The position numbers were made by a program, and so were the translations under genes. A DNA stretch of 64,000 nt from Cyanidioschyzon merolae (Eukaryota), in NCBI GenBank assembly GCA_000091205.1, contig AP006498.2; one strand, given 5' to 3'. Positions within the stretch are counted from its first letter, which is position 1; the number at the start of each line of letters is the position of its first letter. Below are positions 1-64,000 of this stretch, in pieces. Under the pieces are notes generated by a model that saw only the letters and a program-made list of their open reading frames with translations, was not told the DNA's origin and searched no databases.

Positions 1-2052
1 AGTGTGTTTCGGTCCATGGGCGTGCTCGCTACGGTTAAGGTGACGGAACGGGACTCGATGGCTTCTGGACACATACTCTGGATATGTGAGATTCAGAGCC
101 TCCGCCAATTCAGTCGGTCTGCATTCCGAGGAAAGAAAGGATATAGAGTATAACGACCCCGTCCATGCCATTTCGCGAAGTGAACGACAAGGCGATGAAG
201 GATCTGGCCTCTATGGACAAGCACGAATCATTCGAGCAACTTTGCTCTGAGCATTTGTGGAGCTCGTACAGGCTTGCTCCATACCTGGCAAAAATGCGGG
301 CAAGTTTAGATGGATTCCAGAGGACCGCTGTGTATCCATCTGCACGGATTTGGTGAAACTCGTGAAACCGGGACCTGAATCGAACGACGAGACTCATTTT
401 CAACCATTCAATGTGGATGAAGAGAAAGGCAACCTATTGGGTGTGGATCCCGTGTCCGAACACATCATGGCCGTTGCCGTACCCGTAAACCAACAGTGCA
501 GGGGCAAAGCCCTGAACGGAAACCAGACGACGATACGTAACTTGTTAAGGGCCCGGTATGATCGCGAGTCGGGCGTGATCGATACCAGGAGACCTACCGA
601 CAAACGGAATGACAGTGCCAAAACCCCGAAGTCGACGCTCTGAGCACTGCATCGTGCAGAGCGGAATCCCCTGTTCGCCTCATTCAGAGTGAATATGAGC
701 GTCGAAAACAGCTCATGCGGACGATGCTTGGTAAGAATACCCGAGAGCACGCTGTGGGTTGCCAACGATATCGGCTATGCGGGGGCGAGATGCATGTGTT
801 CGAGAACTTGATCAATGTGCTTGGAAATGAAATGAACCGCAAGATGCGTCATTCGGTGGCAGCCCAAAGCGCTCAACGTACTGTGGCCCGCCAACGTAGC
901 GCCTGTGCTCCCTCTACGAGCCCGCACAGCGCGTGCAGGATTCGATGCTGCACGATTCGCACCGATGCGTTCGGCACGACATCGGCACTATGGAGGCAAA
1001 TGTGCACACCGTGGTTAATAGACGTGGAGACGGGGACGAAACAGAGCCTGGATGCACGATGTGATGTACGGGAAGCTGACCGCAGGTCAGAGAGCGAAGC
1101 AATCGAAGGTGCGAGGCTTGCGATGCGGTGATTCCACCATCCCGACTACGTTCGAGAACGCGCTGCACCGAGACTTGAACGCCTCGATGACGACCCGGAA
1201 ATAGCATGCGCTTCGCGAGCGTCCAGCAGCTTTGTTTCGAGCGTTGCTTCGAGCGAATCGTTTTGTGCGCTGTATGGGTACTGTGTTGAAACGCACCAAA
1301 CGCACGATGAAGCGATTCGGCGGCCAGGGGAATCGACGTTGGATTCTGGCCTTGAGCACGGTACTGATATGGGACTGTTCGGCTATCCAGCAAGGCTGCC
1401 GCACCGACTTTATCAGTCCCGAAGGATTCAACTCAGCTAAGGATGAACGAAGATAGTGTTCCATGACTCGATATGACGAATTACATCGTAGCCGCCGCAT
1501 GCTAGACTAGGAATGCGTTACGAAAGGCACAATATCTGCAATACTGGACTCGAGGTGGAAAGTTGTAGCGCTGGTGTGCGTCTATCACCGGACAAAGTGC
1601 TGTTCCTGGACGACGGCAGACGCAAGAGCATCTGCTGCCTCTGGCATCGTATTTCGGCGCGGTGGACTCGGGACCGGCTCCCCTGCAGACTCGACCAAGT
1701 TTCTGAACAAGAAATGGCATTTTATGCCTTTCATGAAACAGCGCCCTGCCGTCGGACTGTCATCTGGTTCTTCCTCGAGGCACCTCGAAGAAGCGTTCCC
1801 AGGACTAGAAAAAAGCATGCGCACAACCGAGTTGCGCTCAGATGCCTGTGTACACCAGGGTCGCTGACGAGCTGGACGTCCATGAACTGCACAGACTCGT
1901 CGAGTCATCGCAGCGGAACTCGAGTGGATCGCACCAACGAGGCTCTCACGAGCCACCGCGACGACTCTCTGTGATCAAAAAGGTGCTGCGATCGGTACGG
2001 AAGCAAGCGAGCAACTGCCTCCAGACGCTGCACCCAATCGTTTGCTCGCTGA

Positions 2053-3438
2053 TCAACTGTCTGATGTGTGTGGGAATCCTTCAATGAAACGTCGATAGAT
2101 GGCAAGCTTGTCGACGACCTCTCGCCACAGTGCGACTGGGCCCTCTGCACCCTGCGATACGGCCTGTGCTCGATACTCACCAAGACGCTTCGAGATATTC
2201 CAGGAGAACCGAGACCGTTCACGCCATGCAGTGCTTTTGCCAGCGCTCGTACTGGCGTCCAGGTCTCGTTCGGGTGACTCTGCAACAAAAGGCGGTGGAG
2301 GTACACGCGGACCTAAGATCAGCTCCGCCGACGCTGACGCTACGTACCATACGCCTTGGTGAACTTCTCTCTCGAGTTGGCCAGGTTCCCAGCCACAGTA
2401 ACCGCAGAAGAAACGAACTCGATCGGGGCGAGCAAGCGAACCGCGGCGCGCCAGTTCAGTAAGGCGACCAAGTCCACCGCAATAGACGCCCCCCGGCACA
2501 ATTTCGTACGCAACTTCGTCAGCTGCGCTCCCCGGCAGCTGCTGACGATCGTTCGATGCCAGCAGAGAGCTTTCATCATGGAGCACCAGCAGGGAATCGA
2601 GACCAACCGGGCCACCCAGGTAGAGCGCCTCTCTGCCAAAAACACGCCCCAGGTCGGTGCCCGCCAGAGAGCTAACGAATGATATGCGCTGGGCTGCGCG
2701 GCGGTTCATGATGACCCCCGTTGTACCGTCACTGCCGTGCTCCAGAACGAGAATCACTGTTTGTGCAAAGTACTGCTGTTCATTGAGGAAATGTTTCGGG
2801 GACGCAACCAGAATGTTGCCGGTTTCGATCGCAGTAACTGGATGCACCCAGCGCATGTCGATATCAGCACCAGTCCATTCCATGGAATTCATGCGAGGTG
2901 TCTCCTGCACACGCTGCGGTGAAGCGTGCAGTGCGTCCCCGGTCGAGGAGCTGGGGTCAAGCAGTTCGCCTGCTTTGCTTGCACGGTTCTCGGTCGCAGC
3001 GTTCTCAGGTGACTCAGCCGGTGCACTCCCTTCAGTTTCGACTGTACCGAATGCGTCACCGTATTCGAGCTCTCGCCGCAAGAGTTGCATTCGGAACGCG
3101 CGCCAGTCACGGAGACGCTCGCGAACGTGTGCCTCGTAACCTGCGTGGCGTCGCTGCGACCTCCTCCTCCTCCTCCTCGAGCTGTCAGGAGTGTTCGCGT
3201 CAGCACCAGCGCCGTGGTTATGATCCTGCTCTGGAGGCTCTCCAGTATTTGAGGCACACGCACGCACACGGAACGAGATAGGCACCGTTCTTGGACTAGA
3301 GACGCTCCCAGACGACCCGTAGCCGAGCCCCGAGCCTGACCATTGACAAACGGATAACCGTCGGTGCCTCTGGAGCGACTGCTGCTGGACCCTGGTCCGT
3401 TGTCCCCGACTGGAACAGTTACAAACTATCCAAGTCAT
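2053..3438 (-). CDS. DUF179 (YqgE/AlgH, UPF0301) family protein, probably organelle-targeted; the conserved domain fills the C-terminal ~300 aa
   Basis: The ORF 2053-3480 opens with GTG, and the first in-frame ATG is at 3438. Family motifs are present: GNILVASPKHF...TTGVIMNR and FFCGYCGWEPGQLEREVHQGVWYV, which correspond to the GYAGWxxGQLExE signature of AlgH/YqgE proteins. The N-terminal ~200 aa are Arg/Ser-rich and low-complexity, which could be a transit peptide or an over-extended ORF. Confidence 0.6.
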   Translation of the reverse strand: MTWIVCNCSSRGQRTRVQQQSLQRHRRLSVCQWSGSGLGYGSSGSVSSPRTVPISFRVRACASNTGEPPEQDHNHGAGADANTPDSSRRRRRRSQRRHAGYEAHVRERLRDWRAFRMQLLRRELEYGDAFGTVETEGSAPAESPENAATENRASKAGELLDPSSSTGDALHASPQRVQETPRMNSMEWTGADIDMRWVHPVTAIETGNILVASPKHFLNEQQYFAQTVILVLEHGSDGTTGVIMNRRAAQRISFVSSLAGTDLGRVFGREALYLGGPVGLDSLLVLHDESSLLASNDRQQLPGSAADEVAYEIVPGGVYCGGLGRLTELARRGSLARPDRVRFFCGYCGWEPGQLEREVHQGVWYVASASAELILGPRVPPPPFVAESPERDLDASTSAGKSTAWRERSRFSWNISKRLGEYRAQAVSQGAEGPVALWREVVDKLAIYRRFIEGFPHTSDS

Positions 3439-3674
3439 GTACAGGTAGAGCCGGTTTGCCTGAAAGTTCGCAGCGTGCACGTATCAAAAGCGCTTCCGAA
3501 GAACGGAGGCAAGTGAGGCGGAAAGCGAGCACCATACCGGTGGCAGTTACGCTTCCGCATACGCGAATCGCAACCGCAGAACGGGCAGCAGCAACGGCAG
3601 GGCGTCGATGATCGGGACACGGCCGTTGCACCACCGGCGCTGGTGCGCATTCATCAGCCGTTGCGCCTCTCGCG

Positions 3675-4308
3675 CTGAAAAGACGCGTTTCCACGGATCA
3701 GGGGATCCCAGATTGCCGGATGGACGGGTATTGGCATTCGGGAATGCGTCCAGGATGCTGCAGCCTATCTCCAAGTTCCATTGCTTGTACTTCCTCTCGG
3801 AAATACTGGTTGTTCTGTGGGTTCTATCGTGAACAGAGTGCCTGCGTCGCTGCTCCCGCCGTAGCGTCTATATCGCTGGAGTGGATGCAGCACGGAGATA
3901 GAGCTGTGCTTTGTCGTACCACTGAGGGTATCTGTTTGAGGAACGCTTCACCTGAAACGGTGTCGGGATACATAGTGAGTTTGGGAGCCAGAAATCTGTC
4001 CAGACAAGCCTAGTGCCTGCGACAGCTCGAATTGATATTCTGGGCGTCCACTGCGACCCGGGCGACGCCCAGATGCAGCGGAACTGCCCCGAGTCTCAGA
4101 GTCAACTGCGTTGCGTACGAGTTGCTCAGATCTCGCTAGAGCACCGGGCACGGAGGAGAGCATGGAGCACGAGCCTGGCAGACTCGCGCGGCTTGCAGGA
4201 TCTGCTACCTATACGGTAAACTGTCGACAATATGGAAACATTTTCCCGCTTTTAACGTTTATCTCAGAGGACGAAAGAAATCGTTGTATCGTTGCTAGTT
4301 GGTGAATC
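3675..4308. repeat. Left terminal inverted repeat of c1, about 634 bp; contains one 105-bp subterminal repeat unit and the GGATCCCAGATTG terminal motif
   Basis: The terminus begins GAAAAGACGCGTTTCCACGGATCAGGGGATCCCAGATTG. The same motif is present at the c2 left end (about 28270) and at the solo fragment near 38650. Confidence 0.75.
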
Positions 4309-4487
4309 GTTTTTGCTCTTTGTTTGCATAGCGCGGTCGATACGCGCACCTCCATATCTGGTAGTTACGAGATGCGACGCGCATCTCGCCGTTGAAGGGA
4401 AACGCTATCAGGATAATTAGCAAGGTGTTCGACCCTACAAGTTGTACTTGCGTTAAAGCCATCGCAAAGTGTATTCCCTAAATTCAG

Positions 4488-6340
4488 TTGTGTTCCACTC
4501 TCAAAATAGTATATTCATATGCGTTTTCGCAGCTTACAACAGAAACCTTCGAAGTGCCTTTTATTTCAAAAATAAAAAAGTTATGGAACTGGAATTTGAG
4601 GATCCCGGAGGGCCGGTGTCGCCGACTGCCGAAGAAAAATGAGAAGCAGAGCCGAGCAAACAGGAACTGGAAAAGACGAACAAGCAGAACGGGGAGGCCC
4701 GACGTCCGGAGTTGTACGAAAGACGACAGTACCACGAGATTGCGGAGTAAGCCGGATTTCCTAAACATATCATGGACCGTACAAGGAAAAGTTGCAAGAT
4801 GCCATCAGAACCCGTGTCGAGTCCTTCTCTAAGAGTGTTCGTAACGCTTCTTTAGTGCTGATGCATATGGCGAGGGAGATGTATTACGACGTTACAAACG
4901 TCAAAACAGTCGAGGTTCCGCAGGAATTTTTAGACAATACCTTCATTCATCACCTGAAGGTTGGCGCAGGGGAAGCATCGTGGGGAAATGCGCGAGTACA
5001 TGCCCTCCAGGAAAGTTACACTGAATACCGCTTCAAGGTTACTCAATACAGGGGTGACTCGCGTATCTACGAGTACGGGGCGATGAAGTACCCCACGAAC
5101 CCGAAGAACCATATGTTCATGGACCTCGAACGCTTCATGATACGCTCCGTCTTCGCACTCTGCCCGGGTCTCTTGCGCAAAGCGATATGGAACATTATCA
5201 ATAGCATCACGGACGATCGCCAGCATGAACAAGAGATGAAATTCGGTAACAAGAAGAAATCACACAGTAGAAAGAATGAAGACTCTGTGATCCGTGCGGC
5301 TCTACAGGAGCACTGTGCGGTACTGGGGCTGCCGAATCCAGCAGAAAAGGTATCAGAGTTAAAGAGAGTTAAAGAAAGATTTTATATCTTCTTCCTGCTG
5401 TATTTCGTGTTTCCGAACCGAGAGCTCGAACTCAAGGCGGATATGGAGCAAGGTGTGGAAGAGCATGACGAGTCGTAGAAACGGAAGGCTGCGCTTCTTG
5501 GCAAGCGCTTCAATGTCATTCCATTATGCGACGTCAAATCACATTTTGTGATCATCGACTGCAGAGTCCTTTACAGCATCATGAAGGAGATCCGTCTGGA
5601 GTTCAATCTAAGCAACAGGGGGTTTACGGGTGAAAATTGGGAGACGTGCTGCAAGAAGATCCTCGATTTCAAACGCCTCAAAACGAGCAAGAATAAGGTA
5701 CTCACAGGCATCATCGAAAGCGATGGAGTAGCGAAGTGTGTACACTGTCGGCGGTTGAAGGTTGATCGTACTGGTCCGTCTTCCTTGTCGCCCACGGCGG
5801 AGCATGAACATGAGAAACTGGAGGATCTTGCGACGCAGGGGGTGCATGAGAGCGACTTTGTCGTTGGCGCGGACCCTAAGAATACGAATCTCGTAACCGT
5901 CGCAGCACCCAAGCGTGCGGAGGATGTTAACGACGGCAACTTACGTCATAACGACGTGCGTCTTTTAAAGTTCTCGAAAGCGAGATATTACCTAGAATCG
6001 GGAAAAATGAATGCAAGGAAAATAATTGAGACATGGAATGCAGGAGTGAAAGAGTACCTGGAAGCTGTGATCCAGGTGACGAGCCGCGGTGCGGAGTTTC
6101 AAGCTTTTCGGGAATTCATGAAACCTCAAACTGCTCATCAACAGGAGCGGTGGAAAGCGTATATCAAGCTCTGGTGGGCACATCAGCGAATGAACCTGGA
6201 CGGAGGCAAGCAGCTTGCATTCACTAACTACATCAATCAGTTAAGCACCCTCTAGGAAGACAAGGGTCAAATGCTCGTAAGAGCGTACGGAGCAGGGCGC
6301 TGGATAACCAAAACGGGAGCATACCTGCTCCGTTGACGCA
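4488..6340 (+). pseudogene. TnpB/Fanzor-like RuvC nuclease pseudogene (c1); one frame is continuous from 4792 to 6337 except for two in-frame TAG codons at 5476-5478 and 6253-6255, and upstream ORF 4488-4832 is in another frame
   Basis: The conceptual translation contains RuvC-I FVVGADPKNTNLVTVAAP (Asp codon at 5872-5874). It also contains the downstream block LVRAYGAGRW at about 6277-6303, which aligns to the RuvC-II region of c2 and c3. The sequence then decays: frameshifts garble the Zn-ribbon and RuvC-III region (NRDFNSVVN) around 6340-6640. Confidence 0.6.
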
Positions 6341-6704
6341 GGGAGTACAAGGAGTGAGCATACCGTTCTGTCACAATACCGATAGATAAGTTCCGAACGT
6401 CCTATATACACCATGAACTGGGGGTGTACACGTCATTTGGTCGAGATGCAAAAGTGCCACCGGAGCGCTGGGGATATAGACAAGTACGGAGCGCTGACGG
6501 AAGAGCAAAGGGAAGGGACACGGAGGGCACAAATTTGAGGTCTACTTGCACTGGTGTATATAACCGGCTGCGGCAAGAAACGGATGGATTTTGTGAATCG
6601 TGACTTTAATTCAGTCGTCAATAAAGAGAGCTGTGCGTCGATGGATACAAGACCCGCGGAGCTGGCGCGACCCAACTTTTTGGGGCAACCGCTCAGGGTT
6701 AAAT

Positions 6705-6773
6705 TATATGAGAGAAACTGAAGCCAGGAACAGGCGGCCGGTCGAGAAAGGCTGTTAGACGTCTGCACGTCGG
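6705..6773 (+). ncRNA. Conserved 3' non-coding block of the TnpB/Fanzor-like element (c1 copy); an omega-RNA scaffold role is a speculation by analogy only
   Basis: The block is conserved across all three copies (c1 6705-6773, c2 31578-31653, c3 60764-60826), with an approximate consensus GAGAAACTGA..GGTCGARAAA...GCGTCTGCRCG. Flanking sequence is diverged and the ORFs here are degenerate. This is inference only. Confidence 0.3.
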
Positions 6774-6892
6774 TTTATACACACGCACGGTATCGGCGTG
6801 ATGGACGGAACGGCACGTCTAACAACGGGAGAGCGAAAGCAAGTGATGTGCAGCTATAGCGATGATCCACATGGTTGAAAAGGAACAGAGAC

Positions 6893-7527
6893 GCACGATC
6901 CACTAGCAACGATACAACGATTTCTTTCGTCCTCTAAGATAAACGTTAAAAGCGGGAAAATGTTTCCATATTGTCGACAGTTTACCGTATAGGTGGCAGA
7001 TCTTGCAAGCCGCGCGAGTCTGCCAGGCTCGTGCTCCATGCTCTCCTCCGTGCCCGGTGCTCTAGCGAGATCTGAGCAACTCGTACGCAACGCAGTTGAC
7101 TCTGAGACTCGGGGCAGTTCCGCTGCATCTGGGCGTCGCCCGGGTCGCAGTGGACGCCCAGAATATCAATTCGAGCTGTCGCAGGCACTAGGCTTGTCTG
7201 TACAGCTTTCTGGCTCCCAAACTCACTATGTATCCCGACACCGTTTCAGGTGAAGCGTTCCTCGAACAGACACCCTCAGTGGTACGACAAAGCACAGCTC
7301 TATCTCCGTGCTGCATCCACTCCAGCGATATAGACGCTACGGCGGGAGCAGCGACGCAGGCACTCTGCTCACGATAGAACCCACAGAACAACCAGTATTT
7401 CCGAGAGAAAGTACAAGCAATGGAACTTGGAGATAGGCTGCAGCATCCTGGACGCATTCCCGAATGCCAATACCCGTCCATCCGGCAATCTGGGATCCCC
7501 TGATCCATGGAAACGCGTTTCGGAAAA
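6893..7527. repeat. Right terminal inverted repeat of c1 (reverse complement of 3675-4308)
   Basis: Direct sequence comparison. It ends in the reverse complement of the left terminus (...CAATCTGGGATCCCCTGATCCATGGAAACGCGTTTCGGAAAAGCG), followed by a (GC)8 run at 7549-7566. Confidence 0.75.
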
Positions 7528-7656
7528 GCGAAAATCTATTTGATAGGATTTGCGCGCGCGCGCGCGCATCATATCGCGCGCCATCATTTAACGATGCTCC
7601 GCTCTGAGCGCCTTGCTGCACACGAGCTGTCGTTCCGCACCAAATGCTCTATACCC

Positions 7657-8589
7657 ATGGATAACTGGAGCAGCGATTATGAGTCGGATACAACAGTGGG
7701 CCTACAAAACATAGCCTTCCGAGTACTGAGTGTTCTGGGTATTGGGCTGTGGTTGCACTGCAAGGGACGTCGTCGGCGACGGCTCAGACGTGCTGCAAGC
7801 AACTCGCAAGGCCGCGAACAGGTAGCCGTAAGCTCCCACGACGCTCAATCATTTCCAAAATACGTTTCTGGGCAACAGATGGTTTCGAAAAGTTCCAGTG
7901 TCAAGCGTCAGGAGGGCACGCAGGGCTGCGACAAAGACGATAGCAGAATCGAAGGGGCGACGTCGCCTTGGTCACATGACGCGTGGCAACGGCTGCAGCT
8001 TGCCTGTCAGCGCGCCCAACAGCAGTGCATCTCGCTCGAGGACGAGCTGAAACGCGTTCTTCGCGAGCGAGAGGAACTCCAAGAGGCCCTCTCCATGGCA
8101 CGCGGCGCTCTGCAGCCCTGTGAGCAGAGCACGGGCTGCGCTGCACATGCAGCGCCTCTGCTTGCATCGTTACCGCCGCCGCGCAAGGCAGTGGACCAAA
8201 AGCCCAGCAAACCAGAGGCTCAACGAATGGCGGGTGCTACTGTAAACCTCGACGACGCTACGCAGCCGTGGCTAGAGCATACGACTCCGGTGCCGTCGGA
8301 CCAGTCGAGTCCGTTCCAACAGGACGAGGCGGCGTCCGGAGCCCATTCGCCTGCTGCTCGTTCTGGACCTGTGCTTCCGGACACGCTTGGTGGACTCAGG
8401 CTCGACCCTGTCGAAGTCGCTGCCGCCATGGCGCTCCGCCAGCGTGGATTTGGTGGAGGCCTGCTCAACGAGGCCTCCATCGATGACGTTCGACGACGAC
8501 TGGGTTTTGGTGGTAGTGCTCACTCGTGCAAAAACGCTGCACAAGCACCGACGCATGCTATGGACGCCTTCACGTACTATGGAGATTAA
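7657..8589 (+). CDS. hypothetical protein, Gln/Ala-rich with a predicted coiled coil (LEDELKRVLREREELQEAL)
   Basis: ORF 7507-8589 begins inside the c1 right TIR. The first ATG outside the TIR is at 7657. No recognisable domain is present, and GC-rich antisense ORFs overlap it. Confidence 0.3.
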   Translation: MDNWSSDYESDTTVGLQNIAFRVLSVLGIGLWLHCKGRRRRRLRRAASNSQGREQVAVSSHDAQSFPKYVSGQQMVSKSSSVKRQEGTQGCDKDDSRIEGATSPWSHDAWQRLQLACQRAQQQCISLEDELKRVLREREELQEALSMARGALQPCEQSTGCAAHAAPLLASLPPPRKAVDQKPSKPEAQRMAGATVNLDDATQPWLEHTTPVPSDQSSPFQQDEAASGAHSPAARSGPVLPDTLGGLRLDPVEVAAAMALRQRGFGGGLLNEASIDDVRRRLGFGGSAHSCKNAAQAPTHAMDAFTYYGD

Positions 8590-8973
8590 AGCGCAGGGCT
8601 CATGTGCGCTCCACGAAGAGCATTCGCGGGCTTCCAGTGTGGAATCGTCCCAGTCGCCGTCCATGACACTTCACCACCGACTGAACGCTGCGATCCGCGC
8701 ACTATCCATCGAAAATTTCGACTGCATCCTTGAACTGCAAACTGTCCCCGAAAATACCAGCTCCTTTACAGTTATGGTTCCGAGCAACTGGTCAGCGGCT
8801 GCACCGAGTCGCCCTGCTAGGCACCGCATGCACGCGGAAGCAGATGCCGAGGATCAACGGTCTATCAGGCACCTTTGGCCGGTCGCCGGCCACGGGTGTA
8901 TGCGGTTTCCCCACTGCACCCGAAATGCCGAACGAGAACTGCTTCCCCAGCGCCACGGCACGTTGCAAGCGAC

Positions 8974-11199
8974 TCAGCGTTCCCGCGTTTCTGGTTCCAG
9001 ACCGCAGGGACTTGCCTCTTGGCGTCGTGCTCGCTCCCGCTGCAATAGCTGCCTCCCGATGACTTCGTTGTTCGCAGCAGCGGAAATAGTCTCCTCAGCG
9101 AACTCTAATGAGCGCGACAGGCCAAACCGATCAAGCAGACGTCCCCAGAGACGGAAATACGTTCCCAGCGCCGAAATCACTAAAGAGCATGGATAGAAAT
9201 AATTGAAAGCCTTACCAAATAGAGGAACAATATGCATAGAACCCATGAGCGTTTCAAACGCGGTAACTGGAACAGTCGACGAGTCTTGTCCCGAATGCCG
9301 CATCAGCTGCGGGTATTGATACAGGAGCAGCCTCGCGACAGCTTCTCGATTCTCGTGCAATAAGAAAATCAGGTGGTAGCAAAGAGGAAGCAGGAAACGA
9401 CTCATGAGCATCGCATTCAGACAAAGCATTTGACCATCGACGTATCCTGGTACCAGTTCATACCAACGGTAGATCTGCAGGTGGAACACAGCAAAGTACA
9501 CCAGCGAGGTCAGCGTGCAGACAAGGCTGAGTGCCATGGCTTGTACGCCCAACGGCGACAGCGGTAGACTATGAAGTGCCCGAGCGAAGGGAGAGAAGCT
9601 GCGCGGCGGCGTCAGCAGCACAGTCCAGATGGTCAGCTCGCTGAGACACACCGCACTTGCAACGATAAACAACACGACCGCCTGCACGCGGAGACAGAAC
9701 GGCTCGCCATACGCTCGCCAGCGCAAGGCCAGAGACCGTTGCATGCCGTCGATCCAACGTTTGGTACCGACAGCGGCATTCACGGAACGTTCGCATTCGG
9801 AGATATAGATCCGCTGGGGCGAGCCAGCTCCAGCACCAGTAGCATGCTTCGTCAGATGGGGCATGCTCGTCGCATCACCATTCGAAAGCGCTCGGTCGTG
9901 AACAATCCTCATGCTCCGTTCCGGAGACAAGTCTTCACCGGCGTCGTGAAACGAGCCCATACGGCTAGCGGTTGCTCCAGGTGATTCCCCTGCCCTGCAA
10001 GCGTACACCAGTGTAGACGGCATCCGGTCCACGTCGCTGGTCGATACGGATCCCGTGGAAAGCACTCCGGCACATGCTGAGCTCGCTGCAGCGCTCGAGC
10101 TACATCCCGCCGATCGCCACTGAAGCAAATCCTGCAGAAAGAGCGCTCGTTGCGAGATCCGTTGCCACAGGTACTCGATACGCCGGTACTCGAGCACTGC
10201 GCGACGCACCTCGACAAAGAGCGTCCCCAGGGATGCCGATTCCGCCATTCGGGTCGCTCGTGGGGTGGCCGAACTCCATGTTTTTTGTGGCTGCTGGCCT
10301 ATCTCTAGATCCGATGAATGCAGCGGTACCAAATTCAACAGCGTCTCTATACGAGAACAGAGCTCCTGTCGATAAGCGTGTGTCGCGGAGCGTGCATGTC
10401 CAGGCATATGTGATTGCTCCTGTGACTGCAAGGTCTGGTCATCGGTGCAGCCAATGCCTAGCACCGCTGCTTGCAGGCGGAGTCGACTCAAGCTCTGGAG
10501 TGTTTCAAGGTGCCGCGCATGAAGCTCAGCGATGCGGATCGCGTAGGCTCGGAGGCGACGTCGCGGATCGCTTCGTTCCCACAGGGTGCGCGGTAGCTCT
10601 ACGAGTCCGAAACCCAGAAAGATCATCAAGAGAAAGAGACCGAATGCATTATTCAAACCGATAATCGTGGCACGCCAGGTCTCCAGTTGCAGGCCGTGAT
10701 GCCGCGGAGAGCGCACCGCTGCAGCTAGGGCACTCAGCACGACAGCGAGCACAGCCAGGGCGATAAGCTGCGGGCGAAGCGCTTTGCGGACACGCTCTCG
10801 GAGCGGGAGGTGTTCCAGAGAAATGTTCGACTGAACTAGAGGCAGCAGAATCCAGCCAAGCACCAGTGAGGTCCAGTAGAGCGCCTGCCAGGTGGCCAGC
10901 AGCGCTGCCGGACTCAAGCTCGGTGGAGCACAGTTCCGCAGGTGCAGGGAGAGGTCCTCGCCACTTCGTTTGTTGAGGTACTCACAGCGACGGAAAAGCG
11001 TTTCCGCGAGATCAGCAGGTAACAGGATCAGTGCAAGAAACGAGAGAAACCACGCTAAGCCTACCGTCGTGTAAACGTACCACGGTGTACCAAGGCCAGG
11101 CAGCCGTGTCGGGTAACGGACCAGCAGGTACAGCGTCAAAAAAAGCACTGCTGGTGCTTCTGCAATGTAAAACAAGCTCGTACTCAACCACGGCTGCAT
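8974..11199 (-). CDS. multi-pass membrane protein, LMBR1-domain-like (lipocalin receptor / LMBR1L family) - tentative
   Basis: A 741-aa ORF with an ATG start. It contains about 9 hydrophobic helices in two blocks separated by a long hydrophilic loop. The N-terminal arrangement and the charged helix after TM segment 5 (RRRLRAYAIRIAELHARHLETLQ) resemble LMBR1 family topology. Confidence 0.4.
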   Translation of the reverse strand: MQPWLSTSLFYIAEAPAVLFLTLYLLVRYPTRLPGLGTPWYVYTTVGLAWFLSFLALILLPADLAETLFRRCEYLNKRSGEDLSLHLRNCAPPSLSPAALLATWQALYWTSLVLGWILLPLVQSNISLEHLPLRERVRKALRPQLIALAVLAVVLSALAAAVRSPRHHGLQLETWRATIIGLNNAFGLFLLMIFLGFGLVELPRTLWERSDPRRRLRAYAIRIAELHARHLETLQSLSRLRLQAAVLGIGCTDDQTLQSQEQSHMPGHARSATHAYRQELCSRIETLLNLVPLHSSDLEIGQQPQKTWSSATPRATRMAESASLGTLFVEVRRAVLEYRRIEYLWQRISQRALFLQDLLQWRSAGCSSSAAASSACAGVLSTGSVSTSDVDRMPSTLVYACRAGESPGATASRMGSFHDAGEDLSPERSMRIVHDRALSNGDATSMPHLTKHATGAGAGSPQRIYISECERSVNAAVGTKRWIDGMQRSLALRWRAYGEPFCLRVQAVVLFIVASAVCLSELTIWTVLLTPPRSFSPFARALHSLPLSPLGVQAMALSLVCTLTSLVYFAVFHLQIYRWYELVPGYVDGQMLCLNAMLMSRFLLPLCYHLIFLLHENREAVARLLLYQYPQLMRHSGQDSSTVPVTAFETLMGSMHIVPLFGKAFNYFYPCSLVISALGTYFRLWGRLLDRFGLSRSLEFAEETISAAANNEVIGRQLLQRERARRQEASPCGLEPETRER

Positions 11200-12234
11200 T
11201 CTGGACGAAAACGGGGCAGCAGTGCACAGAGCGGCACCCGCTGAACCGGGGTTAGAGGTGAGCGCTCCAGCCTTGCGGCTGCGAAGCTTTTTGGGTCCTG
11301 CTTCAAATGGAAGCGCCTAAACTTCTCAGTCTTTGGCAGTTAGAGGCTCACAGTAGTCCAGTGTATCCAGATGAAAGTGCAGCGATAGGTGTAACACCTA
11401 AAGGGTGCTTCTGAAAGGAAGCAAAGTTCGTACACAGACGTCGCTTCTAGGCATGGAGCACCACATCGAACGAGTGATTTGCGGGGTTGTTCCCGGGCGC
11501 TCAAGGCCGCGCCTCTCCGCGATACGACCGAGGATACCGAGGTGCGACGGAGCGGGTGTCGACGCTGGTGTAGGATTGGGTTCAGAAAATTATATCAGAT
11601 ATTGTTTAGGAGTATGTGTCTATTGTGATGTGCTTGATGATACTTGCATCCGGTGTTGCTACGGGGGAGTGGTTCGCGGCGGTGTCGCCGCTGGCGAATG
11701 CTGAGCTACCCGGTGCCTATTTCAGCTGCTGTTCAAGAGCATGCGTCAATCGTGGCGTGCTTCATTGTCTATGTATCGGGCGTAGCTGCGGGTTCAGTGT
11801 TGACGCTGAGGAGCGCGACGATCCCCAGCGTTTATCAGCTGCAACAGAAGAGACTGTGAGTGTTGCGTCGTGCTTGGCGGCACGTGTATCCGGTGCACCG
11901 CGAGAGGCCAGCGGCGTCGCACGCTCAGGTACGTGGTTTTCCGAGACACCACCTCCCTTTAAGTCGTGGTGCAAGCAGCAGCGCTCGGTGTTGAGAGCGC
12001 CTTGCCGCCTCTGCGATACTCAGTACAGGGCTCTGGTGAGTAGCGAGCGCTCAGCATCCTCGCAGTGCCCAGCTCAAACGCAACCAAGACAACTACTCCG
12101 CCCGAAAAGTCGTATCCGGTACGACTGCACATGAACGCCCATCTCTATATCAGAAACGAAAGGAAACGTCCATCATCGCAGTAGGAAGTGGAGCAGTCAG
12201 GCGCAGCTGTCAGCTTCACGAAAGCCCGTCAAAG

Positions 12235-12265
12235 CGCAGCAGCAGCAGCAGCAGCAGTAGCAGCG
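12235..12265. repeat. (CAG)n microsatellite in the LMBR1-like/UTP13 divergent intergenic region
   Basis: cagcagcagcagcagcagcagtagcagc. Confidence 0.9.
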
Positions 12266-12506
12266 CCAGACAGAGAAGCGTTCAGCACCGGTCAATCAAG
12301 TACTGCTTCCCGTCTCTAAAGCGTCATGCAACAGACTAACATGCTCCCGAAAGCTGCGTACAACTTCCGCACGGACACCAAAGACCTAGACGAGTCTATT
12401 GAGTACGTCGCTTGGAAAGAGCGCTTTGAAATGTCGTTACCAGGTGTTGCCAGACTGGCCGCTCGGCAGGTTATCGCCGACGAGTCGTAACCCGTGTCCA
12501 CGAGGT

Positions 12507-12534
12507 GTTCGTTCGTTCGTTCGTTCGTTCGTTC
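12507..12534. repeat. (GTTC)7 microsatellite immediately upstream of the UTP13 start codon
   Basis: gttcgttcgttcgttcgttcgttcgttc. Confidence 0.9.
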
Positions 12535-12543
12535 TCTGAAGGA

Positions 12544-15500
12544 ATGGATCGGAGCGAATTACATGCTAGCAGCTGCGCCTGGGAAATAACATACGCCCTC
12601 TCTAGTTTACACACAGGTGGCAAAGTCGTTCCGTGGCCCATCGAGCGCCACAGTCAAGAGGGCACCACAGCGACGCCGGAGCAGCAGCGACACAGCCGCG
12701 TTCCCGAGTTTCACTCGTGGGTAGGGTTACTCACCCAGAAAGCCAATCGAGCGCTTGGATGCATTCTAACTGCCGATCCGTGCGATGAAAGCGACGTCGA
12801 CCGGACTGCGTCAGCAGAAGAGGGCGCAGGGGAAGCGCCTCCCTGCTGTGCTTCTCTACTGCCAGTCGTTGCGCTCCGGACGCTACCGCGGACTAGGGAC
12901 CAGCTTCACGACACTACTCGTGCCGCTGGTTACATTGATGATGCCTTTGAAGACGACGACGATGATGATCTGGATGATGAGGCACTTACCGCAATGGCGT
13001 GTTCACCAGACGGCGATCAGGCTGTACTCGCAACCCGATCGGGTTACGCGTACCTCTTTCGTGAACTCTGTCGGTACCACGATCTCGCGGAAACGCACGT
13101 AGCGGCACGCAAGACCCCGGGAACTCGAAGCGAGCCACCGCGGATCGAGGAACCGTTCTGGACCTGGCTGCCGTTTGGTACGGATACCCAGGTGGTCGTA
13201 GCGTGCGAGTTCGATGCAACTGGTCAGTATTTGGCCGTTGCGAGCGCTGTTGGGGAAGTGCGACTCTATTATCTACCTACGAGGACAGTAGTCCAACGTT
13301 TCCGTTGCACCAAGGGGCACGGCATGGTGACTTGCTTACGTTTATTACGAGGTCACGAGGCCACAGATACGTCGATCGGGACGCGGTTAACCGCAATGCC
13401 AACGGACTCGGAGAAGGAGCAGCGAAACACTGAAGCAGTGCACGGCGCAGGGGCACCAGACGAACATGCGGTGACAGCCGCAGATGTCAGCGCTACAGCG
13501 TCGTTGCCGGCGGTTCCCGGCAGCATGACAGTCGACCGCTCGCAAGTCGATGTAGCCGGGGATCATCCGCAGGCTTTGCTTTCGTCGTCTCGTTCGCCGT
13601 TCAAAGGAAAGAAATCCACTACCGCTGCCTCCGAGCAGGTGCGGCAACGCGAGACCTGCGTTCCGCCGTCGCTCCCGAGGCCTTCGCTGCTGCTGGGTTG
13701 CGAGGACGGTACCATATGGGCACTGCCGGGATCACCGGGAGCGCGTCCTCGCTCCGTACACGAACACACGAGTGCGGTGCTGCACCTGCAGGTGCTCGGC
13801 GGCGACCAGCACGTGCATCCTTCACATCGTCGGGTCATCAGCGCAGGTCTGGATACGTATCTGCTCGAGTGGGATGAACGATTCGGACGACCGCACGGCG
13901 CCGTACCCGTAGGAGAGGCGATCACCGCGCTTCTACCGATTCACAGGGGAGTGCACCTTGGCGGCTGGTTGATCGCCACCATGAGTGGTGTCGTGTACCT
14001 GCTGCCGTTCAGCGGCGCTGATACACCAGACGCGCACGCACGACATCAACAAGTTGCGAATCGAACCGCACGTTTGGTGCCGTTGTTGCGCATGGAAAGC
14101 GGGTCTGTTCAGTTGATCGACTCGTCACCGCAAACCCAACCAGGTACGACGTTCCCGTCGAAATCGTCAGACGAGACGTCATCTACCGACACGGTAACGG
14201 TGCTCGGTTTCATGCCCTGGCCACGATCGCATGAAACATCCGGGGGCCTGGCGCAGCCTGCCGGAATAGAGCGGGTGCTCATCACGACCTCCGATCAATG
14301 CCTGCACTTGATCGAGCTCAGCGTGCACCACGACCGCCACGGCAACCGAGTCTGCCGTGCACATGTCGTCGCTTCGGTGATGACCAATTTGGATGAAGTG
14401 TACAGCCTCGCCCCGCTGCGCCTGCGTTCAGCGGGCTCACGGGCACCAGCACTGGCGTTTGCAACCAACGCCCATGCCATAGCCGTAGCCAGAATCATCG
14501 GCGTCGATCGTGTCGAGACACTGTGTTTCCAGCGCATGCTCAGGGGTCACTGCGACGCAGTGCTGGGCCTGTGTGTGCCTCCAGCACTGCCACCGACGTC
14601 CAAGGTGGGTCCACTTGCGTATGCACCGGATGCGACACTAGTATCCGTTTCGAAGGATACCACAGTGCGCCTCTGGGATGTCGATCGGGGTGTGTGCTGC
14701 GGTGTTGGACGCGGGCACACTGCAGCCCTCAGCGCTGTTACTTGTGGATGGATCCTGACACGTCATCGCTGGAGCCTCTGGATTGCCTCCGCGGGCGATG
14801 ATGGTGCGCTGAAACTGTGGACGCCTCCAGGATTACCATCGGTAGCGGATCATGATAATGATCATGCCCTAGCTACGCAAGGCATGCGACGGGATGCGCC
14901 GCTCGAGTGCTGGTGCACCGTTGCACACGCCCACGATGGCGAGATACACTGCCTGGCAACGGCACCAAATGCCCCGTATCTCGCTTCTGGGTCCCAGGAC
15001 AAGTCCGTGAAACTGTGGCGCATTAGCAGCGACCCCGATGGTAACGTTCAGGTTACCGCTTGGCGCATGCTCAGTGGCCATCGGCGGAGCGTTTGGGCTG
15101 TTTGCTTCGGGCACAATGAGCCGGTGCTTGCTTCAGCGTCTGCGGATCGCACAATTCGCGTGTGGTCGATAGCCGACGGCCAATGTTTGCGGCAGCTCGA
15201 AGCTGGCGGTGCTGCCTTTTCTAGCAGAGCGCCTAACCTTGGTTCATTTCTTTGCTGCAGCTTTTTGGCAGGCGATTCGCGAATCGTCGCCGGAAGTGCG
15301 GAAGGCGCCCTCTATCAATGGCACTGGCGTTCTGGTCAACTGCTTGGGGAAATCTATCGATGTCGATCGATGGAAGTGCCGCAGCGGAGCAGCAGCAGCA
15401 GCAGCATCCGTAGTAGAACGCACGAGAGCGCCCACCAGGATCGTCTGTGGTCGTTATTGGTGATCGAGCACGACCTTCGAGACACTCATCTCGAAAGCGC

Positions 15501-16194
15501 AAGCACCGACAGCAACAACTGCAGTCGATGCTCGCTTCTCGTAACCGGAGGCGCTGACGGGAGGATCCGCTGCTGGCGTGACGTGTCTGCCGAGGAGCGA
15601 GCGCGGCAGCTCGTGGAACAGGAAGCCAGGCTGCAGATGGACCAGGAGCTGCAAAGAGCGCTTGCCATGGGAAACTTCACCGAGGCACTCCGTGGCGCCA
15701 TACAACTCGAGCAGCCGCTGCGAGCTTTCCTCATTCTGGAGAAAATGGGGTCAGGAGCGTTTGCGCAGAGCCCGCTGCAGCATATCGCTGCTGTCGAAAC
15801 GGTTGTACGAGCGTTGCACGAGCCCTCCGAGGTAGGTCGTCTACTCGAGTATGCTCGCGAGTGGTGCGCGCAGCGGCGAACGGCGTTCACGGGTCATTTG
15901 CTGCTGCGAGCCGTCTTCCGCGTCCATTATCCACCGTATCGGTTACGTTCGCTGCTGCAGGCAGCTGGTTATAGAGCAGAAGCGATCGACAACCTGAAGC
16001 ACGCACTCATTGCGTACGCAGAACGCCAGGCTCGCGATCTACTCCGGATCCAGGATGCCTTGCAGTTACTTCCGTATGCGGAAGCACGCTCAGGATTACC
16101 GGAGCGGTTCACAGGTGATGGCACGGGGGAGGCATCAGCGGTTCCTGAGCGAGAGCTTGCGCGTGTCCCGGATCCGTACGGATGCGCAACGTAA
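12544..16194 (+). CDS. UTP13: U3 snoRNP / SSU processome WD40-repeat protein UTP13 (transducin beta-like 3)
   Basis: The ORF starts with GTG at 12505, and the first ATG is at 12544. It contains multiple WD40 repeats (LASGSQDKSVKLWR, LASASADRTIRVWS, ISAGLDTYLLEWD). The C-terminal Utp13 domain matches EERARQLVEQEARLQMDQELQRALAMGNFTEALRGAIQLEQPLRAFLILEKM, which aligns with the TBL3 C-terminus. The stop codon is TAA. Confidence 0.8.
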   Translation: MDRSELHASSCAWEITYALSSLHTGGKVVPWPIERHSQEGTTATPEQQRHSRVPEFHSWVGLLTQKANRALGCILTADPCDESDVDRTASAEEGAGEAPPCCASLLPVVALRTLPRTRDQLHDTTRAAGYIDDAFEDDDDDDLDDEALTAMACSPDGDQAVLATRSGYAYLFRELCRYHDLAETHVAARKTPGTRSEPPRIEEPFWTWLPFGTDTQVVVACEFDATGQYLAVASAVGEVRLYYLPTRTVVQRFRCTKGHGMVTCLRLLRGHEATDTSIGTRLTAMPTDSEKEQRNTEAVHGAGAPDEHAVTAADVSATASLPAVPGSMTVDRSQVDVAGDHPQALLSSSRSPFKGKKSTTAASEQVRQRETCVPPSLPRPSLLLGCEDGTIWALPGSPGARPRSVHEHTSAVLHLQVLGGDQHVHPSHRRVISAGLDTYLLEWDERFGRPHGAVPVGEAITALLPIHRGVHLGGWLIATMSGVVYLLPFSGADTPDAHARHQQVANRTARLVPLLRMESGSVQLIDSSPQTQPGTTFPSKSSDETSSTDTVTVLGFMPWPRSHETSGGLAQPAGIERVLITTSDQCLHLIELSVHHDRHGNRVCRAHVVASVMTNLDEVYSLAPLRLRSAGSRAPALAFATNAHAIAVARIIGVDRVETLCFQRMLRGHCDAVLGLCVPPALPPTSKVGPLAYAPDATLVSVSKDTTVRLWDVDRGVCCGVGRGHTAALSAVTCGWILTRHRWSLWIASAGDDGALKLWTPPGLPSVADHDNDHALATQGMRRDAPLECWCTVAHAHDGEIHCLATAPNAPYLASGSQDKSVKLWRISSDPDGNVQVTAWRMLSGHRRSVWAVCFGHNEPVLASASADRTIRVWSIADGQCLRQLEAGGAAFSSRAPNLGSFLCCSFLAGDSRIVAGSAEGALYQWHWRSGQLLGEIYRCRSMEVPQRSSSSSSIRSRTHESAHQDRLWSLLVIEHDLRDTHLESASTDSNNCSRCSLLVTGGADGRIRCWRDVSAEERARQLVEQEARLQMDQELQRALAMGNFTEALRGAIQLEQPLRAFLILEKMGSGAFAQSPLQHIAAVETVVRALHEPSEVGRLLEYAREWCAQRRTAFTGHLLLRAVFRVHYPPYRLRSLLQAAGYRAEAIDNLKHALIAYAERQARDLLRIQDALQLLPYAEARSGLPERFTGDGTGEASAVPERELARVPDPYGCAT

Positions 16195-17537
16195 AGTCTG
16201 GGCACGGGCGACGCTTGCCACAGCTGGTATCGTTGGGTAAATGTCAACGCAATGAAGGCTGCAACTTTTGAGGCAGTTCGCACATTTTTCAAGTCTGTTT
16301 GCTGTTCTCGACCGTGTTCAGCAAAGGGCATGTATCCAGTGGCGCGTAGAAACGTCGTAAGGATTTTTGCTATATGTAGGATTCGGTTGTGAAGAAAACG
16401 ACTTTTTGAGACAAGTCAGTCGCTCCAGGGCCAGCCCATGGATGAGTCTGGCGTCTCGTGGTCGCTATACGACCTGACATGTGCCATGAAAACAGCACGT
16501 ATCATTATGGATCTGCACGACGGTATCCTCGTCAATCCATACCAGTCTATACGACCTCTATGAAATACGAACAGAGACGCCGTAGGATGTGAAGTATCCG
16601 GACAATTCATGCGAACAGTCGTGAGGAGACGCAATGGGCCAAGAAACAGGTACGCTTCGACTGTGGATCGTAGCGTGCTGAACAACACGCCATCGATGTC
16701 GTACTGGAATGCGACTGGGTTTGACTATAGGGACGGGGATTCGTCTCACGTGATGAGCGTTTATTCGGTGAAAACCCTAGACTTGTGTATGGGTTCTCAG
16801 AGCGCGGCAAACCGCTGTTCGTGAAGAAGAGCCAGGCGAGTGTGCAGCTAGCCATGGCAAGGAGAGAGGGCATGGGACGCGCGCCTGGAGCAAGACACGG
16901 ATATGGTGCGGTTCAGCAAACAGGCAAGGTTGGGGCGCCTCATATGTACCCCAGAAACGAAATTCCTGGGCAATTGGTGAGCGATAACGATGTTCGATTC
17001 TTGGATTGACGGCGTCTAGGTGATTCGCTGGACCAGCGTAAACGTTGCCATATGAGCGGCATCGCGCTGACTCGAGCCCCAGTGGTGAAGCATGGTCGCT
17101 GTCGACAATGGGATAGGATCCGCATCCAGCACGTCTTTTCGCAGGCCGTGCTGACGATGCGAAGCGGTCTCCAGGTACGTCGCCGCAAGTTACGGGACCG
17201 TTGCACCGTTGCTGTGGTGTATCGAACGGTGGGAGTGCTTGTCGCATGACTAGCACCACCGCCACTACTACGATTATTATTACTACCACTACTGGGCGTA
17301 CTGGTGCGCCATCAGGCAAGCGAAAGCTGGTGCTGTCCCGTTCCTCGCCCAGAGGCTCCGTGCTTTCAAACATGGCAGCGGCATGCGTCGCTTCCTCTTT
17401 TTTCATGATTTACAGCAATTGCACGCTGTCATGTACGGGTCATTTCGAGCGCATCCGCTTCACGGGTCGTGCGCAACCCCGACGAGACGATAACGCTTGC
17501 TCGACGACGACGACGACGACGATGACAAGCACAATTT

Positions 17538-19139
17538 TCACTGCGGCAGCGGAGGCGGCGGCGGCGGCGGCTGATCCTCCTGTTCAGCGCCGGCAACGCT
17601 GTTCCCCGAAATCGGGAACTGATCTCCTGTAGTGACGCCGGTGGACCAGCGAGCAGCATCAGCGCCTCCGAACTGCGGTGTCCGAAGCGTACCTGTGAGG
17701 TCCTGGGAACCCCACGCGCCTGCAGCAAGATTTTGATATGCAGCGTACGGTGTGGCAGCAGCGACCGCTTCCCCAGCGTATCGCGGAGTATAGCCAGTTT
17801 GACCCTGGGCATACAGCGCTGTCGCACTGCCTGTGGCGATAGCGGGCGTCGAGAATGGCCCGGCGTACTGCGTGGTTCCAAAGGCCCCTGCCGCCCCAAC
17901 AGTCTGCGTCATGCCTCCGGGCAAGTTGCCGTAGATCGCCATTTGGAGTCGCTCTTGTTGATTTCTGCGTTGCTCGTAGGAAAGCAGAAGATAACTCAGA
18001 TCCTGGTTGAGCGCAATGGAGTGGCTCTCGGCCTCGTCGCGCAGGCAGGGCACCAGAGAGAGAATTTTCTCAATGAGCACGCGAAAGCTGCTCTGAACGA
18101 TTGCCTCTGGTGGGAGCACGCCCGTGCTCTCCAAGGTGAAATAAAAGGTTCGCTGGCCCTCGGCGTCTGAACCACGACTCAGAGTAATGAGCTGAAATGG
18201 ATTTTGACCAGCTTCCTCGAGTGCGAACTGCAGTTCGCGCAGGCAGTCGTTGCTGATCTCAATGCGACCCCGCAGATACGCCTCATCTTCAACGATTTCA
18301 ACATCGCCGGTGACGACATTCGCCTCGACTCGAAGCGCACCCCCGCCCATCTTGACGATGAGGCGCTTCTGTTCACTGGACAGCACCGCGTTTATGCGGC
18401 CCAAATCAAGGCGCACACTCGGGTCCATTCGGTACGAGGCTGCGGCAACAGGGGACCACTTGGCGTGCTCCCTGCCGGTTCCTTTCTTAGCGATGCAGCG
18501 CACATACAATCGCTGACCCCGACGAAGCTTACAGATAACGATGCCTGCGTCAGCGGAGGTGCGGTCCCTGCTAGAATCCGGCGCCAACTCCCAAGGCTGG
18601 TCGGGTCGGTGGATCGGCACCACTGCCCGCACGTATGCAGGTCCATCAAAGTAACGCGGGTCCATCTGCAGATGGCGAGACGTTACGTTCATTTCCTCGA
18701 GTTCGCCGTCCGGGGGACAGGTCACGTCGAGAATATACTCAACGCTGCACTTTTCGCAGTTCGTTGCTTCCATAGGGTTCCCCGATAGTGCTGCGATCCG
18801 AGACTGCGTGCAGTCGCAGTCACGGTTGTAGTTGAAATACTCCGCCGTGTCCGAACGCAGCGGAACCAGACCAAGACGGTGAGCTACGAACTCATCGTGC
18901 AGCGGACTATCGTTGACATATATGGTGACCAGATCGATGCTCATAGTTGGCACAGAAGCGATCATGGCGCGACGCAGCGCATTCGCAACGGAGATATCGG
19001 TATCGGAGAGCGTAAAGTCACACTCGGTTGCGGCCAAACGCGTCAAGCGCAGTTTAGGAAAGCGCTGCAGAGACGCCGACTCCGTAGACTCGGTACGCCC
19101 CGGTGCAAGGGCGCCATTCCCGGCACTGACACCGTTCAT
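17538..19139 (-). CDS. RPB3: DNA-directed RNA polymerase II subunit RPB3, with a ~250-aa C-terminal low-complexity extension
   Basis: The ATG start was verified. VANALRRAMIASVPTMSIDLVTIYVNDSPLHDEFVAHRLGLVPLRSD matches the RpoA/Rpb3 dimerisation motif. A Cys cluster RDCDCTQ...CEKCSVEYILDVTC is present. LRRGQRLYVRCIAKKGTGREHAKWSPVAAASY and RTFYFTLESTGVLPPEAIV also match. The tail is Gly/Ala/Thr/Gln-rich and ends PPPPPPPLPQ. Confidence 0.85.
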   Translation of the reverse strand: MNGVSAGNGALAPGRTESTESASLQRFPKLRLTRLAATECDFTLSDTDISVANALRRAMIASVPTMSIDLVTIYVNDSPLHDEFVAHRLGLVPLRSDTAEYFNYNRDCDCTQSRIAALSGNPMEATNCEKCSVEYILDVTCPPDGELEEMNVTSRHLQMDPRYFDGPAYVRAVVPIHRPDQPWELAPDSSRDRTSADAGIVICKLRRGQRLYVRCIAKKGTGREHAKWSPVAAASYRMDPSVRLDLGRINAVLSSEQKRLIVKMGGGALRVEANVVTGDVEIVEDEAYLRGRIEISNDCLRELQFALEEAGQNPFQLITLSRGSDAEGQRTFYFTLESTGVLPPEAIVQSSFRVLIEKILSLVPCLRDEAESHSIALNQDLSYLLLSYEQRRNQQERLQMAIYGNLPGGMTQTVGAAGAFGTTQYAGPFSTPAIATGSATALYAQGQTGYTPRYAGEAVAAATPYAAYQNLAAGAWGSQDLTGTLRTPQFGGADAARWSTGVTTGDQFPISGNSVAGAEQEDQPPPPPPPLPQ

Positions 19140-19288
19140 CGTCTGGGATGGAGTGAGGTTTCCCCACTATTCCGCTGAAGAAGAGTCGAAGACGATCCGC
19201 ACGCGCGACGAAGTCGTCAGCGTCTTGCAGGAGTGCTATACGGGCGAGCGCGTTCGGGCTTCGAAGCCTCCACCACGACTACACGACC

Positions 19289-19320
19289 GCCACCACCACC
19301 ACCACCACCATCACCATCAC
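19289..19320. repeat. (CAC/CAT)n His-codon microsatellite
   Basis: caccaccaccaccaccaccatcaccatcac in the intergenic region 5' of RPB3. Confidence 0.9.
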
Positions 19321-19618
19321 CCCCGTGAGCACTGCAGTTGGAGGCGTGCGAGGCATCCGCGCGACGACGCCGATTCGATCTGTGGGCGGACTGGCGTATC
19401 CCCCGGCGAAGCGCACAATGATGTCGCGAGAACGACGCCAGTTCTGCACGCAGCATGGTTACAGGGATACCGCGGATACCCAGAAACGTTCCTTCGCCGT
19501 CTCTCCGTGGATACTGAAAAAACGGATCGTCTCGGTGCATCACTTGTTCGAGTCACCACTGGAATACGGCTGAATTGTACAGCTGGTCAGTACACACGCA
19601 CGCAAACACGCAACGTTG

Positions 19619-19708
19619 TTCGATACGTGATGATCCATGCATGCAGATTCCTCATTAGACGCGTTCGATACGTGATGATCCATGCATGCAGATTCCTCAT
19701 TAGACGCG
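19619..19708. repeat. perfect 45-bp tandem duplication (2 units)
   Basis: The unit ttcgatacgtgatgatccatgcatgcagattcctcattagacgcg occurs twice. Confidence 0.9.
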
Positions 19709-20846
19709 TTCGAATGCACGCAGAGGCATGGACACGTATGCACGCGTGCAGCCGAGCATGCAGCGATAGAGCGTCGATCCTGCCGCAGCGGCCGCGCATT
19801 CCCATCATCGATGCCTGCGCAAAGCTATCTCCATGTCGTGTACGGTTGATAACTGAGCACTTCCGAAATTTCAAGCTATCAGGGCTCTGATCCGGTACAT
19901 GGGTGAGACCGCGACGCGACGCAAGAAATCCTCGTGAACAGGCGGTTTTCGCTGACGGTCATCATAGGATTCCGGATATCAACTCGAACGAGGCACGGAG
20001 CGTCTTCGCCTTCATTCGATGTATCCTGGGCATGCAGGTCTCCCGGAAAATAACCAGGGTCGCAACAGCCATCACAGATCAGTCCATTGTGGAAGCGAAC
20101 GCATAGGCATTGCTCCTTGCATCGGATCTGTTAGGATTCGCGCGAGAACTGTCAGGGCCGTGCGCTACTTCTCCATCGAATTGCAGTCGTTTTTGCGCAT
20201 AACTCCGGAGCAACTGGGGATTTCTTAGTTCATCATCCAGCAAAATGAAGCGAATACAGTTTCTTCTTTCTCCGTTATGTGTTGAGCAGCCTGACCGAGC
20301 TCATGCGACGCACAGAATCCGCGCGGGGCACTTCTGGACCTCCCCTGAAGGCCCTGAGCAGTGACAGGCATGATGCTCGTCGGCGTCTCCAGGTACAAGT
20401 GGGCGTCGTGCGATAGCTTCGCGATTTCGGAGAGCGTTTTTTGGACGCTGGCATGGACAGAGACGACATCAGACCGAGGCAAGGCGGATTTCCATTTGTA
20501 CGATCTGTAACGGGACAATGTACCTCGGAAGTGTATTGGCTAAGGATTTCGCTTCTTTCCTGATGAAAAGCCATTGTTTACCTCGAAAAAGTATGCGCTG
20601 GTAGCGCGGACGCAATAATACTAGCGCATCCAGCAAAGGGTCGAGAAACCATTTGAGAGGCGCTTCATTCACATGCCTCCTGAAATGAAGCAAAGGCCGA
20701 GTCGTCTCGGTACCTGCAATAGCGCCAAAGCGCTGCAGCACAACCGCGACACATGCCGCGGCCGAGGCGGCGACTATACCAGCAGCATTCCGAAACCCAT
20801 CCTATGGGTTTGCGGTCAGGTCATAACCCATTTTCAAGTGAATTCC

Positions 20847-22007
20847 TCAACCGGCTGTCTGCGCCATGCGTATGAGTGCCATGCATTTCGCAGCGAATGC
20901 TTCCAGGTGCAGAATGGCCTTGCTGCCCATGCACGCCCGATATTCGTACTCCGCAGCCCAGAAACACAATTGCTGGCCTAGCGCAACGGGCACTCGTTCC
21001 AATAGCCTTCGTAGAACCATGGAAAGAATAATGTCGACTGGGATGCAGTGCGTCAACAGATCGTAGTACAAGGCTCGGACTCGTAATAAACTCGGCGGCG
21101 TTTGCTCCTTGCGGATCTGGTCAGCGATTTCATCACAAATGCTTCGCCAGTCCGGCTCTGGGAGCGCCGAGCCCTTCCGTCCCGCCTTGCTGGTCCAGTA
21201 GGAAGCCTCTAGTGACAGCAGGGCTGAGCGAAGGTTGCCATCACTTGCCCGAATGGCGTGATCAAGAAGCGCTTCGGGCGGCGATTCCGCGGAATGCACC
21301 ATACGCTGCCATACCTGCCTCAGCACCGTTCGCAACTCAGTTTCAGAGGGTGCGCGCACCCGAATCCCCAGACAGCGCGAACGAAGAGGTTCTAACACTC
21401 GTGTTGCCGAGTCGGCAATCAGCACAAGACGACACGTTTGCGCATACTTTTCCATCGTACGCCTTAGAGCCTGTTGTGCCTCCCGTGTGAGGCGATCGAC
21501 GTCGTGCAGAACCACTACCTTGTACGGAAGCCGTTTGGAAGCTGTTTCCGTTGAAGTACCACCTTCCACCATGGCATCCTGTTCCGCAGAACTCAGCAGC
21601 GGCCTGCTGCCCGCGATTTCTTTAATCACGGCCTGTACAAGGAGGCGGTCACTATATCCGACGTCACTGGGATTCAGCTCGATATGGTAGGCGGAGCTCA
21701 CAGTGGTGTACTCCAGGGAGCGCGGAGGATCACCGACGCGCACAAGCCGGTGCTCTACGTGACTGTGATCGACTGCGATACCGTAAAGTTCCCGAAGTAG
21801 GAGACGAACTCGAGTACGCTTTCCCGACCCTGCTGGTCCGTAGAAGAGCAGGTGAGGCAGGTGTGCTGGCGACTCGGACAGGCGCCGAAGCCGTTCGTTT
21901 AACTCCTTGTGCACGACACAGGCCTCGAAAGTGGTTGGTCGACAACGATCAACCCAGAGAAGCCCGGCATACTCTGCGTGGTGTTCGTCTACGTCAACAT
22001 TCTCCAT
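20847..22007 (-). CDS. RFC3: replication factor C small subunit, 38 kDa (RFC3; yeast RFC5 orthology group)
   Basis: The ORF starts with TTG at 22031, and the first ATG is at 22007. LWVDRCRPTTFE matches the N-terminal box. The Walker A motif is YGPAGSGKRTR. The DEVD-type box is VVVLHDVDRLT. The sensor-2 arm is CRLVLIADSATRVLEPLRSRC. The C-terminal KAILHLEAFAAKCMAL aligns with the human RFC3 C-terminus. Confidence 0.85.
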   Translation of the reverse strand: MENVDVDEHHAEYAGLLWVDRCRPTTFEACVVHKELNERLRRLSESPAHLPHLLFYGPAGSGKRTRVRLLLRELYGIAVDHSHVEHRLVRVGDPPRSLEYTTVSSAYHIELNPSDVGYSDRLLVQAVIKEIAGSRPLLSSAEQDAMVEGGTSTETASKRLPYKVVVLHDVDRLTREAQQALRRTMEKYAQTCRLVLIADSATRVLEPLRSRCLGIRVRAPSETELRTVLRQVWQRMVHSAESPPEALLDHAIRASDGNLRSALLSLEASYWTSKAGRKGSALPEPDWRSICDEIADQIRKEQTPPSLLRVRALYYDLLTHCIPVDIILSMVLRRLLERVPVALGQQLCFWAAEYEYRACMGSKAILHLEAFAAKCMALIRMAQTAG

Positions 22008-22031
22008 CTCACGCGCCTCGTTCGCCTTCAA

Positions 22032-23095
22032 GCTAGGTAAGCGAGATGGAGCGCAGTATCGATGATGCTGCTGAAGCGCGCGCGCACGCGTGCCCTTGTG
22101 GTGATGGACCAGATCTCGCCGCAGCCTGCGGGAAACTCCCGCCTGCGATGTTGCCTATTTGTCACGATTTGACGCACGGGAAATGCTACCCAGGGCAACC
22201 ATAACCTCAGGTTTCCAACTCTGCCTCCACTTTCATGTATAGCCAAGATGGAACGGTTGCGCTCTCGCCAAGACACGATTCAGCCCGCAGCGAAGCGAGA
22301 CCGTGATTCCGTTGATAGCTGATCCTCTGCTTTTTTATACCAGTATCGTGTTCAGTAGCTGGTTTCTACTGAACCCTGTCGACTATGAAATCAATCCGCC
22401 TGGAATAAACCCAGAAAATCTCGTGCAGCGCGAGTTTTTGCCATCGTGAATGTGACGCGCCAAATAGCGCGTGCCTCGCAAAAAGAACTGAGCGCTGCGT
22501 TCCGCGCGTTGCGGATCAACGCGCACGATAACGCAGTACGCGTTTCCTTCATGTAGACACGGAGCGCCAGCCCTCGAGCGGGCCGCTCCCGACGTTCATT
22601 CTGCAGTGAGAGGAATGCCACATTCTAAAAGTGCCCTGCAAAGCAGTCCAAGTCCAGAACTGCATCAAATGCTCGATGGTTTCCGTCGATGAGTCACCAC
22701 TGCAGATCCCAAATCAATACGCCTCACAGCCCGTAGCGCATACCTTTAAACAGCAAGCACCTTCACCACGTTGCACTGCACCCTCGATACGCTCATCGAT
22801 ATGAGACGCCCACCAGGCTCGATGCATCAACGATGCAGGCGCGTGAAGTCGTTAACGAAGGAACGATCAGCGCACCCGATACCGCTTGTAACTCCTGAGC
22901 AGCGCCCGCCGTGCTGCAGATGCGCGAATCACAGGCGCCGTGGCCCAATCGGCCGTTCGTCTGCGAAGCAATGGCGGATTGCCGAAAGACTGCCGCATCG
23001 TCGCTCATTTGGGGGGACAATTGGTGGCAGCGCGTACGAGTGAAGACAACACACGGGTATCTGCTGAACGCTTGAAACTCGCTTTATTCGAACTT
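22032..23095. promoter_or_regulatory. divergent (bidirectional) promoter region between RFC3 and the amine-oxidase::CFAS gene; contains a perfect 9-bp-stem hairpin at 22350-22374
   Basis: The genes flank it head-to-head. The hairpin gttcagtag-ctggttt-ctactgaac was seen directly. This is inference only. Confidence 0.3.
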
Positions 23096-26065
23096 ATGGA
23101 GTCAGAGCTTCCTTGTATAGTGGTTGGTGGCGGTGTTGCTGGTCTTGGAGCGGCTTGGGCGCTTCACGATGCTGGACACCGCGTGTGCGTGCTGGAGGCG
23201 GATCCGACGCACCTCGGAGGGCACGCCTACACCATGGAAGTGCCTGTCTCGGGCTCCAGCCAAATACCTATAGATGTTGGCTTCATTGTGTATAACACTG
23301 AAGCGTACCCGAACTTGGTCGCCTGGTTCGACGCGCTGGGCGTAGAGACGGAGCCTTCGGACATGTCGTTCTCCGTGTCAGTACCTCGCGGAGCAACCGG
23401 CGGCGCTCGTCTGGAGTGGTCGAGTGATAGTCTCTGGACTTTATTCGGCGATAGGCGCAACGTGTTATGTCTGCAGTTTTACGGCATGTTGCGGGATCTG
23501 CTGCGATTCAATAAGGAGGCTATTGCGCTTCTGGAGACACTACCGCTAGAGCTCACGCTCGAACAGTTCCTGGCACAGGGACGTTATTCTGACGCATTCA
23601 GGGACTGGTACCTGACGCCAATGGTTGCTGCCGTATGGTCGAGCTCCCCCAGTGAAGTGCTGCATTTTCCTGCGCGATCCATCCTGGCATTCTTCCGGAA
23701 CCATGGATTCCTCCGGATCTTTGGGCGTCCACAATGGCGCACCGTTCGCGGCCGCAGTCAGGCCTACACCAGCCGAGTGATGCAGGCCTTAACCAGTCCA
23801 TCACAGGCCAATGGTGTGGTATCTGAAGTTCGACTGGGCGCGCGCGTGACCCGCGTGCTTGAACGAAAACAGGATAAGGCTGTCGTCGTCGTCGAGCTAG
23901 AGGATGGTCAAGTTGTGCGCGGCTCTAGAGTAATCTTCGCCACGCACGCTGACGAAACATTGCGACTGCTCGCAGAATGGGCGACACCGGAGGAACGCGC
24001 CTTTCTATCCGCCTTCGAATACGTCGAAAACGAGATTGTCATCCACCGCGACGCGCGCTTCATGCCCCAACGACGTAGTCTGTGGAGCTCGTGGAACTTT
24101 GTCCCACAGGAGGACGGCCGCGCACAAGTGGAGGCAGCGTCAACATGCAAGGTCCAGGTCACGTACTTGCTCAATCGTTTACAGAATCTGCCGAAAGACG
24201 TGCCGCCTCTGTTCGAGACACTCAACCCAGCATTTCCGCCCGAAGAGGAGCTGGTACTCGCTCGTCTGCGTCTTGCGCATCCGATGCTGACGCGGGAAGC
24301 GGTTCTTGCCCAGACTCAGTATCGCGAATCGCTTCTGCGAGACGGTTGCAAACGAGATATTTATTTCGCAGGGGCGTACTGCGGCTACGGCTTCCACGAG
24401 GACGCCCTGACATCCGGCCTGGAAGTGGCACAGTGCATCACAGAGCTGCCGATGCGATCGCTGCTAAAGCAAACCGCGTCGCCAGCTGACAACAAGCACC
24501 GGCGAGCGTTGAACAATCACCAGGGTGCATTACCCCCGGCACGTGTATCTCTCTCCGGCACCGTTGGTCGAGCAGTTCACGCAAACGTGCTCAGCTATCT
24601 CCAACGCTCAATACGTTACGGTTCACTCATTGTGGTCCTGCCTGACGGTACAGAGCATGTTTGTGGCACGCTCAAAGTTAGCGCATCGGATAACCCGCAC
24701 CTTCACCGTTTACTGGTTACATACGGGCTGAACGAGTCGCCCGTGCGCGTGCATATCCGACGATACGACTTTTTTTGGCGCGTTGTCTCCGGTGCCGATA
24801 TCGGGTTCGCCGAGGCCTTCATCGCCGGCGACTGTGATGTCGGCGGCTGGACGTCGCGACACGGCGCTGTGTACACCTGCGCTGGCACCGAGCTAGTGCG
24901 TCTGTTCAAGTTGTTTATCCTGAATCGGGACGAGGGAGCGCTTTCTCCCGCCAAACTCGGTCTCGCAGCGCGCCTAGGCATGTGGTATAACGCAGCCCTG
25001 CACCTTGTATGGCGACGGAATACCCTCCGAGGCAGTCAGAAGAACATTGAATCGCATTATGATTTAAGCAATGACTTGTTTGCTACATTTCTAGGCGATC
25101 TCTGGGTATACTCTTGCGCGCTGTGGGCGCGTCCCGATATGGATTTGGACGAAGCCCAGCGAGCCAAACTGCAGCGCATCATCGAGAAACTCCGCCTCGA
25201 TACCGCGGAGTCTGTGCTGGAGATTGGTTGCGGCTGGGGTGCGCTCGCGATAGAGATTGCCCGCCAGTATCCCAGGGTGCGTGTGTTGGGCATTACGCTC
25301 TCCAGAGAACAGCTGCGGCACGCGCAGGCGTGGGCGGCTCGCGTTGGTGTCGCTGATCGTGTCACTTTCCGTCTGGAGGATTATCGAACGCTGACCCGAA
25401 TGCCAAAAGAGGAAGTGGCGCGTGGCGACGCCGCACAAGCTGGGCGCCCGGTGGATTCGCGTAATGGCCTGATGAAGACGGCAGCCGTCGGGGGCCACGG
25501 ACGCCACGACCTCACCTTCGACCGGATAGTCAGCATCGAGATGCTTGAAGCGGTAGGGCATGAATTCCTCGGGGACTTTTTCGCCGCATGTGATCGCCTC
25601 TTGTCACCGAGTGGACTTGTTGTGGTGCAAGTCATTACAACGCCGGAAGTGCGTTACGAAAGCTACCGCAAGTCATCGGACTTTATCAACAAGCATATCT
25701 TCCCCGGCAGCTGTTGCCCTTCGTTCCATGCGCTGGTTCATGCCTGTGCAGTGGCTGCACCAGCGCTCAGCGTAGTCGATGTCGAGAGCATTGGTGTTCA
25801 CTACGCACCAACGCTGGCGTCTTGGCAGCAGCGTTTCATGGAAAACCTTGGTCGAGTTCGCCAGCTAGGATTCTCTGAGGCATTTATACGCAAGTTTCTC
25901 TACTATTTGAGTTACTGCGAGGCGGGCTTTGCGACTCGGACGTTAGATGATCTGCAAATCGTCTTTTCGCGCCCTGGAAACGTACTGAGCCTGGGGGGCG
26001 AGCCCCGAGTCTCCACCGTAGCCAGGTACCGAGAGCGCGGCGCGCTCGACAGCTCAACGAGCTAG
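23096..26065 (+). CDS. plant-type cyclopropane-fatty-acid synthase fusion protein: N-terminal FAD amine-oxidase domain plus C-terminal SAM-dependent CFA-synthase methyltransferase domain
   Basis: The ORF starts with GTG at 22940, and the first ATG is at 23096, placing the Rossmann motif IVVGGGVAGLGAAWALHDAGHRVCVLEA...GGH at the N-terminus. CFAS motifs are present: ESHYDLSNDLFATFLGDLWVYSCALW and LEIGCGWGALAIEIARQYPRVRVLGITLSREQ. The stop codon is TAG. Confidence 0.8.
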   Translation: MESELPCIVVGGGVAGLGAAWALHDAGHRVCVLEADPTHLGGHAYTMEVPVSGSSQIPIDVGFIVYNTEAYPNLVAWFDALGVETEPSDMSFSVSVPRGATGGARLEWSSDSLWTLFGDRRNVLCLQFYGMLRDLLRFNKEAIALLETLPLELTLEQFLAQGRYSDAFRDWYLTPMVAAVWSSSPSEVLHFPARSILAFFRNHGFLRIFGRPQWRTVRGRSQAYTSRVMQALTSPSQANGVVSEVRLGARVTRVLERKQDKAVVVVELEDGQVVRGSRVIFATHADETLRLLAEWATPEERAFLSAFEYVENEIVIHRDARFMPQRRSLWSSWNFVPQEDGRAQVEAASTCKVQVTYLLNRLQNLPKDVPPLFETLNPAFPPEEELVLARLRLAHPMLTREAVLAQTQYRESLLRDGCKRDIYFAGAYCGYGFHEDALTSGLEVAQCITELPMRSLLKQTASPADNKHRRALNNHQGALPPARVSLSGTVGRAVHANVLSYLQRSIRYGSLIVVLPDGTEHVCGTLKVSASDNPHLHRLLVTYGLNESPVRVHIRRYDFFWRVVSGADIGFAEAFIAGDCDVGGWTSRHGAVYTCAGTELVRLFKLFILNRDEGALSPAKLGLAARLGMWYNAALHLVWRRNTLRGSQKNIESHYDLSNDLFATFLGDLWVYSCALWARPDMDLDEAQRAKLQRIIEKLRLDTAESVLEIGCGWGALAIEIARQYPRVRVLGITLSREQLRHAQAWAARVGVADRVTFRLEDYRTLTRMPKEEVARGDAAQAGRPVDSRNGLMKTAAVGGHGRHDLTFDRIVSIEMLEAVGHEFLGDFFAACDRLLSPSGLVVVQVITTPEVRYESYRKSSDFINKHIFPGSCCPSFHALVHACAVAAPALSVVDVESIGVHYAPTLASWQQRFMENLGRVRQLGFSEAFIRKFLYYLSYCEAGFATRTLDDLQIVFSRPGNVLSLGGEPRVSTVARYRERGALDSSTS

Positions 26066-26585
26066 TGTGCCGGTGTCGTTCGCAACACTCTGTCCGACGA
26101 GGTCCAGCGTAGTGACCCATGCGTGAGCCGCGAGACGCTGTGTAGCACGCCGGTACGCATGGCGGGAGTCAGGCGTTCGGACTTGCGCACATGTCAAGTG
26201 CAGTCTCCGCGATACGCGTAATGCAGTCCTGGGGATGCACGCGTGCTCACGGTATGGAGGGCTGGTCTGACTGCAGCGCGCCCTGACAGTCTTGTTCCGC
26301 AGCACAGTACCTGAACTCGGATGGGAGGCTGCAACTTGGCGCTCTCTCACTCCTTTGATGAGATAGCGTATTCGCAAGCCAATGTATCGTTTTCGTGAAC
26401 AACTCGATTCTGGAGGCTACGGCAGCCGGGCATGCGCATACGAAGGATTCGTGTGCAGCTTGGGGCGCTTTTGGCTCGATCGCTGGCACCGCAGCGCAGT
26501 GTCGAGCGCGGTACCGCCTGCATGCATTCGTACACACGTACGCTGTACATACTTGGAATGAAAATGCAATATTTCCCGAAAGTGT

Positions 26586-27929
26586 TTACATGTGCGACGC
26601 GGGCACCTCATGTGGGCGAGCGCGCCGTCCCCGCGGTCGACGCATTACGAGTCGCACAGGCCGCAACAGAACACGCACCAGCGCCCGCAACAAGTTGACC
26701 AGATATATGCCTGGCTGCGCAATAGCAACGATAAGCGCAATGAGCCGCGCAAGCAATGTTTGCGTGCCCTGCGGATGCGGATAGAACGGAAATCCCCGAA
26801 AGTACAGTTTTGCGGCTTCGTAATGAATAGCAACCATCGCCTGCAGGGTTATCAGCGGATATACGAGCAGGCAGAGGACCATATTCATTGCGGTCAACTC
26901 AACCCGATGTAGTTTCAAACTGGCACCAAAAAACTTTTGGAATCCGCTTGGGGATGCGGATGCATCTCCGTTCGCTGTCGGTTGCCGCTGCAGGAGCTCA
27001 ACGAAGACTCGCAGCTGCCGGCACCCTGGCTGAGAGAATAACCATCTGTACTCGATGCCCTCCATCGCAATAAACGGTGAAACATGGAATTCCTTCGGAT
27101 GCACGACACTGATCACAAAGCACGGCGAGGAGGGCGTGCCCCCGTTCAGCGACGCACCGCTATCGACTCGCGACATGGGTCGCGGGCACCATCGCCAAGC
27201 CGAGGCGGAAGAAGTGCCCGTGGAGGCCGCCGCCGCCACCTCCTGCGAAGAGGCCCCTTCGACTGCCGCTGCCGTTGTTGTCACCGAGGAGCACGCGTGC
27301 CGCTTCTCGTTGCCAGCGAGTTTGTGATAACGATCGCCATCGGTTGCCGGCTGGATACAATCCTCGTTTTCGTCGTCTGGTGGCATCTGGGCTGCATCGT
27401 TGAGACTATTCGTCCGCGAAAACGGTGGCCATGCAACTGAAGAATATTCTCTCGCACGAAGCACATATGCATGCTGTTCAAACCATGGGATATTATTCAC
27501 CTCAGCCACAATGTATTCGACATTTTTCCCGTCTTCGTCGAGAATATAATAGAAGGATACCGGGTTGAAGGCGATGCCGAGGTAAGTGAGGTGCGTCAGC
27601 AAACAAACCCGTCCTTTGGGGGCACTTTCAAGGCGCAGTTCACGCTGCACATAGCGCCGCACAGCAACAGCGAGTAGTTCCGCTTCAGAACCAGCTCCAA
27701 GTGCTGACTTTTCAGGGCCCAGCTCTCGCAGGTGGTGCTTGCTGCGAAACCATGCCACTGCTGGCAACCAGCGCCTTGCACTAAAAAGCGGCCACCAAGG
27801 AAACCGCCAACGCTCCCTCGCCAACTCGTCCAAGTCCAAATAAACCATAAAAAGTGCATAGGAGAACTGGTACGCAGCCGGGTAGCGCCGTGAGTGCGTG
27901 ACGCTCCCACAGTAGAGCGCGGAACGCAT
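26586..27929 (-). CDS. DUF1365 family protein (the partner protein found next to amine-oxidase and CFA-synthase genes in bacteria)
   Basis: The first ATG of the long ORF is at 27929, and the ORF 26586-28337 contains a translated CAG-repeat poly-Cys upstream. The DUF1365 signature is present: LYCGSVTHSRRYPAAYQFSYALFMVYLDLDEL...LTHLTYLGIAFNPVSFYYILDEDG...EVNNIPWFEQHAYVL...EFHVSPF. Confidence 0.7.
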   Translation of the reverse strand: MRSALYCGSVTHSRRYPAAYQFSYALFMVYLDLDELARERWRFPWWPLFSARRWLPAVAWFRSKHHLRELGPEKSALGAGSEAELLAVAVRRYVQRELRLESAPKGRVCLLTHLTYLGIAFNPVSFYYILDEDGKNVEYIVAEVNNIPWFEQHAYVLRAREYSSVAWPPFSRTNSLNDAAQMPPDDENEDCIQPATDGDRYHKLAGNEKRHACSSVTTTAAAVEGASSQEVAAAASTGTSSASAWRWCPRPMSRVDSGASLNGGTPSSPCFVISVVHPKEFHVSPFIAMEGIEYRWLFSQPGCRQLRVFVELLQRQPTANGDASASPSGFQKFFGASLKLHRVELTAMNMVLCLLVYPLITLQAMVAIHYEAAKLYFRGFPFYPHPQGTQTLLARLIALIVAIAQPGIYLVNLLRALVRVLLRPVRLVMRRPRGRRARPHEVPASHM

Positions 27930-28163
27930 CGCAGCGCGCCCGGCAACGACCGACGATCGAGTCGCCCGCCAAAACGCTGTCAACGTGGATTTACTGCAGT
28001 ACCAAAACACTTGGAAGAAAGAACGAAGCACGTACGTACGCACGTAAACAAAATAGCCCTTGGCTTCGATACCAACGCGTATCACTGCAGAAGCGCCCCG
28101 GCAGACATGCGCTGAGAGGCATCCGGCATCTACGGTGTACCGCCGCCGCTGCGAGTACGCCGG

Positions 28164-28164
<1 letters not shown>

Positions 28165-28191
<27 letters not shown>
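28165..28191. repeat. (CAG)9 microsatellite
   Basis: cagcagcagcagcagcagcagcagcag; it translates as poly-Cys or poly-Leu in spurious ORFs. Confidence 0.9.
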
Positions 28192-28194
<3 letters not shown>

Positions 28195-28334
28195 CCGCGC
28201 CATCCGCAGGGCAGCGTACGGAGCGGCAGGCACTGGTGCGATCGCTGTCCAATGATGGGCAGTTTCTCGAAGACGAAACGTTCACGTGGACCATGGATCC
28301 CAGATTGTGGGGTAGATATTCGCGCTGGGGAAAG

Positions 28335-28660
28335 CATCCACGAATCTGTACTCTGCCTTCAAGTTCGGTTCCTTACTCTTGCTCTAGGATATTCTGGTGG
28401 TTTTGTACGTAATATCGAGCGTCGAGTGCCTGCTCTGAGTATCCACGAAACTGTACTCTGCCTTCAAGTTCGGTTACTTACTCTTGCTCTAGGATATTCT
28501 GGTGGTTTTGTACGTAATATCGAGCGTCGAGTGCCTGCTCTGAGCATCCACGAATCTGTACTCTGCCTTCAAGTTCGATTACTTACTCTTGCTCTAGGAT
28601 ATTCTGGTGGTTTCGTACGTAATATCGAGCGTCGAGTGCCTGCTCTGAGCATCCGCCGGA
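28335..28660. repeat. 105-bp tandem repeat array, about 3.1 units, forming the subterminal region of transposon copy c2
   Basis: The unit catccacgaatctgtactctgccttcaagttcggtt(c/a)cttactcttgctctaggatattctggtggttt(t/c)gtacgtaatatcgagcgtcgagtgcctgctctgag starts at 28335, 28440 and 28545. One diverged unit lies in each c1 TIR, one at 38700-38800, and a partial unit at 57790-57840. Confidence 0.85.
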
Positions 28661-29244
28661 GCGGTTATATATCGCTGGTGCAGATGCATCATAGAGACGG
28701 AAATGCTCTGCCGTACCACTGGGGGTGTCGGCTCGAGGTATCTTTAAATCAGCACGGAATCGGAGTACGTAATCATTCGGGGAGTCAGCAAGCTGCGTAG
28801 ACATACCTACTGCCTGAGGCAGCACGGCGCGGTATACGAAGATACTACGGCAAGCAGGGCGACGCCGAGACGCAGCATACCCGCTCCTGGTCCCAGAATG
28901 AACTGCGTTGTGGACGAGTTGCTCAGCTCTTGCTCCAGCGCTAGGCATTGGGCGGGCCTGACGTACGAGCTTGAGAGACATGTCCGGCTCGCGGTGCCTA
29001 CCGCCGAAAAGGTAAACTTTCGAAACTATGCGAACCTTCTCCCCCTTTTTCAAAGTTTATCGTGGAGGGCGAGACAAATCGGTATCTCGTTGCTAGTCTG
29101 TGGATAGTTTCTATACTATTTTCTAGATAGCGCTGTCGATACGCGCACCTCCATATCTGGCAGGCATGATGTACGATGCTCATGTCGCTGTTGGAAGGAA
29201 ACGCGATCTTGATATTTCGCTTGTTGCTCTAACGGACAAGCTGT

Positions 29245-31586
29245 ATGTGCGCTGATGTCGTAGCAAAGTCTAGCTTTTCAGTTCCATTGTGTTTCGACCC
29301 CCAAGTCTGTGTACTCAAATGCTTTTTCGCGGTTTACAGCAGAATTGTTCGAACAGCGTTCTTTTTCAAAAACATAAAAAAGGAAAGTTCTGGAAATCGA
29401 AGTGGAGGATCCTGGAGACGCAGTATCGCCGGCTGCCAGAAAAAACAAAAAACAGTGCCGAGCAAAGACGAACAAGATAAGACCATGAAGCAAAAAGGGG
29501 TGGGGTGGTCCGACGTCAGGATCTGCGCGAACGACGACAGAACGACGAGACGTTCGTGAAAGCGTGTCTTCTTGGCCATACCAAGGATCCGTACAAGCAA
29601 AAGTTGCAAGAGGCCACAAGAAACCGTGTCGAGTCGCAATCGATGAGTGTTATATAGGCGTCGTCAGGAGAAATGCATTTAGTGAAGGACATAAATCGCG
29701 ATGTGACGGATGTCAAAACAGTCTAGGCTCCGGAGGATTTTTCAGCGAAAGCTTTATTCATCATCTGATGGTTTGCACAGGGAAACGTCGAGGAGAAATG
29801 AGCATGTGCACGCTCTCCACGAAAATTACGCCAAATGCCGCTTGAAGGGTGCTCGATACAAGGCTGACTCGCGTATTTACGAACACGGGACGATGAAGCA
29901 CCTCACGAACCTGGAGAATCGCGTGATCGTGAAACCCGAACGCTCCATGATACGCCCCATCTTTGCGCTGTACCCGGGCCCGTCTCGCAAAGGGATACGG
30001 GCCATCGTCGGTGGCATCACGATCGATAGTAGGCATGCGTGGGAGATCGAGTTTGTCGAAAAGAAGACATCACGCAGAAGAAAGAATGAAGGTTCTGTAA
30101 TCCGTGCGGCTACTCGAGAGCATCGTGCGGTCTTGGGGCTAGTCGACCCAGCAGAAAAGGTATCAGGATCGAAAGAAGATGAAGAAAGATGGGATCACCT
30201 CATGCTGCGCTATTTCGTGTTTTTCGGACCGAGAACTCGAACGCAAGGCCGAAAATGAGCAGGGTGTGGATGCAAATGAAGCGTCGGAGACGCGGAAGGC
30301 TGAGCTTCTGGAGAAGCGCTTCAACGTCGTTCTGTTATGCGAGATCAAGTCACATTTTGTGACAGTCGACTCCAGAGCCCTTGACGGCATCATGCAGGAG
30401 ATCAGTTCGGGGTTAGGTGTCAGCACGAACGAGGTTACGGGCGAAAACCGGGAAACTCATTGAAGGAGTATCATCGATTTCAAACTTCTCAAAACGAGCA
30501 AGAAAAAGGAATTTACGGGGATGTTCGAAAGCGATGGGGTATCCATATGTCGACACTATCGGCGCTTGAAGGCAGACCGTCCAGTTCGGCCCTCGGCTTC
30601 GTCCTCGGCGAACCATGAAGAAAACAAGGAGGCGGATCCTGCGACGCAGGAGGTGGAGGAGAACGACTTTATGGTTGGCGCGGCGAAGCATAAAGATGGG
30701 ATGGAGGCGGGTCCTTCGCCGCAGGACATAGAGGATACCGACTTGTCGCTGGCGCAGACCCCGGAAACACAAAGATCATAACTATCGCTGTGTCCATGCG
30801 TGCGGAAGATGGTAACGAGGGTAACTTACGTCGGAGAGACATGCGTCTGTGGAGGTTCTCGAGAGCAAGAGACTAAAGAGAATCCGGTATAATGAATGCG
30901 AGGAAGAACATCGAGATGTGGAATGCAGGAATGAAAGAGCACCTGGAAACTATGAGCCAGGTGACGAGCCGCGGAGCGGACTTGAAATCTTTTCTGAAAT
31001 CCATGGAGGTTCGCGTTGCTCATTGGGAGGCGCTGTGAAAAGAATATACAAAACCCCGGTGGGCTCGTCTGCGTATGAATCTGTACAGTGGAAGCAGCGG
31101 GCATTCGCGAATTTTTTCAATGAGTTGAGCGCCTTGAAGGAGGATGAAAGTCAGAGGCTCGTAGTAGCATACGGAGCAGGACGATGGAAGACCCAACAAG
31201 GGACTACGCCAGCTCCAACGACGAGAATGTATAACGGGTGTGCAAGGCGTTTCGCTACGATACCTGTAGATGGATTCCGAACGTCCTCTACACACCATGA
31301 ACTGGGCTGTACACTTCAGAGGGCAGAGGTGGAAAAGTGCCAGCGGAGCCCTGAGGCTATAAAAAAGTACGGACCGCTGACGGAAGAGCAAATGGAAACG
31401 AGGGCGAAACTTCGAGGATTGCTTGCACTAGTGCGTACAAGCGGCGACAAGAAATGTATGGAGTTTGTTAACCGAGACTTTCACGCCGCTATCAATATAA
31501 GGAGATGCGCGGTGATCGAAAGAAGACCCCCCAGAGTTGACAAGAGAGAATTTTGTGGGGGAGCCTCTCAAAGTGGAATTATATGA
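29245..31586 (+). pseudogene. TnpB/Fanzor-like RuvC nuclease pseudogene (c2), split over at least 4 frames by frameshifts
   Basis: ORF fragments 29710-30258, 30179-30463, 30521-30781 and 30849-31586 are collinear with the c1 frame. The RuvC-I position reads FMVGAAKHKDG, an Asp-to-Ala change (codon 30683-30685). The RuvC-II region reads VVAYGAGRWKTQ. A TS/Zn-ribbon remnant is FRTSSTHHELGC..EKC..KKC. RuvC-III reads NRDFHAAINIRRC (Asp codon 31476-31478). Confidence 0.6.
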
Positions 31587-31645
31587 GAAAAAGTTGGAAC
31601 CAGTAGTAGGTAGCCGGTCCAAAAATACTGGGAGGCGTCTGCGCG

Positions 31646-32185
31646 TCAGCCGGAGACCTCTTGTCTAGGGCGCGGGTCACTCGCCACTACTGAACACCGC
31701 TGGCGGCAACGTTCTTCTTTTGAAAGGCGTTTGCTTTGCTTTGTCAAATAGCATGGATGTGGTCGCTGTACTGTACATACCCATTTTTCTCGGATTTCGG
31801 ACGCGCTGGATGGACGCCTTTTCAAGTTCGATTTCTGTTTTATGCATCCACGATTCCTTGGGTAGCATGTCGGCACCGTTTGCACCGCGAGCGTGCCCGC
31901 AGACCTAAGCGCGCCTTTCCATTCTCTCGTGCACGCGGGCGGGTAGCTAGAGACCAGTTCAGTAATCGTGAAGTGAAAGAAAGCCTCGTCGGAGAACTTT
32001 GGTGTACCGGATGCAAACGACTCGTCTATTGATACGTCAGCGTCAAATTCGCGTTTGTCAGAAGAATAGATGCCTGCAACTGGATTGACGCACATAGAGC
32101 GAGCATACACGCAGAGGAGTTCAAAGACAGTCTCAGCTATGTCTTCCGTGACCCCTTTTGAATGAAGCTCTATGGCAGTTTCCAA
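31646..32185 (-). CDS. hypothetical ORF; a possible gene fragment continuing, with a frameshift, into 32207-32416
   Basis: A 179-aa ORF of non-repetitive composition abutting the c2 3' end. No domain was recognised. Confidence 0.2.
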   Translation of the reverse strand: METAIELHSKGVTEDIAETVFELLCVYARSMCVNPVAGIYSSDKREFDADVSIDESFASGTPKFSDEAFFHFTITELVSSYPPACTREWKGALRSAGTLAVQTVPTCYPRNRGCIKQKSNLKRRPSSASEIREKWVCTVQRPHPCYLTKQSKRLSKEERCRQRCSVVASDPRPRQEVSG

Positions 32186-33285
32186 GACCAGGAGCGAAGA
32201 ATGTGGTCAGGAGAAGCCATGAGGAATGATTCGATGACGGGCGAGACGATGGACGATCCCGTCTTGCTGGTGACTTCTCGACGGGCGTCCGACTGAATCA
32301 CCGCTAGAGCTCCTGTTATCGTCATGCTCGCCTGGCTCTTCTTTAAGAACAGCGGATTGCCCCTCTTTTTGTGTACTCACGTACACGCCGACCATTTCTC
32401 CCGAATCAAGTCTCATTTAGTGACATGAACACCCGTGATTCCTATAAAACAGTCCCGTTACAGAATGAAATCGATTAAGTGCTGTTTTCAGGCACAATGG
32501 TCTCGCATGGAAGCACGCTTGTCTCGCGGGCGACCCGGTTCTTGTCATCAACTTTGGTATCGTCGGAACGGAAACGTCACATCCAATGGCTTCTTTCGTT
32601 GTACTTGGAATAGAAGTATACCAGGGGATGGATTTGCGAGGAGTCTATCATGATGATATAGTGAGAGCGGTTCTGTTTTGGATGCACGGCATTCAGGATC
32701 AGGGTGACCACAAGGCTGGTTCATCCGCCCGCTGACCGTAGAATGACTGACTTGAACAGTTAAAGCCGGTTTTCGCAAGCTACAACTGTCAGTGTAAAGT
32801 TTGTCAGTGAGCGTTCTCCAACTTTACGGGTACATTCATGTTGTTGCATACCTGCGAGAACTGCAAGCGAAAACACAAAGCGCGTACGAGATCGGGTCCT
32901 TCCAGCGTACTCTGTTCTGAGGTCTGCGCGACAACGCTTTTGGATTGCGCGTTCGTTAGCACAAAGTGGACAGTGTTTCACTGCGGAAAACAGCTCGAGG
33001 ATTGGCCATACGATTTTCGCAAAGAACGATAACGTGCCGCTTGCCAGCACCAGCGGAATTACTTGTACATAAAAGCTTTTACAAGGCGAAACCGCTCACC
33101 GCAAATCGGCACCAAACATATCCTCAGGTTCGGCAGTGTTTCCGCTGCAACGTGACGCCGCCGCAATATCCATCAATTTCTACCCGTTTCCTCATAATCA
33201 TTCAGAGTCACGGCACCAGCAGCAGCTGCTGACGTTTGTGAGAACTGTCTATCTCCGGCCCGGAACCGGTTCCCTGCGGTCAGCT

Positions 33286-36200
33286 ATGTCGTCGCTAGCC
33301 GGCAGCAGACCGCAAGCTCGTCGCTCGGACACGACGCAACCACGACAGCCACTGCACGAGACACCGGTGCGTTCGACGGTGTTCCAGAGCCTACTCGAGT
33401 GCGTGCCAGAGAGCACTTGGTCCGTGGAACTCGCCCGTCTTTGTGATGAGCTTTCCACAGAAGAACCTTGTGACCTGACAGGGCCTTTGGACCAGACAGA
33501 AGCAGCGGTTTCACCGCGCACGCAGGCTGAGCACAGCGAGCCGCGCTCCGCAGACCTCCACAGCTTCACCAGCGAGACGCTGGAAAGCTTCCTCACCAAG
33601 CTCAATACAAGCGTCAAAGTATTAGAAGACGACTGGCTATGCCCTGCGACGGAGCTCGGGGACTCGCTTCAAGTAGCCGCTGAGGCATTCCAGCGCCTTC
33701 GAGCGAACACAGCGCGATGGTTCCTCGGAAGCGCCGTTCCGGACCAGGCGCTCGGGTCTGCTGTACGAAGGTTGCTCCGCCTGTATGCAATTGCAAAACA
33801 GGCGCACGGATACTTTGAGCACCTCGGTGTGCTCAGCGAGGAAGCAGATACGCTTGATCGGGCGCTTGCAGAAGGCAGCATCGACTTGCGAAGCGCATGG
33901 GAGATTTGGGAACGGCTCCACCGGGAGAAAGAACTGCTCGCCGAAGAATTGGCGATTGAATGTGAGTTTTCAACGGTATCGTGCTCAGCGCCAACGAATG
34001 AAACGGAAAGTGAGCGGGAGCAGCTCCAAACGGTGCTGACACAAAGGTGCGAGAAGCGAATCGCAGCGAGGATACAGCAGGCGTGCCGCTGGCGGCTGCG
34101 AGATCTGGTCCCCAGCCTAGAGCAGCATCCGGAAGATATTCACGTGATTGTCGCGATTTTCAAGGAGGAACCTCAATTGCTCGCTCACCTGTTTCCCGAC
34201 GTGATCCGAGAGGCCATCAGCCGGCGAGCTGATCATCACGAGCGATCCATCGTTGGTGCAGCGTCGGAAGCGGAGCACGCTGCGGAGACCGGCGCTCCTG
34301 AGCGTTCGCCAGGCGCGCACTGGCTGCGGGAGGTGCTCGCTGACCTGGATGCAAGGAACACCTCGGAGCAGAATGCGAGCCCAGAACGGAGCGCGCCTAG
34401 CCGCGCAGAAGAATATGGCACCGCCGCCGCTGCCGTCGCATCGAAAGCGCAAACATCAGAGTCGGCAAGCAGGTTGTCTCTCGAGTCGGTCTCGCGGGAA
34501 CCGGAAGAGCCGCAATTCGTTGCTCGAATGCTTCAGCGATGCGAGCTCCTCATTGAAGACATACGGATCGTGCAGAAGCATGTCGCAGCGTTGGGGGAAC
34601 CAGCATTTCCGCTGGATCGCTGGTACGCCCTGGAAACGAACCAAATCATGAACGCAGTCTTCTGGGGCATCATTACTCGCGCAAGTCTGATCCCGAGCAG
34701 AGATATCCTGGACCTGCTGGGGTGGATTCATCGCTATCGCGACTTTCTCCAACAAACCTTTCCCATGCTTGACCCCGAGGGCTCTGCGTCGCCAGCCGGG
34801 GCACTGGTCTGGGATCGCACCCACCAGGAGACACTAGTGCGCGGCCTGGACATGCCCGCTGAGCGACTTATCGAAGGCTATGCGGCACGTGCACTCGAAA
34901 TGATGCGTCGATGGATTCGTAACTGTATCAAGGTGGACACCGAGGGTCCAGTCGATGTTCGTGATGACGATGGATCGCTTTACACGCAAGGCCCGTTGGA
35001 TGTCTTCCGCATCGTGAACGACGAAATGACCATCGTGCAGGAGCGCCTCGAGCTGGGCAACCCACGCTTTGTTCAATGCATCAGCGATGCGTGCTGTGCG
35101 GCTCTGCTCGATTACCGCACCTGGTCTCTGGATGCACTTGAAGGCACGGAATCAGAAGACGGCGCACTCGAGAGATTTTGCGCAACGGTGAATAACCATC
35201 GACGCTGCGAGTCGCTGGCGGCGCAGTTTGCAACGCGGTGTCACACGATCCTAAACCAGGCGGTTTACGGCCTCGGCGACTGGGAACGGGAAACGAGCGC
35301 GACGCCCCAGACACCGACACAGGTGCCTGGTCCGTCGCCAGGTACCGCTTGTGCTCGCGAGTCAGAGGCACTGAACGAGACGACCTATGTGCTGGCAGTG
35401 GACAACCTCGCCGCTCAGTTTGCAGTCTCAGCCGAGTTTGCAGCAACGCGCGTCTGCAACGTCATTTTCGAGGATATGGACGATGCCCCTGGTTTATGGC
35501 CAAGACTGTACACACCAGCGTGGATCTCGGGCGAAGAAGAGATCGCCAATAGCATTGTGGCTACTGTAGACGACTTTTTCCACGACATCGACACGTACCT
35601 GCGCGTGGAGGTTGATCGTGCGCTGGTCGGGAGCGAATGCGCCACCCGCGTTGCCGATCGCTACGCAGCGGCGCTGGCAAGCTACCTGGGTGCCACGGGG
35701 GCTGCGCCCGAGGTCGGCGACGCCCAGCGTGCATCGCCAGAGGCGCTGGATCCAGCGGGCGCCACCCCGCCGCTCCTTGGTCCAAGATCGCGCGATCGCA
35801 TCGCGCAGCGCATCGCTGGTGGAAGCTCCAGCCGCCTGCTCCAGGTGCGTGCCGCCGGCTCCGAGGATGCGCGTCAGGGCAGGCGATTTCGTGACGCGCA
35901 CCCAGTCGCCAACCTCGATCGGCGCATGGTCGAGCGACTGCGCAAAGACTACGGGATCCTGGCGGCGCACTTTTTACACGCACGTCGTGGCGGCTCGCAC
36001 GCACGAGTGGTGCGTGCACTCGCTGCGATCGACGCGATCGCTGATATGCTGGCGGCTGCATTCGCGAACAACGCGGATGCGGTTAGCGTACATTTCAGTC
36101 ATCTGTTGGATGCGCGACTGAGTCGACACACCTTGTACTTATGGCAGCCGAGTACCGTAGAGCGCTTGCTGGTTGCAGTCGCCGAGGCAACGGAACGGAC

Positions 36201-36300
36201 GAATGCGCTGGATACCTGGAAGGAGGCAGTAGCAGCGTGCAGGCGCGCGTGGAGTGCCCGTGAGCAGCGTGACTGGGGCGAGCAGCCAGTGAGCTCGTGA
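33286..36300 (+). CDS. exocyst complex component Sec6 (EXOC3)-like tethering-complex subunit
   Basis: The ORF starts with GTG at 33136, and the first ATG is at 33286. RLIEGYAARALEMMRRWIRNCIKVDTEGPVDVRDDDGSLYTQGPLDVFRIVNDEMTIVQE aligns with the Sec6 core (KLVEGTLVLWFQNLLEADKQPPVRETDGKLYTPLAVIVFQMLNQQVQVISE in human EXOC3). It is a long, probably helical protein, and the stop codon is TGA. Confidence 0.55.
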   Translation: MSSLAGSRPQARRSDTTQPRQPLHETPVRSTVFQSLLECVPESTWSVELARLCDELSTEEPCDLTGPLDQTEAAVSPRTQAEHSEPRSADLHSFTSETLESFLTKLNTSVKVLEDDWLCPATELGDSLQVAAEAFQRLRANTARWFLGSAVPDQALGSAVRRLLRLYAIAKQAHGYFEHLGVLSEEADTLDRALAEGSIDLRSAWEIWERLHREKELLAEELAIECEFSTVSCSAPTNETESEREQLQTVLTQRCEKRIAARIQQACRWRLRDLVPSLEQHPEDIHVIVAIFKEEPQLLAHLFPDVIREAISRRADHHERSIVGAASEAEHAAETGAPERSPGAHWLREVLADLDARNTSEQNASPERSAPSRAEEYGTAAAAVASKAQTSESASRLSLESVSREPEEPQFVARMLQRCELLIEDIRIVQKHVAALGEPAFPLDRWYALETNQIMNAVFWGIITRASLIPSRDILDLLGWIHRYRDFLQQTFPMLDPEGSASPAGALVWDRTHQETLVRGLDMPAERLIEGYAARALEMMRRWIRNCIKVDTEGPVDVRDDDGSLYTQGPLDVFRIVNDEMTIVQERLELGNPRFVQCISDACCAALLDYRTWSLDALEGTESEDGALERFCATVNNHRRCESLAAQFATRCHTILNQAVYGLGDWERETSATPQTPTQVPGPSPGTACARESEALNETTYVLAVDNLAAQFAVSAEFAATRVCNVIFEDMDDAPGLWPRLYTPAWISGEEEIANSIVATVDDFFHDIDTYLRVEVDRALVGSECATRVADRYAAALASYLGATGAAPEVGDAQRASPEALDPAGATPPLLGPRSRDRIAQRIAGGSSSRLLQVRAAGSEDARQGRRFRDAHPVANLDRRMVERLRKDYGILAAHFLHARRGGSHARVVRALAAIDAIADMLAAAFANNADAVSVHFSHLLDARLSRHTLYLWQPSTVERLLVAVAEATERTNALDTWKEAVAACRRAWSAREQRDWGEQPVSS

Positions 36301-37083
36301 TGAAGGCAGCATCGGTGATAGACTAGTATTGCAGGTGTCAGACGAGCTGCACGTTTGCGAAGACTCTGCAGGAGATTCGTTTCGAGGAATCGAGCAGTGC
36401 AGCGATTTGTTGCGCAGGCATCCGACCGCATTGGCCGGAAGGGCAACGCGTTCGACAGAAAGGCCCCGTTCCCTGGTTTGGGTGCGTGGTAGCTCGGCAA
36501 AACGGTCCCGGTTGGGGTATGCGCTCCAGCTTCCGCACGATCAAGGTGCCTATTTTTGTTGTTCTTGTTGGTGCTACTTTTGTTGCACGCGCTATCGGCA
36601 ACAACTGTGTCGTGTCGGGTGCTTCGTAGCGCATCGCTTTCTCGACAGCTGCTGCTCATGCATGCTATTGCTGTCGAGGAGAAGGGCACGTTTTGGACAC
36701 ACACGTGGCAGGCAGCGAATCGAAGCGCTTCGCGATCGTTCGTGAACCTGCTGCTCGGCGGATTCAGAGAGCGCGGCATTGTGGAGCTCTTGCGCGGCGG
36801 GCACACGCATTACACGCCCGAATCCACGCACAAATGTGACGCATTGGTGGTTACACCCGAGACGACAGGGAACCCATCGCGACGAGCGCCGCACGCTCGA
36901 CATGAAGACGTGAATTATCGCTTAAAAATACGCCCCCAACAACATGCGATCAAAGAACATGCACGTAGCCGCTGTGTCATTTCCGTGACACGAAACGATC
37001 GTTGAACACATCGAATAGAACTAGGTAAGCGATTCATACCCGAAAACAAGATGAACGCTAGAAAATGTCATGTAGCGTTGCGA

Positions 37084-38307
37084 TCACGGGGCAGAGAGCC
37101 GCATGGATTCAGTACCTTGATCATTCGCATCGTTTGCGTTCGGAAAGCGGCCTTGTTCGTCGTCGACAGCCTGCTCACAGTCCTCTGCTTCTGAAAGGCT
37201 CTCATGATCCAACTCATCTTGGATTGCTCTCTGTGCCGCTCTGGTAATCATCATAATCAACAAAATCATCGAACCTATACTTAATAAACGTAGGAGATTT
37301 TTGGGGCCGCGGTGCCTAGCCAGTGCAGCATCGGCTTCAGTGACAACGTCTGCACCGTTCTGTTTCGCGGGGTTCGTCGACCAACGCAGCTGCGCGCCGA
37401 TCGTCACAAGCAAAATGATGCCAGGCAGAATGCCGAGAATTGTACCTAGACAAAAAGAGCCAATCTGCACCTGCGACACGCCCATAGCCATGGAAGATAA
37501 GGCGAACGGAAACAGCGGGCTCAGCCGCATGAGGGTCACGAAGCGTAACGCCTGACGTGATAGCGCCCGATTGACCGCTAAATACGTGTTGCGCCGTTCC
37601 GAATTCTCAATCAGGCGCTCCATTCTTTCGCGGAGATAATAGCGAGACGTGTACAGACAGAGCAGCGCAGCGGCCAGATGGCAGCACAGAGCAACCGCAA
37701 TCCCGCAGACGAGGCCGAAGAGCATACCCGCGCCGATCGCCATGAGCCAGGCAGGAAACTCAAGGGCGGCTAGTATGATATACATGGAAGCGTAACTAAC
37801 AAGTCGCAGTGGCCATGGAAGACCTCGCATCCAAGATACAGCCGCAGAAAACGCAAACGCGACCTGTTTGTGTAGCACGAGCAGCACGACGCCGAGCGCA
37901 AGCACCGCAGTTACCGCAGTGACGAGAACCCAGAGATTCGCTCTTCGCTCGCCGACACAGACGCTTGGATTGGTGCGCATATCGAGCACATCAGTGCTCG
38001 CCGAACAGCCCACGGAGACGTCGGTGTGATCGGCGACGTGACCTGAGGGCTGCGTGCGCTGCCGCCCCCGTACAGGAGCACGACTCGTTCTTGCTCCGAG
38101 TACCGCTCCTCGTCCAGAATCTTTGGGTTTCAGCAAGTCGCCAGCGAGCGCAAAATCGCTCCGAGAGAGCGAACGACTGCGAACGAGAACGCCAGCGCTT
38201 TCCAAACCCGGCTGCCGACTCACTTCGGTACCAGTGAGCGCCGACTGCGCAGATGTGCTCCGCGACCGCCGGTGTAAGACCGGCTCCGTTTCGACACTGG
38301 GTTTCAT
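37084..38307 (-). CDS. TVP38/TMEM64 (DedA/SNARE-associated Golgi protein) family membrane protein
   Basis: The ORF starts with GTG at 38388, and the first ATG is at 38307. The family core is present: ILAALEFPAWLMAIGAGMLFG...YLAVNRALSRQALRFVTLMRLSPLFPFALSSMAMGVSQVQIGSFCLGTILGILPGIILLVTIGAQL. Confidence 0.7.
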   Translation of the reverse strand: MKPSVETEPVLHRRSRSTSAQSALTGTEVSRQPGLESAGVLVRSRSLSRSDFALAGDLLKPKDSGRGAVLGARTSRAPVRGRQRTQPSGHVADHTDVSVGCSASTDVLDMRTNPSVCVGERRANLWVLVTAVTAVLALGVVLLVLHKQVAFAFSAAVSWMRGLPWPLRLVSYASMYIILAALEFPAWLMAIGAGMLFGLVCGIAVALCCHLAAALLCLYTSRYYLRERMERLIENSERRNTYLAVNRALSRQALRFVTLMRLSPLFPFALSSMAMGVSQVQIGSFCLGTILGILPGIILLVTIGAQLRWSTNPAKQNGADVVTEADAALARHRGPKNLLRLLSIGSMILLIMMITRAAQRAIQDELDHESLSEAEDCEQAVDDEQGRFPNANDANDQGTESMRLSAP

Positions 38308-38624
38308 AGAAACATACGAGACAGTACCGCTCCACCCAAACAACCGGCGAAGAGGCGTATCGGTGCACACGCGCACACAGACGCACACCCACGTTCACGG
38401 AAACGGTTCCCACCGAATGCGATGCAACCCCCGACGCTGATGCGTCAGCAGGTCTGCGCGCGTGCCCTACCCCGGTTTTATCTCAGGGCGGCGGAGCGCG
38501 TCGATCACCGGCTGCCTGGTGCGCGAAGCTGCGGTATCGCCGCAGTCGCCGCCTTCAGTGTCGTCGGTAGGCGCCAGATGAGCACTTCTTGGTACACAGG
38601 AACGGCGGTTTGCAGAGGAGGCCC

Positions 38625-38805
38625 CGCTGAATGATTTTTTTTGATGGACCGGACGTTGACATGCACCATGGATCCCAGATTGTGGGATGGATACCGGTGA
38701 TCGAAAGAGCGTTCATCATGCTGCACTCTATGTTCCAGTTCCATTGGTCGTACGTTTTCTCCGATATACTGGTCGTTTCGTACGTTCTACATTGCACCGT
38801 GTGCA
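38625..38805. repeat. solo terminal fragment of the c1-c3 transposon family (terminus motif plus one 105-bp-type unit)
   Basis: CGGACGTTGACATGCACCATGGATCCCAGATTGTGGGATGGATACCGG matches the c1 and c2 termini. It is followed by a diverged subterminal unit (tggtcgtttcgtacgttctac). Confidence 0.6.
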
Positions 38806-38813
38806 AGCAGTTC

Positions 38814-38849
38814 GCGCCTGCACCAGCGCCTGCACCAGCGCCTGCACCG
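38814..38849. repeat. (GCGCCTGCACCA)3 minisatellite
   Basis: Seen directly in the sequence. Confidence 0.9.
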
Positions 38850-39136
38850 TTGGTACGGACGCAGCACGCAGGTGGTGGGTAAGCGTTGCCGCACGCTGGT
38901 GGGCATCGGCTCCACATGCGATGCCCCTGATGCGCAGTCGATAGTCCTCGTCAGTTTGTGCGGCAAAATTTGGATTTCCTTTTCGGGATCAGAGTCGTTA
39001 CCATAACGCGTGATCATAAGATGCGAGATAAGTATCGGTATCCAACGCTGCACTCCAGAACGTTGACGGTGCTGTAGGGTCGCCTGAACGAGGCACGGGA
39101 TCCCCGATTTTCGACGGTGTTGATCGCCGTCGAGCG

Positions 39137-42100
39137 ATGCGCTCCGATCCGAAACGTCGAGCACAGTGTCTGTGTGGCTTGCAGGGGGTCATGCGCAGGC
39201 CGCCAGCGACTTTTGTGGTGCCAAGTAGGGCGATCAGGAACACCGGAGAAAACGTAGAATATAGAAACAGCTTGAGCGTGGAAAATCTGGGAAAGCATCT
39301 ATGGAAAGAACGTCGGCAACGAAGGCGCTACGTGCCGCCGCTTCCAGACGCGAATCGGCACTCGAGGCAACGAGTGCCTGTTGCACCGGCACGCTGCCGG
39401 GGGTTGCTCCTGTGTTGTCAAGATTGCAGCGAGTATGAATTGAAGTCGTTCGTCGACAGAGACGAAGACGAGCACGGAACTGGTGGTGGACGCGGCGAGT
39501 CCAGCGGCTCGCGCTCGTCACCGAACTTTATATCGTGGCGACAAGTGGATCGAGCCCAGCTTACCCCGCTGTTTCGCCACTTTCTCTCGGTAAAGGATCG
39601 ATTTCCCGACGCAGTGATCCTTTACCAGTGCGGTGACTTTTTTGAGACATTCTTCGATGACGCGGTGGTTTTACATGAGAAACTTGAGCTTGCCCTTACT
39701 GGAAAGGACGCGGGAAAGGAGGTCGGTCGGGTGCCCATGGCCGGTGTCCCGCTATCCTCTCTGGACCGCTACTGTGCTGCGCTCCTGGAACATGGATATC
39801 ACGTCGCTGTCGTTGAGCAGGTGGAGCCAGCCAACGGGCGTTCTGGTGGTGATGGCGCTCTCGTGCGTCGCGAGGTTACCCGAATGCTGACCCCCGGCAC
39901 CGTTCTCGAGGAAGGCCTTCTGGATGCTCGCTCCAATAACTACCTCGTCGCGTTATGGGGCCAGCGCCTGACATCAGTACGGGGCGACGTGGATCGCCGA
40001 TCGCCCTCCAAATCCAGTAGATGTACAGCGGATGCTACCAATTGGTTGTTTGGCCTCGCATACCTGGACGTATCCACGGGTGATTTCGGATCGACCGCTG
40101 TCGAGAATGATGTGGAGGATCTTCAGGCGGAGCTCGGACGACTGCATCCCGCAGAGGTGCTGCTAACCGATGATATTTCTGAAGAGGTTTCCAGCTGCCT
40201 CGAGGGTGTTCTGGAGCGCACGTTCACCACGAATGGATGGAGAGCGTCGATCACCCGGAGGCCCCGCGCATTTTTTGATCTGGAATGTGCCCGGAAACGA
40301 ATCGAGGAGCGCTTTGGATCCCAGCTGGATAGCGTCTTTGATGAGAGGCAGCTCAAGAGTATCGTCCAAATTCGGGTGATCGGAGCGCTCCTCGCGCTTG
40401 TCAACGAAACCCTGGAGCGCGCCCAAGCACCCATCGCTTTTGCAATGCCCCAAACAGCAGCAAATGCAACACCATTGGAGCCTATTGTTTCGGGAAACCT
40501 GCTCACTCCATTGCAGCCACCAAGGCCCTACCAGATTCAAGGAAGCATGATGCTCGATGGAACAGCACTCCGCAATCTGGAAATCGTGCACCCGGCCCGG
40601 GACAGTCGCAGCCGCCGTGGCACACTGCTCTGGGCGATGGATGCAACGGTCACCGCTATGGGTGCCCGACTCTTGCGTCGCTGGCTCCTGCGACCGAGCC
40701 GGGACCTCGAAACCATCCGGTATCGACAGCAGCAGGTGCAGCGGTGGCAGCGCGACCATCTCCAGCGTGAACGCCTGCGTCGACTCCTGCGCGGTGTTGC
40801 CGATATAGAGCGCCTCGCGGGAAAAGTTGCCACCCGGAGAGCGAATCCCCGGGAACTTTATGCTCTCGCCGCATCTCTCTGCCGGTTGTCGACGCTTCTT
40901 TCCGAGGTTGAGGCGCGAATAGGCGCAGGCACTGGTTCTGCTGAAGCTCCCTGCTGGCCTGCAGCGGCGAGCAGCGCTACCAAGGATCTGATCAAACTCG
41001 CCCATCAAGTCGTATTCGATGCCTTTCTGACGCGGGATAAGGAAGAGGGTTCTCCGAGCGCCTCTGAAAGCGCTGTTGCTGGCAGCACGCTGCGAGGTCG
41101 CGAGCCACGCGGCGTTGCGCTTTCACCACCGCCGCCCTACGGAGTGCCAGTCCGTCTGCCGAGTGCTGCTGAAGATCGACCCATCTTTCGCAGCGGCTTC
41201 CACGCGGAACTGGATCTTTTGCGCGAACAAGCTGCAGGCGATCTCGCCTGGATCACTGCCTATGAAGCGCAGGAACGTGAACGCACCGGAATCGCAAGCT
41301 TGAGGGTCAGCTATCATAATGTCTTCGGATATTATATCCAGATCCCGAGTCGTTTCACGAACCCCTCGAATACATCTCAAAACGGCCGCTCGCAACCGAC
41401 TGCGCTGCCCACAAACTACGTGCGTCGACAGACGCTCAAATCCGTTGAGCGGTACGTCACACCCGAGCTTCGAGAACGGGAGCAACTGATCCTCGGTGCA
41501 CGAGCACGAGTCGCTGCGCTAGAGTGTCGCCTCTTTTACGACCTGCTCGAGCAATTCGGTGCTGCAATCGACACCATACGCAGCATGGCGTCGTGGGTGG
41601 CGGAGCTGGACGTACTGCTGGGTTTCGCTGAAATCGCCCTCGAACGCAACTATACCATGCCGGAGGTCGTGGATTCGTCAGACCCGGTAAGCGGTCGACT
41701 CGTGGACATCGAGGATGGGCGGCATCCGGTGGTCGAGTGCACGCTGCCGCCCAACGAGCGCTTTGTGCCCAACTCGCTGCGTATAGGTGACGGAACCGTT
41801 GATATGGTGCTCCTCATGGGCGCGAATGCCTCAGGCAAGAGCGTTTTCCTCCGCCAGGTCGCTCTGATTCAGATCATGGCCCAGTGTGGCTCGTTCGTGC
41901 CAGCGAAACGTGCTCGACTGGCGCTCACAGACCGCATTTTTACCAGAGTCGGAGCGGCCGATGACATCGCCGCCGCAAAGTCTACCTTTGTGATGGAGAT
42001 GGAGGAAACCGCCACCATTCTGCGCCACGTTACACCAAACTCACTTGTTCTTCTTGACGAGGTCGGACGGGGTACTTCAACCGCGGACGGTCTAGCGATT

Positions 42101-42550
42101 GCGCAGGCCGTGACCGAGTACCTGGTAAGCGAGGCAGTGCGAGCCCGGGGTATTTTCGCCACCCATTTCCATGAGCTGGCACAGCTCGAGCATGCCTTTT
42201 CCAATATAACCTGCTTTCACATGGCCGTGATTGAGCGCTACCCAACTGGAAACGTCGAGCCTGCTATCGTTTTTCTCCATCGCCTTGAACGGGGCGCCGC
42301 GAGTCGCTCCTTCGGGATCGAGGTTGCCCAGCAGTGTGGGCTTGTTGCGGCCATTGTACAACGTGCTCGTGAGCTCGTTCGGGATGACTCGTCAGCGAAC
42401 CACGAGCCGCCAAAGGGCCCGGGGACGGCCACGGAGGCTGCGCAGGCCAGCAACGTGAAAGTGCAGGTTCAGCGGATGCAGCCGAGACGATGGCGACCGC
42501 GAAACAAACCCAGCGATCTTGATGCTGGTTTCTGTGCAGCTCGGGTTTGA
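39137..42550 (+). CDS. mutS: bacterial-type DNA mismatch repair protein MutS1, probably the organellar MSH1-like protein
   Basis: The ATG start was verified. Domain I is LYQCGDFFETFFDDAVVLHEKLELALTGKDAG...VPMAGVPLSSLDRYCAALLEHGYHVAVVEQVE. The protein also contains GRHPVVE. The ABC ATPase region is LLMGANASGKSVFLRQVALIQIMAQCGSFVPA...DRIFTRVGAADDIAAAKSTFVMEMEETATIL...SLVLLDEVGRGTSTADGLAIAQAV, which is near-identical in pattern to E. coli MutS. The ~140-aa Arg-rich N-terminal extension may be a presequence. Confidence 0.9.
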   Translation: MRSDPKRRAQCLCGLQGVMRRPPATFVVPSRAIRNTGENVEYRNSLSVENLGKHLWKERRQRRRYVPPLPDANRHSRQRVPVAPARCRGLLLCCQDCSEYELKSFVDRDEDEHGTGGGRGESSGSRSSPNFISWRQVDRAQLTPLFRHFLSVKDRFPDAVILYQCGDFFETFFDDAVVLHEKLELALTGKDAGKEVGRVPMAGVPLSSLDRYCAALLEHGYHVAVVEQVEPANGRSGGDGALVRREVTRMLTPGTVLEEGLLDARSNNYLVALWGQRLTSVRGDVDRRSPSKSSRCTADATNWLFGLAYLDVSTGDFGSTAVENDVEDLQAELGRLHPAEVLLTDDISEEVSSCLEGVLERTFTTNGWRASITRRPRAFFDLECARKRIEERFGSQLDSVFDERQLKSIVQIRVIGALLALVNETLERAQAPIAFAMPQTAANATPLEPIVSGNLLTPLQPPRPYQIQGSMMLDGTALRNLEIVHPARDSRSRRGTLLWAMDATVTAMGARLLRRWLLRPSRDLETIRYRQQQVQRWQRDHLQRERLRRLLRGVADIERLAGKVATRRANPRELYALAASLCRLSTLLSEVEARIGAGTGSAEAPCWPAAASSATKDLIKLAHQVVFDAFLTRDKEEGSPSASESAVAGSTLRGREPRGVALSPPPPYGVPVRLPSAAEDRPIFRSGFHAELDLLREQAAGDLAWITAYEAQERERTGIASLRVSYHNVFGYYIQIPSRFTNPSNTSQNGRSQPTALPTNYVRRQTLKSVERYVTPELREREQLILGARARVAALECRLFYDLLEQFGAAIDTIRSMASWVAELDVLLGFAEIALERNYTMPEVVDSSDPVSGRLVDIEDGRHPVVECTLPPNERFVPNSLRIGDGTVDMVLLMGANASGKSVFLRQVALIQIMAQCGSFVPAKRARLALTDRIFTRVGAADDIAAAKSTFVMEMEETATILRHVTPNSLVLLDEVGRGTSTADGLAIAQAVTEYLVSEAVRARGIFATHFHELAQLEHAFSNITCFHMAVIERYPTGNVEPAIVFLHRLERGAASRSFGIEVAQQCGLVAAIVQRARELVRDDSSANHEPPKGPGTATEAAQASNVKVQVQRMQPRRWRPRNKPSDLDAGFCAARV

Positions 42551-43147
42551 GATTGTCTGCTCGTGAACTAGGAGCATTCGAGGAATCGTGAAACCGAACC
42601 TTGATAGAGACACGTGTATGCGTGTGTGTTGCTCGACAACGGAGGTATGCATCGTTGCGTTGGTGCTTCAGTCCACTGCATCAAGTTGTTCCAAATGATA
42701 ACCCACGGAAGCGAGAGTCTGGGCGGAGCTTTTCATGAACGGCGTTCACCAAACTGGACCATGGATGCTCCCAGATATTCAAAGACGAGAATGAAGTGCG
42801 GAACGGGTACAATGCATGTGGGCTGGGGGCGACGCTGCGCACCGCACTGCGGACGCGCTTTCCAGCATACCACGGGAAGACGTGTAATCTCCATACGACT
42901 TCTGAAGGGATGTTTTTGAACGTTTGGAGTACGACGCAAGGAGCTCGCGGCTCCCATACCTGTGCCAGATTAGAATGCAACACTGAAGTGCTGGCTCTGT
43001 TCCAGCCTGTCGATTTTTTCGATCCCGAGGATAGATGTACAGTTTCGAGATTTCGAGTGGAGCGAACAGAGCTTACATGTCCACACGTCGTTCCGCACCG
43101 CTCGGTGTTTCATTCGGGAGGGTGAGTTGCTTCGAGCCTGTGACTCT

Positions 43148-43948
43148 GCTGGAATTCGTTACGTCACTGGAATCAAGATGATTCGCGACGCGTTCGAACG
43201 AGCGTTCATAGCATCATCGACACCATGATTCGATTCATGGGCGAATGCCCCGTACGCTTCTCCTGCCGTTTCGTATAGTATGCTCTAATGACGCATTCAT
43301 CAAGTTGTCGACCTTGCTGCTTCGAAGCATCCCGTAGGTTCAGCGATTCGAGCTGCTGGAATGAAGAGGGAAAACTCGATATCGAAATCTTATCGACTTG
43401 TGCATAGATTCCCAGATGCAGTTTTCACGTAGCGTCTTCGTTGAAATAACCGACTCGATCCGAACAACATATCCGCCTCGCTCTGCGGCCATCGTCGAAA
43501 CGGCATGCAGCAGCAGCAGCATGATACCCGTCGCTGTACATGCTATCAGAGGCTCCGGTCTCTTGTGTTCACATGGAAAAGCGTCTTCGACTCGAGTCAT
43601 CCGAGTGATTGCTTCCACAAGCTAGTCCCTCATCGCTTTGCACAAAGTGAGCGAAAACGAATCGTCATGTCTCGAGTTGTGCACCAGCCTGGATATTCCT
43701 TCCGATATTTGTTTCATCCTAGACAGCACCACTCTTCACAGATCCTTTTGTCGCACGCAAAAACCTGTTCTTGCGCTTGCAGCGTCCATCGTATTCGCTG
43801 AAGGGATCACCTCGAAGAAAACCGTGATCCTAGGGTACGCCACCAGGAGCGCAAACAGAGAAGGACGTCGAGAGGAGACTTTCTGTATCCGTCAAGGGGC
43901 GACGGCATATCCCGAGCGATGAGGCGAGCCCGCAAGCGCGCTGCAGCA
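43148..43948 (+). repeat. dispersed repeat family B, copy 1 (~800 bp), about 500 bp upstream of the coatomer gamma gene
   Basis: Collinear with 51742-52495 in the same orientation at about 65-70 percent identity, with conserved blocks such as gctggaattcgt(t/g)acgtc, GCACCAGCCTGGATA..TTTGTTTCATCCT.GA.AGCAC and CCGAGCGATGA(G/A)GCGAGC. Confidence 0.6.
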
Positions 43949-44462
43949 TGGCCTCGGCAGAAGCGCGCGTGCTGGACATGTGGGCAATACCTGGTCACGG
44001 GAAAGTGTCACCAACGCGCAAAGCGCACCGTTGCTGTATACAAGGAAGATAAAAATAGCGAACAGAGCCTAAATCACCAATACCGCATGTGCATCAAGCA
44101 CGTCGAGAATAGCCGGAAGCGGCGCACTCGAACACTGCCAGCAATATCCCTCGATTGCCGACATGAAAGGCGGAGCGAAAAAAAGAGACCTACATCTTTA
44201 AAGTCGGACACAGGAGAGAAGGCAAAACCAATCAGCCGTACAAAAATCCAACACGGGCTGGTGTTGATGGCCATGAAAAAAAAGTCCCAGACTTGAGTAT
44301 CCACCCGTACTCGACAACTTGTCCTATGTTGAATCTGACATGAGCGGTATTGCTCGCGCCGCCTGCGCTGCGAGAAACATTCAACCCGAAACGTCTCAGC
44401 TTCCGCTTCAGCCGTGGCGTCGCTGTTCGCTTGGAGCCGGATTATCGACGAGAAGCCCGAAC

Positions 44463-47285
44463 ATGTCTGTTTCTGATACGCTTAAAGACTTTGCGGAGGA
44501 TGCTCGAAGCGTTTTGAGGAGCCTTGGTACCAAGGTCGAGGATGACGGCATCAACCCACTGGTCGTTCTCGACAAGGCGCGGGTCGTCCAACAGGTACGC
44601 GTTTTCAACGAGACGCGCTTGCGACCAGATCGTTGCCTTCAAGTACTCACCCAGCTCATGTTCCTGGTAAACAGGGGTGAACGTCTGACTTCATCAGAAG
44701 CAACTGAGGTCTTTTTCGCCGCAACCAAGCTGTTTTCCTGTGATGACGCTGCGTTGCGGCGTATGACGTACCTGGCTATCAAGGCGCTCGCGCACACCGC
44801 AGAGGAAGTTATCATCGTCGTGAACTGCCTCACCAAAGATATAACATCAACTGTGGATACTCGAAGAGCGAACGCTTTACGAGTTTTATGTAAGATTATG
44901 GATGCGACGATGGTTGCGCAAGTGGAGCGTTATCTTCGCCAGGCGCTCGTGGATCGCAACCCGAACGTTGCCAGCGCTGCGTTGTTGAGTGCGGAGACGC
45001 TTCTCCGTGCGGGCAAAGCGGAAGCTGTCGTGCGTCGTTGGGTCAGCGAAGCTACGCAGGCCCTGAATCACCCCCACCCGATCGTGCAGTACCACGCCCT
45101 GTCGCTGTTGTACACGATGCGACACCGGGATCGACAAGCGGTATCCAAACTGGTGCAGGACGTAGCCCGGCAGGGCGCTCGTTCGCCTATGAGTGCGATG
45201 CTACTCTTACGATATATTGGTGAAATCCTGGAGACAGACACGCTGCTGGATGATGGTCTCAGGCAGCAGTACGTTGGTTTTTTGGAATCGATGCTTCGCC
45301 ATCGCAGCGAACTGGTGGTTGTCGAGGCTGCTCGAGTGCTCTTGGCAGTCTCTACGGTTGAAGAATCGACGCTGCAGACTGCAGCAAACGCGTTGCAGAT
45401 GCTCCTGATCTCGCCGAAGCCTGTCGTCCGGTACGCCGCCGCTCGAACGCTTTGCCAGGTCGCCTCGTTGAAGCCGGCTGCGGTTGCACCTCTGAACCGT
45501 GATATCGAGAGTCTCGTAGCGGATCCGAACCGGGCAGTCGCAACTGCAGCAGTAACAACGTTGCTACGGACCGGCACGGAAACTTCTATCGATCGCTTAC
45601 TGCAGTCCGTAAGTCGCTTTCTGCACGAACTCGGAGACGACTTCCGGGTGACCGTGATCCAGGCCATTCGGACGCTGACGCTCAAGTACCCGCACAAGCA
45701 CGTGGCACTGGTGCGTTTTCTTGGGGAGGCTCTGCGCAGCGAGGGAGGCCTTCGTTTCAAGCAGGCAACCGTGGATACGCTGCGGGAATTGATTGAAAGG
45801 ATTCCCGACTGTAGGAGTGAATGTCTCAGTCATTTCATAGAGCTCGTTGAGGACTGTGAATACCCGATGCTCTCTGTTCAGGTACTGCACATGCTGGGCG
45901 AGTGGGGTCCACAAGCTCCGACGCCCTCTAGTTATGTGCGAACGATCTACAACCGCATCATCCTGGAGAGCCCCATGGTGCGAGCAGCGGCGGTGTCCGC
46001 GCTGGCTCGCTTCGCATCAGTACCGGAGCTGGCTTCCTCGATTCGAATGCTGCTGCGCCAGTGCCTGTTGGATGCCGACGATGAGGTGCGAGATCGTGCA
46101 GCTTTTGCTCTGGAGCTCCTCGGTGATCACGTAGAGGCAGCCGAGTCGATTTCCGACGCCTCCTCGGACGCGGAATCTGTCACGGAATACAGGCGCTTGC
46201 AACCGGCACCGCTCGATGTGCCTCTGGAGAGCCTGGAGAAGGCGCTGGTCGAATACTTGGGGCACGATCTGTATCTGCACAGCGCGTTCGACGTGAATGC
46301 AGCGCGCTCTTTAGCCCTGAAGGCAACGCAGAGACCAGGCGCAGCAGCGACTGCATGTGAACGCCTGTCGAGCGCGACGACAGCAACAGCAGCAGCAACA
46401 GCAGTCGCTCCAACGGCAGCAGCGTGCACTGCTACCGATACCGAAGGCATCCAGCGGAGCGAGTTCCGTGGGGCGCTCCTGGCAAACGAAACACTCCATG
46501 CGCTCGGTTATAGAACGGCTCCGTTCAAGTCGTCTGCGACTTGCGCGCTGACGGATACCGACGCAGAATTCCTCGTCGTCGCCATGAAGCACGTTTATCC
46601 ACAGGGGCTCGTTCTACAGTTTCGAGTGCTGAATACCCTTGAGGATCAGATGTTGCAGGAGTGTAGCGTGGAGCTGGATACCAAAGAGCTCACAAGCTTG
46701 AAGATTCGCGAGAGCATTCCAGCGTCTCTCGTTCGCTACAATGAGCCTAGCTGGTGCTTTGTCATCCTGGAGAGCCCCGATCCCGACGCTGAGCTGCTTG
46801 TACCGGATTTCGGAGTGGTACCTGCGAAACTGGTCTACCGCGTTAGCGAAGTAGACCCCTTGACCCAGGAGCCGCTCGATGCGCAGGGTTTCCCCGATAC
46901 GTTTACCTTGGAAGAGCTCGAGCTGGAACTCAAGGACTATATCCAGCCGCTTGTGCTGACGGATTCCTTCGATAACGTCTGGTCTGAGATGGAGGCGTCG
47001 GCTGCGACGGTACGCGAGACCTACGTCCTGCCGCACGAGACGGTGGCGACAGCCGTCGAGGCCGTCGCCGACTATTTGGCTATGGCTCCCTGCGGAGACT
47101 CGCTGGCGGTATCCAGCAGCGCAACGCAACATGAACTCCTGCTTGCGGGGATCTTTCTCGGTGGATTCCGGCTCTTGATTCGTGCAAGTTTCTCCAAATC
47201 TCTTCCATCGGGCATACAGCTCGCACTCTCTGTGTGCTCTGAGAATGAGCGCGTCAGCGAACTCGTTGCGCTCTGTATTGCCTGA
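44463..47285 (+). CDS. COPG: coatomer subunit gamma (COPI)
   Basis: The ORF opens at 44319, but homology starts at the ATG at 44463 (MSVSDTLKDF). VRVFNETRLRPDRCLQVLTQLMFLVNRGERLTSSEATEVFFAATKLFSCDDAALRRMTYLAIKALAHTAEEVIIVVNCLTKDITS aligns almost residue-for-residue with human COPG1. It has the C-terminal appendage domain, and the stop codon is TGA. Confidence 0.9.
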   Translation: MSVSDTLKDFAEDARSVLRSLGTKVEDDGINPLVVLDKARVVQQVRVFNETRLRPDRCLQVLTQLMFLVNRGERLTSSEATEVFFAATKLFSCDDAALRRMTYLAIKALAHTAEEVIIVVNCLTKDITSTVDTRRANALRVLCKIMDATMVAQVERYLRQALVDRNPNVASAALLSAETLLRAGKAEAVVRRWVSEATQALNHPHPIVQYHALSLLYTMRHRDRQAVSKLVQDVARQGARSPMSAMLLLRYIGEILETDTLLDDGLRQQYVGFLESMLRHRSELVVVEAARVLLAVSTVEESTLQTAANALQMLLISPKPVVRYAAARTLCQVASLKPAAVAPLNRDIESLVADPNRAVATAAVTTLLRTGTETSIDRLLQSVSRFLHELGDDFRVTVIQAIRTLTLKYPHKHVALVRFLGEALRSEGGLRFKQATVDTLRELIERIPDCRSECLSHFIELVEDCEYPMLSVQVLHMLGEWGPQAPTPSSYVRTIYNRIILESPMVRAAAVSALARFASVPELASSIRMLLRQCLLDADDEVRDRAAFALELLGDHVEAAESISDASSDAESVTEYRRLQPAPLDVPLESLEKALVEYLGHDLYLHSAFDVNAARSLALKATQRPGAAATACERLSSATTATAAATAVAPTAAACTATDTEGIQRSEFRGALLANETLHALGYRTAPFKSSATCALTDTDAEFLVVAMKHVYPQGLVLQFRVLNTLEDQMLQECSVELDTKELTSLKIRESIPASLVRYNEPSWCFVILESPDPDAELLVPDFGVVPAKLVYRVSEVDPLTQEPLDAQGFPDTFTLEELELELKDYIQPLVLTDSFDNVWSEMEASAATVRETYVLPHETVATAVEAVADYLAMAPCGDSLAVSSSATQHELLLAGIFLGGFRLLIRASFSKSLPSGIQLALSVCSENERVSELVALCIA

Positions 47286-47759
47286 GGAAGCGTCCACGCA
47301 ACCGAGCCGTTGCCCGTAAACCGGCCGGAGATGATCGTTTCCAGCATCCATCTGCTCTTTTCGCGAGAACGCTGTCGTACGCAGAGCCCGTGAACGCTTT
47401 GCTTGCTGTACTGCCTGGAAATGCGTCCAGGGAAACGGGAGCGTGGGGAGAGACCGGCACCACTGTGTCGCTTCGTCAGTTAAAAACGTTTCTTTCATCG
47501 ATTTAGGGTGCAAGCTTCGAGCTCCGCAACGAGATGCACAGCAATGCGCGCTCAAAGTCGTGGCGTGGTTCCCGCACAGGGGCATCCAAGTGAACAGCTG
47601 CGGGACGAAAAGGCACGACTCGGGATGCCATACTCGACCTGGTATTCGGCTGGAGCACCTCAAGCGTAGCCAGCGTTGGACTCCCGAAAACCCCAGGGTT
47701 CCCGTCGTTTGAGCGCTGGCGACTAGACACCTTCGATGGACGCACGGAAAGGAGGCACG

Positions 47760-50605
47760 TTACCGCGGTGAGCGCGTTGATGTCGACGCTGCTTCTGAGG
47801 CGGCCCCGTTGGCTCCTTCGCCCGAATGCCTCTGATGCAGGGGATTCCCCACAGACCCGTGTTTCGATGCGGTACGTTCCCGCAGCCCGGTCGCCTTGTG
47901 TTTCCGTCGAGCGCAAGCGCGCCGTGCACGACCAACGGTTTCCACAGCATGCTGCGGGGCGTTGGTCACCATCGCGGCTAGTACGGCACCCGTCTGCGCT
48001 GCTAGCTCGGTAGCGAGTTGCGCTACCTGATCGGCCTCGTGTGGGAACGCCTGGTAGGCTGCAGCCACCACAGAGGGCAACGAGAATCCCGCAGTCAACG
48101 AAGCGATCATGAACGATCGGGCATCGATGGCAGCAGCTTGGACCTGCGGGGTGGACTGCCCCGAGACACCCCCGCTTATCGGTGCATCGCTTCCGTTCCG
48201 AATCGAATATACAGCAGCGGTTCGCTGAAGTCGCGGATCCAACGCACTTGCAAAGGCCACTGCAGCCGTCGACGCGGCACCTGTGGAGCTGTCTCTCGCA
48301 GCGCTGGTTGGTGCTTGGCTTGACGCCGCTGCCGCCGGCGTTGCGGCCCCGTCGCGGGTATCCATGGCATCGCTCGACACAGACCTGGTCGATGACGGCC
48401 TCGGGGGTATCGAGCCTGCCGCTCCGCTCCCGGAACCGGACGCTGTGGCGCTGCTCCTGTGGCGCTGCAGCCACGATTGGACCAGGTCGCTCGAGGACTC
48501 AAAATAGAGACCGCGCTGCTCCGCGTCGCACAAGAGTGCATCCCAGTCGGCGCTGTGCGCTCTGAGAGCGGCCGCATGACCCAGCACCACGAGAGATACT
48601 TTGGCCCGCGTCAAGGCCACATTCAGGCGACGAACATCTCCAACAAAGCCAATACCACTGCGATGTTGCGCGGTACGCACAGCCGAGAATATGATGACGT
48701 CCTTTTCCCGACCCTGGAATGCATCCACAGTATCGATTTCGATGGTGCAGGGCATCTGCTGCCCCGGCAGAATGAGGCCGCTCTGGTCGAGTGCCTGTTG
48801 GAGCAGACGCATCTGCGCTCGATACGGTGTCAAGATGCCAAGATGCCACACCCGATCGGATGCTTTCCAGTAGCGCTCATAGAGGATCTCCACAAGCTGC
48901 ATCGCAAACGCCGCCTCCTTGGGATTACTCAGCGACGCTGTCGTAGCGTCCCGCTCCTCTGTAGCCTCGGCGATATCTACGAAGCAGTACGGGCCCAGAA
49001 GCGGCGGCGGTGGCCCAGTCCGATGAAAAGCTGGCCGATAGAGCTCGCTGCGTACGCAATCGTCATTCTTGAGTTGATTTTGGTAGAACCAGCGTGTCGG
49101 AAACGTCGCAATCGCAGGATGCATACGATACTGGGTGTCAAGCAGGTGACCGGTCCAGCCGGCTTGCAGCAGACGTTCCATGAGCGATCGAGCGAGCGCC
49201 ACGCCTGCATCACCTCGACTGAAGACGGTTGCCGGGAGCTGTTGCGGGTCACCGGCTAGCACACAGCGTTCGCACCCGTACTGCAACGGAATCAGGGTAG
49301 CGAGCTCCGTTGCTTGTGCGGCCTCGTCGATGACGACAATGGGGAACGTGCTCGCGCGTGCTTGGAACGCACCATCCAGCGTGGAAACGCTCTCCCCGGA
49401 GCGCTCCGGTAGCGATCGCGCCTCGCTCGCTAGCGGTGCGTCCCGCAGCCACGACTTTATCAGGGCGGCACCGCTGAGCGTGCAGAGCACAATCTCGGCC
49501 TCTTCGAGGTATGTTCCGGCAATCCAAGCAATGCGCTGCTCGCGGCTGATCCGTTGATCCGGCCAGGTTGCCATGCGATAGCGTCGCTCGTCTCGTTGGA
49601 GGCGATCCAGGCGATCCCAGAGCCGCATCAGGCGACCTCGCGCCTCCAGGTCGTGCTGCGGTGGAGCGGGCGTCTCAAGTTGCCCCAGCAGCGCTCTGCA
49701 TTGTTGTTCCCAGTGTTGAATCCATTCTGCGGAATGTTTCGCACTTTCCAGCGCTTGCAGGAAGGCTTCTGCACGAGCCTCGGCAGTCACTGCTCGGGCT
49801 TTGGGATGAACTCGGGCTCCGGCTCCGATTCGAACGATATCAGGATAATAGGTGCGCAGTTTCCCATCGACGAATCCTTCGCGCATGATACGGACAACGA
49901 TTTCATCCACAGCAGCATTGGATTGTGCGGTGACAAGCAGGCGCGGTTTGCGTTGCAATGCAGCAGTATGACGAGCTGTGCGCAGAGCGCTGAGCTTCAC
50001 TGCTGCGGTTGCTGCAGCAGTGGTATTTCGAACCGAATCCAGTAACTGTTCCAGAATGGGTTTTGGTGTCGAGTCCGTCCCGGCAGTCGGCAACGTCGAT
50101 TGGTCGCATGAGGTCCTGGGACGTTCTTCTTCCTGTGCCGCTGGAGATCCAAGTGCGCTCAAGTACGCGTCATAATATTCCTGGTACTTGCTCATATGCA
50201 ACAAGTTCAGCAAAGAGAGCAAGGTTTTCGTTTTCCCGGTACCAGGCGGGCCATGAATCAACGCGAATCCTCTTTGACGGTGCACGGAGGCCCGCACCGC
50301 CTCGTACTGGGATCGATTGAGACCTCGCTGGTTCGAAATCACCGCGAGATATGCATCCAGTTCGGATCGCTGCGGCCCAGGGGCCAGCTCACGCTGCTGC
50401 TCCGCTGCAGCACCTGCCGGATCCAGTATCACAGGAGCCAGCTCCATCTCTGCGATACTGGAGAGCGCACCAAGCTCGCGTGCGTGGTTCAGCGTGCTCA
50501 TGAGACGTATTGCTGGCGTCGGCGGGGTACATGCGGCGTTTTCGGATCCTATGGCGCTGTTCAAGGGACCTGATGAGCAATCTGTGCGAGCTGTTTCCCA
50601 TTGAC

Positions 50606-50639
<34 letters not shown>

Positions 50640-51512
50640 AAGCCAGGCTTCGGCACGTGCACGTTGCATGCGTAGCATCAGCGGTGAGCCCGCCCGGTGC
50701 TGGACAATGCCCAGAAGAGGTTGTTGCCGAATCTCGCGTAGCTGAGCGCCCGTAAGGCGCTGGTCCTCACGCGTACACGGAAGCAACAGCAGAATATCAT
50801 GATCAAAAATGGTTTCTTTGCTCTGAATCTTAATGGGAACTTCCACTAGTGCACTTGATCCCGGTTCGTCGTGAGTTGAAACCGGCTCTGCTGATACCTT
50901 GGTGGCGCCTCGTGGCTCCACTGGAACTGGATCGCCTCGAGTGCTTACCAGCACCACGAGGCCAGACTTTTCTGGCGTCAGCGCTGCGGAGAGTGTCCGC
51001 AGAACACTATCAAACGCGTTGTAGAGCTCACTACATACCTCTATGTCGACGAGCTGCGTGAAGAAGGCGATGTACTCGTCGGGGTTCCGGAACGGAAGGT
51101 TCTCCGCCTCCGAGGACCTTTTGCAGGCACCAGCAACTGCGTTAACTGAAGTTAGAGAGTTTGGCCAATTTTTCGGTTCACTGGACAGAATCCGGTCCAA
51201 AGCCGCTCGCATACCGACATTGACGTTTGCAAACGGTGCACCGGTGGTACTGATAAACGCTGTAGGGAGTGTGTTTTGTTCGCGTAAACGATACCAGAAG
51301 AGTGATACAGTGTTGGCCACTGTGTCTGCGGTGTGGCCCGATGCGTTGGAGGGCGTGCGCGCGGGCGTGGCAGCTACAGGACTGTCGCCGAGCGGCATCT
51401 TGCATCTATATGCTTCACCGCGAGCGGCTCTCAAGCGTTCAGTTGGGAATTCCTGGTCCAGTGTGAACGTTCCTTCGAACCAGAAAAATGGTAAGGAAAC
51501 ATTCTCGGTCAT
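47760..51512 (-). CDS. superfamily-1 RNA/DNA helicase, Sen1/Upf1-like (DNA2/NAM7 family, AAA_11/AAA_12)
   Basis: The ATG start was verified. Walker A is LIHGPPGTGKTKTL. Motif II is VVIDEAAQATE. The C-terminal helicase motifs are VDAFQGREKDVIIFSAVR and VALTRAKVSLVVLG. A polyQ run (Q10) is encoded by (CTG)n on the top strand at 50608-50640. The C-terminus is Ala/Ser-rich. Confidence 0.8.
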
Positions 51513-51741
51513 CCGCGGATGCAGGCTGCTACGGGTCCGGCGCTGTGCGGCAGCTGCGCTCGTACCAGCGTCAAATGGAATACCGACCTGCTCGCTCAGT
51601 TCGTGGCTTGCGCATCTCTTCTGAAATATTTGCCGATGTACAGCCTCGATACTACAAGTGCAGATATGTGGGCTTGCCGAATCATGCGTAGATTTCGGTT
51701 TCGTGGTCGTCTAGTCGCAGGAGCTCCCATGCTGCTCTGTC

Positions 51742-52495
51742 GCTGGAATTCGTGACGTCTCCGATACCAAGATCATCATTCGCGACGCCCTCGAGCAGTG
51801 CCGCTTAAACGAACCGATAGCATCATCCACTTCATACCTGCAAGCCTCCACTCGTCTCCTTTTCGTATATGTAGCACGCTAAAAATCGAGCATTCTTCAA
51901 GTTTTCGATGGATCCGTTCCAAGACACCACTCGTGGACGCAGCGAAGCGCGCGGTCGGATTGACGACGAAACCATCAATCGATGTCGTTCCTGGATGACC
52001 TGTTCACCAAATGATGCCAGGAGTTCACTGGGCTTCTCAAGTCAAATGATCGATTCCATCCAGAAGTCTATCCTTATCTTTTTGACGCCAAAGACGAAAC
52101 GGAATGCCACAGCACCGCCACGGTACCTCCCACGGGAGATGCTCTCGGAGGTTCCCGTCTCTTCGGTTTGGACGGGAAACGGTCTTGGATTCGGAGTTGG
52201 GTTATCGCACCGATGAAAGGGACGGTAGACGGATTGAAATTTCTCGACTCGGGCACCAGCCTGGATACTTTGACCGGTACTTGTTTCATCCTGGATAGCA
52301 CTGTGTTCTGCCAATCATCTATTCGGTACGAAAACGCACGCTTTCGTGTGCAGTGGACAGTGCACTCGCCGACGGGATCGTCCAGAAGAAGTCTGTTATC
52401 GTGGGGTACGGCACCGGTTGCGAAAACGGAGGACGGCATCGAGGTGCGCACGCTTTACCCGCCAGGGGCATGTACTACCGAGCGATGAAGCGAGC
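51742..52495 (+). repeat. dispersed repeat family B, copy 2, lying in a 3-kb gene-free region upstream of the helicase gene
   Basis: See 43148-43948. Confidence 0.6.
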
Positions 52496-54578
52496 ATTCT
52501 AGTGCCACGGGGCGGCGCTCAGAGCACCCGCTCTCGTGGACACACGAGAACACCAGACCACAGTCAAGTGTCACTGCTACCAAACGGCGCATCGAGGCTG
52601 CACTCAATGAAGAAGAAAATGGGAAACAAAACGTAGATCGAAATCTGCACGTGTGAATGAAATGCGTAGAAAAGAGCAACACGCAGCGAAAACGGGACGT
52701 TCATACTGCCATCAACATCCTTCGATCGCTGGCAAGGGTGCTGGTGGAAAAAAATGAGCCCGGCATCGCTCACGCCGGAGACCAGATAGATATAAAAAAG
52801 CAGTCGGAAGCAAAGCCCACAAAGTCTGATATTCCTAACGGTTGAAAGATATCGAAAATTTAGAGTGGACGACCAATTTCGTAGAGCCCGTTCCACTGTA
52901 TGCTGATATGGTGTGTGTGCGTGTGTCTGGGACGTGTCCAGATACTCGATGCACCACTAGAGGCGGCAATCGCCAGCCAGCAACTGCGTAACACGCGCAG
53001 AATGAATGAATCTGCGCAACGGCCAGCAGGGCAATTTGTGATGTAGCCGCCAAAATATCCGGGAAACGGATTGTAACGGTTTGGAGTGCTGTGAGTTCTT
53101 TCGAGGCACCGCGTTGCGTAAAAGAAAAAGTCGAGTTCGGGGATCCGTTTCGTTTGACTCTGAAGTTTCAAGCCGGTGATGTGCCGTGCTGCCTACACCG
53201 GTCACTGAGATGAGCATAGTGCTGGTTGGAGCGACTGCCCTATGGAGTTTCGAGTAGGCAATGGAGCGAAGCCTCAATTCAGCGCCCAGTTCCCACACGC
53301 TGGCCATTTCACTGACCCTATTCGAGTTTCTTGAGACACGGGTCAGAATTCAGAGAGAATTGCCTCTGGAGCACAGGGTGGTGGCAACGGATGGGACTTG
53401 TTGCGGCACAGCGCTCCCGAAACAGATCGCAAAACCAGGTGGTTTTCAAACCGACGCAGCAAGAGTGAGAAGCAAAGGTCTTTTGCAGGTACCGCTCGAC
53501 GCCGACCTGGGATGGATGAAACGTATTTTAATGCTTTCATAGTCACGTTGCATGAGATTGGGGAAGCGTACACCTTTCCCCTGACCGAGCGCTGCCGCTC
53601 ATACGAACGCTTGGAACTTTCGGTACCTGGAGATCTTCCAGGAGAAGCTGTCACTGCAATGGAAGGTTGCGAACATGGTCCCTATAATTGGAGAAGGTAT
53701 CTCGTACTCGAGACATATGTGTTTGCACTTGCGCGCCGCGTAGCAACAAGAAGCCGTGCATGCAAGGCCGGCACGTACACACATGAAGCGGGATCAAGCC
53801 GATGCGTGTCGGTCTCAGAGGTTTGGCGTTGATGCTTCATCGTACGTTGCCTGCCCCGATGCCGCACGAGCCCGCGCACAATTGAGCAACGGATCGTGAG
53901 ATGCTCTTGTGCTGCTCGATGGAGCTTGCTATCATCGATGCGCAGGTTTCCTGGAGTGCCTGGTATTGCCTCGATGCCACCGATCGAATAGCGGCTTGCT
54001 CAAAACGATTGGCTGCGTAGGCTGGTAACCAAATGGAACCCAGGGCGCCGCTGACCCGCGTTCGCCACATGCGATGCTCGCCACACCTGGTCACGAATCT
54101 GCAGTCGAATGGTGGTGTGTATGCGCTCGATGCTGGCTGGGGCGGCAACCGTGCCCCACGCCCAGGATGCATCCACCGCCCGAGACGCATCGGTGGGGAT
54201 CATTGCGGGTGCGCAGCGGCCTACCGCGCGATCGACGATCGGGATCTCGTGCCAGCGAGGCACGGGGCTGAAACATGGACGAAGTAGGACCTTGCGGACA
54301 AGGCGGACACGGGGGCGACACGCGTCGCGCGTGCGGTGTTGACGGCGGCGGTTTCCAGCGATGCATGTCGCGTCACAAACGCGCTCGTCTGACGCTGCCT
54401 TGGGCCACAGAATGCGGACTGCGCTGGGGCGTTTCCAACACGCGCTCTGAGGGCACTGTTGAAGCGTTGGTCGGAGTTTCGGGACGCTGACCAGCTACTG
54501 GTTCCGTATTCTGTGTGACGAGGGTCAAGTGCTCGCTCGTTGTCTCTATTGGCGAGTTAGCACGCACGAAACCTGGCC

Positions 54579-56891
54579 ATGAGGGCAGACACGGTCGCAT
54601 TCCTCGTTTGGAGCGGACTTGGTCCAAACTCGAGGCAGCCGCGTGCGTCGTCGTCGAGGTCACTGCTACGTCTGCAAGCAGGTGCCGCTAGCCACGAAAA
54701 CGAGCCGCCTGTTGGTAGTCGCGAGCAGAAGCAGTCGGCTTCTTTGAAGTACGAGGCTGCAAAAGAGTTACCAGCGGGCGCGAATGAAAACGCGTCCCCG
54801 CCCGCGAACCATAAAATCACGCCGACGAACGGGGTATCGCCGAGAATCTCTCTACAAGAGCTCACGGGGCGTACTGGTAGGCTACTGCGATCCCAACGTA
54901 ACGGGAGCGCCGGCGGAGCACCAGCGGCTTGCTGGGACCAGGGCGCCGCCAAGGTGCCGAGTGCACCAGCAGCAGCGGCGTGGCTCGCAAAGCGTCGCGC
55001 CATCTTACAGGAACCTGTCTCGGTTTCCGCGCTGGTCGAAGATGTCATCCCGGGGGGAGTCAGGCACAACGGCACGAATCAGGTCCGAAACCATGCTATG
55101 GACGAGAACGCGGCCTCTCGAGCCAACTGCAGCCAGCATGAAGCCCCGACCGCTGCCGCAGCGTATCGCGAGTCGCTTAGCGGGAGTGTCGTTGTCCAGA
55201 ACTCACCGTTCCGCGAAGTAGTGGTCATCTTTGGAAAGCGTCTCGTGCGTGACCAGATAACCTACGAATACGCTGTGCGTATTCTAACGCTCGTCCGGCA
55301 CATGGTTACAGGACGTATCAAACCTTCAGCAGTATGCTTTACCGGCGGCCGGGATCATCCCGATAGTTTGGTCAGCGAAGCCGTTGCCGGATACCTGTTC
55401 TTTCGCCATGTGTGCGAAGAATTTAGCATCAGCCTCGATTCAGTAGCGATTATCCTAGAGGAACAGCATCTGAACGCGCGAGATTGCATGTCGTCGATAC
55501 TTACCCAACTCGGGGAGCAACTCGTAGGCTCCCATTTTACCTTTGTGAGCAGCGACTACCACTTGATACGTATTCGAGAGGTAGAGGCGGCAGCTCCGAA
55601 CTTGTCGCTTTTGGCACCACTGCGCAAACTGCGCGGCACCGTGTCGTATGCATACACGACGTACCCGTTCGCGCTCTCGAAGAACGCAGCAGTAGCACTT
55701 GCTGGTCGGGCAATCGTCATCGCCGCTGAGCTGGGTATCATGATCGTGGCACTGCGCTCGTACATCGAGGAACGCGGCCTCTTCCAACGCGATGTATTCC
55801 GCCGCTTCCAGGAGGCCACCATCGAACTGGGAAATCTGTGCGAGAAATGCAGTGCAGCCCTGCAGGTACAGATCCCAACAGCGTCATCGACGACGGATGA
55901 TATTGTATTCACTCAAGATATCCGCCTGGTAGGAGAGGTGATCGAAAGTGCTTACTTTGAATTGCGCCAGGTTATCCGTGTGCTGGAGCAGTGGGTTTTG
56001 GAGAAAAGTCCGCTAAGCCGCATGGAGCTACAGAATATTTTGCAACAGATCACAATAGTTGAGCAGAGAATTAGGAGCTCCCTCGATCCAGACCGGCCGC
56101 TAACGGCAATGGAATGGAATCACCTGCCTCTGGTGTTCCTAGCACCAGTCCTTGGACCAGGATTCGAGCAACACAGTTTATCAGGGGATCCTGGAACGCA
56201 ACCTTGGATTCCTACATCACCAGCAGGAGCAACCCCAGCACCAACGACGGCGACGGTGACAAGCTCAGTGCATGGATCCACCATTGCACCCGCAACGGCA
56301 GCGTACGCGACATCACGAACCGAATCGGCGCTCTCGTCTGCACCAGCCGCCAATCGAAACGCAACGACAACGGACTCGTCATGGGAATCCTCGTCGTTCG
56401 TATCGCCTTCGTCGTCGATGACGACGTCCGCGGCGGTGGCAGCGGAACATGCAGCAGCAGCAGCAGCGTGGCATCTTCGGAAACCGTCCGCGTCGCCCCT
56501 GAACGGTGCTGGTGCTCGACTGCGCCACTTTGCGTCGATCGTCGCTGAAGCTTCGCAAGCCATCTTTCACGAAGTGCTTCGACCTGAAAACCACGAGGAA
56601 AAGGCACGACGTATTTCCGAGGAAAATCGACGACGGCGACGACAGGCTGCCGCTGAGTCGGGTCCCGGTCTGTCACCCGCGAAACTGCGTGCGCACCGCG
56701 AGTCCCACGCTGCATCCGGCACTGCGAATAGACGAAGTGCTCGTACGACTGCTGCATCAAGGCCTGCGAACGGGCACGTACCCAACGGAACCAGCGCATA
56801 CCATGAGCCTAAGCCGCCTGCTTCCGGTCGGGAAACGGACGCAGACACAACAACGTCGGACCGTTTCACGGACAAGCGCACGGCAACCTAG
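54579..56891 (+). CDS. DUF218 (YdcF-like) domain protein with a long Ala/Ser/Thr-rich C-terminal tail
   Basis: ATG start. The DUF218 core is VVIFGKRLVRDQ...CFTGGRDHPDSLVSEAVAGYLFF...SVAIILEEQHLNARDCMSSI...HFTFVSSDYHLIRI. The stop codon is TAG. Confidence 0.55.
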   Translation: MRADTVAFLVWSGLGPNSRQPRASSSRSLLRLQAGAASHENEPPVGSREQKQSASLKYEAAKELPAGANENASPPANHKITPTNGVSPRISLQELTGRTGRLLRSQRNGSAGGAPAACWDQGAAKVPSAPAAAAWLAKRRAILQEPVSVSALVEDVIPGGVRHNGTNQVRNHAMDENAASRANCSQHEAPTAAAAYRESLSGSVVVQNSPFREVVVIFGKRLVRDQITYEYAVRILTLVRHMVTGRIKPSAVCFTGGRDHPDSLVSEAVAGYLFFRHVCEEFSISLDSVAIILEEQHLNARDCMSSILTQLGEQLVGSHFTFVSSDYHLIRIREVEAAAPNLSLLAPLRKLRGTVSYAYTTYPFALSKNAAVALAGRAIVIAAELGIMIVALRSYIEERGLFQRDVFRRFQEATIELGNLCEKCSAALQVQIPTASSTTDDIVFTQDIRLVGEVIESAYFELRQVIRVLEQWVLEKSPLSRMELQNILQQITIVEQRIRSSLDPDRPLTAMEWNHLPLVFLAPVLGPGFEQHSLSGDPGTQPWIPTSPAGATPAPTTATVTSSVHGSTIAPATAAYATSRTESALSSAPAANRNATTTDSSWESSSFVSPSSSMTTSAAVAAEHAAAAAAWHLRKPSASPLNGAGARLRHFASIVAEASQAIFHEVLRPENHEEKARRISEENRRRRRQAAAESGPGLSPAKLRAHRESHAASGTANRRSARTTAASRPANGHVPNGTSAYHEPKPPASGRETDADTTTSDRFTDKRTAT

Positions 56892-57001
56892 CGTGCTACC
56901 AAAGGCAAGTCGATAGCCGCCAGCCCCGCCCCTAGTCAGCAGGGCTTTGAACAGCGTGCACAGCGAACCCGCTTTCCCCAATTGTAACGAAAAAGTAGTT
57001 C

Positions 57002-57418
57002 CTAAGCAACTTTTTCCAGTTCACTCGCTTCGAAATGAGCGATAAACTTCTTACTACCCTCGAGCATGACCTGGATAGGTCGAGTCGCTGAGATCGGCAC
57101 CCCCTGGTACTCGTCAACGAACTTGGTTACGACTCCTTCGAGACCACGCACATCATGTGGTTGTCCCTTACTCATCGGCGTGTGGTACATAATCACAGAC
57201 TGCGTCACACGCACCCGGTCACCGACCTTGAAGTCGCCGCGACGTTCAGCGGATAGGCAGAGTCGCGGCGCCCGAGCAGCGGTGCGCCAAAGCTCCGTCC
57301 CTCGTCTACTAACTGGCATCCGTGCAAGCCGGTCTTTGTGCCACAGACAACTTGAGCTTGTCCGATCACGAGTTCGGGGTGCATAAGGTCCCGCTAGAAA
57401 ACAAGCACGCCGCATCAT
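57002..57418 (-). CDS. ferredoxin-thioredoxin reductase variable (alpha) chain, with an N-terminal transit-peptide-like extension
   Basis: The ORF starts with TTG at 57448, and the first ATG is at 57418. The FTRV signature is FKVGDRVRVTQSVIMYHTPMSKGQPHDVRGLEGVVTKFVDEYQGVPISATRPIQVMLEGSKKFIAHFEASELEKV. Confidence 0.65.
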   Translation of the reverse strand: MMRRACFLAGPYAPRTRDRTSSSCLWHKDRLARMPVSRRGTELWRTAARAPRLCLSAERRGDFKVGDRVRVTQSVIMYHTPMSKGQPHDVRGLEGVVTKFVDEYQGVPISATRPIQVMLEGSKKFIAHFEASELEKVA

Positions 57419-57989
57419 GAAGGTCGTTCGTATCCGCACTTGTTTCAAGCGTCTGCCGCCCGGAAGGCGCTAGGTCGGCACTGACGCCGCTCATGGACGG
57501 CGCCCGGCGGAGGCGCACGCGATCCGCGCATCGCTGCGCGTGCTCAGAGAGGGGCGGTTTTGCACCCGCCGCTACGCATCGCTGCGCGACGTCCAGCAGC
57601 GAGCGCCGCGATCTCGCAGGATCGCGGCGTGCGAGCGTTGGCGCCTCGTCTTCGGCGATGCGTTGGAGAAAACGTTTCAGGTGAGCGCGGATCCCAGGCA
57701 GCGGCACGGGTATTGACACGCTGGTACGCGTTCATCAAACTGCATCCGACCTCCGCGTTCGATGACTCATGAATTTTTCGGATGTACTGATCGTTTCATA
57801 TGATCTATCGTGCGCCGAGTGCCTGCCTTGAGCACTCGTCTTGGCGCCTAAACCGCTGGAGCAGATTCATCACGGATGCAGAGCGGGTTTGTCGTACCGC
57901 TGAAGGTGTCGACTCGAGGCGTGGTGCCTCTGACACCGGAATCAGGATTCATTACGATTCTAGGAGCCAGCGTGCTGCGCAGACAGACC

Positions 57990-60826
57990 TACTGCCTGCG
58001 ACAGCGCGAATCGATAGACTAGGATATAACTGGAACATAGGCTACACCCAGACGCAGCATGCTCGCTCCTGGTCATAGGATGAGCTGCGTTTCGGACGAG
58101 TTGTTCAGGTCTCGCTACAGCGGTCGCCAATCTCGAGAGCATAAAGCAGAAGCTTACCAGAGTCGGCCGGCTCGTTGGGCCTTCCTCCAAGAAGATAAAC
58201 TTTCGAAAATAGAGAAAACGTCTCCCCGTTTTACGGTTTAGCATATAGGGGAAAGCAATTGTCATCAAGTCGGTAGTTAACAGGTAGTTTCTGCTTTTTT
58301 TGTATCGCACGGTCGATGAGCGGAACTGCGTATTTAGAAGGCATGAGATACGACGCGCCTCTCGCTGCTGGAAGGAAACGCGATCTTGATACTTCGCTTG
58401 TTGCTCTGACGGACAAGCTGTATGTGCGCTGATGTCGTAGCAAAGTCTAGCTTTTCAGTTCCATTGTGTTTCGACCCCCAAGTCTGTGTACTCAAGTGCT
58501 TTTTCGCGGTTTACCGCAGAATCGTTCGAACAGCGTTCTTTTTCAAAAACATAAAAAAGGAAAGTTCTGGAAATCAAAGTGGAGGATCCTGGGGACGCAG
58601 TATCGCCGGCTGCCAGAAAAACCAAAAAACAGTGCCGAGCAAAGACGAACAAGATAAGACCATGAAGCAAAAAGGGGTGGGGTGGTCCGACGTCAGGATC
58701 TGCGCGAACGACGACACAACGACGAGATGTTCGTGAAAGCGTGTCTTCTTGGCCATATCAAGGATCCGTACAAGCAAAAGTTGCAAGAGTCCACAAGAAA
58801 CCGTGTCGAGTCGCAATCGATGAGTGTTATATAGGCGTCGTCAGGAGAAATGCATTTAGTGAAGGACATAAATCGCGATGTGACGGATATCAAAACAGTC
58901 TAGGCTCCGGAGGATTTTTCAGCGAAAGCTTTATTCGTCACCTGATGGTTTGCACAGGGAAACGTCGAGGAGAAATGAGCATGTGCACGCTCTCCACGAA
59001 AATTACGCCCAATGCCGCTTGAAGGGTGCTCGATACAAGGCTGACTCGCGTATTTACGAACACGGGACGATGAAGCACCTCACGAACCTGGAGAATCGCG
59101 TGATCGTGAAACTCGAACGCTCCATGATACGCTCCATCTTTGCGCTGTACCCGGGCCTGTCTCGCAAAGGGATACGGGCCATCGTCGGTGGCATCACGAT
59201 CGATAGTAGGCATGAGTGGGAGATCGAATTTGTCGAAAAGAAGACATCACGCAGAAGAAAGAATGAAGGTTCTGTAATCCGTGCGGCTATTCAAGAGCAT
59301 CATGCGGTCTTGGGGCTAGTCGACCCAGCAGAAAAGGTATCAGGATCGAAAGAAGATGAAGAAAGATGGGATCACCTCATGCTGCGCTATTTCGTGTTTT
59401 TCGGACCGAGAACTCGAACGCAAGGCCGAAAATGAGCAGGGTGTGGATGCAAATGAAGCGTCGGATACGCGGAAGGCTGAGCTTCTGGAGAAGCGCTTCA
59501 ACGTCGTTCTGTTATGCGAGATCAAGTCACATTTTGTGACAGTCGACTCCAGAGCCCTTGACGGCATCATGCAGGAGATCAGTTCGGGGTTAGGTGTCAG
59601 CACGAACGAGGTTACGGGCGAAAACCGGGAAACTCACTGAAGGAGTATCATCGATTCCAAACTTCTCAAAACGAGCAAGAAAAAGGAATTTACGGGGATG
59701 TTCGAAAGCGATGGGGTATCCATATGTCGACACTATCGGCGCTTGAAGGCAGACCGTCCAGTTCGGCCCTCGGCTTCGTCCTCGGCGAACCATGAAGAAA
59801 ACAAGGAGGCGGATCCTGCGACGCAGGAGGTGGAGGAGAACGACTTTATGGTTGGCGCGGCGAAGCATAAAGATGGGATGGAGGCGGGTCCTTCGCCGCA
59901 GGACATAGAGGATACCGACTTGTCGCTGGCGCAGACCCCGGAAACACAAAGATCATAACCATCGCTGTGTCCACGCGTGCGGAAGATGGTAACGAGGGTA
60001 ACTTATGTCGGAGAGACATGCGTCTGTGGAGGTTCTCGAGAGCAAGAGACTAAAGAGAATCCGGTATAATGAATGCGAGGAAGAACATCGAGATGTGGAA
60101 TGCAGGAATGAAAGAGCACCTGGAAGCTATGAGCCAGGTGACGAGCCGCGGAGCGGACTTGAAATCTTTTCTGAAATCCATGGAGGTTCGCGTTGCTCAT
60201 TGGGAGGCGCTGTGAAAAGAATATACAAAACCCCGGTGGGCTCGTCTGCGTATGAATCTATACAGTGGAAGCAGCGGGCATTCGCGAATTTTTTCAATGA
60301 GTTGAGCGCCTTGAAAGAGGATGAAAGTCAGAGGCTCGTAGTAGCATACGGAGCAGGACGATGGAAGACTCAAAAAGGGACTACGCCAGCTCCAACGACG
60401 AGAATGTATAACGGGTGTGCAAGGAGTTTCGCTACGATACCTGTAGATGGATTCCGAACGTCGTCTACACACCATGAACTGGGCTGTACACTTCAGAGGG
60501 CAGAGGTGGAAAAGTGCCAGCGGAGCCCTGAGGCTATAAAAAAGTACGGACCGCTGACGGAAGAGCAAATGGAAAGGAGGGCGAAACTTCGAGGGCTACT
60601 CGCATGGGTTAGTACAACCAACGGGGCCAAGAAACGCATGGAGTCCGTGAATCGAGCCTCTAATGCCGCCATCAATATCAGACGATGTTCGGTGCTGGAT
60701 ACAGGACCCGCGGGGCTGACGCGATCCAGTTTTGCGGGGCAATCTCTCCGGCTCGAAGTGAACAGGGAGAAACTGATGCCAATAGCAGTGGGCTGGTCGA
60801 AAACGACAGGTATGCGTCTGCGCCTA
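57990..60826 (+). mobile_element. Transposon copy c3: truncated left end, a TnpB/Fanzor-like pseudogene, and the conserved 3' block
   Basis: The left part CTACTGCCTGCGACAGCGCGAATCGATAGACTAGG matches c1 4010-4045. The internal 58195-60590 is about 98 percent identical to c2. The 3' block 60764-60826 is conserved. Confidence 0.65.
58422..60770 (+). pseudogene. TnpB/Fanzor-like RuvC nuclease pseudogene (c3) with frameshifts and stops
   Basis: The same collinear fragments as c2 are present (58950-59435, 59356-59640, 59698-59958, 60005-60943). RuvC-I reads FMVGAAKHKDG. RuvC-III reads VNRASNAAINIRRC, an Asp-to-Ala change at codon 60650-60652. The listed ORF 60005-60943 reads past the conserved block into the flank and is not a real extension. 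Confidence 0.6.
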
Positions 60827-62018
60827 GTTATTCATGTGCCTTACACATTCGTGGTGTATTTTCGTTCCATTGACCATGTACGATGTAAGTTCGCAGCACG
60901 GTGCCTTGTTCGTGGTGTCGCATTCCTGCATGGATCCGAATGACCCCGGATGCACGATTGCAGCCTACAACCCGCGGTAGAGGCACCTCTATCCCCGTAG
61001 CTGCTTCGACGCTGCAGTGAGTGGAATTCAGTTTACTCGTCTGGGCTAGAGAGCTTGATCCAGTGGTCCTGCGAAAGCCGAGCTCACTGCACATGCTCGC
61101 TGAGATGGGGTATGCGTCGGTGCTGTCGCGATCGCTGTCTGGTAGCAGGCGTCCTCCATGGGGCGTTCACGGGTGTCTGAACGACGGGTCGGCACAAATG
61201 GGTAATGGAGGGAAATAGGTCACAGATGAACTTTATGGACAGCGACCACGTATGCAGCACTTTGCTTATGGCGTAACATCGATGAATTCAACGCGAACGC
61301 TTCCCATGGACTGCGAGCACGCACGCGGTGCTGTTGCGCCTTGCTTCCGCGCTGCACGCTCAGCCGGAGAGCGCTCCGTTGCTCGCCAGGCGTCAGCTTG
61401 TCTCTGTGTGTGTGTGTGTGTTGCAGCGATGCCAGCGGGTCTAGCGCCAAACAGGCACGTATGGGACGTTCCTGCCGCATGTCCATCCAGCGAGGCGTGG
61501 TCTTCGATCCGTTAGCGCCTGACCGGATACGAGAACGGGCGAGCGTGCATGCGTCTTGCTGGAATACCTGTCGCCGCTGCAAATACACCATTCCTGTGGA
61601 AAGCGTGCTCAGCCGATATCGCTACGATCAGGCCCCTAGCATGCAACTTGTGGTGGTACGCATGCTCTGGTGTGCGCGGCTCAAGCGTTGTCTTCTGGTC
61701 CCGTTCCCGATGCAAAAAACACCAGATAAAAGGATCGTTGATGCTGCCGCCATCTTGCACATACTGGCATGCCAGATGAACATGTCCCGTATCCGGATAA
61801 CTGCTCCGAGGTCCGCGCAGCACCTTTGAAGCACATACGAAGTTTTGATATGTGCAGCGTCTGCGATGGCGTTTTCTCTGGCCGGCTTCAGGACTCAGTT
61901 CAACTCGCGTGACCTTAGAAACACGCAGCATGTAGACGGCATTCACAAAGCTGCTCAGCGTGGCGGGACGTACATCGCGGCTTGTAGCGCAGCTACCCTT
62001 GGATGCGAGAGAGATCGC

Positions 62019-63029
62019 TCAAGTCTTCCGTTGCGGTTTTCTTCGCGATAGCGGATTCGGGCCCCGCGACTTGTTTCGTTTGAAAGCTTTCGTAATATTC
62101 GTTTTGGCGTCCATCCAGGGCAGCTTTGTTGTCCTCTTTGGACGTGAAACACGCGCCACGTTGGCCGAGTCCGGGAGCGCACGCGAAGCGTCGGGATTCG
62201 TGCCCAACTCGCCAGTACGCACCTGCAGCTCTGAAGCCGCTGCGGGTTCGTTCACCTTTGCAAGTGACAACCTATAACCAGACGCTGCCGGACTGCTGCT
62301 TTGTTGGAGCGCCCGCTGAGCCTCATGCGCAGCCGCTACCTCGGCCGGTGTCGCCGCGTACACTCGTTGATGTTGCTCGCGCGCCTCCTGAAGACAAGCC
62401 GTTGAGGGCGGCTCTATCTGGACGTGCAAGCCACCACTGAAAACAGCCAATTGGAGCAACATCGTACCAGCCGTCGCCTTCAAGCGCGATCGCAGAGTGC
62501 TATCCAGTGCCGCTACCGCAAAACGGCCTCGGGAGCGTGTCAGTCCCGCCTGCTGCGCAGTCTCGGGGCCACGCTCGACGCAGGCTTGAATGCAGTCCGC
62601 TTCAAAGTGTTCCTGACCAGGATCAAGCTCCTTGTGTTTCGGGTGTCCACATGGGAGGAGCTCCAGCTGACGAGCTAGCCAACTGACCCGTCGCCAGTGA
62701 TCGCCCACGCGTTTTTGCTCAGCAGACGAACGCTGGACCTCTGCGCCTCCACCTGTGGAGTGCGGAACCTTACCCGTCTGATTTTCTCTATCAGCAATCT
62801 TAATTTTCCTTGAAATCGCTCGCATCGTGCACGTAGTTACCAAGGTACGTACCTGGTTCTTCCCGAACACCCTTATAAACAGCGACGGAAGCGCTTTGCT
62901 CGAGCGGCGCTGCACCAGCTCCCCCAGGAACGCGCTGTCGAGGATCACCCGAAAAGGCGGGCGGTACCCAAACCGCGTCGCATAAAACTTGACATGCTTT
63001 TCCTGTCTCTTCTGTCGTTGTAAACGCAT
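62019..63029 (-). CDS. UTP23: rRNA-processing protein UTP23 (PIN-domain, Fcf1/Utp23 family) - terminal regions match; the middle is poorly conserved
   Basis: ATG start. MRLQRQKRQEKHVKFYATRFGYRPPFRVILDSAFLGELVQ matches the UTP23 N-terminus (MKLKRQKQAKKNMSFYKHNFGFREPYQVLVDGTF). The C-terminus NKSRGPNPLSRRKPQRKT matches the SGPNPLSCLKKKKK tail. Confidence 0.55.
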   Translation of the reverse strand: MRLQRQKRQEKHVKFYATRFGYRPPFRVILDSAFLGELVQRRSSKALPSLFIRVFGKNQVRTLVTTCTMRAISRKIKIADRENQTGKVPHSTGGGAEVQRSSAEQKRVGDHWRRVSWLARQLELLPCGHPKHKELDPGQEHFEADCIQACVERGPETAQQAGLTRSRGRFAVAALDSTLRSRLKATAGTMLLQLAVFSGGLHVQIEPPSTACLQEAREQHQRVYAATPAEVAAAHEAQRALQQSSSPAASGYRLSLAKVNEPAAASELQVRTGELGTNPDASRALPDSANVARVSRPKRTTKLPWMDAKTNITKAFKRNKSRGPNPLSRRKPQRKT

Positions 63030-63234
63030 TGCATCCTCAACGAGTCGCCGAAGTTAAACTGCTGTGCTGCACACCAAGCCGCCAGCCGGATACGTTGCCA
63101 CCGAGTTGCAGCGCCCGAGATGCGCCCGCTGTGGCGCTCGCACCTTGACCCTCAACCCAGTGGCGGTGCTTCTGGGAGACGGTTCCTATCAGTGAGTTTG
63201 TGCACCGGATAGCGACGTAGCAGAGCGTGCGATC

Positions 63235-64000
63235 ATGTCGGAGCAGACGCCTCTGCTCAGCCAACGTAGCCCAGAAGGCGTTCCGGAGGGTGCAGGTACA
63301 CGCGCGGCCCCTGGTCGAGCCGCCAGTGCCCAGATCACAGGCGGCCTCGACTACGACTTCGAGGAGGACGACCTTGAGGCAGGTTCCGACGACGAAAATC
63401 CCGAGCACGCCCAGCACATGTGGCCGAAGACCGGGCCGAACTCGACTGGATCGAGCTTCGTGGAACGCGCTGCCCAGACTGTAACGGACTTTGTACTGGG
63501 CGAGCGAAGTCGCACACCTATCGCAGGAACGAGTTCGACGCCACCGGAGCACAGCACGCAGCTTACTCGCGACACCGATGAAGACGATCGAAGAGACGAC
63601 GGTGACGCTGGAGCAAAGAAAAAGAAAAAGAAGAGTAAACGAAAAGAGCGCGACGTCGACGATATTGAAGCGTGTCCTTATGATACGATAGAGTCTGCAC
63701 GCAAGCCAGTCAAAGGGGACGACCTCAAGACGCATATGGCCAACGAGCGCACTTTTTTCAAGTGGCTCTTTACTGGCTTTCATATCGGAGCGATGGGAAC
63801 GTTTATTCTGAGCTTTTATTCTGACGATAGCGGTCGACCTGGAACCGGAAAGATCCTGCTCTGTCTAGCGATATGGATGGTTGCACTCGTCTATGTGATG
63901 TACGGATTGATCAACTTTTATCGACGTCGCCGTGCACTGCGCCAAGGTCTAGGCAAAGAGGAATGGGATAGTGGTGCTGGCCCTGCGTACGTAGTGGCTG
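63235..64000 (+). CDS. DUF202 (YidH/VTC-like) membrane protein, 5' partial because it runs off the window end
   Basis: An ATG at 63235 opens a frame with no stop to 64000, and because it is open-ended it is absent from the ORF track. The N-terminus is acidic (DYDFEEDDLEAGSDDENPE) followed by a lysine patch. The DUF202 signature is HMANERTFFKWLFTGFHIGAMGTFIL, followed by a second TM segment ILLCLAIWMVALVYVMYGLINFY. Confidence 0.5.
   Translation, partial: MSEQTPLLSQRSPEGVPEGAGTRAAPGRAASAQITGGLDYDFEEDDLEAGSDDENPEHAQHMWPKTGPNSTGSSFVERAAQTVTDFVLGERSRTPIAGTSSTPPEHSTQLTRDTDEDDRRDDGDAGAKKKKKKSKRKERDVDDIEACPYDTIESARKPVKGDDLKTHMANERTFFKWLFTGFHIGAMGTFILSFYSDDSGRPGTGKILLCLAIWMVALVYVMYGLINFYRRRRALRQGLGKEEWDSGAGPAYVVA

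Follow-up and report, generated by a model that had tools for sequence, protein, structure and literature searches.

A Fanzor-bearing inverted repeat of Cyanidioschyzon merolae as a probable juxtaposition of two described repeats

The locus c1, which lies in a 64,000-nt stretch of Cyanidioschyzon merolae DNA (the window), consists of a Fanzor-type gene remnant between the arms of a long inverted repeat and had been read as a complete foldback-like element bounded by its own terminal inverted repeats (TIRs). Our analysis shows that c1 is ordinary and already known and that it is no new kind of mobile element. Very probably, it consists of two adjacent C. merolae repeats, both described before, with homogenised module copies, and not of one transposon. 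The first repeat, running from ~3673 to 6778, is an old member of the Fanzor1 family CMe-1A that has been inactivated and lacks the last ~76 nt of its 3' tail. It is followed by ~86 nt of unrelated DNA and then by the second repeat, a separate inverted copy of a 635-bp module (~6865 to 7526) resembling TE-N2_CMe. The proximity and inverted orientation of the two module copies would have allowed their central ~615 nt to be homogenised, gene conversion being the most likely mechanism, and the homogenised central tracts would in turn explain the near-perfect inverted repeat resembling long TIRs.

Both repeats belong to published families. CMe-1A, the C. merolae Fanzor1 element described by Bao and Jurka (2013, Mob DNA 4:12; PMC3627910), has a 3169-bp consensus and ~150 copies ~80% identical to it, with no TIRs and with target site duplications (TSDs) given as undetermined. 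TE-N2_CMe is an unclassified 635-bp repeat with ~70 copies that was treated as an independent element, and the 5' 635 bp of CMe-1A are 95% identical to the entire TE-N2_CMe (PMC3627910). By blastn, c1 is colinear over positions 3703 to 6775 with CMe-1A consensus 28 to 3093 at 79.7% identity, which corresponds to the divergence published as typical of the family (~80%). The 5' terminus of the family (CGATGACAAAACG...) is present at ~3673 (10 of 13 nt), and the 3' terminus (...TTTTGAAAGGCG) is absent. On these sequence grounds, c1 can be assigned to CMe-1A as a truncated member. It shares with the consensus a single Fanzor1 ORF and the lack of a transposase but differs by its 3' truncation, its disrupted ORF, the loss of the RuvC-II glutamate, and the inverted 5' module downstream. 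Three host ORFs of the window match C. merolae 10D proteins exactly (BAM81704.1, BAM81715.1, and BAM81718.1), and the host genes of the window include one for a Sen1-like protein.

The inverted repeat at c1 far exceeds chance. A repeat search placed its arms at 3683-4321 and 6880-7518 (639 nt, 97% complementary, 2558 nt apart), and blastn aligned 3683-4299 with 7518-6902 over 617 nt at 98.4% identity. The near-perfect reverse complements proposed earlier at 3675-4308 and 6893-7527 are thus confirmed, with limits agreeing within ~10 nt, and the outer limits 3675 and 7527 fall at CMe-1A consensus nt 1 (~3673 and ~7526-7530). The left arm (3673..4329, plus strand), delimited by blastn and a three-way alignment, is the 5' module of the CMe-1A copy, i.e., consensus nt 1 to ~640; in this alignment, consensus nt 1 lies at ~3673 (CGCTGAAAAGACG versus CGATGACAAAACG in the consensus) and the module ends just before ~4330. 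The right arm (6865..7526, minus strand), delimited by blastn, is very probably a separate inverted copy of the 635-bp 5' module, full-length or nearly so and TE-N2_CMe-like, since 7515 down to 6880 matches CMe-1A consensus 12-636 in inverted orientation at 79.9%. Judged by proxy, through the published statement that equates TE-N2_CMe with the first 635 bp of CMe-1A, the common 635-bp sequence is represented in the right arm from consensus 12 to ~640; the arm then stops, with no homology to the Fanzor unit beyond its inner end (~640), and its central 615 nt now carry the derived variants of the left arm. Its outermost ~10 nt are unrecognisable as module sequence and find no match in the outermost ~10 nt of the left arm. 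Two weak inverted pairs located outside the arms (I2 and I3; 3637-3691 versus 7986-8074, 71-77%) were judged to be chance matches.

The homogenised tracts (3684..4299 on the plus strand, 98.4% identical to 7517-6902, and 6902..7517 on the minus strand, from blastn and the arm alignment) are identical at 606 of 616 sites, and the two arms have in common 144 differences from the CMe-1A consensus. Other module copies are just 66-72% identical to the c1 arms. The 98.4% identity is limited to consensus ~9-614. Over the inner ~27 nt, arm-to-arm identity is ~60%, yet each arm separately matches the consensus: at 6876-6890, the right arm reads GTCTCTGTTC, as in the consensus, against GTTTTTGCTC in the left arm, and it retains at this inner edge an exact consensus 10-mer lost from the left arm. 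Gene conversion between two old copies is favoured because the arms are near-identical only at ~9-614 and their inner edges match the consensus separately, an inner-edge argument that bears on ~27 nt. In plastid inverted repeats and sex-chromosome palindromes, intrachromosomal gene conversion keeps the long arms alike. In comparison with these, c1 has a near-identical central tract with diverged edges and arm-specific sites that are apparently mosaic among strains, and its arms are two copies of a dispersed repeat that chance has placed 2.6 kb from each other, with no function implied.

Between the CMe-1A copy and the right arm lies a spacer (6779..6864, no strand assigned) of ~86 nt, or 104 nt if counted between the blastn matches at 6775 and 6880, which is unrelated to the element and has no match in any locus of our 85-locus set. 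When aligned locally as a possible diverged 3' tail of CMe-1A, as the possible start of an inverted Fanzor unit (module B), or against the whole consensus, this spacer scored at shuffle level throughout.

The Fanzor unit of the c1 copy (4330..6778, plus strand; copy alignments and blastn) is truncated at consensus ~3093-3096. It lacks the last ~76 nt of the conserved 3' tail of the family, its homology with all other copies stops at ...GTCTGCACGTCGGTT, and a search for the missing tail beyond the right arm did not find it. Comparison with the consensus CDS delimited the gene at 4583..6778 on the plus strand, with its ATG at 4583, and revealed 6 frameshifting indels and 6 in-frame stops. Motif states on the same strand indicate that the Asp of RuvC-I (GADPKNTN, 5866-5889) and that of RuvC-III (NRDFNSVVN, 6596-6622) are kept and that the catalytic Glu of RuvC-II (IDKFRTS, 6382-6402) is replaced by Lys at 6388-6390, so that the split RuvC triad (Asp, Glu, Asp) is not intact. 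As judged from these lesions, the c1 gene is a dead Fanzor1 pseudogene and not a functional member. The interior of c1 holds this remnant only and is colinear with the single-protein consensus; its two long ORFs yielded no other domain in Pfam. Thus, the earlier proposal that the interior encodes only a TnpB/Fanzor-like gene stands as regards its identity and fails as regards an intact cargo gene. The proposed absence of a transposase from c1 was borne out, as was non-autonomy, this copy being unable to move by itself.

The Fanzor nature of the interior gene was upheld by profile and by fold at the level of the family. A profile of 46 family members searched against PDB sequences gave three matches, all of them Fanzor1 (9cf0, 6.5e-21; 8gkh, 8.8e-13; 9cer, 4e-6), and a narrower profile of 16 close relatives found nothing in the same sequences. 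In Pfam, neither the ORF pieces nor the intact relatives were assigned to a family; the sole result was one sub-threshold match to Cas12f/TnpB TNB in one relative. The AF2 model of the intact relative P0001 (pLDDT 80.7, pTM 0.78) retrieved Fanzor1 structures for all of its top 7 Foldseek matches in the PDB (E 6e-15 to 1e-12; target-normalised TM 0.50-0.72). Moreover, the catalytic triad D484, E656, and D725 (P0001 numbering) is invariant or almost invariant across the aligned family members. The Fanzor1 assignment of the family is therefore confirmed by the profile and by the predicted fold. The family has the DPG, DEFRT, and NRD motifs in common with the solved Fanzor1 nucleases SpuFz, PpFz, and GtFz (PDB 8gkh, 9cf0, and 9cer), although its sequence identity to them is just 12-15% and c1 itself is inactive. 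By analogy with these solved homologues, from which the function is taken, CMe-1A is predicted to encode a Fanzor1 RNA-guided nuclease. The 3' tail of the family, mostly absent from c1, is ~105 nt long, conserved, and hairpin-rich; as a candidate omega RNA, it gave a weak consensus in RNAalifold with one compensatory pair, and an Rfam search of the window returned no matches.

The window contains further copies of the family. The copy c2 (28268..31729, plus strand; blastn) is a full-length CMe-1A (consensus 1-3169), dead and with no inverted repeat, and c3 (57662..60821, plus strand; blastn) covers consensus 5-3084 and is likewise dead, with the 3' tail missing and no inverted repeat. Five stop codons are common to c3 and c2. 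A solo fragment of the 5' module (consensus 11-161) was detected by blastn at 38653..38804 on the plus strand. The comparison set comprised c2, c3, and 85 fetched loci from near-identical strains, which after removal of redundancy amount to ~40 distinct copies out of roughly 220 CMe-1A and TE-N2 copies; as the loci were chosen through the Fanzor gene, this sample is one of Fanzor-bearing copies, as distinct from pairs of solo TE-N2. Mapping the arm onto all 85 loci revealed no arm pair like that of c1, there was none in c2 or c3, and the five loci inspected for a self-inverted match near the gene had none. Solo inverted modules do occur farther away, namely in L019/20/35 at a distance of 2.8 kb, separated by host ORFs that resemble ATP synthase beta and Nop10, and in L004/5 at 7.7 kb, beyond an SMC gene. 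None of the 85 Fanzor loci has host flanks corresponding to those of the window.

These comparisons bear directly on the proposal that c1 is a true non-autonomous, foldback-like element with the order arm, Fanzor, arm, bounded by TIRs and mobilised in trans as a unit, which we now regard as extremely improbable. It accords with a long inverted repeat whose outer limits fall at the 5' terminus of the module and with an architecture that is stable across strains up to ~2.4% diverged. However, the two-arm structure is absent from c2, c3, and the 85 loci (~40 distinct copies), an outcome that the sequence-only reading had itself named as speaking against it. The family, moreover, was published as TIR-less (PMC3627910). 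The position of the right arm likewise speaks against mobilisation as a unit: this separate module copy is reached only after ~90-100 nt of sequence foreign to the element, and the truncated Fanzor unit before it has lost its conserved 3' terminus. The outermost ~10 nt of the arms are mismatched. The supposed terminal motif GGATCCCAGATTG sits at consensus 28-40, the family terminus being CGATGACAAAACG..., and the supposed subterminal 105-bp tandem repeats amount to one 105-bp unit per c1 arm. Only c2 has a 3 x 105-bp tandem array (28333-28654, plus strand; repeat search), and the repeat search detected no direct repeats inside the c1 arms. The likeness to hAT, Mutator, or CACTA elements rested on tandem repeats and is unsupported because c1 has none.

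TSDs are 8 bp long in hAT, 9-11 bp in Mutator, and 3 bp in CACTA elements. None was found immediately outside 3675 and 7527: the outer-flank windows of c1 share no word of 7 nt or more, and they have only two 6-mers in common, GAAAAG within the arm ends and TTGCGC ~10-30 nt off the boundaries. The flanks of the right arm itself and those of full-length family members showed no TSD either. Altogether, the family of c1 differs from TIR DNA transposons and foldback elements (hAT, Mutator, CACTA, and Foldback) in having no shared TIRs, from hAT, Mutator, and CACTA in having no fixed-length TSD at c1, and from Foldback and CACTA in that the c1 arms have no subterminal tandem repeats. In the flanks of CMe-1A copies, we noted a T-run 5' of the element and TTTG on its 3' side.

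The 98.4% arm identity and the 144 common derived sites, set against 66-72% for other module copies, could also have arisen if the right arm were a recent local inverted duplication of the left arm (e.g., by template switching or fold-back repair) that has diverged by 1.6% since. Nevertheless, the left arm in its present form cannot have been the template of the right arm because the inner edge of the right arm follows the consensus (GTCTCTGTTC...) and that of the left arm does not, and both ends of the right arm lie within ~10-25 nt of module boundaries, which is unexpected for an arbitrary segmental duplication. The arm-specific sites, too, appear mosaic among strains, on contigs that are possibly chimeric. 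We therefore consider such a duplication unlikely. Alternatively, the right arm might be the 5' stump of a second CMe-1A inserted tail-to-tail, the Fanzor unit of which was later deleted, with no insertion of TE-N2_CMe. The present data do not separate TE-N2_CMe from the 5' module of CMe-1A, and truncated and rearranged copies are common in the family, but the arm stops where the 635-bp module stops and the sequence next to its inner end bears no homology to the start of the Fanzor unit, making this origin very unlikely in our view.

Related strains inform on the preferred reading, i.e., two juxtaposed repeats with homogenised modules, as follows. Orthologous contigs searched for an empty site are 97.6-99% identical to the window, and most break inside the right arm; no empty site was found, and since all of them already carry the right arm, they are uninformative on its insertion. 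A strain ~2.4% diverged has the same architecture. At 2-4 of 10 arm-specific sites, the right arms of related strains show left-arm states, a mosaic that is only suggestive of gene conversion, since a repeat of 98% identity can give rise to chimeric metagenome contigs. As a protein query, the arm-internal ORF retrieved only the orthologous arm and no subfamily of close arm relatives. Family identity, boundaries, decay, and the absence of the c1 architecture from the other copies compared are observed directly; gene conversion and the order of events are inferred.

A single precise junction, equivalent to c1 ~4330, connects the Fanzor unit of C. merolae-like metagenomes with at least 4 unrelated multi-copy 5' modules; the alternative 5' sequences include the TE-N2_CMe module, one with an inverted piece of that module, and one overlapping a reverse-transcriptase-bearing repeat. 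The MCi-2 Fanzor1 elements of Mucor circinelloides likewise combine a constant 3' region carrying the Fanzor gene with 5' regions that differ by subfamily, and their copies have 11-12-bp TSDs (PMC3627910), whereas no TSDs were found in the C. merolae family. Beyond the 2013 description of CMe-1A, our survey adds the 3' terminus with its conserved tail, the flanking T-run and TTTG, the alternative 5' modules, and the propagation of dead copies. These added details leave the kind of element unchanged.

The CMe-1A family carries no transposase. The joining of the Fanzor unit (ORF and 3' tail) to several unrelated 5' sequences at one junction could conceivably mean that it spreads without one, through RNA-guided cutting and homology-assisted copying into dispersed repeats, with the c1 palindrome as a by-product of such exchange between repeats. 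We regard this as very unlikely; if true, C. merolae, with its small, finished, and transformable genome, would offer a natural system for what Fanzor nucleases do for their elements. The main importance of c1 is that of a correction: the apparent new TIR-bounded Fanzor carrier is very probably a chance juxtaposition of two published repeats, the common part of which has been homogenised. Arm identity alone (98%, compared to ~70% between family copies) is hence no evidence of recent transposition or of functional TIRs.

The elements at c1, the structure at about 3673 to 7526 of the window, have already been described for the Cyanidioschyzon merolae genome; three host ORFs of the window match proteins of C. 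merolae 10D exactly. CMe-1A is a Fanzor1 element of this species with a 3,169-bp consensus and one 734-aa protein, present in about 150 copies that are each ~80% identical to the consensus, without terminal inverted repeats (TIRs) and with undetermined target site duplications (TSDs); the whole of TE-N2_CMe (~70 copies, also without TIRs) is 95% identical to the 5′ 635 bp of CMe-1A (Bao & Jurka 2013, PMC3627910). Once the consensus from Additional file 2 of that paper was mapped onto the window, c1 aligned from 3703 to 6775 with consensus 28-3093 (79.7%), and its right arm aligned in inverted orientation, 7515->6880, with consensus 12-636 (79.9%). The window also holds c2 (about 28268-31729, consensus 1-3169), c3 (about 57662-60821, consensus 5-3084), and a 150-nt fragment near 38653-38804. 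As delimited from 85 related Fanzor loci of metagenomes, the 5′ module has its left terminus at ...CGATGACAAAACGTTTACATTGACCATGGATCCCAGATTG and its right end just before ATAGCGCGGTCGATACGCGCACC; this module structure, derived independently of the paper, is the same as the published one.

The sequence-only reading had taken c1 for a complete foldback-like TIR element with a subterminal 105-bp tandem repeat and no transposase. The inverted repeat itself is real: a repeat search of the window paired 3683-4321 with 6880-7518 (639 nt, 97% complementary, 2,558 nt between), and blastn aligned the arms over 617 nt at 98.4% identity. The same repeat search returned no tandem repeat in the c1 arms, the 3 x 105-bp array (28333-28654, consensus ~66-176 of the 5′ module) being private to c2. 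The three copies lie in one orientation, c2 and c3 being ~71% identical to c1 and 90% to each other, and neither c2 nor c3 carries an inverted repeat. To the right of c1, orthologous contigs match the window at 97.6 to 99% identity; thus, the species in the metagenomes is essentially the same, and the 85 Fanzor loci, which amount to about 40 distinct copies, can serve as proxies for copies elsewhere in the genome. None of them has a c1-like arm pair or shares both termini with c1, so that the two-arm structure is not a property of the element. The c1 architecture was found again in a strain ~2.4% diverged. Across copies, the Fanzor unit ends uniformly at the equivalent of c1 position 6775 and most run on through a conserved ~76- to 105-nt tail; c1 and c3 are without it. 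Only about a third have the 635-bp module upstream. Solo modules do occur inverted downstream of a copy, either 2.8 kb away with ATP-synthase-beta-like and Nop10-like host open reading frames (ORFs) between (L019/20/35) or 7.7 kb away, past an SMC gene (L004/5). The flanks of c1 share no TSD, and the 86-nt spacer that separates the right arm from the truncated Fanzor unit is not homologous to any stretch of the element. The reading of c1 as a foldback or TIR element is not supported.

We show that c1 consists, in this order, of a truncated, dead CMe-1A, the spacer, and a copy of the 635-bp module in inverted orientation. This module copy would have arrived independently, being either a TE-N2_CMe or the remaining stump of another CMe-1A, and the apparent TIRs would then be a product of gene conversion. 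From consensus ~9 to ~614, the two arms agree at 606 of 616 sites and have in common 144 derived differences from the consensus. Over the ~27 nt interior-ward of ~614, their mutual identity drops to roughly 60%, each arm still being consensus-like. At this inner edge, the right arm keeps the exact GTCTCTGTTC where the left arm has GTTTTTGCTC, and the outermost ~10 nt differ as well; the right arm was therefore not copied from the left arm as it now stands. The likeness would most simply be that of two old, independent module copies whose central part was homogenized by gene conversion. In related strains, right arms carry left-arm states at 2 to 4 of 10 arm-specific sites, in agreement with concerted evolution, but this is suggestive only, as metagenome assemblies may be chimeric across such a repeat.

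Among eight metagenome contigs with the gene right of c1, seven end inside the right arm (L086-L092; equivalent to 6988-7487), as assemblies typically do at repeats; the arm is crossed without a break in L094, a short contig obtained separately. The 360-aa ORF right of c1 (7507-8589, plus strand) has its ATG at 7507, inside the right arm; its true start is probably further downstream, gene callers giving 360 or 310 aa in related strains. A (CG)n run occupies 7550-7567, just outside the arm. A second dispersed repeat family, unrelated to CMe-1A and without a long ORF, is intergenic in the window (minus-strand matches at 43547-44121 and 52352-52828; 64 to 68% identity) and recurs in L004 (12750-13485, adjoining the solo inverted module), L039, L048, L041, and L081.

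Where a copy has no 635-bp module, its Fanzor unit does not stand bare but is joined, at the equivalent of ~4330, to at least three other unrelated, multicopy upstream sequences: A2 (L025, L044, L048, L054, L056, and L071), containing ~200 bp of the 635-bp module, inverted; A3 (L079, L041, L084, L012, and L039); and A4 (L022, L014, L059, L064, and L004), which in L004 overlaps reverse-transcriptase-domain ORFs. Such multiple upstream types recall the MCi-2 Fanzor elements of Mucor, whose 5′ regions have been reported to vary. The 3′ tail follows ...GGCGTCTGCAC (e.g., 31651-31729 in c2 and 5607-5690 in L007) and contains the hairpins GGAGACGtttCGTCT and GGCG...CGCC, the terminal hairpin existing in two alternative versions, CGTTCGActtTCGAACG or GCGTTTTTCttttGAAAGGCG. 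This tail would be the obvious place for an omega RNA, as a candidate for its 3′ part; the RNAalifold consensus and its covariation support are weak. In most copies, a T-run directly precedes consensus nt 1 (...TTTTTT/CGATGAC) and TTTG directly follows the last nucleotide (...GGCG/TTTG), as in L052 (1215/4532), L028 (5023/8275), and the window (28268/31729). Such flanks could mark a preference for certain targets, represent a TAM-like motif, or be a few further bases of the element itself; the flanks of family copies showed no clean TSD.

The interior gene had rightly been called TnpB/Fanzor-like. A Pfam scan of its ORF pieces in c1 gave no match, and a large protein collection yielded 55 relatives, the longest of 752 aa, while a gene-based scan of the metagenome contigs yielded 354. 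A solved-structure search with a profile of 16 close relatives had no match. A broader profile, aligned from 46 diverse relatives out of 1,415 hits in a 1.84-billion-protein search, matched exactly three PDB proteins, all Fanzor1, from Parasitella parasitica (6.5e-21), Spizellomyces punctatus (8.8e-13), and Guillardia theta (4e-6), with alignments covering the GxDPG, DEFRT, and NRDxNAAxN motifs. Moreover, the seven best fold matches of the AlphaFold model (pLDDT 80.7) of P0001, an intact relative, were all solved structures of Fanzor1 proteins (TM up to 0.72). On both grounds, the gene is a Fanzor, and intact CMe-1A copies, which have the full Asp-Glu-Asp triad in the family alignment, are predicted to encode a Fanzor1 nuclease. 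Just upstream of RuvC-I, a 75-nt (25-aa) unit varies in copy number (L001 11146-11445; c2 30668-30742; c3 59845-59919; c1 ~5795-5872); P0001, encoded at L001, has three copies, in a part of the protein (residues 380-470) for which AF2 predicts disorder. The additional unit of c2 and c3 has 74 nt and causes a frameshift.

Each of the three copies in the window is dead. The c1 gene has six frameshifts, six in-frame stops, and Lys for the RuvC-II Glu; c2 and c3 have eight to nine frameshifts. As claimed earlier, c1 lacks a transposase, and none was found associated with the CMe-1A family. Since c2 and c3 have the same five in-frame stops (consensus codons 88, 111, 357, 470, and 524), CTG for the start codon, and glycine for the RuvC-II Glu, and since their flanks are unrelated to each other, both were copied from a template that was already dead. 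Hence, c2 and c3 show that dead CMe-1A copies were still propagated, either in trans or by a route independent of the element's own protein.

Follow-up and report, generated by a model that had tools for sequence, protein, structure and literature searches.

A dead Fanzor1 element, very probably of the CMe-1A repeat family, in Cyanidioschyzon merolae

The locus and its host

What is the broken gene at positions 4488–6790 of a 64-kb stretch of Cyanidioschyzon merolae DNA (the whole stretch analysed, here called the window), and does it belong to a transposon with terminal inverted repeats (TIRs)? An earlier note, made from the letters alone, had described a pseudogenised eukaryotic TnpB/Fanzor-like nuclease gene inside a TIR transposon. 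As set out below, positions 4488–6790 are very probably part of an old, dead copy (c1, 3683 to ~6775) of the Fanzor1 repeat family CMe-1A of C. merolae.

Six host proteins encoded in the window were looked up; four were exact matches to annotated C. merolae 10D proteins and a fifth clustered with one. Judged from these sequences, the genes flanking c1 are C. merolae nuclear genes, and the intron-poor alga suggested as host is C. merolae 10D. Two host stop codons (26063–26065 and 56889–56891) were confirmed as TAG, and the in-frame TAGs of c1 were, as proposed, ordinary nonsense mutations and not recoding.

Layout and decay of c1

By self-blastn the 64-kb window was found to hold three copies of the element (c1, c2 and c3). 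The parts of c1 were as follows.

3683..4299, + strand: 5′ module, the left arm (self-blastn and repeat search; weaker complementarity reaches 4321)
4331..4582, + strand: leader on the 5′ side of the conserved core; from this point on nearly all related loci are homologous
4583..6685, + strand: Fanzor1 pseudogene (tblastn of family proteins, translations, homologue search with E=1.4e-218)
4640..4642 (TGA) and 4748..4750 (TAA), + strand: in-frame stops of the frame-2 start segment (translations, tblastn)
5476..5478 (TAG), 6253..6255 (TAG), 6334..6336 (TGA) and 6355..6357 (TGA), + strand: in-frame stops of frame 1
within 6422..6685, + strand: seventh in-frame stop, in the final frame-2 stretch
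6686..6775, + strand: remnant of the non-coding 3′ tail (tail alignment, blastn against locus L001)
6776..6901, no strand: spacer between truncated tail and right arm, matching no related locus; weak complementarity to the arm at 6880–6901
6902..7518, − strand: right arm; the 5′ module again, in inverted orientation, with 98.4% identity to the left arm

The span from 3683 to ~6775 was 3.1 kb, with a 5′ module of 617–639 bp. The left arm matched in length and position the published 635-bp segment common to CMe-1A and TE-N2_CMe, and in c2, c3 and some of the metagenome loci the ORF was preceded by the same module. In nearly all related loci the core homology started at the point corresponding to 4331 whatever 5′ module preceded it, and in c1 the leader opened there with a GC-rich palindrome, GCGCG(N7)CGCGC (4331–4347). 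At the other end, the c1 tail was without the last 80–90 nt of the family tail, terminal hairpin included.

The pseudogene began at ATG 4583 in frame 2, ran in frame 1 from ~4777 to 6423 and was again in frame 2 from ~6422 to 6685. Seven in-frame stops and two frameshifts interrupt it, which bears out the claim that it was pseudogenised. The earlier note had given a single frame from 4792 to about 6337 broken by two TAGs; the frame was indeed open from 4792 and both TAGs were present, but its end and extent had to be revised. The TGA codons at 6334–6336 and 6355–6357 were two further in-frame nonsense mutations, with homology in the same frame running on to 6423, and the gene started upstream at ATG 4583 and continued to 6685 after the frameshift near 6422. 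The c1 pseudogene is larger and more broken than earlier described.

Two further copies and the repeat family

The other two copies were delimited by self-blastn, tblastn and tail alignment.

28544..31730, + strand: copy c2
28544..29097, + strand: arm of c2
~29481..31559, + strand: pseudogene of c2
30751..30771, + strand: GADPGNT of c2
31266..31286, + strand: VDGFRTS of c2
31470..31496, + strand: NRDFHAAIN of c2
31560..31730, + strand: complete 3′ tail of c2, 171 nt (end ~31730), terminating ...GAAAGGCGTT
57706..60823, + strand: copy c3, its tail truncated at ~60823
57706..58262, + strand: arm of c3
~58658..60739, + strand: pseudogene of c3
60443..60463, + strand: VDGFRTS of c3
60650..60676, + strand: NRASNAAIN of c3

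The c2 pseudogene carried at least four frameshifts and five stops; c2 and c3 had the same frameshifts and stops and different flanks. Sequence c1 was ~28% diverged from its paralogues (identity to any of them ~70–72%). These are paralogous copies, not orthologous ones as had been written, and the motif NRDF(H/N)AAINI attributed to both c2 and c3 was present in c2 (NRDFHAAIN) and not in c3, where it reads NRASNAAIN.

CMe-1A was described in C. merolae as ~150 copies, ~80% identical to a ~3 kb consensus that has no TIRs and whose 5′ 635 bp equal TE-N2_CMe, a short repeat in its own right (Bao & Jurka 2013, Mobile DNA 4:12; PMC3627910). The family of c1 was like it in organism, in being multicopy, in length (~3 kb), in its single Fanzor1 ORF, in a 5′ ~635 bp corresponding to TE-N2_CMe, in having no TIRs and no recognisable target-site duplications (TSDs), and in the age of its copies, which were roughly 70–80% alike. 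Copy c1 itself differed from CMe-1A in an extra inverted 5′ module and the shortened tail, and otherwise in nothing essential. The best explanation is that the c1 family is CMe-1A, the identification being by matching description and not by alignment to the Repbase CMe-1A and TE-N2_CMe consensuses; the family is already known, having been published in 2013. Related stretches also numbered 344 in Cyanidiales-type metagenome contigs, which with the three window copies places the Fanzor1 gene in a multicopy mobile element of a eukaryote.

The encoded protein as a Fanzor1

The stitched c1 protein had 44 metagenome homologues, the best of them (P0001) at E=1.4e-218, a match far beyond chance, and a chance motif match was rejected on this evidence. 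A representative-sequence search gave 1367 relatives. P0001 (loci L001–L003) was the best-preserved environmental relative, with a frame open over ~750 codons and the D-E-D triad intact. Of 81 related metagenome loci, a single element had both the frame open and the three motifs present, and its native start codon was missing.

Standard models did not recognise the family. A Pfam/NCBIfam scan of the window proteins gave no family at E of 1 or better, and P0001, P0002, P0004 and P0012 gave nothing meaningful against the same models. The HMM comparison with TnpB models, suggested earlier as a check, thus yielded no direct significant match in Pfam or NCBIfam: the best TnpB-model score was that of P0001 against PF07282 (E=0.23 over 11 residues, 12 bits with a cut-off of 26.3), and ten distant relatives gave a single weak TNB match in Pfam (E=0.0023). 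Shallow profiles (A1 and A2) found nothing relevant among PDB sequences, and AlphaFold on the shallow 44-sequence alignment gave an unusable model (pLDDT 38).

A deep profile (A3) of 76 diverse relatives, P0001 and 75 others, matched the PDB sequences of PpFz1 (4.3e-23), SpuFz1 (4.7e-14) and GtFz1 (9.4e-7). The AlphaFold model of P0001 reached a pLDDT of 82.6 and a pTM of 0.80, and in a Foldseek search of the PDB it matched SpuFz1 at 1.1e-16 (target TM-score 0.72), PpFz1 at 1.5e-15 and GtFz1 at 5.3e-14. The top seven PDB matches were all Fanzor1 (E from 1.1e-16 to 5.3e-14, target TM-score up to 0.74); Cas12 and Fanzor2 appeared only at E 3e-3 or weaker. Both the sequence and the fold matches to Fanzor1 spanned nearly the full length (WED, REC and RuvC). 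Membership of the family in Fanzor1 is supported by the deep profile and by the predicted fold, so that the TnpB/Fanzor-like gene of the earlier note can be named more closely, and the structure prediction it had suggested, carried out on P0001, gave a Fanzor1 fold with WED, REC and RuvC and the three solved Fanzor1 proteins as top matches.

The case offers two points of calibration. Motif reading alone had named Fanzor correctly where the standard Pfam/NCBIfam models miss the family. A shallow alignment gave neither a profile match nor a usable AlphaFold model; the link to Fanzor1 emerges only through a deep profile of the family or by comparing folds, and alignment depth decided the outcome.

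The RuvC active site

The catalytic motifs of c1 were located as follows.

5866..5886, + strand: GADPKNT (RuvC-I), with the catalytic Asp codon GAC retained at 5872..5874
6283..6303, + strand: AYGAGRW, RuvC-II strand with Gly in place of the canonical Glu (G623, invariant in the family alignment)
6382..6402, + strand: IDKFRTS, with AAG (Lys) at 6388..6390, the alternative catalytic Glu position (E656, invariant in 76 relatives)
6596..6622, + strand: NRDFNSVVN, decayed RuvC-III, Asp codon at 6602..6604, out of frame with the main frame

The GAC at 5872–5874 had been proposed as the RuvC-I Asp and was confirmed as the Asp of FVVGADPKNTNLVTVAAP; its column (D484) was invariant in the 76 relatives and aligned with the DPG/DPN of solved Fanzor1. 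The LVRAYGAGRW block, expected ~135 aa later, was found at 134 aa. It was rightly taken as the RuvC-II strand, but the catalytic Glu is not there and sits downstream in VDEFRTS. Fanzors have Gly or Pro where the RuvC-II Glu would be and use a Glu further downstream instead (PMC10530073). Among the 76 relatives D484, G623 and E656 were invariant and D725 was 97% conserved. The family triad thus runs from the RuvC-I Asp through an alternative Glu, past the inert RuvC-II, to the Asp of the RuvC-III RD motif, and this conservation fits the rearranged Fanzor active site (PMC10530073).

All three window copies had lost the catalytic Glu of VDEFRTS (E→K in c1, E→G in c2 and c3), and c3 was additionally without the RuvC-III Asp. 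The Lys at 6388–6390 destroys the active site of c1, and the triad losses indicate that the window copies are dead members of the family.

A C4 zinc finger between [TS][TS] and RD is the Fanzor signature of Bao & Jurka 2013 (PMC3627910). In the alignment of 76 relatives it was absent across the clade: between E656 and D725 there was one conserved Cys column (position 708, 72% of sequences), and the CxxC pairs of PpFz1 and SpuFz1 aligned to non-Cys residues. Going by this alignment, the missing zinc ribbon is read as a clade-level divergence and as no ground for exclusion from Fanzor1. A whole Fanzor1 clade without the ribbon may be of specialist interest if followed in intact copies. The family also carried an insert just before RuvC-I, disordered and made of one to ~six acidic 26-aa repeats; such an acidic tandem-repeat insert adjoining RuvC-I might, in intact copies, interest specialists as well.

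Comparison with solved proteins

The family resembled the solved Fanzor1 proteins SpuFz1 (8GKH, 9CEU), PpFz1 (9CF0) and GtFz1 (9CER) in the full-length fold (WED, REC, RuvC), in a DPG-type RuvC-I, in a canonical RuvC-II position taken by Gly, the catalytic Glu being that of D-E-[FY]-[RK]-T-[ST], in a RuvC-III of N-R-D...N-[IFM], and in a non-coding 3′ tail long enough for an omega RNA of 75–150 nt. It differed in sharing only 13–15% sequence identity with them, the family being known here from sequence and a predicted model, in having no Cys pairs of the TNB zinc ribbon, and in its acidic 26-aa repeat insert ahead of RuvC-I.

With IS200/IS605 TnpB (ISDra2) and Cas12f it shared the RuvC superfamily and the motif order. 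However, no TnpB model of Pfam or NCBIfam matched, the fold match was weak (E 0.1 or worse, low TM-score), and the family has a eukaryotic host, a longer protein and a rearranged catalytic Glu. Fanzor2 (ApmFz2, 9B0L), another TnpB relative of eukaryotes or viruses whose Glu is rearranged, reached only E=1e-2 in Foldseek, across 280 columns. Elements of the Fanzor2 type are IS607-like and carry a serine recombinase; none was present in the c1-family element.

The 3′ tail

The family ended in a non-coding 3′ tail of 163–173 nt with a sharp common end, whose terminal hairpin forms the right end of the element. The tail boundary was common to 64 distinct copies, and the hairpin was predicted in nearly all of 16 folded copies and was kept in two different registers. 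The bases that follow the right end are G/T-rich. The tail is a candidate for the region that would encode an omega RNA, but a structure has no support from covariation. For the 3′ region, RNAalifold gave a consensus of −3.8 kcal/mol, near zero; covariation in a hand-built five-helix structure of the tail equalled that of shuffled controls in count; and an Rfam search of c2 found no family. Fold z-scores were modest (mean ~−1.6 sense and ~−0.95 antisense), and the sense strand folded 8–12 kcal/mol better than the antisense strand owing to G-U pairs. The hairpin-ended tail, together with 5′ modules swapped among elements, could be of specialist interest if pursued in intact copies.

Inverted arms, mechanism and mobility

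The c1 arms (3683–4299 and 6902–7518) differed at 10 positions in 617 bp. In 66 related copies, each with 1 kb or more of sequence on its 3′ side, no inverted arm was found in the first kilobase downstream, nor was a right arm found at c2 or c3. A TSD around c1 and a transposase ORF inside the element were both sought and not found. The right arm occupied the same site in 99%-identical environmental strains, where six of six contigs ended inside it. The description of the gene as lying inside a TIR transposon thus does not hold for the family, the arm being unique to c1, no TSD being present and the published family having no TIRs.

Could c1 nevertheless be a true cut-and-paste, non-autonomous transposon with 617-bp TIRs, moved by a DDE transposase and carrying Fanzor as cargo, with the right ends of c2 and c3 lost? 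The arms are long and 98.4% identical, Fanzor1 genes are known in several TIR superfamilies (PMC3627910), and c3 is truncated at its 3′ end. Against this, the 3′ end of c2 is complete, is common to 64 other copies and has no arm after it, and no inverted arm follows any of the 66 related copies within 1 kb. The c1 tail was already truncated ahead of the arm, with unrelated sequence in between, c1 has no flanking TSD, and the published consensus has no TIRs (PMC3627910). Arms 98% alike in a copy ~70–72% identical to its paralogues also point to a later event. We regard a TIR transposon as very unlikely. The right arm at 6902–7518 is, we infer, a secondary copy of the 5′ module, which may have arisen through inverted duplication or through an insertion with subsequent gene conversion; such an origin would account for 98.4% arm identity in a copy ~28% diverged from its paralogues.

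TnpB has the motif order D...E...RD too, so that we also weighed whether the gene is akin to a prokaryotic TnpB, brought in by contaminating bacteria or by a recent horizontal transfer, instead of to a eukaryotic Fanzor. The flanking genes are those of the C. merolae nucleus, bacterial TnpB models gave no match, the best sequence and fold matches were to Fanzor1 near full length with Cas12f and Fanzor2 weak, and the 64 kb contain three copies, with a further 344 in Cyanidiales-type metagenome contigs. Bacterial TnpB contamination was rejected on the nuclear flanks, the absent TnpB-model match and the Fanzor1 best matches, and a prokaryotic origin of this kind has hardly any likelihood left.

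An intact element of the c1 family consists, in order, of a variable 5′ module (in c1 the ~635-bp TE-N2_CMe-like segment), a ~250-bp leader, an intron-less gene and the 163–173-nt hairpin-ended tail. The gene encodes a Fanzor1 of ~700–780 aa with WED, REC and a split RuvC (Asp of GADPGNT, Glu of VDEFRTS, Asp of NRDFNAAINI). In IS200/IS605 TnpB and Cas12f systems the guide RNA is encoded at the 3′ end of the element. By analogy with characterised Fanzor1 and TnpB, transcription of the tail would yield an omega RNA that runs on at its 3′ end into the flanking DNA, and this end would act as the guide; the protein-RNA complex would then cut matching DNA beside a short transposon-adjacent motif, and such cutting would favour retention or spread of the element, its DNA probably being moved by an enzyme supplied in trans. 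With seven stops, two frameshifts, the Glu-to-Lys change and 80–90 nt of tail lost, c1 is capable of none of these steps.

Alternatively, the family might move by a single-strand HUH-type mechanism (IS200/IS605- or Helitron-like) that uses the hairpins at its two core boundaries, the 3′ hairpin being a DNA recognition signal and not an omega RNA. Such a layout occurs in IS200/IS605, the ancestral home of TnpB, and would suit a family without TIRs and TSDs, the GC-rich palindrome at the left core boundary and a right-end hairpin kept in two registers. However, the window copies showed neither an HUH nor a Rep gene, and among red algae no Replitron-type Rep protein was detected (PMC10288648). 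The better folding of the sense strand by 8–12 kcal/mol suits an RNA or a single top strand, and under this mechanism the hairpin could belong to an omega RNA as well. We consider the HUH-type mechanism, with the hairpin as a DNA signal in place of an omega RNA, improbable, though less so than a TIR transposon.

The dead copy described here is one of a transposon family catalogued in 2013, and the finding is of limited weight. The source organisms of the family live at high temperature and low pH, as thermoacidophilic red algae do. It is a long shot, yet conceivable, that the best-preserved members (e.g. P0001) represent a still-functional Fanzor1 clade of these algae, without the TNB zinc ribbon, with a variable insert of acidic 26-aa repeats and an omega RNA from the hairpin-ended tail, carried in a TIR-less and TSD-less element that has interchangeable 5′ modules and possibly moves as a single strand.

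Three copies of a Fanzor1-carrying family in the window

Self-comparison of the window revealed three copies of one repeat family:
c1, 3683–7518
c2, about 28544–31730
c3, about 57706–60823

c2 and c3 were 90% identical, and c1 was about 70–72% identical to either. Of six host ORFs compared as exact sequences, four were identical to annotated C. merolae 10D proteins (BAM81704, BAM81706, BAM81715 and BAM81716), confirming the host as an intron-poor alga; a fifth was a MetaClust record in a cluster containing BAM81710, and the sixth had no exact match.

Bao and Jurka (2013) described one Fanzor1 family in C. merolae, CMe-1A: about 150 copies at roughly 80% identity to a ~3-kb consensus, with no terminal inverted repeats (TIRs) and undeterminable target-site duplications; its 5′ 635 bp were 95% identical to the entire short repeat TE-N2_CMe (~70 copies), and some copies were said to be still intact (PMC3627910). 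The stretch of c1 from 3683 to ~6775, 3.1 kb with a 617–639-bp 5′ module, fits CMe-1A, a name that here rests on the published description. The c1 family is thus already in the literature of 2013 (PMC3627910).

Identification of the protein as Fanzor1

A direct HMM match to TnpB models, proposed as a test in the earlier note, was not obtained for the window proteins with Pfam and NCBIfam, and the best relative matched PF07282 alone (E=0.23). A homologue search with the stitched c1 protein gave 44 homologues, all metagenomic (best E=1.4e-218); the longest, P0001 (752 aa), contained the motifs FIVGADPGNTN, VVAYGAGRW, VDEFRTS and FVNRDFNAAINI. Profiles of close relatives matched no PDB sequences, and AlphaFold failed on their shallow alignment (pLDDT 38). 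An exhaustive profile search then recovered 1367 relatives, many of 590–700 aa, and a deeper alignment (A3), which combined P0001 with 75 of these (23–39% identity), changed the outcome: its profile matched Fanzor1 of Parasitella parasitica (E=4.3e-23), Spizellomyces punctatus (4.7e-14) and Guillardia theta (9.4e-7), and AlphaFold gave a usable model (pLDDT 82.6, pTM 0.80). The top seven Foldseek matches of this model in the PDB were all Fanzor1 (E 1.1e-16 to 5.3e-14; highest target TM-score 0.74), followed by Cas12 and Fanzor2 at E 3e-3 or weaker. Profile and fold evidence thus bear out the identification of the gene as a Fanzor, the modeled protein being the relative P0001, not c1.

Active site and clade features

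In the 76-sequence alignment, P0001 residues D484 (RuvC-I), G623 (RuvC-II) and E656 were invariant and D725 (RuvC-III) was 97% conserved. This agrees with the published Fanzor arrangement: Gly or Pro takes the place of the RuvC-II Glu, and catalysis falls to another Glu farther downstream (PMC10530073). The AYGAGRW block, earlier assigned to the RuvC-II region, is indeed the RuvC-II strand, but an inert one, the catalytic Glu being instead in VDEFRTS. At that position c1 had Lys (AAG 6388–6390) and c2 and c3 had Gly; the RuvC-III motif read as NRDF(H/N)AAINI had also lost its Asp in c3 (NRASNAAIN). Judged by these residues, c1, c2 and c3 are all catalytically dead, even leaving aside stops and frameshifts.

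From the catalytic Glu to the RD motif (P0001 656–725), the four Cys of the zinc ribbon were absent throughout the clade of 76 relatives, and a single Cys column was conserved, in 72% of sequences. Acidic 26-aa (78-bp) tandem repeats, one to about six in number (..KHEEKKEADPATQEVQDNDFVVDA..), adjoined the RuvC-I strand N-terminally, every unit re-copying the start of that strand. The region was disordered in the AlphaFold prediction:
c1, 5795–5872, acidic repeat region, one unit
c2, 30605–30757, acidic repeat region
P0001, residues 388–469 (locus L001), acidic repeat region

Near the C-terminus, a stop recurred at the codon of P0001 residue 745 (RPPE*TRENF) at no fewer than 10 loci, others having Trp, Leu or Ser. 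DNA similarity was unchanged 3′ of this codon, so the natural protein end may differ between sub-lineages.

Decay of c1 and intact relatives

Translation of c1 reproduced the features described before: frame 1 was open from 4792, broken by TAG at 5476–5478 and 6253–6255; the RuvC-I Asp was GAC 5872–5874, within FVVGADPKNTNLVTVAAP; LVRAYGAGRW, placed ~135 aa later, was 134 residues away; and both host stop codons cited were TAG. Mapping of family proteins onto c1, however, revealed a longer and more damaged gene than first described. It started at ATG 4583 in frame 2 (MELEFEDPGGP), with stops at 4640–4642 and 4748–4750, and shifted near 4777 to frame 1, which continued to 6423 rather than ending at ~6337, so that TGA 6334–6336 and TGA 6355–6357 are nonsense codons, not the gene end. 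A second shift near 6422 returned it to frame 2 up to 6685, a stretch with one more in-frame stop and NRDFNSVVN (6596–6622). As a fossil copy, c1 cannot plausibly be active.

Among 81 related metagenome loci, all three motifs occurred together in one long open frame only in the P0001 element (819 codons at L001, 778 at L003); its native N-terminus was out of frame, the first in-frame ATG being residue 31. Locus L024 had a 772-codon open frame keeping both RuvC Asp and the Glu (RuvC-III, NRDFITAIN), its first ~100 codons being out of frame.

Inverted arms of c1

c1 had been described as lying inside a TIR transposon. It does have inverted arms (3683–4299 and 6902–7518; 10 mismatches in 617 bp, 98.4% identical), but they are not a family feature. 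Window self-comparison detected no right arm in c2 or c3, c2 finishing in the full family 3′ end with no arm beyond; among related metagenome copies whose 3′ flank extended for 1 kb or more, 66 in all, none had an inverted arm within 1 kb downstream, and no target-site duplication was found in the bases flanking c1. The evidence does not support reading the family as a TIR transposon. The c1 tail was broken off at ~6775, 80–90 nt before the family end, and was separated from the right arm by ~105–125 bp matching nothing elsewhere. We infer that the right arm originated later, when the TE-N2-like module was duplicated in inverted orientation or inserted. Against the 98.4% arm identity, c1 was ~28–30% diverged from its paralogues; the arms were possibly kept uniform by gene conversion. 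The right arm was already present in close environmental strains (99% identity; contigs ending inside the arm).

c1 and c3 (~60823), of different sub-lineages, lost similarity at the same tail point, ~85–90 nt after the ORF, and the sequences beyond were unrelated to each other and to every other locus; this is either coincidence or a preferred breakpoint. The longest-ORF ATG of the neighboring host gene (7507–8589) fell in the last 12 bases of the right arm, its true start codon probably being further downstream. At the 5′ edge of the c2 arm, a 105-bp unit was tandemly repeated 3.1 times (28333–28654, 96% matches). The corresponding ~120-bp arm segment (c1 3703–3826) also occurred alone at 38670–38789 (72% identity); this part of the TE-N2-like module seems to behave as its own unit.

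Element ends and a candidate omega-RNA region

The common core of the family began at a GC-rich palindrome (c1 4331–4347). Four or more unrelated 5′ modules lay before it in different loci, each common to a subset of them (L001–L081, equivalent of c1 4250–4350). The junction palindrome read GCGCG(N7)CGCGC or GCGCTCAGTGAGCGC.

At the 3′ side, similarity ran 163–173 nt beyond the last codon and stopped sharply after ...GAAAGGCG(T/G)T in 64 distinct copies. The final 25 nt formed a hairpin in nearly all of 16 folded copies, in two registers by sub-lineage: CGTTCGA-CTT-TCGAACG, or AACGTTTTTC-TTTT-GAAAGGCGTT with G-U pairs. The sense strand of the tail folded 8–12 kcal/mol better than the antisense; fold z-scores were modest (mean ~−1.6 versus ~−0.95). 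RNAalifold gave no consensus structure for the 3′ region, covariation in a five-helix tail model was not above shuffled controls, and Rfam gave no match. Since the copies are neutrally decaying transposons, their mutual similarity does not indicate constraint. The known omega RNAs of Fanzor1 measure 75–150 nt (PMC11423790), so the tail has the right place and size and may be regarded as a candidate omega-RNA region. At 38 loci, the first 6–10 bases past the right end (columns 285–295 of the right-end alignment A5) were G/T-rich and semi-conserved (e.g. TTTGTTG, TTTGGTG, GTGGTGG and TTGATGG), which could reflect an insertion-site preference or a true end a few bases further on.

Spread of a dead copy

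c2 (29481–31559) and c3 (58658–60739) had four frameshifts and five stops in common, in unrelated flanks, indicating that one derives from a relative of the other that was already dead. The dead copy was thus spread through mobilisation in trans or some other form of copying.

Follow-up and report, generated by a model that had tools for sequence, protein, structure and literature searches.

Furan fatty acids (FuFAs) are synthesised in Rhodobacter (Cereibacter) sphaeroides and Rhodopseudomonas palustris by three proteins, UfaM, UfaD (RSP1091) and UfaO (RSP1090, a DUF1365 protein), which are necessary and sufficient for 9M5-FuFA formation; UfaM is a methylase, UfaD an FAD desaturase and UfaO is responsible for the O2-dependent formation of the ring, with the furan oxygen coming from O2 (R. 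palustris counterparts RPA2569-2571; Lemke 2020, PMC7380195). The substrate of this bacterial pathway is cis-vaccenate. An earlier note on this DNA had described the bacterial operon as being of unknown function, which is outdated, since it is the ufaD-ufaO-ufaM FuFA operon (PMC7380195) and Arabidopsis has named eukaryotic counterparts (PMC10940516). There, AtUFAMD1 (AT3G23510) and AtUFAO1 (AT1G30130) co-localise on lipid droplets and are the proposed FuFA enzymes, and LIME1/AtFUFM1 (AT4G33110) is a lipid-droplet protein with a proposed FuFA role (Omata et al. 2024, PMC10940516; review PMC13247531). FuFA activity has yet to be demonstrated for a eukaryotic fusion or DUF1365 protein, the plant roles being putative (same sources), and no furan fatty acid has been reported from a cyanidiophyte in the literature searched. 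In Chlamydomonas, singlet oxygen acts via SAK1 to induce CFA1, CFA2/CPLD27 and the DUF1365 gene Cre06.g269300 together (Wakao et al. 2014, PMC4067076). These are the same three families as in C. merolae, co-regulated although their genes are not adjacent as they are in the red alga, and this supports a shared stress-lipid role in a photosynthetic eukaryote. Other relatives of known function are the genuine plant cyclopropane synthases, Sterculia SfCPS and cotton GhCPS1/2 (Yu et al. 2011, PMC3132707).

The window analysed here is a 64-kb stretch of the genome of the red alga Cyanidioschyzon merolae. It contains a UFAMD-type fusion gene on the plus strand (23096..26065, ATG at 23096, stop at 26065, 989 aa) and a UFAO-type DUF1365 gene on the minus strand (26586..27929, ATG at 27929, stop at 26586, 447 aa), both defined by their open reading frames and Pfam domains. 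The two proteins are 100% identical over their full length to BAM81709.1 (989 aa) and BAM81710.1 (447 aa) of strain 10D, so that the gene models, the fusion and the spacing given in the earlier note are those of the annotation, where the products are called 'probable mycolic acid methyl transferase' and 'hypothetical protein, conserved', respectively. The genes are convergent, with 520 bp between the facing stop codons (26066..26585), and this spacer must therefore hold both 3′ ends. The locus is nuclear, since the record is 908 kb long and has genes for RFC, an RNA polymerase subunit, Sec6 and MutS flanking the pair.

The fusion protein has the architecture of the plant CPA-FAS enzymes (PMC3132707), as had been proposed, with Amino_oxidase (PF01593, 2.8e-19) and NAD_binding_8 matches at the N-terminus and a CMAS match (PF02353, 5.8e-74) at the C-terminus; its full-length homologues across eukaryotes are 35-71% identical. 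The UfaD-homologous D domain (23096..24433, plus strand, about residues 1-446; Pfam Amino_oxidase, NAD_binding_8 and DAO) has an FAD-binding amine-oxidase fold with the dinucleotide-binding motif GGGVAGLG at residues 11-18. Its nearest solved structure is the amine oxidase LkcE (6f7l, E 4e-21, residues 6-446), and it is 38% identical to an operon-encoded bacterial D protein (locus L016). The UfaM/CFAS-like SAM methyltransferase, or M domain (24734..25972, plus strand, about residues 547-959; Pfam CMAS in two stretches), consists of a CFA-synthase-like N-terminal lipid-binding region followed by the SAM-dependent catalytic domain, with an intact SAM motif, VLEIGCGWG, and a low-complexity loop of about 40 aa at residues 768-806.

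The 447-aa protein (the O partner) matches DUF1365 (PF07103, 2.8e-59, Pfam) and has all 12 of the invariant columns in an alignment of 100 sequences. The ATG at 27929 is favoured over an upstream in-frame ATG at 28337, because homologues from relatives align from residue 1. Compared with its bacterial homologue UfaO, the protein carries a disordered insertion of about 100 aa and an extra C-terminal helix, and its activity in the alga is putative. The low-complexity insertion, which is lineage-specific and interrupts the DUF1365 fold (27126..27413, minus strand, about residues 173-268), was identified from the alignment, in which it is absent from the Galdieria, Porphyridium and bacterial proteins, and from the AlphaFold2 model; it is predicted to be disordered, with a pLDDT below 50 at residues 173-175 and 177-268 compared to above 90 in the core. 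Two C-terminal hydrophobic helices (26676..26903, minus strand, residues 343-370 and 391-418) were found from the Kyte-Doolittle profile (maxima 2.28 and 2.13), the alignment and the predicted model, which has long helices at 347-377 and 392-421. The first is also conserved in bacteria and the second is an extension found in eukaryotic proteins; together they are a probable membrane or lipid-droplet anchor. A (CAG)9 tract, described in the earlier note as lying just upstream of the start, is real, having nine perfect CTG/TGC units on the strand of the DUF1365 gene (28164..28195; (GCA)10.7 by Tandem Repeats Finder), but its position is 235-266 nt upstream of the ATG rather than adjoining it and was not found upstream of the orthologues in relatives. 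With similar arrays at 12236-12264 and 50608-50638, three in all in the window, it is an ordinary microsatellite without sign of a role.

We then compared the layout of the locus with that of bacteria. Among the 80 closest prokaryotic DUF1365 loci, mostly from Gammaproteobacteria, the oxidase, DUF1365 and CFAS-like genes are co-directional and abutting in the order D-O-M in 72, which bears out the conserved three-domain operon, and a second methyltransferase (M2) is present in 47-49 of the 80. The algal order, D::M followed by an inverted O, is matched by none of them. The same three families are intact and physically linked in C. merolae, as a D::M polypeptide and a convergent nuclear O gene, whereas the bacterial genes are separate, co-transcribed and on one strand, and the two layouts are not collinear. 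The proposal that a bacterial-style linkage has been retained is hence only loosely true: the linkage of the three domains stands and the bacterial arrangement does not. Within the red algae, the convergent pair is kept in Cyanidiococcus, a related metagenomic species, Cyanidium, Galdieria partita and G. sulphuraria; it is conserved class-wide in the Cyanidiophyceae, even where the flanks differ, and predates the Galdieria-Cyanidioschyzon split. The synteny check suggested in the earlier note thus found the adjacency conserved in relatives. In Galdieria, a FufM/LIME-like (CNMT/LIME-like) methyltransferase gene adjoins the pair, and its product is 45-52% identical over the full length to the second methyltransferase of the bacterial ufa clusters. 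Arabidopsis has the same D::M fusion, a stand-alone DUF1365 protein and a counterpart of this third methyltransferase, but its genes lie on three different chromosomes whereas those of the Cyanidiophyceae are adjacent; the function is putative in both. Natural fusion proteins of the D::O (P0109, P0116) and D::M::O (P0060) types also occur. In summary, a functional coupling of the two genes, one of the possibilities raised in the earlier note, is well supported, since the three activities form one demonstrated bacterial pathway, the domains are found fused and the adjacency is class-wide.

An alternative is that the fusion is a plant-type cyclopropane synthase making dihydrosterculate-like lipids, in which the oxidase domain only stabilises or assists, with DUF1365 unrelated and adjacent without a shared pathway. 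SfCPS and GhCPS1/2 have the same architecture, an N-terminal FAD-oxidase domain of about 400 aa and a C-terminal CFAS-like domain, and 30% of the activity is left without the oxidase domain (PMC3132707), so the product of the M domain is not readable from the architecture. The nearest solved relatives of the M domain are also cyclopropane synthases, foremost E. coli CFAS (6bqc, E 4.9e-44), with which it shares the lipid-binding region at the N-terminus, the SAM site and two of the bicarbonate-ligand positions, E818 and Y903 (equivalent to Glu239 and Tyr317). However, His266, a ligand of the catalytic bicarbonate in E. coli, is replaced by Q845. Every operon-linked bacterial M protein that was correctly extracted has a Gln at this position, as do nearly all eukaryotic fusions, with Glu instead in diatom fusions and two other stramenopile-like sequences. 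SfCPS and GhCPS1/2 have a degenerate SAM motif, unlike the intact one of C. merolae, GhCPS3 and the Arabidopsis clade; neither they (as described) nor E. coli CFAS have a DUF1365 partner, and the latter also lacks an oxidase domain. In yeast, cyclopropane fatty acid was made neither by the operon-type pair of Agrobacterium nor by the widespread GhCPS3/Arabidopsis clade (PMC3132707). As a shared pathway is also favoured by the class-wide DUF1365 linkage, by the fusions of the D::O and D::M::O types and by the three-enzyme pathway demonstrated in bacteria, we consider a cyclopropane product unlikely, the strongest of the alternatives.

It is also rather improbable that the genes are functionally related but that their adjacency is a neutral accident of compaction, without selection for clustering, the pair having survived because genes that meet tail to tail, their 3′ ends overlapping or abutting, cannot easily be pulled apart undamaged. 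The spacers of 26-27 bp in Cyanidium and G. partita fit this explanation, as do the 86% of genes that are collinear among the Cyanidiales (published work) and the convergent orientation, which makes a shared promoter impossible. In none of the non-cyanidiophytes examined (Porphyridium, a diatom, a green alga, Chrysoparadoxa, an uncultured alga, Arabidopsis and Chlamydomonas) were the two genes linked, so the linkage may have been assembled secondarily or may have survived passively in genomes that are very compact. On the other hand, the pair persists despite spacers of 520 bp in C. merolae and of 0.7-1.0 kb in Cyanidiococcus and the related species, and compaction would account for persistence but not for the original adjacency of pathway genes or for the third gene in Galdieria. 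With a quoted count of about 4,775 C. merolae genes, the chance that a named partner adjoins a gene is about 2/4774, or 4e-4. The order of genes shows no strong conservation between Galdieriales and Cyanidiales (published work), and, besides the pair, no clear orthologue links the Galdieria flanks to the 64-kb window; the remaining similarities are limited to a weak match to an RFC paralogue and a helicase-family match, the latter hinting at a possible wider remnant of synteny. The recurrence of the convergent pair among otherwise unrelated neighbours means that its adjacency is more than chance.

The tuberculostearic-acid route forms a methylene intermediate first, which is then reduced. By analogy, the fusion might make methyl-branched or methylene fatty acids, with the methyltransferase forming the methylene intermediate and the FAD domain reducing it, along the lines proposed for the mycobacterial pair, and DUF1365 as an accessory. 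The Porphyridium orthologue is automatically named 'Tuberculostearic acid methyltransferase UfaA1', and mycobacteria have adjacent oxidase and CPS-like genes (PMC3132707). Yet that route needs no DUF1365, which adjoins the fusion across the Cyanidiophyceae and lies between D and M in 72 of the 80 bacterial loci, and the operon-type UfaD has been shown to be a desaturase rather than a reductase (PMC7380195), leaving this a decidedly doubtful explanation.

The earlier note had also suggested a relatively recent acquisition. The Cyanidiophyceae are known recipients of bacterial genes (published work), the N-terminal half of the DUF1365 protein is 45-50% identical to gammaproteobacterial proteins and the extra methyltransferase of Galdieria shares about 50% identity with its bacterial counterparts. 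However, the D, M and O domains are all placed in clades of eukaryotes or red algae (bootstrap 81, 63 and 92/78%, respectively) in neighbour-joining trees, which were built from simple distances, without green-plant DUF1365, and have modest support at some nodes (33% for the red algae in D), and hence a recent origin by transfer lacks support. That C. merolae received a bacterial operon recently, whether horizontally or by endosymbiosis, is thus largely refuted and highly improbable, given also the D::M fusion common to Porphyridium, plants, green algae, diatoms, Cafeteria and Corallochytrium, the age of the pair and the absence of its order from the 80 bacterial loci. An endosymbiotic origin through the plastid finds no support in the sequence comparisons, as the 80 closest prokaryotic loci include none from cyanobacteria. 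Overall, the earlier interpretation is partly supported.

Taken together, the homology to the bacterial pathway suggests that the locus is probably the FuFA gene set of C. merolae, a conserved two-gene nuclear cluster. The UfaM-like domain of the fusion, with SAM as methyl donor, would convert a cis-monounsaturated acyl chain that is esterified in a membrane lipid into a methyl-branched trans-alkene, which the UfaD-like FAD domain of the same polypeptide would desaturate to a conjugated methyl-diene. The DUF1365 protein, presumably anchored to the membrane or lipid-droplet surface by its C-terminal hydrophobic helices, would then close the furan ring by inserting one oxygen atom from O2, and the product may serve as a scavenger of radicals and singlet oxygen in the photosynthetic cell. 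As to its history, we infer that the genes of a bacterial ufa-type operon (M2...D-O-M) passed to eukaryotes in the distant past and that an early fusion of D and M gave rise to the form common to many eukaryotic groups. The ancestor of the Cyanidiophyceae would have had the fusion next to the DUF1365 gene and a second, FufM/LIME-like methyltransferase, with all three kept in Galdieria and the convergent pair kept in the Cyanidioschyzon, Cyanidiococcus and Cyanidium lineage. The locus would then be an ancient, class-wide cluster for a FuFA-type pathway, possibly a rearranged relic of the operon, and the red-algal gene pair a handy, rather than revolutionary, test case for furan-fatty-acid synthesis in eukaryotes.

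The fusion gene on contig AP006498.2 runs on the plus strand from an ATG at 23096 to a stop codon at 26065 and encodes 989 aa, with an N-terminal UfaD-like FAD amine-oxidase domain (D; PF01593/PF13450) and a C-terminal UfaM/CFAS-like methyltransferase domain (M; PF02353), a combination written here as D::M. The DUF1365 gene (O, UfaO) faces it on the minus strand, from ATG 27929 to a stop codon at 26586 (447 aa; PF07103, 2.8e-59), leaving a spacer of 520 bp between the two stop codons. Along their entire length, both ORFs show 100% identity to deposited proteins, BAM81709.1 (989 aa, annotated as 'probable mycolic acid methyl transferase') and BAM81710.1 (447 aa, 'hypothetical protein, conserved'), which have consecutive accessions and both belong to a 908-kb chromosome record. 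The sequence features recorded in the earlier note, i.e., the fusion, the DUF1365 gene, the 520-bp gap and the presence of a repeat, were accurate to the base. The flanking genes are ordinary eukaryotic ones, encoding an RFC subunit, an RNA polymerase subunit, Sec6, a VTT-domain protein and MutS. A longer DUF1365 ORF from the in-frame ATG at 28337 (583 aa), in which the CTG repeat would be read as a poly-Cys tract, was rejected since the extension is not conserved in relatives, and since the deposited protein and the orthologues begin at 27929.

A (CAG)9 tract had been placed just upstream of the DUF1365 start. The repeat is present as a (GCA/CTG) array of about 10 units at 28164-28195, but it lies 235-266 nt upstream of ATG 27929 and is an ordinary microsatellite, because three GCA/TGC trinucleotide arrays of about 10 units each occur within the 64 kb (12236-12264, 28164-28195 and 50608-50638) and no (CAG)n tract was found upstream of the orthologues of the DUF1365 gene. 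This repeat type is common in this genome, and a regulatory role for the tract was dropped on the same grounds. The region from the DUF1365 start to Sec6 is unusually long (5.3 kb, compared to about 1.9 kb for its counterpart in Cyanidiococcus) and contains a 105-bp unit repeated 3.1 times at 96% identity (28333-28654), around which the GC content drops to about 0.515. There is no tRNA or Rfam match there, and the Rfam and tRNA scans of the whole window were empty.

The D domain matches PF01593 (2.8e-19) and PF13450 (6e-13) and carries the FAD motif GGGVAGLG, corresponding to an amine-oxidase fold with an N-terminal dinucleotide-binding motif; among solved structures, the amine oxidase LkcE (6f7l, 4e-21, residues 6-446) is the best relative. 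The closest bacterial relatives, at 35-40% identity, are D genes lying beside a DUF1365 gene and a CFAS-like gene, as found in 79 of 80 DUF1365 loci. The O2-dependent desaturation of 11Me-12t-18:1 to the 10t,12t diene has been demonstrated for the R. sphaeroides UfaD only (PMC7380195). The M domain matches PF02353 (CMAS, 5.8e-74) and the solved CFA synthases 6bqc (4.9e-44) and 5z9o (1.1e-37), and the alignment with the E. coli CFA synthase (4.9e-44) spans the domain from the lipid-binding N-region through to the C-terminus. Its SAM motif VLEIGCGWG (residues 706-714) lines up with VLDIGCGWG in the E. coli CFAS, the motif being defined as VL(E/D)xGxGxG (PMC3132707). In E. coli CFAS, three side chains (Glu239, His266 and Tyr317) bind the catalytic bicarbonate; the Glu and the Tyr are kept in the fusion and His266 is replaced by Gln845 (25628-25630 of the window). 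Gln occupies this position in every correctly extracted operon-linked bacterial M and in nearly all of the eukaryotic fusions, with Glu instead in diatoms and two relatives. Hence, the residue argues for placing the fusion in the operon-type (UfaM) subfamily rather than among the E. coli-type cyclopropane synthases, and Gln at the His266 position is a possible marker separating UfaM-type from classical cyclopropane synthases, while Gln845 alone leaves the product of the M domain unfixed, the UfaM product being a methyl-trans-alkene and not a cyclopropane. This reading fits with the absence of cyclopropane acids reported for the Agrobacterium oxidase/CPS-like pair and for the GhCPS3/Arabidopsis clade, in contrast to SfCPS and GhCPS1/2, which make them (PMC3132707). 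In its intact SAM motif, the fusion resembles the inactive GhCPS3 type (PMC3132707). The fusion aligns over its full length (96-100% coverage) with plant, green-algal, red-algal and diatom fusions, and so has the plant-type CPA-FAS/UFAMD architecture. Florideophyte-type proteins (P0082 and about 40 alike, of about 950 aa, from Gracilaria, Agarophyton and metagenomes) have a UfaD-like N-terminus and about 500 residues without a Pfam match where a recognisable CMAS domain would be.

All of the DUF1365 invariants in a 100-sequence alignment are kept in the C. merolae protein (G118, P123, N146, P148, W149, K279, H282-P285, W296 and P301). An AlphaFold2 model predicts a confident beta-rich core (pLDDT above 90), a disordered lineage-specific insertion at residues 173-268 and two long hydrophobic helices at the C-terminus. 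As judged from sequence, the protein is a member of the UfaO family and a putative furan-ring former, which would use O2 and the methyl-diene.

Furan fatty acids are potent radical scavengers that occur in algae, in plants and, via the food chain, in fish. To our knowledge, their biosynthetic genes have been proven in two bacteria only, and the plant candidates are still putative. The bacterial operon, which the earlier note described as one of unknown function, has since been assigned to the synthesis of 9M5-FuFA: in R. sphaeroides and Rhodopseudomonas palustris, UfaM (a CFAS-like methylase), UfaD (RSP1091) and UfaO (RSP1090, DUF1365) act successively on phospholipid-esterified cis-vaccenate, and O2 supplies the ring oxygen (PMC7380195). 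Arabidopsis lipid droplets carry a D::M fusion, AT3G23510 (AtUFAMD1), and a DUF1365 protein, AT1G30130 (AtUFAO1), for which, together with the methyltransferase LIME1, a role in furan fatty acid synthesis has been proposed but not proven (PMC10940516, PMC13247531). Singlet oxygen, acting via SAK1, jointly induces CFA1, CFA2/CPLD27 and a DUF1365 gene in Chlamydomonas (PMC4067076). The window thus carries the counterparts, in a red alga, of a known pathway with three activities; both genes add new members to the known UFAMD/UFAO (UfaD-UfaM/UfaO) families and are not a new kind of system. In the literature searched, nothing was found on furan or cyclopropane fatty acids in cyanidiophytes, or on the expression of the C. 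merolae pair or its cyanidiophyte counterparts.

Adjacency was checked in related genomes, and the pair is kept across the Cyanidiophyceae. Five other cyanidiophyte genomes or contigs have the fusion and the DUF1365 gene in convergent orientation, namely Cyanidiococcus yangmingshanensis, a related metagenomic species, Cyanidium caldarium, Galdieria partita and G. sulphuraria, and in Galdieria the flanks of the pair are unrelated. Its presence in the Cyanidiales alone says little, because 86% of genes are collinear among them, whereas gene order is poorly conserved between Galdieriales and Cyanidiales. When the 25 large ORFs of the window were compared to the 22-kb Galdieria loci, clear counterparts were found for the pair only, with the exceptions of a weak match to an RFC paralogue and a helicase-family match. 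The latter involves an AAA_11/AAA_12 helicase-family gene directly beside DUF1365 in Galdieria (13830-16628, minus strand, in the G. partita locus L005) and a gene of the same family in the window (47760-51512, minus strand), at a distance of about 20 kb from the pair and with 33-46% local identity to the L005 gene; this match may be left over from wider synteny or reflect a mere paralogue. With about 4,775 genes in the C. merolae genome, a named partner would be adjacent by chance with a probability of about 4e-4. The convergent orientation, being shared, indicates that the pair was inherited from the common ancestor of the Cyanidiophyceae. The pair can be regarded as a putative metabolic gene cluster, as its genes are non-homologous, are assigned to one putative pathway and are adjacent beyond the background synteny, with two genes only in C. 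merolae.

In Galdieria, a third gene is present. A stand-alone CMAS-family methyltransferase gene lies directly upstream of the fusion in divergent orientation on the minus strand (L005, 8742-9916; L007 of G. sulphuraria, 8765-9922). The protein has only 22-24% identity to the M domain of its own fusion, and 45-52% identity over the full length to the bacterial M2, a second methyltransferase encoded within 6 kb of D-O-M in 47-49 of the 80 bacterial loci. It is strongly similar to a plant coclaurine N-methyltransferase (1.3e-75), and Omata et al. equated the CNMT/LIME type with the second furan methylase, FufM (PMC10940516). Given its likeness to M2, all four domains of the bacterial cluster (M2, D, M and O) are therefore clustered in Galdieria, as three genes. 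Neither the window nor the Cyanidiales loci examined contain an M2. We found no description of the class-wide pair or of the three-gene Galdieria cluster in the literature searched.

The bacterial loci were obtained by scanning one genome per prokaryotic species and retaining the 80 closest DUF1365 loci, which come mostly from Gammaproteobacteria, but also from Burkholderiales, Solirubrobacterales, Planctomycetota and Vicinamibacteria. The genes abut in the co-directional order D-O-M (D+ O+ M+) in 72 of the 80 loci, with median gaps of -64 and -11 nt, and D-M followed by an inverted O occurs in none. Contrary to the separate, co-directional genes of the bacterial ufa operon, the alga has a D::M fusion followed 520 bp downstream by O on the other strand, and is therefore not collinear with the operon; starting from D-O-M, the algal layout requires O to leave the D/M interval and to invert. 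The proposed bacterial-style linkage is thus borne out for the adjacency of the same domains, but not for their order and orientation. One annotated gammaproteobacterial cluster (L016, 152-8033, plus strand) reads M2, DUF2878, DUF1295, DUF6134, lipocalin, fatty-acid desaturase, D, O and M. Such accessory genes recur 27-49 times in the 80 loci and, apart from M2, have no counterpart in the algal loci examined. Natural fusions also occur, D::O in a bacterium and D::M::O on intron-free metagenomic contigs, and they serve as Rosetta-stone evidence for a joint action of the three activities. In the D::O locus (L094), a DUF2177 gene (8823-9233, minus strand) lies just upstream of the fusion (9409-11598, plus strand); a DUF2177 gene is also contained in the list of the SAK1-dependent singlet-oxygen regulon of Chlamydomonas (PMC4067076). 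In summary, the functional coupling put forward in the earlier note holds. Independent comparative support for the fusion and the DUF1365 protein acting together in eukaryotes comes from the class-wide pair, from the Galdieria cluster of three genes and from the natural D::M::O fusion.

Outside the Cyanidiophyceae, the genes were unlinked in all of the lineages examined. In Porphyridium purpureum, the two genes are on different contigs, and a DUF1365 gene as the convergent neighbour of the fusion was rejected, as there was no tblastn match. Phaeodactylum and Coccomyxa have no DUF1365 gene within 10 kb of the fusion. Conversely, there is no fusion around the DUF1365 gene of Chrysoparadoxa (10 kb on one side and, on the other, about 4 kb up to the end of the contig) and none within 10 kb of that of an uncultured alga. 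The Arabidopsis genes are on different chromosomes (PMC10940516) and those of Chlamydomonas have distant identifiers on chromosome 6 (PMC4067076). A fatty-acid desaturase gene lies immediately upstream of the fusion, in divergent orientation, in Phaeodactylum (L089, 6738-8099, minus strand) and Coccomyxa (L090, 6553-9002, minus strand), and immediately upstream of D in L016 (3784-4758, plus strand). The orthology of these desaturases was rejected, since no mutual similarity was detected by tblastn, and their placement beside D or D::M may be a coincidence or convergent clustering.

We consider it somewhat more likely that the linkage in the Cyanidiophyceae is a rearranged relic of the bacterial operon than that it arose by de novo clustering. 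Galdieria adjoins three genes that hold four domains of one bacterial cluster, the secondary assembly of which requires two independent relocations, and the D::M::O fusion shares the D-M-O order. De novo clustering is favoured by an order and orientation unlike those of every bacterial locus and by the unlinked state in all other lineages, for which a simple count prefers one gain over several losses. Whether relic or later assembly, the pair has probably survived in part neutrally: in Cyanidium and G. partita the spacer measures only 26-27 bp, so that a breakpoint there would damage a gene. An extended form of the relic reading, which we hold to be less likely than not, is that the Cyanidiophyceae have kept for over 1 billion years a rearranged furan-operon remnant (a FufM/LIME-like methyltransferase, D::M and DUF1365) from which every eukaryotic UFAMD, UFAO and LIME gene derives. 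The linkage would then be the ancestral state in eukaryotes, lost elsewhere, and selection would keep the cluster since the intermediates would be harmful if any step were not inherited and expressed along with the others. If this were true, the locus would be the first place to remove eukaryotic furan fatty acid synthesis by a single deletion.

The age of the genes was examined with crude neighbour-joining trees (Kimura distances, 100 bootstraps) of eukaryotic fusions, DUF1365 proteins and 24 bacterial operons. In their respective trees, the D domains of all eukaryotes fall into a single clade (81%) and so do their M domains (63%), and the red algae group together at 33% (D) and 70% (M). The O tree, built without green-plant DUF1365 proteins since the top 120 homologues comprise red-algal, stramenopile and bacterial sequences only, groups Cyanidiales, Galdieria and Porphyridium at 92%, with Chrysoparadoxa joining at 78%. 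No bacteria are nested within the algae in this sample of the closest prokaryotic relatives available. The fusion is widespread in eukaryotes, including the non-photosynthetic Cafeteria and Corallochytrium. The relatively recent horizontal or endosymbiotic transfer envisaged in the earlier note was rejected, and with it a plastid origin, because of these eukaryotic clades, the lack of nested bacteria, the fusion shared among eukaryotes and the taxonomy of the closest bacteria, with no cyanobacteria among the 80 closest prokaryotic loci. An ancient bacterial ancestry of the genes is likely, and a bacterial transfer, if single, would be older than the red-algal diversification.

The locus is probably a tidy example of operon-derived genes that are still clustered in a nuclear genome, which gives it moderate interest with regard to how gene clusters evolve in eukaryotes. 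C. merolae has about 4,800 genes, performs homologous recombination and is genetically tractable, and its candidate enzymes are encoded by adjacent genes present in one copy each; therefore, one 4.8-kb deletion or replacement could test the pathway. Hence, the main value of the finding is practical and comparative, in that it provides a compact locus for testing eukaryotic furan fatty acid synthesis.

Follow-up and report, generated by a model that had tools for sequence, protein, structure and literature searches.

Dead copies of a probable Fanzor1 transposable-element family in Cyanidioschyzon merolae: loss of the relocated RuvC glutamate, and a repeat junction that mimics a RuvC-I lesion

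This study examined a window of 64,000 nt (the whole stretch of DNA analysed) from contig AP006498.2 of the Cyanidioschyzon merolae assembly GCA_000091205.1. It carries three copies of a Fanzor1 pseudogene (c1, c2 and c3), all on the + strand, with extents determined by frameshift-aware alignment, for c1 against both the family consensus and the intact homologue P0001. The elements and shared tracts are as follows.

3683-7518, + strand: c1, whole element, a Fanzor1 pseudogene flanked by two long inverted arms
~4643-6771, + strand: c1 Fanzor1 pseudogene
~29455-31656, + strand: c2 Fanzor1 pseudogene
~58632-60826, + strand: c3 Fanzor1 pseudogene
29190-31415 in c2, equal to 58367-60592 in c3, + strand: near-identical tract, from sliding-window identity and alignment
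38653-38789: solo fragment of the ~620-640 bp 5' module

Copies c2 and c3 share 93% identity across 2.65 kb, and each is about 72% identical to c1. Sliding-window identity between c2 and c3 was 96-100% within the near-identical tract and just 52-76% beyond it, and the central lesions are common to both copies because this 2.2-kb tract is so similar; it probably arose by gene conversion or recombination between copies already decayed. The inverted arms of c1 (3683-4321 and 6880-7518) span 639 nt at 97% identity, corresponding to a BLAST match of 617 nt at 98%. Inverted arms were looked for at L001, the locus of P0001, and none was found, which makes the long arms a peculiarity of c1 and no general trait of the family. 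An exact-product look-up of two ORFs of the window (60005-60943 and 33136-36300) returned no record.

An earlier, sequence-only reading had taken the copies for TnpB/Fanzor1-type genes, and both profile and fold searches place them with Fanzor1. A profile of 85 relatives (A2) gave significant PDB matches to Fanzor1 proteins only, namely PpFz1 (9cf0, 2e-23), SpuFz1 (8gkh, 8e-17) and GtFz1 (9cer, 3e-12). The full 85-sequence profile was needed, as a five-sequence profile had no match in the PDB; phmmer with the stitched c2 protein against PDB sequences gave chance matches only (E = 2.6), and Pfam returned just a sub-threshold DUF7607 for the stitched c1 and c2 proteins and just a sub-threshold Cas12f1-like_TNB, covering RuvC-III, for intact homologues. 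The AlphaFold model of P0001 (pLDDT 82.6, pTM 0.81) had structures of SpuFz, PpFz and GtFz as its top seven Foldseek matches (E 7.5e-17 to 6e-14; target-normalised TM up to 0.72), with Cas12 and TnpB matches at E of 4e-3 or above; that to ISDra2 TnpB (PDB 8H1J) was weak and partial (E = 0.023, 273 columns).

In the profile alignment, the family's D, E and D align with residues 777, 935 and 1000 of the SpuFz1 chain, which, after subtraction of the MBP-tag offset of 394, are D383, E541 and D606, the metal-coordinating residues of that enzyme (PMC10432273). Eight positions (P0001 numbering) are invariant in all 85 relatives: D484, P485, G623, E656, D725, N727, A728 and N731. The DPG of RuvC-I has its D, on SpuFz1 D383, in 85 of 85 and its PG in 84, and the RuvC-III Asp, on D606, is likewise present in all 85. 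In the P0001 model the relocated Glu lies in a loop after the strand 650-654 and D725 opens the helix 724-737, an arrangement that agrees with the published description of the Fanzor active site (PMC11423790). The family combines a DPG Asp, a Gly at RuvC-II, a relocated Glu and a RuvC-III Asp with the overall Fanzor1 fold (WED, extended REC, RuvC).

The likeness to the solved Fanzor1s SpuFz1, PpFz1 and GtFz1 (PDB 8GKH, 9CF0, 9CER) extends from profile and fold to individual motifs (DPG, Gly at RuvC-II, Glu in D-E-[FY]-[RK]-T-S, R-D at RuvC-III) and to a multi-copy, transposon-borne habit. Unlike them, the family has a variable 25-aa tandem-repeat linker directly before RuvC-I, is only 12-16% identical to them in sequence, and is represented in the window by pseudogenes without the Glu (c3 also without the RuvC-III Asp). 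Between the relocated Glu and RuvC-III, none of the 85 aligned relatives has the C4 zinc finger (CxxC...CxxC) that belongs to the Fanzor/TnpB signature of Bao and Jurka (PMC3627910), and a CxxC follows the E-[FY]-[RK]-T-[ST] motif in only 4 of 149 representatives, whereas SpuFz1 has a CCCC finger (PMC10432273). With ISDra2 TnpB and Fanzor2 the family shares the RuvC fold and the D..E..D order, but it lacks both their zinc finger and the canonical RuvC-II Glu (Gly replaces the TnpB1 residue in 85 of 85), its protein is far larger, with a Fanzor1-type REC region, and no sequence match to them was significant. Searches for RNA gave no Rfam match in the whole 64,000-nt window, and RNAalifold, applied to the c1, c2, c3 and L001 3' ends, where an omega RNA was sought, gave a covariation term of +1.69, which lends such an RNA no support.

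The family comprises 2765 clusters at 50% identity (E <=1e-3), many of its database homologues being ORFs called in prokaryotic style on eukaryotic contigs from metagenomes, and some of these homologues may be decayed copies. It is conceivable, though we would put it forward only tentatively, that this is an undescribed Fanzor1 subclade, marked by an invariant D-E-D, complete loss of the C4 zinc finger and, at least in its cyanidiophycean branch, the variable disordered 25-aa repeat.

Every peptide quoted in the sequence-only reading was recovered from c1, c2 or c3. The catalytic motifs are listed below.

5860-5886, + strand: c1 RuvC-I, VVGADPKNT; Asp (5872-5874) intact, Gly of DPG changed to Lys (alignment)
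30745-30771, + strand: c2 true RuvC-I, VAGADPGNT; Asp codon GAC (30757-30759) intact (alignment)
59922-59948, + strand: c3 true RuvC-I, VAGADPGNT; Asp codon GAC (59934-59936) intact (alignment)
6283-6303, + strand: c1 canonical RuvC-II strand, AYGAGRW; Gly for Glu, the family norm (alignment)
31167-31187, + strand: c2 AYGAGRW
60344-60364, + strand: c3 AYGAGRW
6376-6402, + strand: c1 IPIDKFRTS; relocated catalytic Glu changed to Lys (AAG, 6388-6390)
31260-31286, + strand: c2 IPVDGFRTS; relocated Glu changed to Gly (GGA, 31272-31274)
60437-60463, + strand: c3 IPVDGFRTS; relocated Glu changed to Gly (60449-60451)
6593-6622, + strand: c1 RuvC-III, VNRDFNSVVN; Asp (6602-6604) intact, AAI changed to SVV
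31467-31496, + strand: c2 RuvC-III, VNRDFHAAIN; Asp (31476-31478) intact, Asn changed to His (31482-31484)
60647-60676, + strand: c3 RuvC-III, VNRASNAAIN; catalytic Asp changed to Ala (GCC, 60656-60658)

The sequence-only reading had noted AYGAGRW without Glu in all copies, and had left it between the rearranged RuvC-II of Fanzors and an older inactivation. The alignment decides for the former: Gly occupies the canonical position in 85 of 85 relatives, and an alternative Glu, the E of VDEFRTS (IPVDEFRTS), stands 33 residues past it in all 85 and aligns with SpuFz1 E541. Replacement of the canonical Glu by Gly or Pro, with use of an alternative Glu, is known for Fanzors (PMC10530073, PMC10711439). 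This alternative Glu, a search for which had been suggested at the time, is absent from c1, c2 and c3 alike, a loss that the sequence-only reading had overlooked; judged from sequence, it appears to be the one catalytic residue that no copy has kept. The codon of P0001 that matches the c1 AAG is GAG. The two lineages lost the Glu through different substitutions, which might point to more than chance; at ~40% divergence it is within expectation.

The RuvC-I Asp is kept in c1, c2 and c3, and the RuvC-III Asp in c1 and c2. The RuvC-III states read earlier (RDFNSVVN in c1, RDFHAAINI in c2, RASNAAINI in c3) stand, as does the intact GADP Asp of c1, and the ancestor that had been proposed, VVGADP...NRDFNAAINI, is read exactly so in intact homologues. 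The His of c2 RuvC-III also occurs in homologues P0029 and P0036. The claim of a different lesion in each copy survives only loosely, in that c1 has Glu-to-Lys, but c2 and c3 have Glu-to-Gly in common.

These changes sit among many others, with no fewer than 6-8 stops or frameshifts per copy, and the disabling lesions are distributed as follows.

c1, stops at 4748, 5476, 6253, 6355 and 6536; frameshifts near 4772, 6313, 6339, 6421 and 6710
c2, stops at 29655, 30461, 30874 and 31036; frameshifts near 29497, 29724, 30226, 30743, 31090 and 31527
c3, from 59403 on, stops and frameshifts identical to those of c2, at 59403, 59638, 59920, 60051, 60213 and 60267

Copy c3 has further lesions in its N-terminal part. 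Counted over the C-terminal 640 codons, stops and frameshifts number 4 + 4 in c1, 3 + 4 in c2 and 3 + 3 in c3, with more N-terminally. All three proteins diverge from P0001 by 39-46% overall; two to three of ten invariant positions are changed per copy, and 25-45% of near-invariant ones. Sequencing error is an unlikely source of the lesions, since host genes in the window have long intact ORFs, up to 1250 aa. One of the genes of the window, coatomer gamma, is 72% identical to that of Cyanidiococcus yangmingshanensis and equally close to a second database sequence, probably from Cyanidioschyzon. By these measures c1, c2 and c3 look like ordinary, non-functional Fanzor1 pseudogenes, and the catalytic changes form only a minor share of their overall decay, with no notable pattern.

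Could loss of a catalytic residue have come first and caused inactivation, for example under host selection against an active nuclease, with general decay following later? The relocated Glu was indeed struck independently, to Lys in c1 and to Gly in the lineage of c2 and c3. The order of events is, however, not recoverable from three copies, the RuvC-I Asp was kept in every one of them, and at 39-46% divergence a double strike on one residue would have a probability of ~0.1-0.2, so that this sequence of events seems improbable. More improbable still is that the copies are functional, or were domesticated as nuclease-dead, RNA-guided DNA binders, and that their lesions are assembly errors or are spliced out. 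Absence of the relocated Glu from all three copies is what a dead-nuclease derivative would display, and some frameshifts do lie within short stretches of a single base (TTT to TT at 30743). Yet each copy has three to five in-frame stops produced by base substitution (e.g. TGG to TGA, TAY to TAA), c2 and c3 have lesions in common at identical positions, and the adjoining host ORFs are long and intact. Moreover, c2 and c3 differ about equally at codon positions 1, 2 and 3 (22, 23 and 30 sites; chi-square p = 0.47), invariant and near-invariant residues have changed roughly in step with the protein as a whole, and cyanidiophycean genomes have very few introns, which counts against splicing.

The remaining point concerns RuvC-I in c2 and c3, where the sequence-only reading had identified GAAKH as the motif with its Asp changed to Ala. 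The placement given above was obtained by alignment with 53 homologues together with frameshift-aware alignment, and the features concerned are these.

30668-30691, + strand: c2 FMVGAAKH, junction of repeat units, not RuvC-I
59845-59868, + strand: c3 pseudo-motif FMVGAAKH, the same repeat-unit junction
30607-30755, + strand: c2 tandem repeat preceding RuvC-I, two 75-nt (25-aa) units
30607-30681, + strand: c2 repeat unit 1; 66 of 75 positions equal the repeat consensus of the homologue locus L001
30682-30755, + strand: c2 repeat unit 2; 74 nt, with a 1-nt deletion at ~30743

The true motif, VAGADPGNT, lies 74 nt downstream of FMVGAAKH, where a 1-nt deletion has moved it into another frame; the frame shifts before RuvC-I in c2 because unit 2 has 74 nt instead of 75. 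Unit 2 matches the L001 repeat consensus at 55 of 75 positions, whereas none of 500 shuffles exceeded 50. The two diverged units of c2 escaped TRF, and both were found by pairwise alignment to the L001 unit. L001 itself has 4.0 copies of the 75-nt repeat, the last one ending at its GADPG, and intact homologues carry one to several '..D[FL].V[DG]A[AT]KHE..' units, with '..VVDA[AT]KHE..' junctions among them and GADPGNT after the last. The first half of the RuvC-I strand is copied at the start of every unit, and, in the cyanidiophycean branch at least, the unit boundary falls inside that strand. In the AlphaFold model of P0001 the repeat region (residues 380-468) has pLDDT <50, and the 25-aa repeat linker is accordingly predicted to be disordered. 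An intron was considered for the 74-nt segment and rejected, since the segment is one of the repeat units, and intact homologues have these units in their proteins. A genuine Asp-to-Ala change, with each copy damaged at another catalytic motif, draws on the resemblance of 'DFMVGAAKH' in the uninterrupted upstream frame of c2 and c3 to 'DFVVGADPKN' of c1, and has next to no probability against the homologue alignment (GADPGNT retained after the last AKHE-type unit), the frameshift-aware alignment (VAGADPGNT 74 nt on) and the match to a DNA-level 75-nt repeat unit with predicted disorder. GAAKH lies outside the catalytic motifs, an outcome that the sequence-only reading had itself named as refuting. 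A motif reading confined to one frame is unsafe here, as the first half of the RuvC-I strand recurs in the repeat and the true motif is hidden by a 1-nt deletion.

The best explanation, in which we have high confidence, is that c1, c2 and c3 are dead copies of one Fanzor1 transposable-element family in a cyanidiophycean red-algal nuclear genome, with CMe-1A as the probable nearest described relative, that their relocated Glu has been lost, and that the RuvC-I Asp-to-Ala change is an artefact. From its family membership, the ancestral protein would have been a Fanzor1 RNA-guided nuclease, with a site presumably formed by the Asp in GADPGNT, the Glu in VDEFRTS 33 residues past the Gly in AYGAG, and the Asp in NRDFNAAINI. 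After inactivation, neutral drift would have let stops, frameshifts and substitutions pile up, some of them at catalytic residues: Glu to Lys in c1, Glu to Gly in c2 and c3, and the RuvC-III Asp additionally in c3.

CMe-1A is a Fanzor1 element of C. merolae, described alongside TE-N2_CMe (Bao and Jurka 2013, PMC3627910). Like these, the copies of the window belong to a cyanidiophycean host and are old, diverged, multi-copy, ~3 kb in length and encode just Fanzor1; their ~620-640 bp 5' module behaves as a separate repeat, present as the c1 arms and as the solo fragment at 38653-38789, comparable to the ~635-bp 5' module of CMe-1A/TE-N2_CMe. As with CMe-1A, decayed copies form the majority, and the database includes some intact ORFs (P0001). 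Unlike CMe-1A, which was described without TIRs (PMC3627910), c1 repeats its 5' module inverted at the 3' end, at 98%. Host taxonomy, the ~3 kb length and the ~635-bp 5' module, rather than alignment, suggest that CMe-1A is the nearest described relative.

The biological weight of the lesions themselves is small, as they reflect neutral decay of transposon-borne Fanzor1 genes, which is already known for the CMe-1A family (PMC3627910). If the proteins without a zinc finger are active, the TNB zinc finger would be dispensable for Fanzor function, and the family alignment, which fixes the relocated Glu (VDEFRTS) of this zinc-finger-less clade, could help in choosing intact proteins for activity assays, P0001 or P0052 among them.

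Self-comparison of the window revealed one element present in three plus-strand copies (c1, c2 and c3) of about 2.6-3.8 kb each, none of which retains an intact reading frame. Copies c2 and c3 were 93% identical across 2.65 kb, and c1 was ~72% identical to either. The sequence-only reading had described a different lesion of the RuvC catalytic motifs in each copy, and every peptide it quoted was found in the three copies, although its placement of RuvC-I in c2 and c3 was wrong:

Copies and quoted motifs (all plus strand)
3683-7518: c1 element, coding homology ~4643-6771
~29455-31656: c2 coding homology, 5' non-coding homology starting at ~28280
~58632-60826: c3 coding homology, 5' homology starting at ~57706
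5860-5886: c1, VVGADPKNT
30668-30691 (c2), 59845-59868 (c3): FMVGAAKH
6283-6303 (c1), 31167-31187 (c2), 60344-60364 (c3): AYGAGRW
6593-6622: c1, VNRDFNSVVN
31467-31496: c2, VNRDFHAAIN
60647-60676: c3, VNRASNAAIN

With a stitched c2 protein as query, 53 proteins were recovered, nearly all from JGI metagenomes and 50-78% identical, with two distant proteins (36% and 28%) beside this set. Intact members read ...DNDFIVGADPGNTNII..., ...RLVVAYGAGRWKT.KGTTPAPTTR..., ...TIPVDEFRTSYTHHELGC... and ...MEFVNRDFNAAINIRKC..., and an exhaustive profile search gave a family of 2765 clusters (50% identity) at E <= 1e-3, and 411 at E <= 1e-30. When 85 diverse full-length members were aligned, ten columns proved invariant (P292, D484, P485, G623, P637, E656, D725, N727, A728 and N731, in the numbering of the intact homologue P0001). 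Neither Pfam nor PDB was reached from single sequences or a five-sequence profile. The 85-sequence profile matched the Fanzor1 structures of Parasitella (9cf0, 2e-23), Spizellomyces (8gkh, 8e-17) and Guillardia (9cer, 3e-12), with no significant PDB match beyond these. Counted along the printed alignment, the family D (DPG), E (DEFRT) and D (NRD) are residues 777, 935 and 1000 of chain 8gkh_P or, after subtraction of the MBP-tag offset of 394, SpuFz1 D383, E541 and D606, which are reported to coordinate two Mg2+ ions (PMC10432273). P0001 was modelled with AlphaFold from the family alignment (pLDDT 82.6, pTM 0.81); the seven best Foldseek matches of this model in PDB were all Fanzor1 structures (E 7.5e-17 to 6e-14, TM <=0.72), with Cas12 and TnpB ranking far below. 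In this model strand 478-485 ends at D484, E656 lies in a loop past strand 650-654, and helix 724-737 starts at D725, a predicted placement that agrees with the published description of the Fanzor active site (PMC11423790).

The catalytic RuvC-I Asp is intact in c1, c2 and c3. The GAAKH of c2 and c3, taken earlier for RuvC-I with Asp changed to Ala, is a junction of repeat units. Upstream of the RuvC-I strand, intact homologues carry one to several 25-aa units, [AT]KHE..K.A.PATQ.V.DND[FL].V[DG]A; in its DNA, the P0001 gene contains 4.0 tandem copies of a 75-nt repeat, the array ending at GADPG, and the repeat region (residues 380-468, pLDDT <50) is predicted to be disordered. The first half of the RuvC-I strand (D-F-x-V-G/D-A) recurs at the end of each unit, the next unit opens with A/T-K-H-E, and D-P-G-N-T is reached only past the last unit. 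Two units were identified in c2 against the unit consensus of L001, the P0001 locus:

Repeat units of c2
30607-30681, plus strand: unit 1, 66/75 matches
30682-30755, plus strand: unit 2, 55/75 matches (shuffles: mean 43.4, maximum 50)

The FMVGA/AKH of c2 is the boundary between them. Unit 2 is 74 nt long, TTT having become TT at ~30743, and the genuine VAGADPGNT (GTC GCT GGC GCA GAC CCC GGA AAC ACA, 30745-30771) therefore lies in a different frame. The same holds for VAGADPGNT in c3 (59922-59948), while the c1 motif was read correctly because that copy lacks the extra repeat unit.

For AYGAGRW, the alternative-Glu option raised earlier was borne out. In Fanzors the canonical Glu is replaced by Gly or Pro, and a Glu ~45 residues downstream, six residues ahead of the zinc-finger position, is used instead (PMC10530073, PMC10711439). 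The Gly is invariant in the family (85/85), and the relocated Glu is E656 in IPVDEFRTS (GAG in P0001), 33 residues past the Gly, likewise 85/85 and aligned with SpuFz1 E541. AYGAGRW without Glu is thus no lesion, a rearranged RuvC-II being the family norm. It is the relocated Glu that is missing from all three copies, and on this sequence evidence they are predicted to be catalytically dead at that position:

Catalytic residues (RuvC-I Asp, relocated Glu, RuvC-III Asp)
c1: intact; Glu to Lys (AAG, 6388-6390); intact (6602-6604)
c2: intact; Glu to Gly (GGA, 31272-31274); intact (31476-31478)
c3: intact; Glu to Gly (GGA, 60449-60451); Asp to Ala (GCC, 60656-60658)

The RuvC-III states had been described accurately for each copy, and the inferred ancestral RuvC-I and RuvC-III matched the intact homologues exactly; together with the Fanzor1 identity and the rearranged RuvC-II, these parts of the earlier interpretation stand, and the RuvC-I lesion of c2 and c3 falls. 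The Asn to His change of c2 was also seen in the homologues P0029 and P0036. This Asn is invariant in the clade, but SpuFz1 has Leu at the position and PpFz1 has Ala; it is therefore unlikely to be essential across Fanzor1 proteins.

Between the relocated Glu and RuvC-III (6388-6602 in c1, 31272-31476 in c2, 60449-60656 in c3), the C4 zinc finger usual at this place is absent clade-wide, with CxxC...CxxC in 0/85 sequences of alignment A2; the cyanidiophycean branch has 'THHELGC...KC' in its place. The D-E-D triad is invariant in the clade despite this.

Compared by published description, the three copies fit CMe-1A of C. merolae (Bao & Jurka), an element ~3 kb long with Fanzor1 as its sole product and ~150 copies, each ~80% identical to the consensus and some still intact, whose 5' 635 bp are common to a separate element, TE-N2_CMe (PMC3627910). 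Inverted arms flank c1 (3683-4321 and 6880-7518; 617-639 nt, 97-98% mutual identity), match that 635-bp module in length (PMC3627910), and are absent at the homologous locus L001. Over its full extent c1 shares only ~72% identity with c2 and c3, where just the left module is present. A 6-bp GAAAAG adjoins both c1 element ends, a candidate target-site duplication.

The 96-100% identity of c2 (29190-31415) and c3 (58367-60592) is confined to a 2.2-kb central tract, which contains all six lesions common to them from 59403 onward. The flanks, the 5' module and the RuvC-III region among them, are 52-76% identical, like the distance of either to c1. Gene conversion or recombination, acting on copies that had already decayed and lie 29.2 kb apart, seems to have produced the tract.

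Other remnants were noted. Between host genes, a solo fragment of ~130 nt (38653-38789) shares 70-73% identity with the outer end of the 5' module of c1 and c2. At 257-1225 (plus strand) lies a fourth Fanzor1-like remnant, diverged far more than the others and matched by tblastn with P0001 residues 480-742 at 434-1225 (26% identity); its ORF 257-643 reads 'LLGVDPVSEHIMAVAV...RARYDRESG', with a RuvC-I-like motif containing DPV. The c2 5' module has a 105-nt unit three times in tandem (28333-28654, 96% identity), with one diverged copy in c1 (3745-3856). Adjoining the c2 5' end, the N-terminal part of a DUF1365 ORF (26586-28337, minus strand) contains a CAG/CTG-type triplet run (28060-28200) encoding poly-Q, poly-L, poly-C or poly-A by frame.

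Genes in the window are eukaryotic, and most consist of one long ORF (coatomer gamma, MSH6-like MutS, Sec6, Utp13, LMBR1). Coatomer gamma was 72% identical to that of Cyanidiococcus yangmingshanensis, 40% to Galdieria and 99% to metagenome contigs; a second 72%-identical sequence (NCBI and JGI) was presumed to be Cyanidioschyzon. These identities place the host among the cyanidiophycean red algae, outside Cyanidiococcus and Cyanidioschyzon. The metagenome contigs are collinear with 34452-51952 (99.4-99.5% identity). At 51952 the match of contigs L002 and L003 ends, and they continue into a DEAD_2/XPD-like helicase gene; the window continues with different sequence, then c3. Possible origins of this break are a strain rearrangement, a breakpoint associated with a TE, or a join made in assembly.

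Decay extends throughout the copies. In a frameshift-aware alignment of the C-terminal 640 codons with the family consensus, c1 had 4 stops and 4 frameshifts, c2 3 and 4, and c3 3 and 3, with more of both in each N-terminal part; several stops are single-base changes from Trp or Tyr codons. Uninterrupted host-gene ORFs of up to 1250 aa in the window argue against sequencing error. Differences between c2 and c3 fell evenly over codon positions 1, 2 and 3 (22, 23 and 30 sites; p = 0.47), and purifying selection has therefore been absent since their separation. Overall the copies have diverged from P0001 by 39-46%, and in each of them 2-3 of the 10 invariant positions are changed, as are 25-45% of the 40 near-invariant ones. 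At such divergence it is within expectation for two lineages to lose the same residue independently. The catalytic-site changes are part of general neutral decay, and c1, c2 and c3 are ordinary decayed members of an element type already known.
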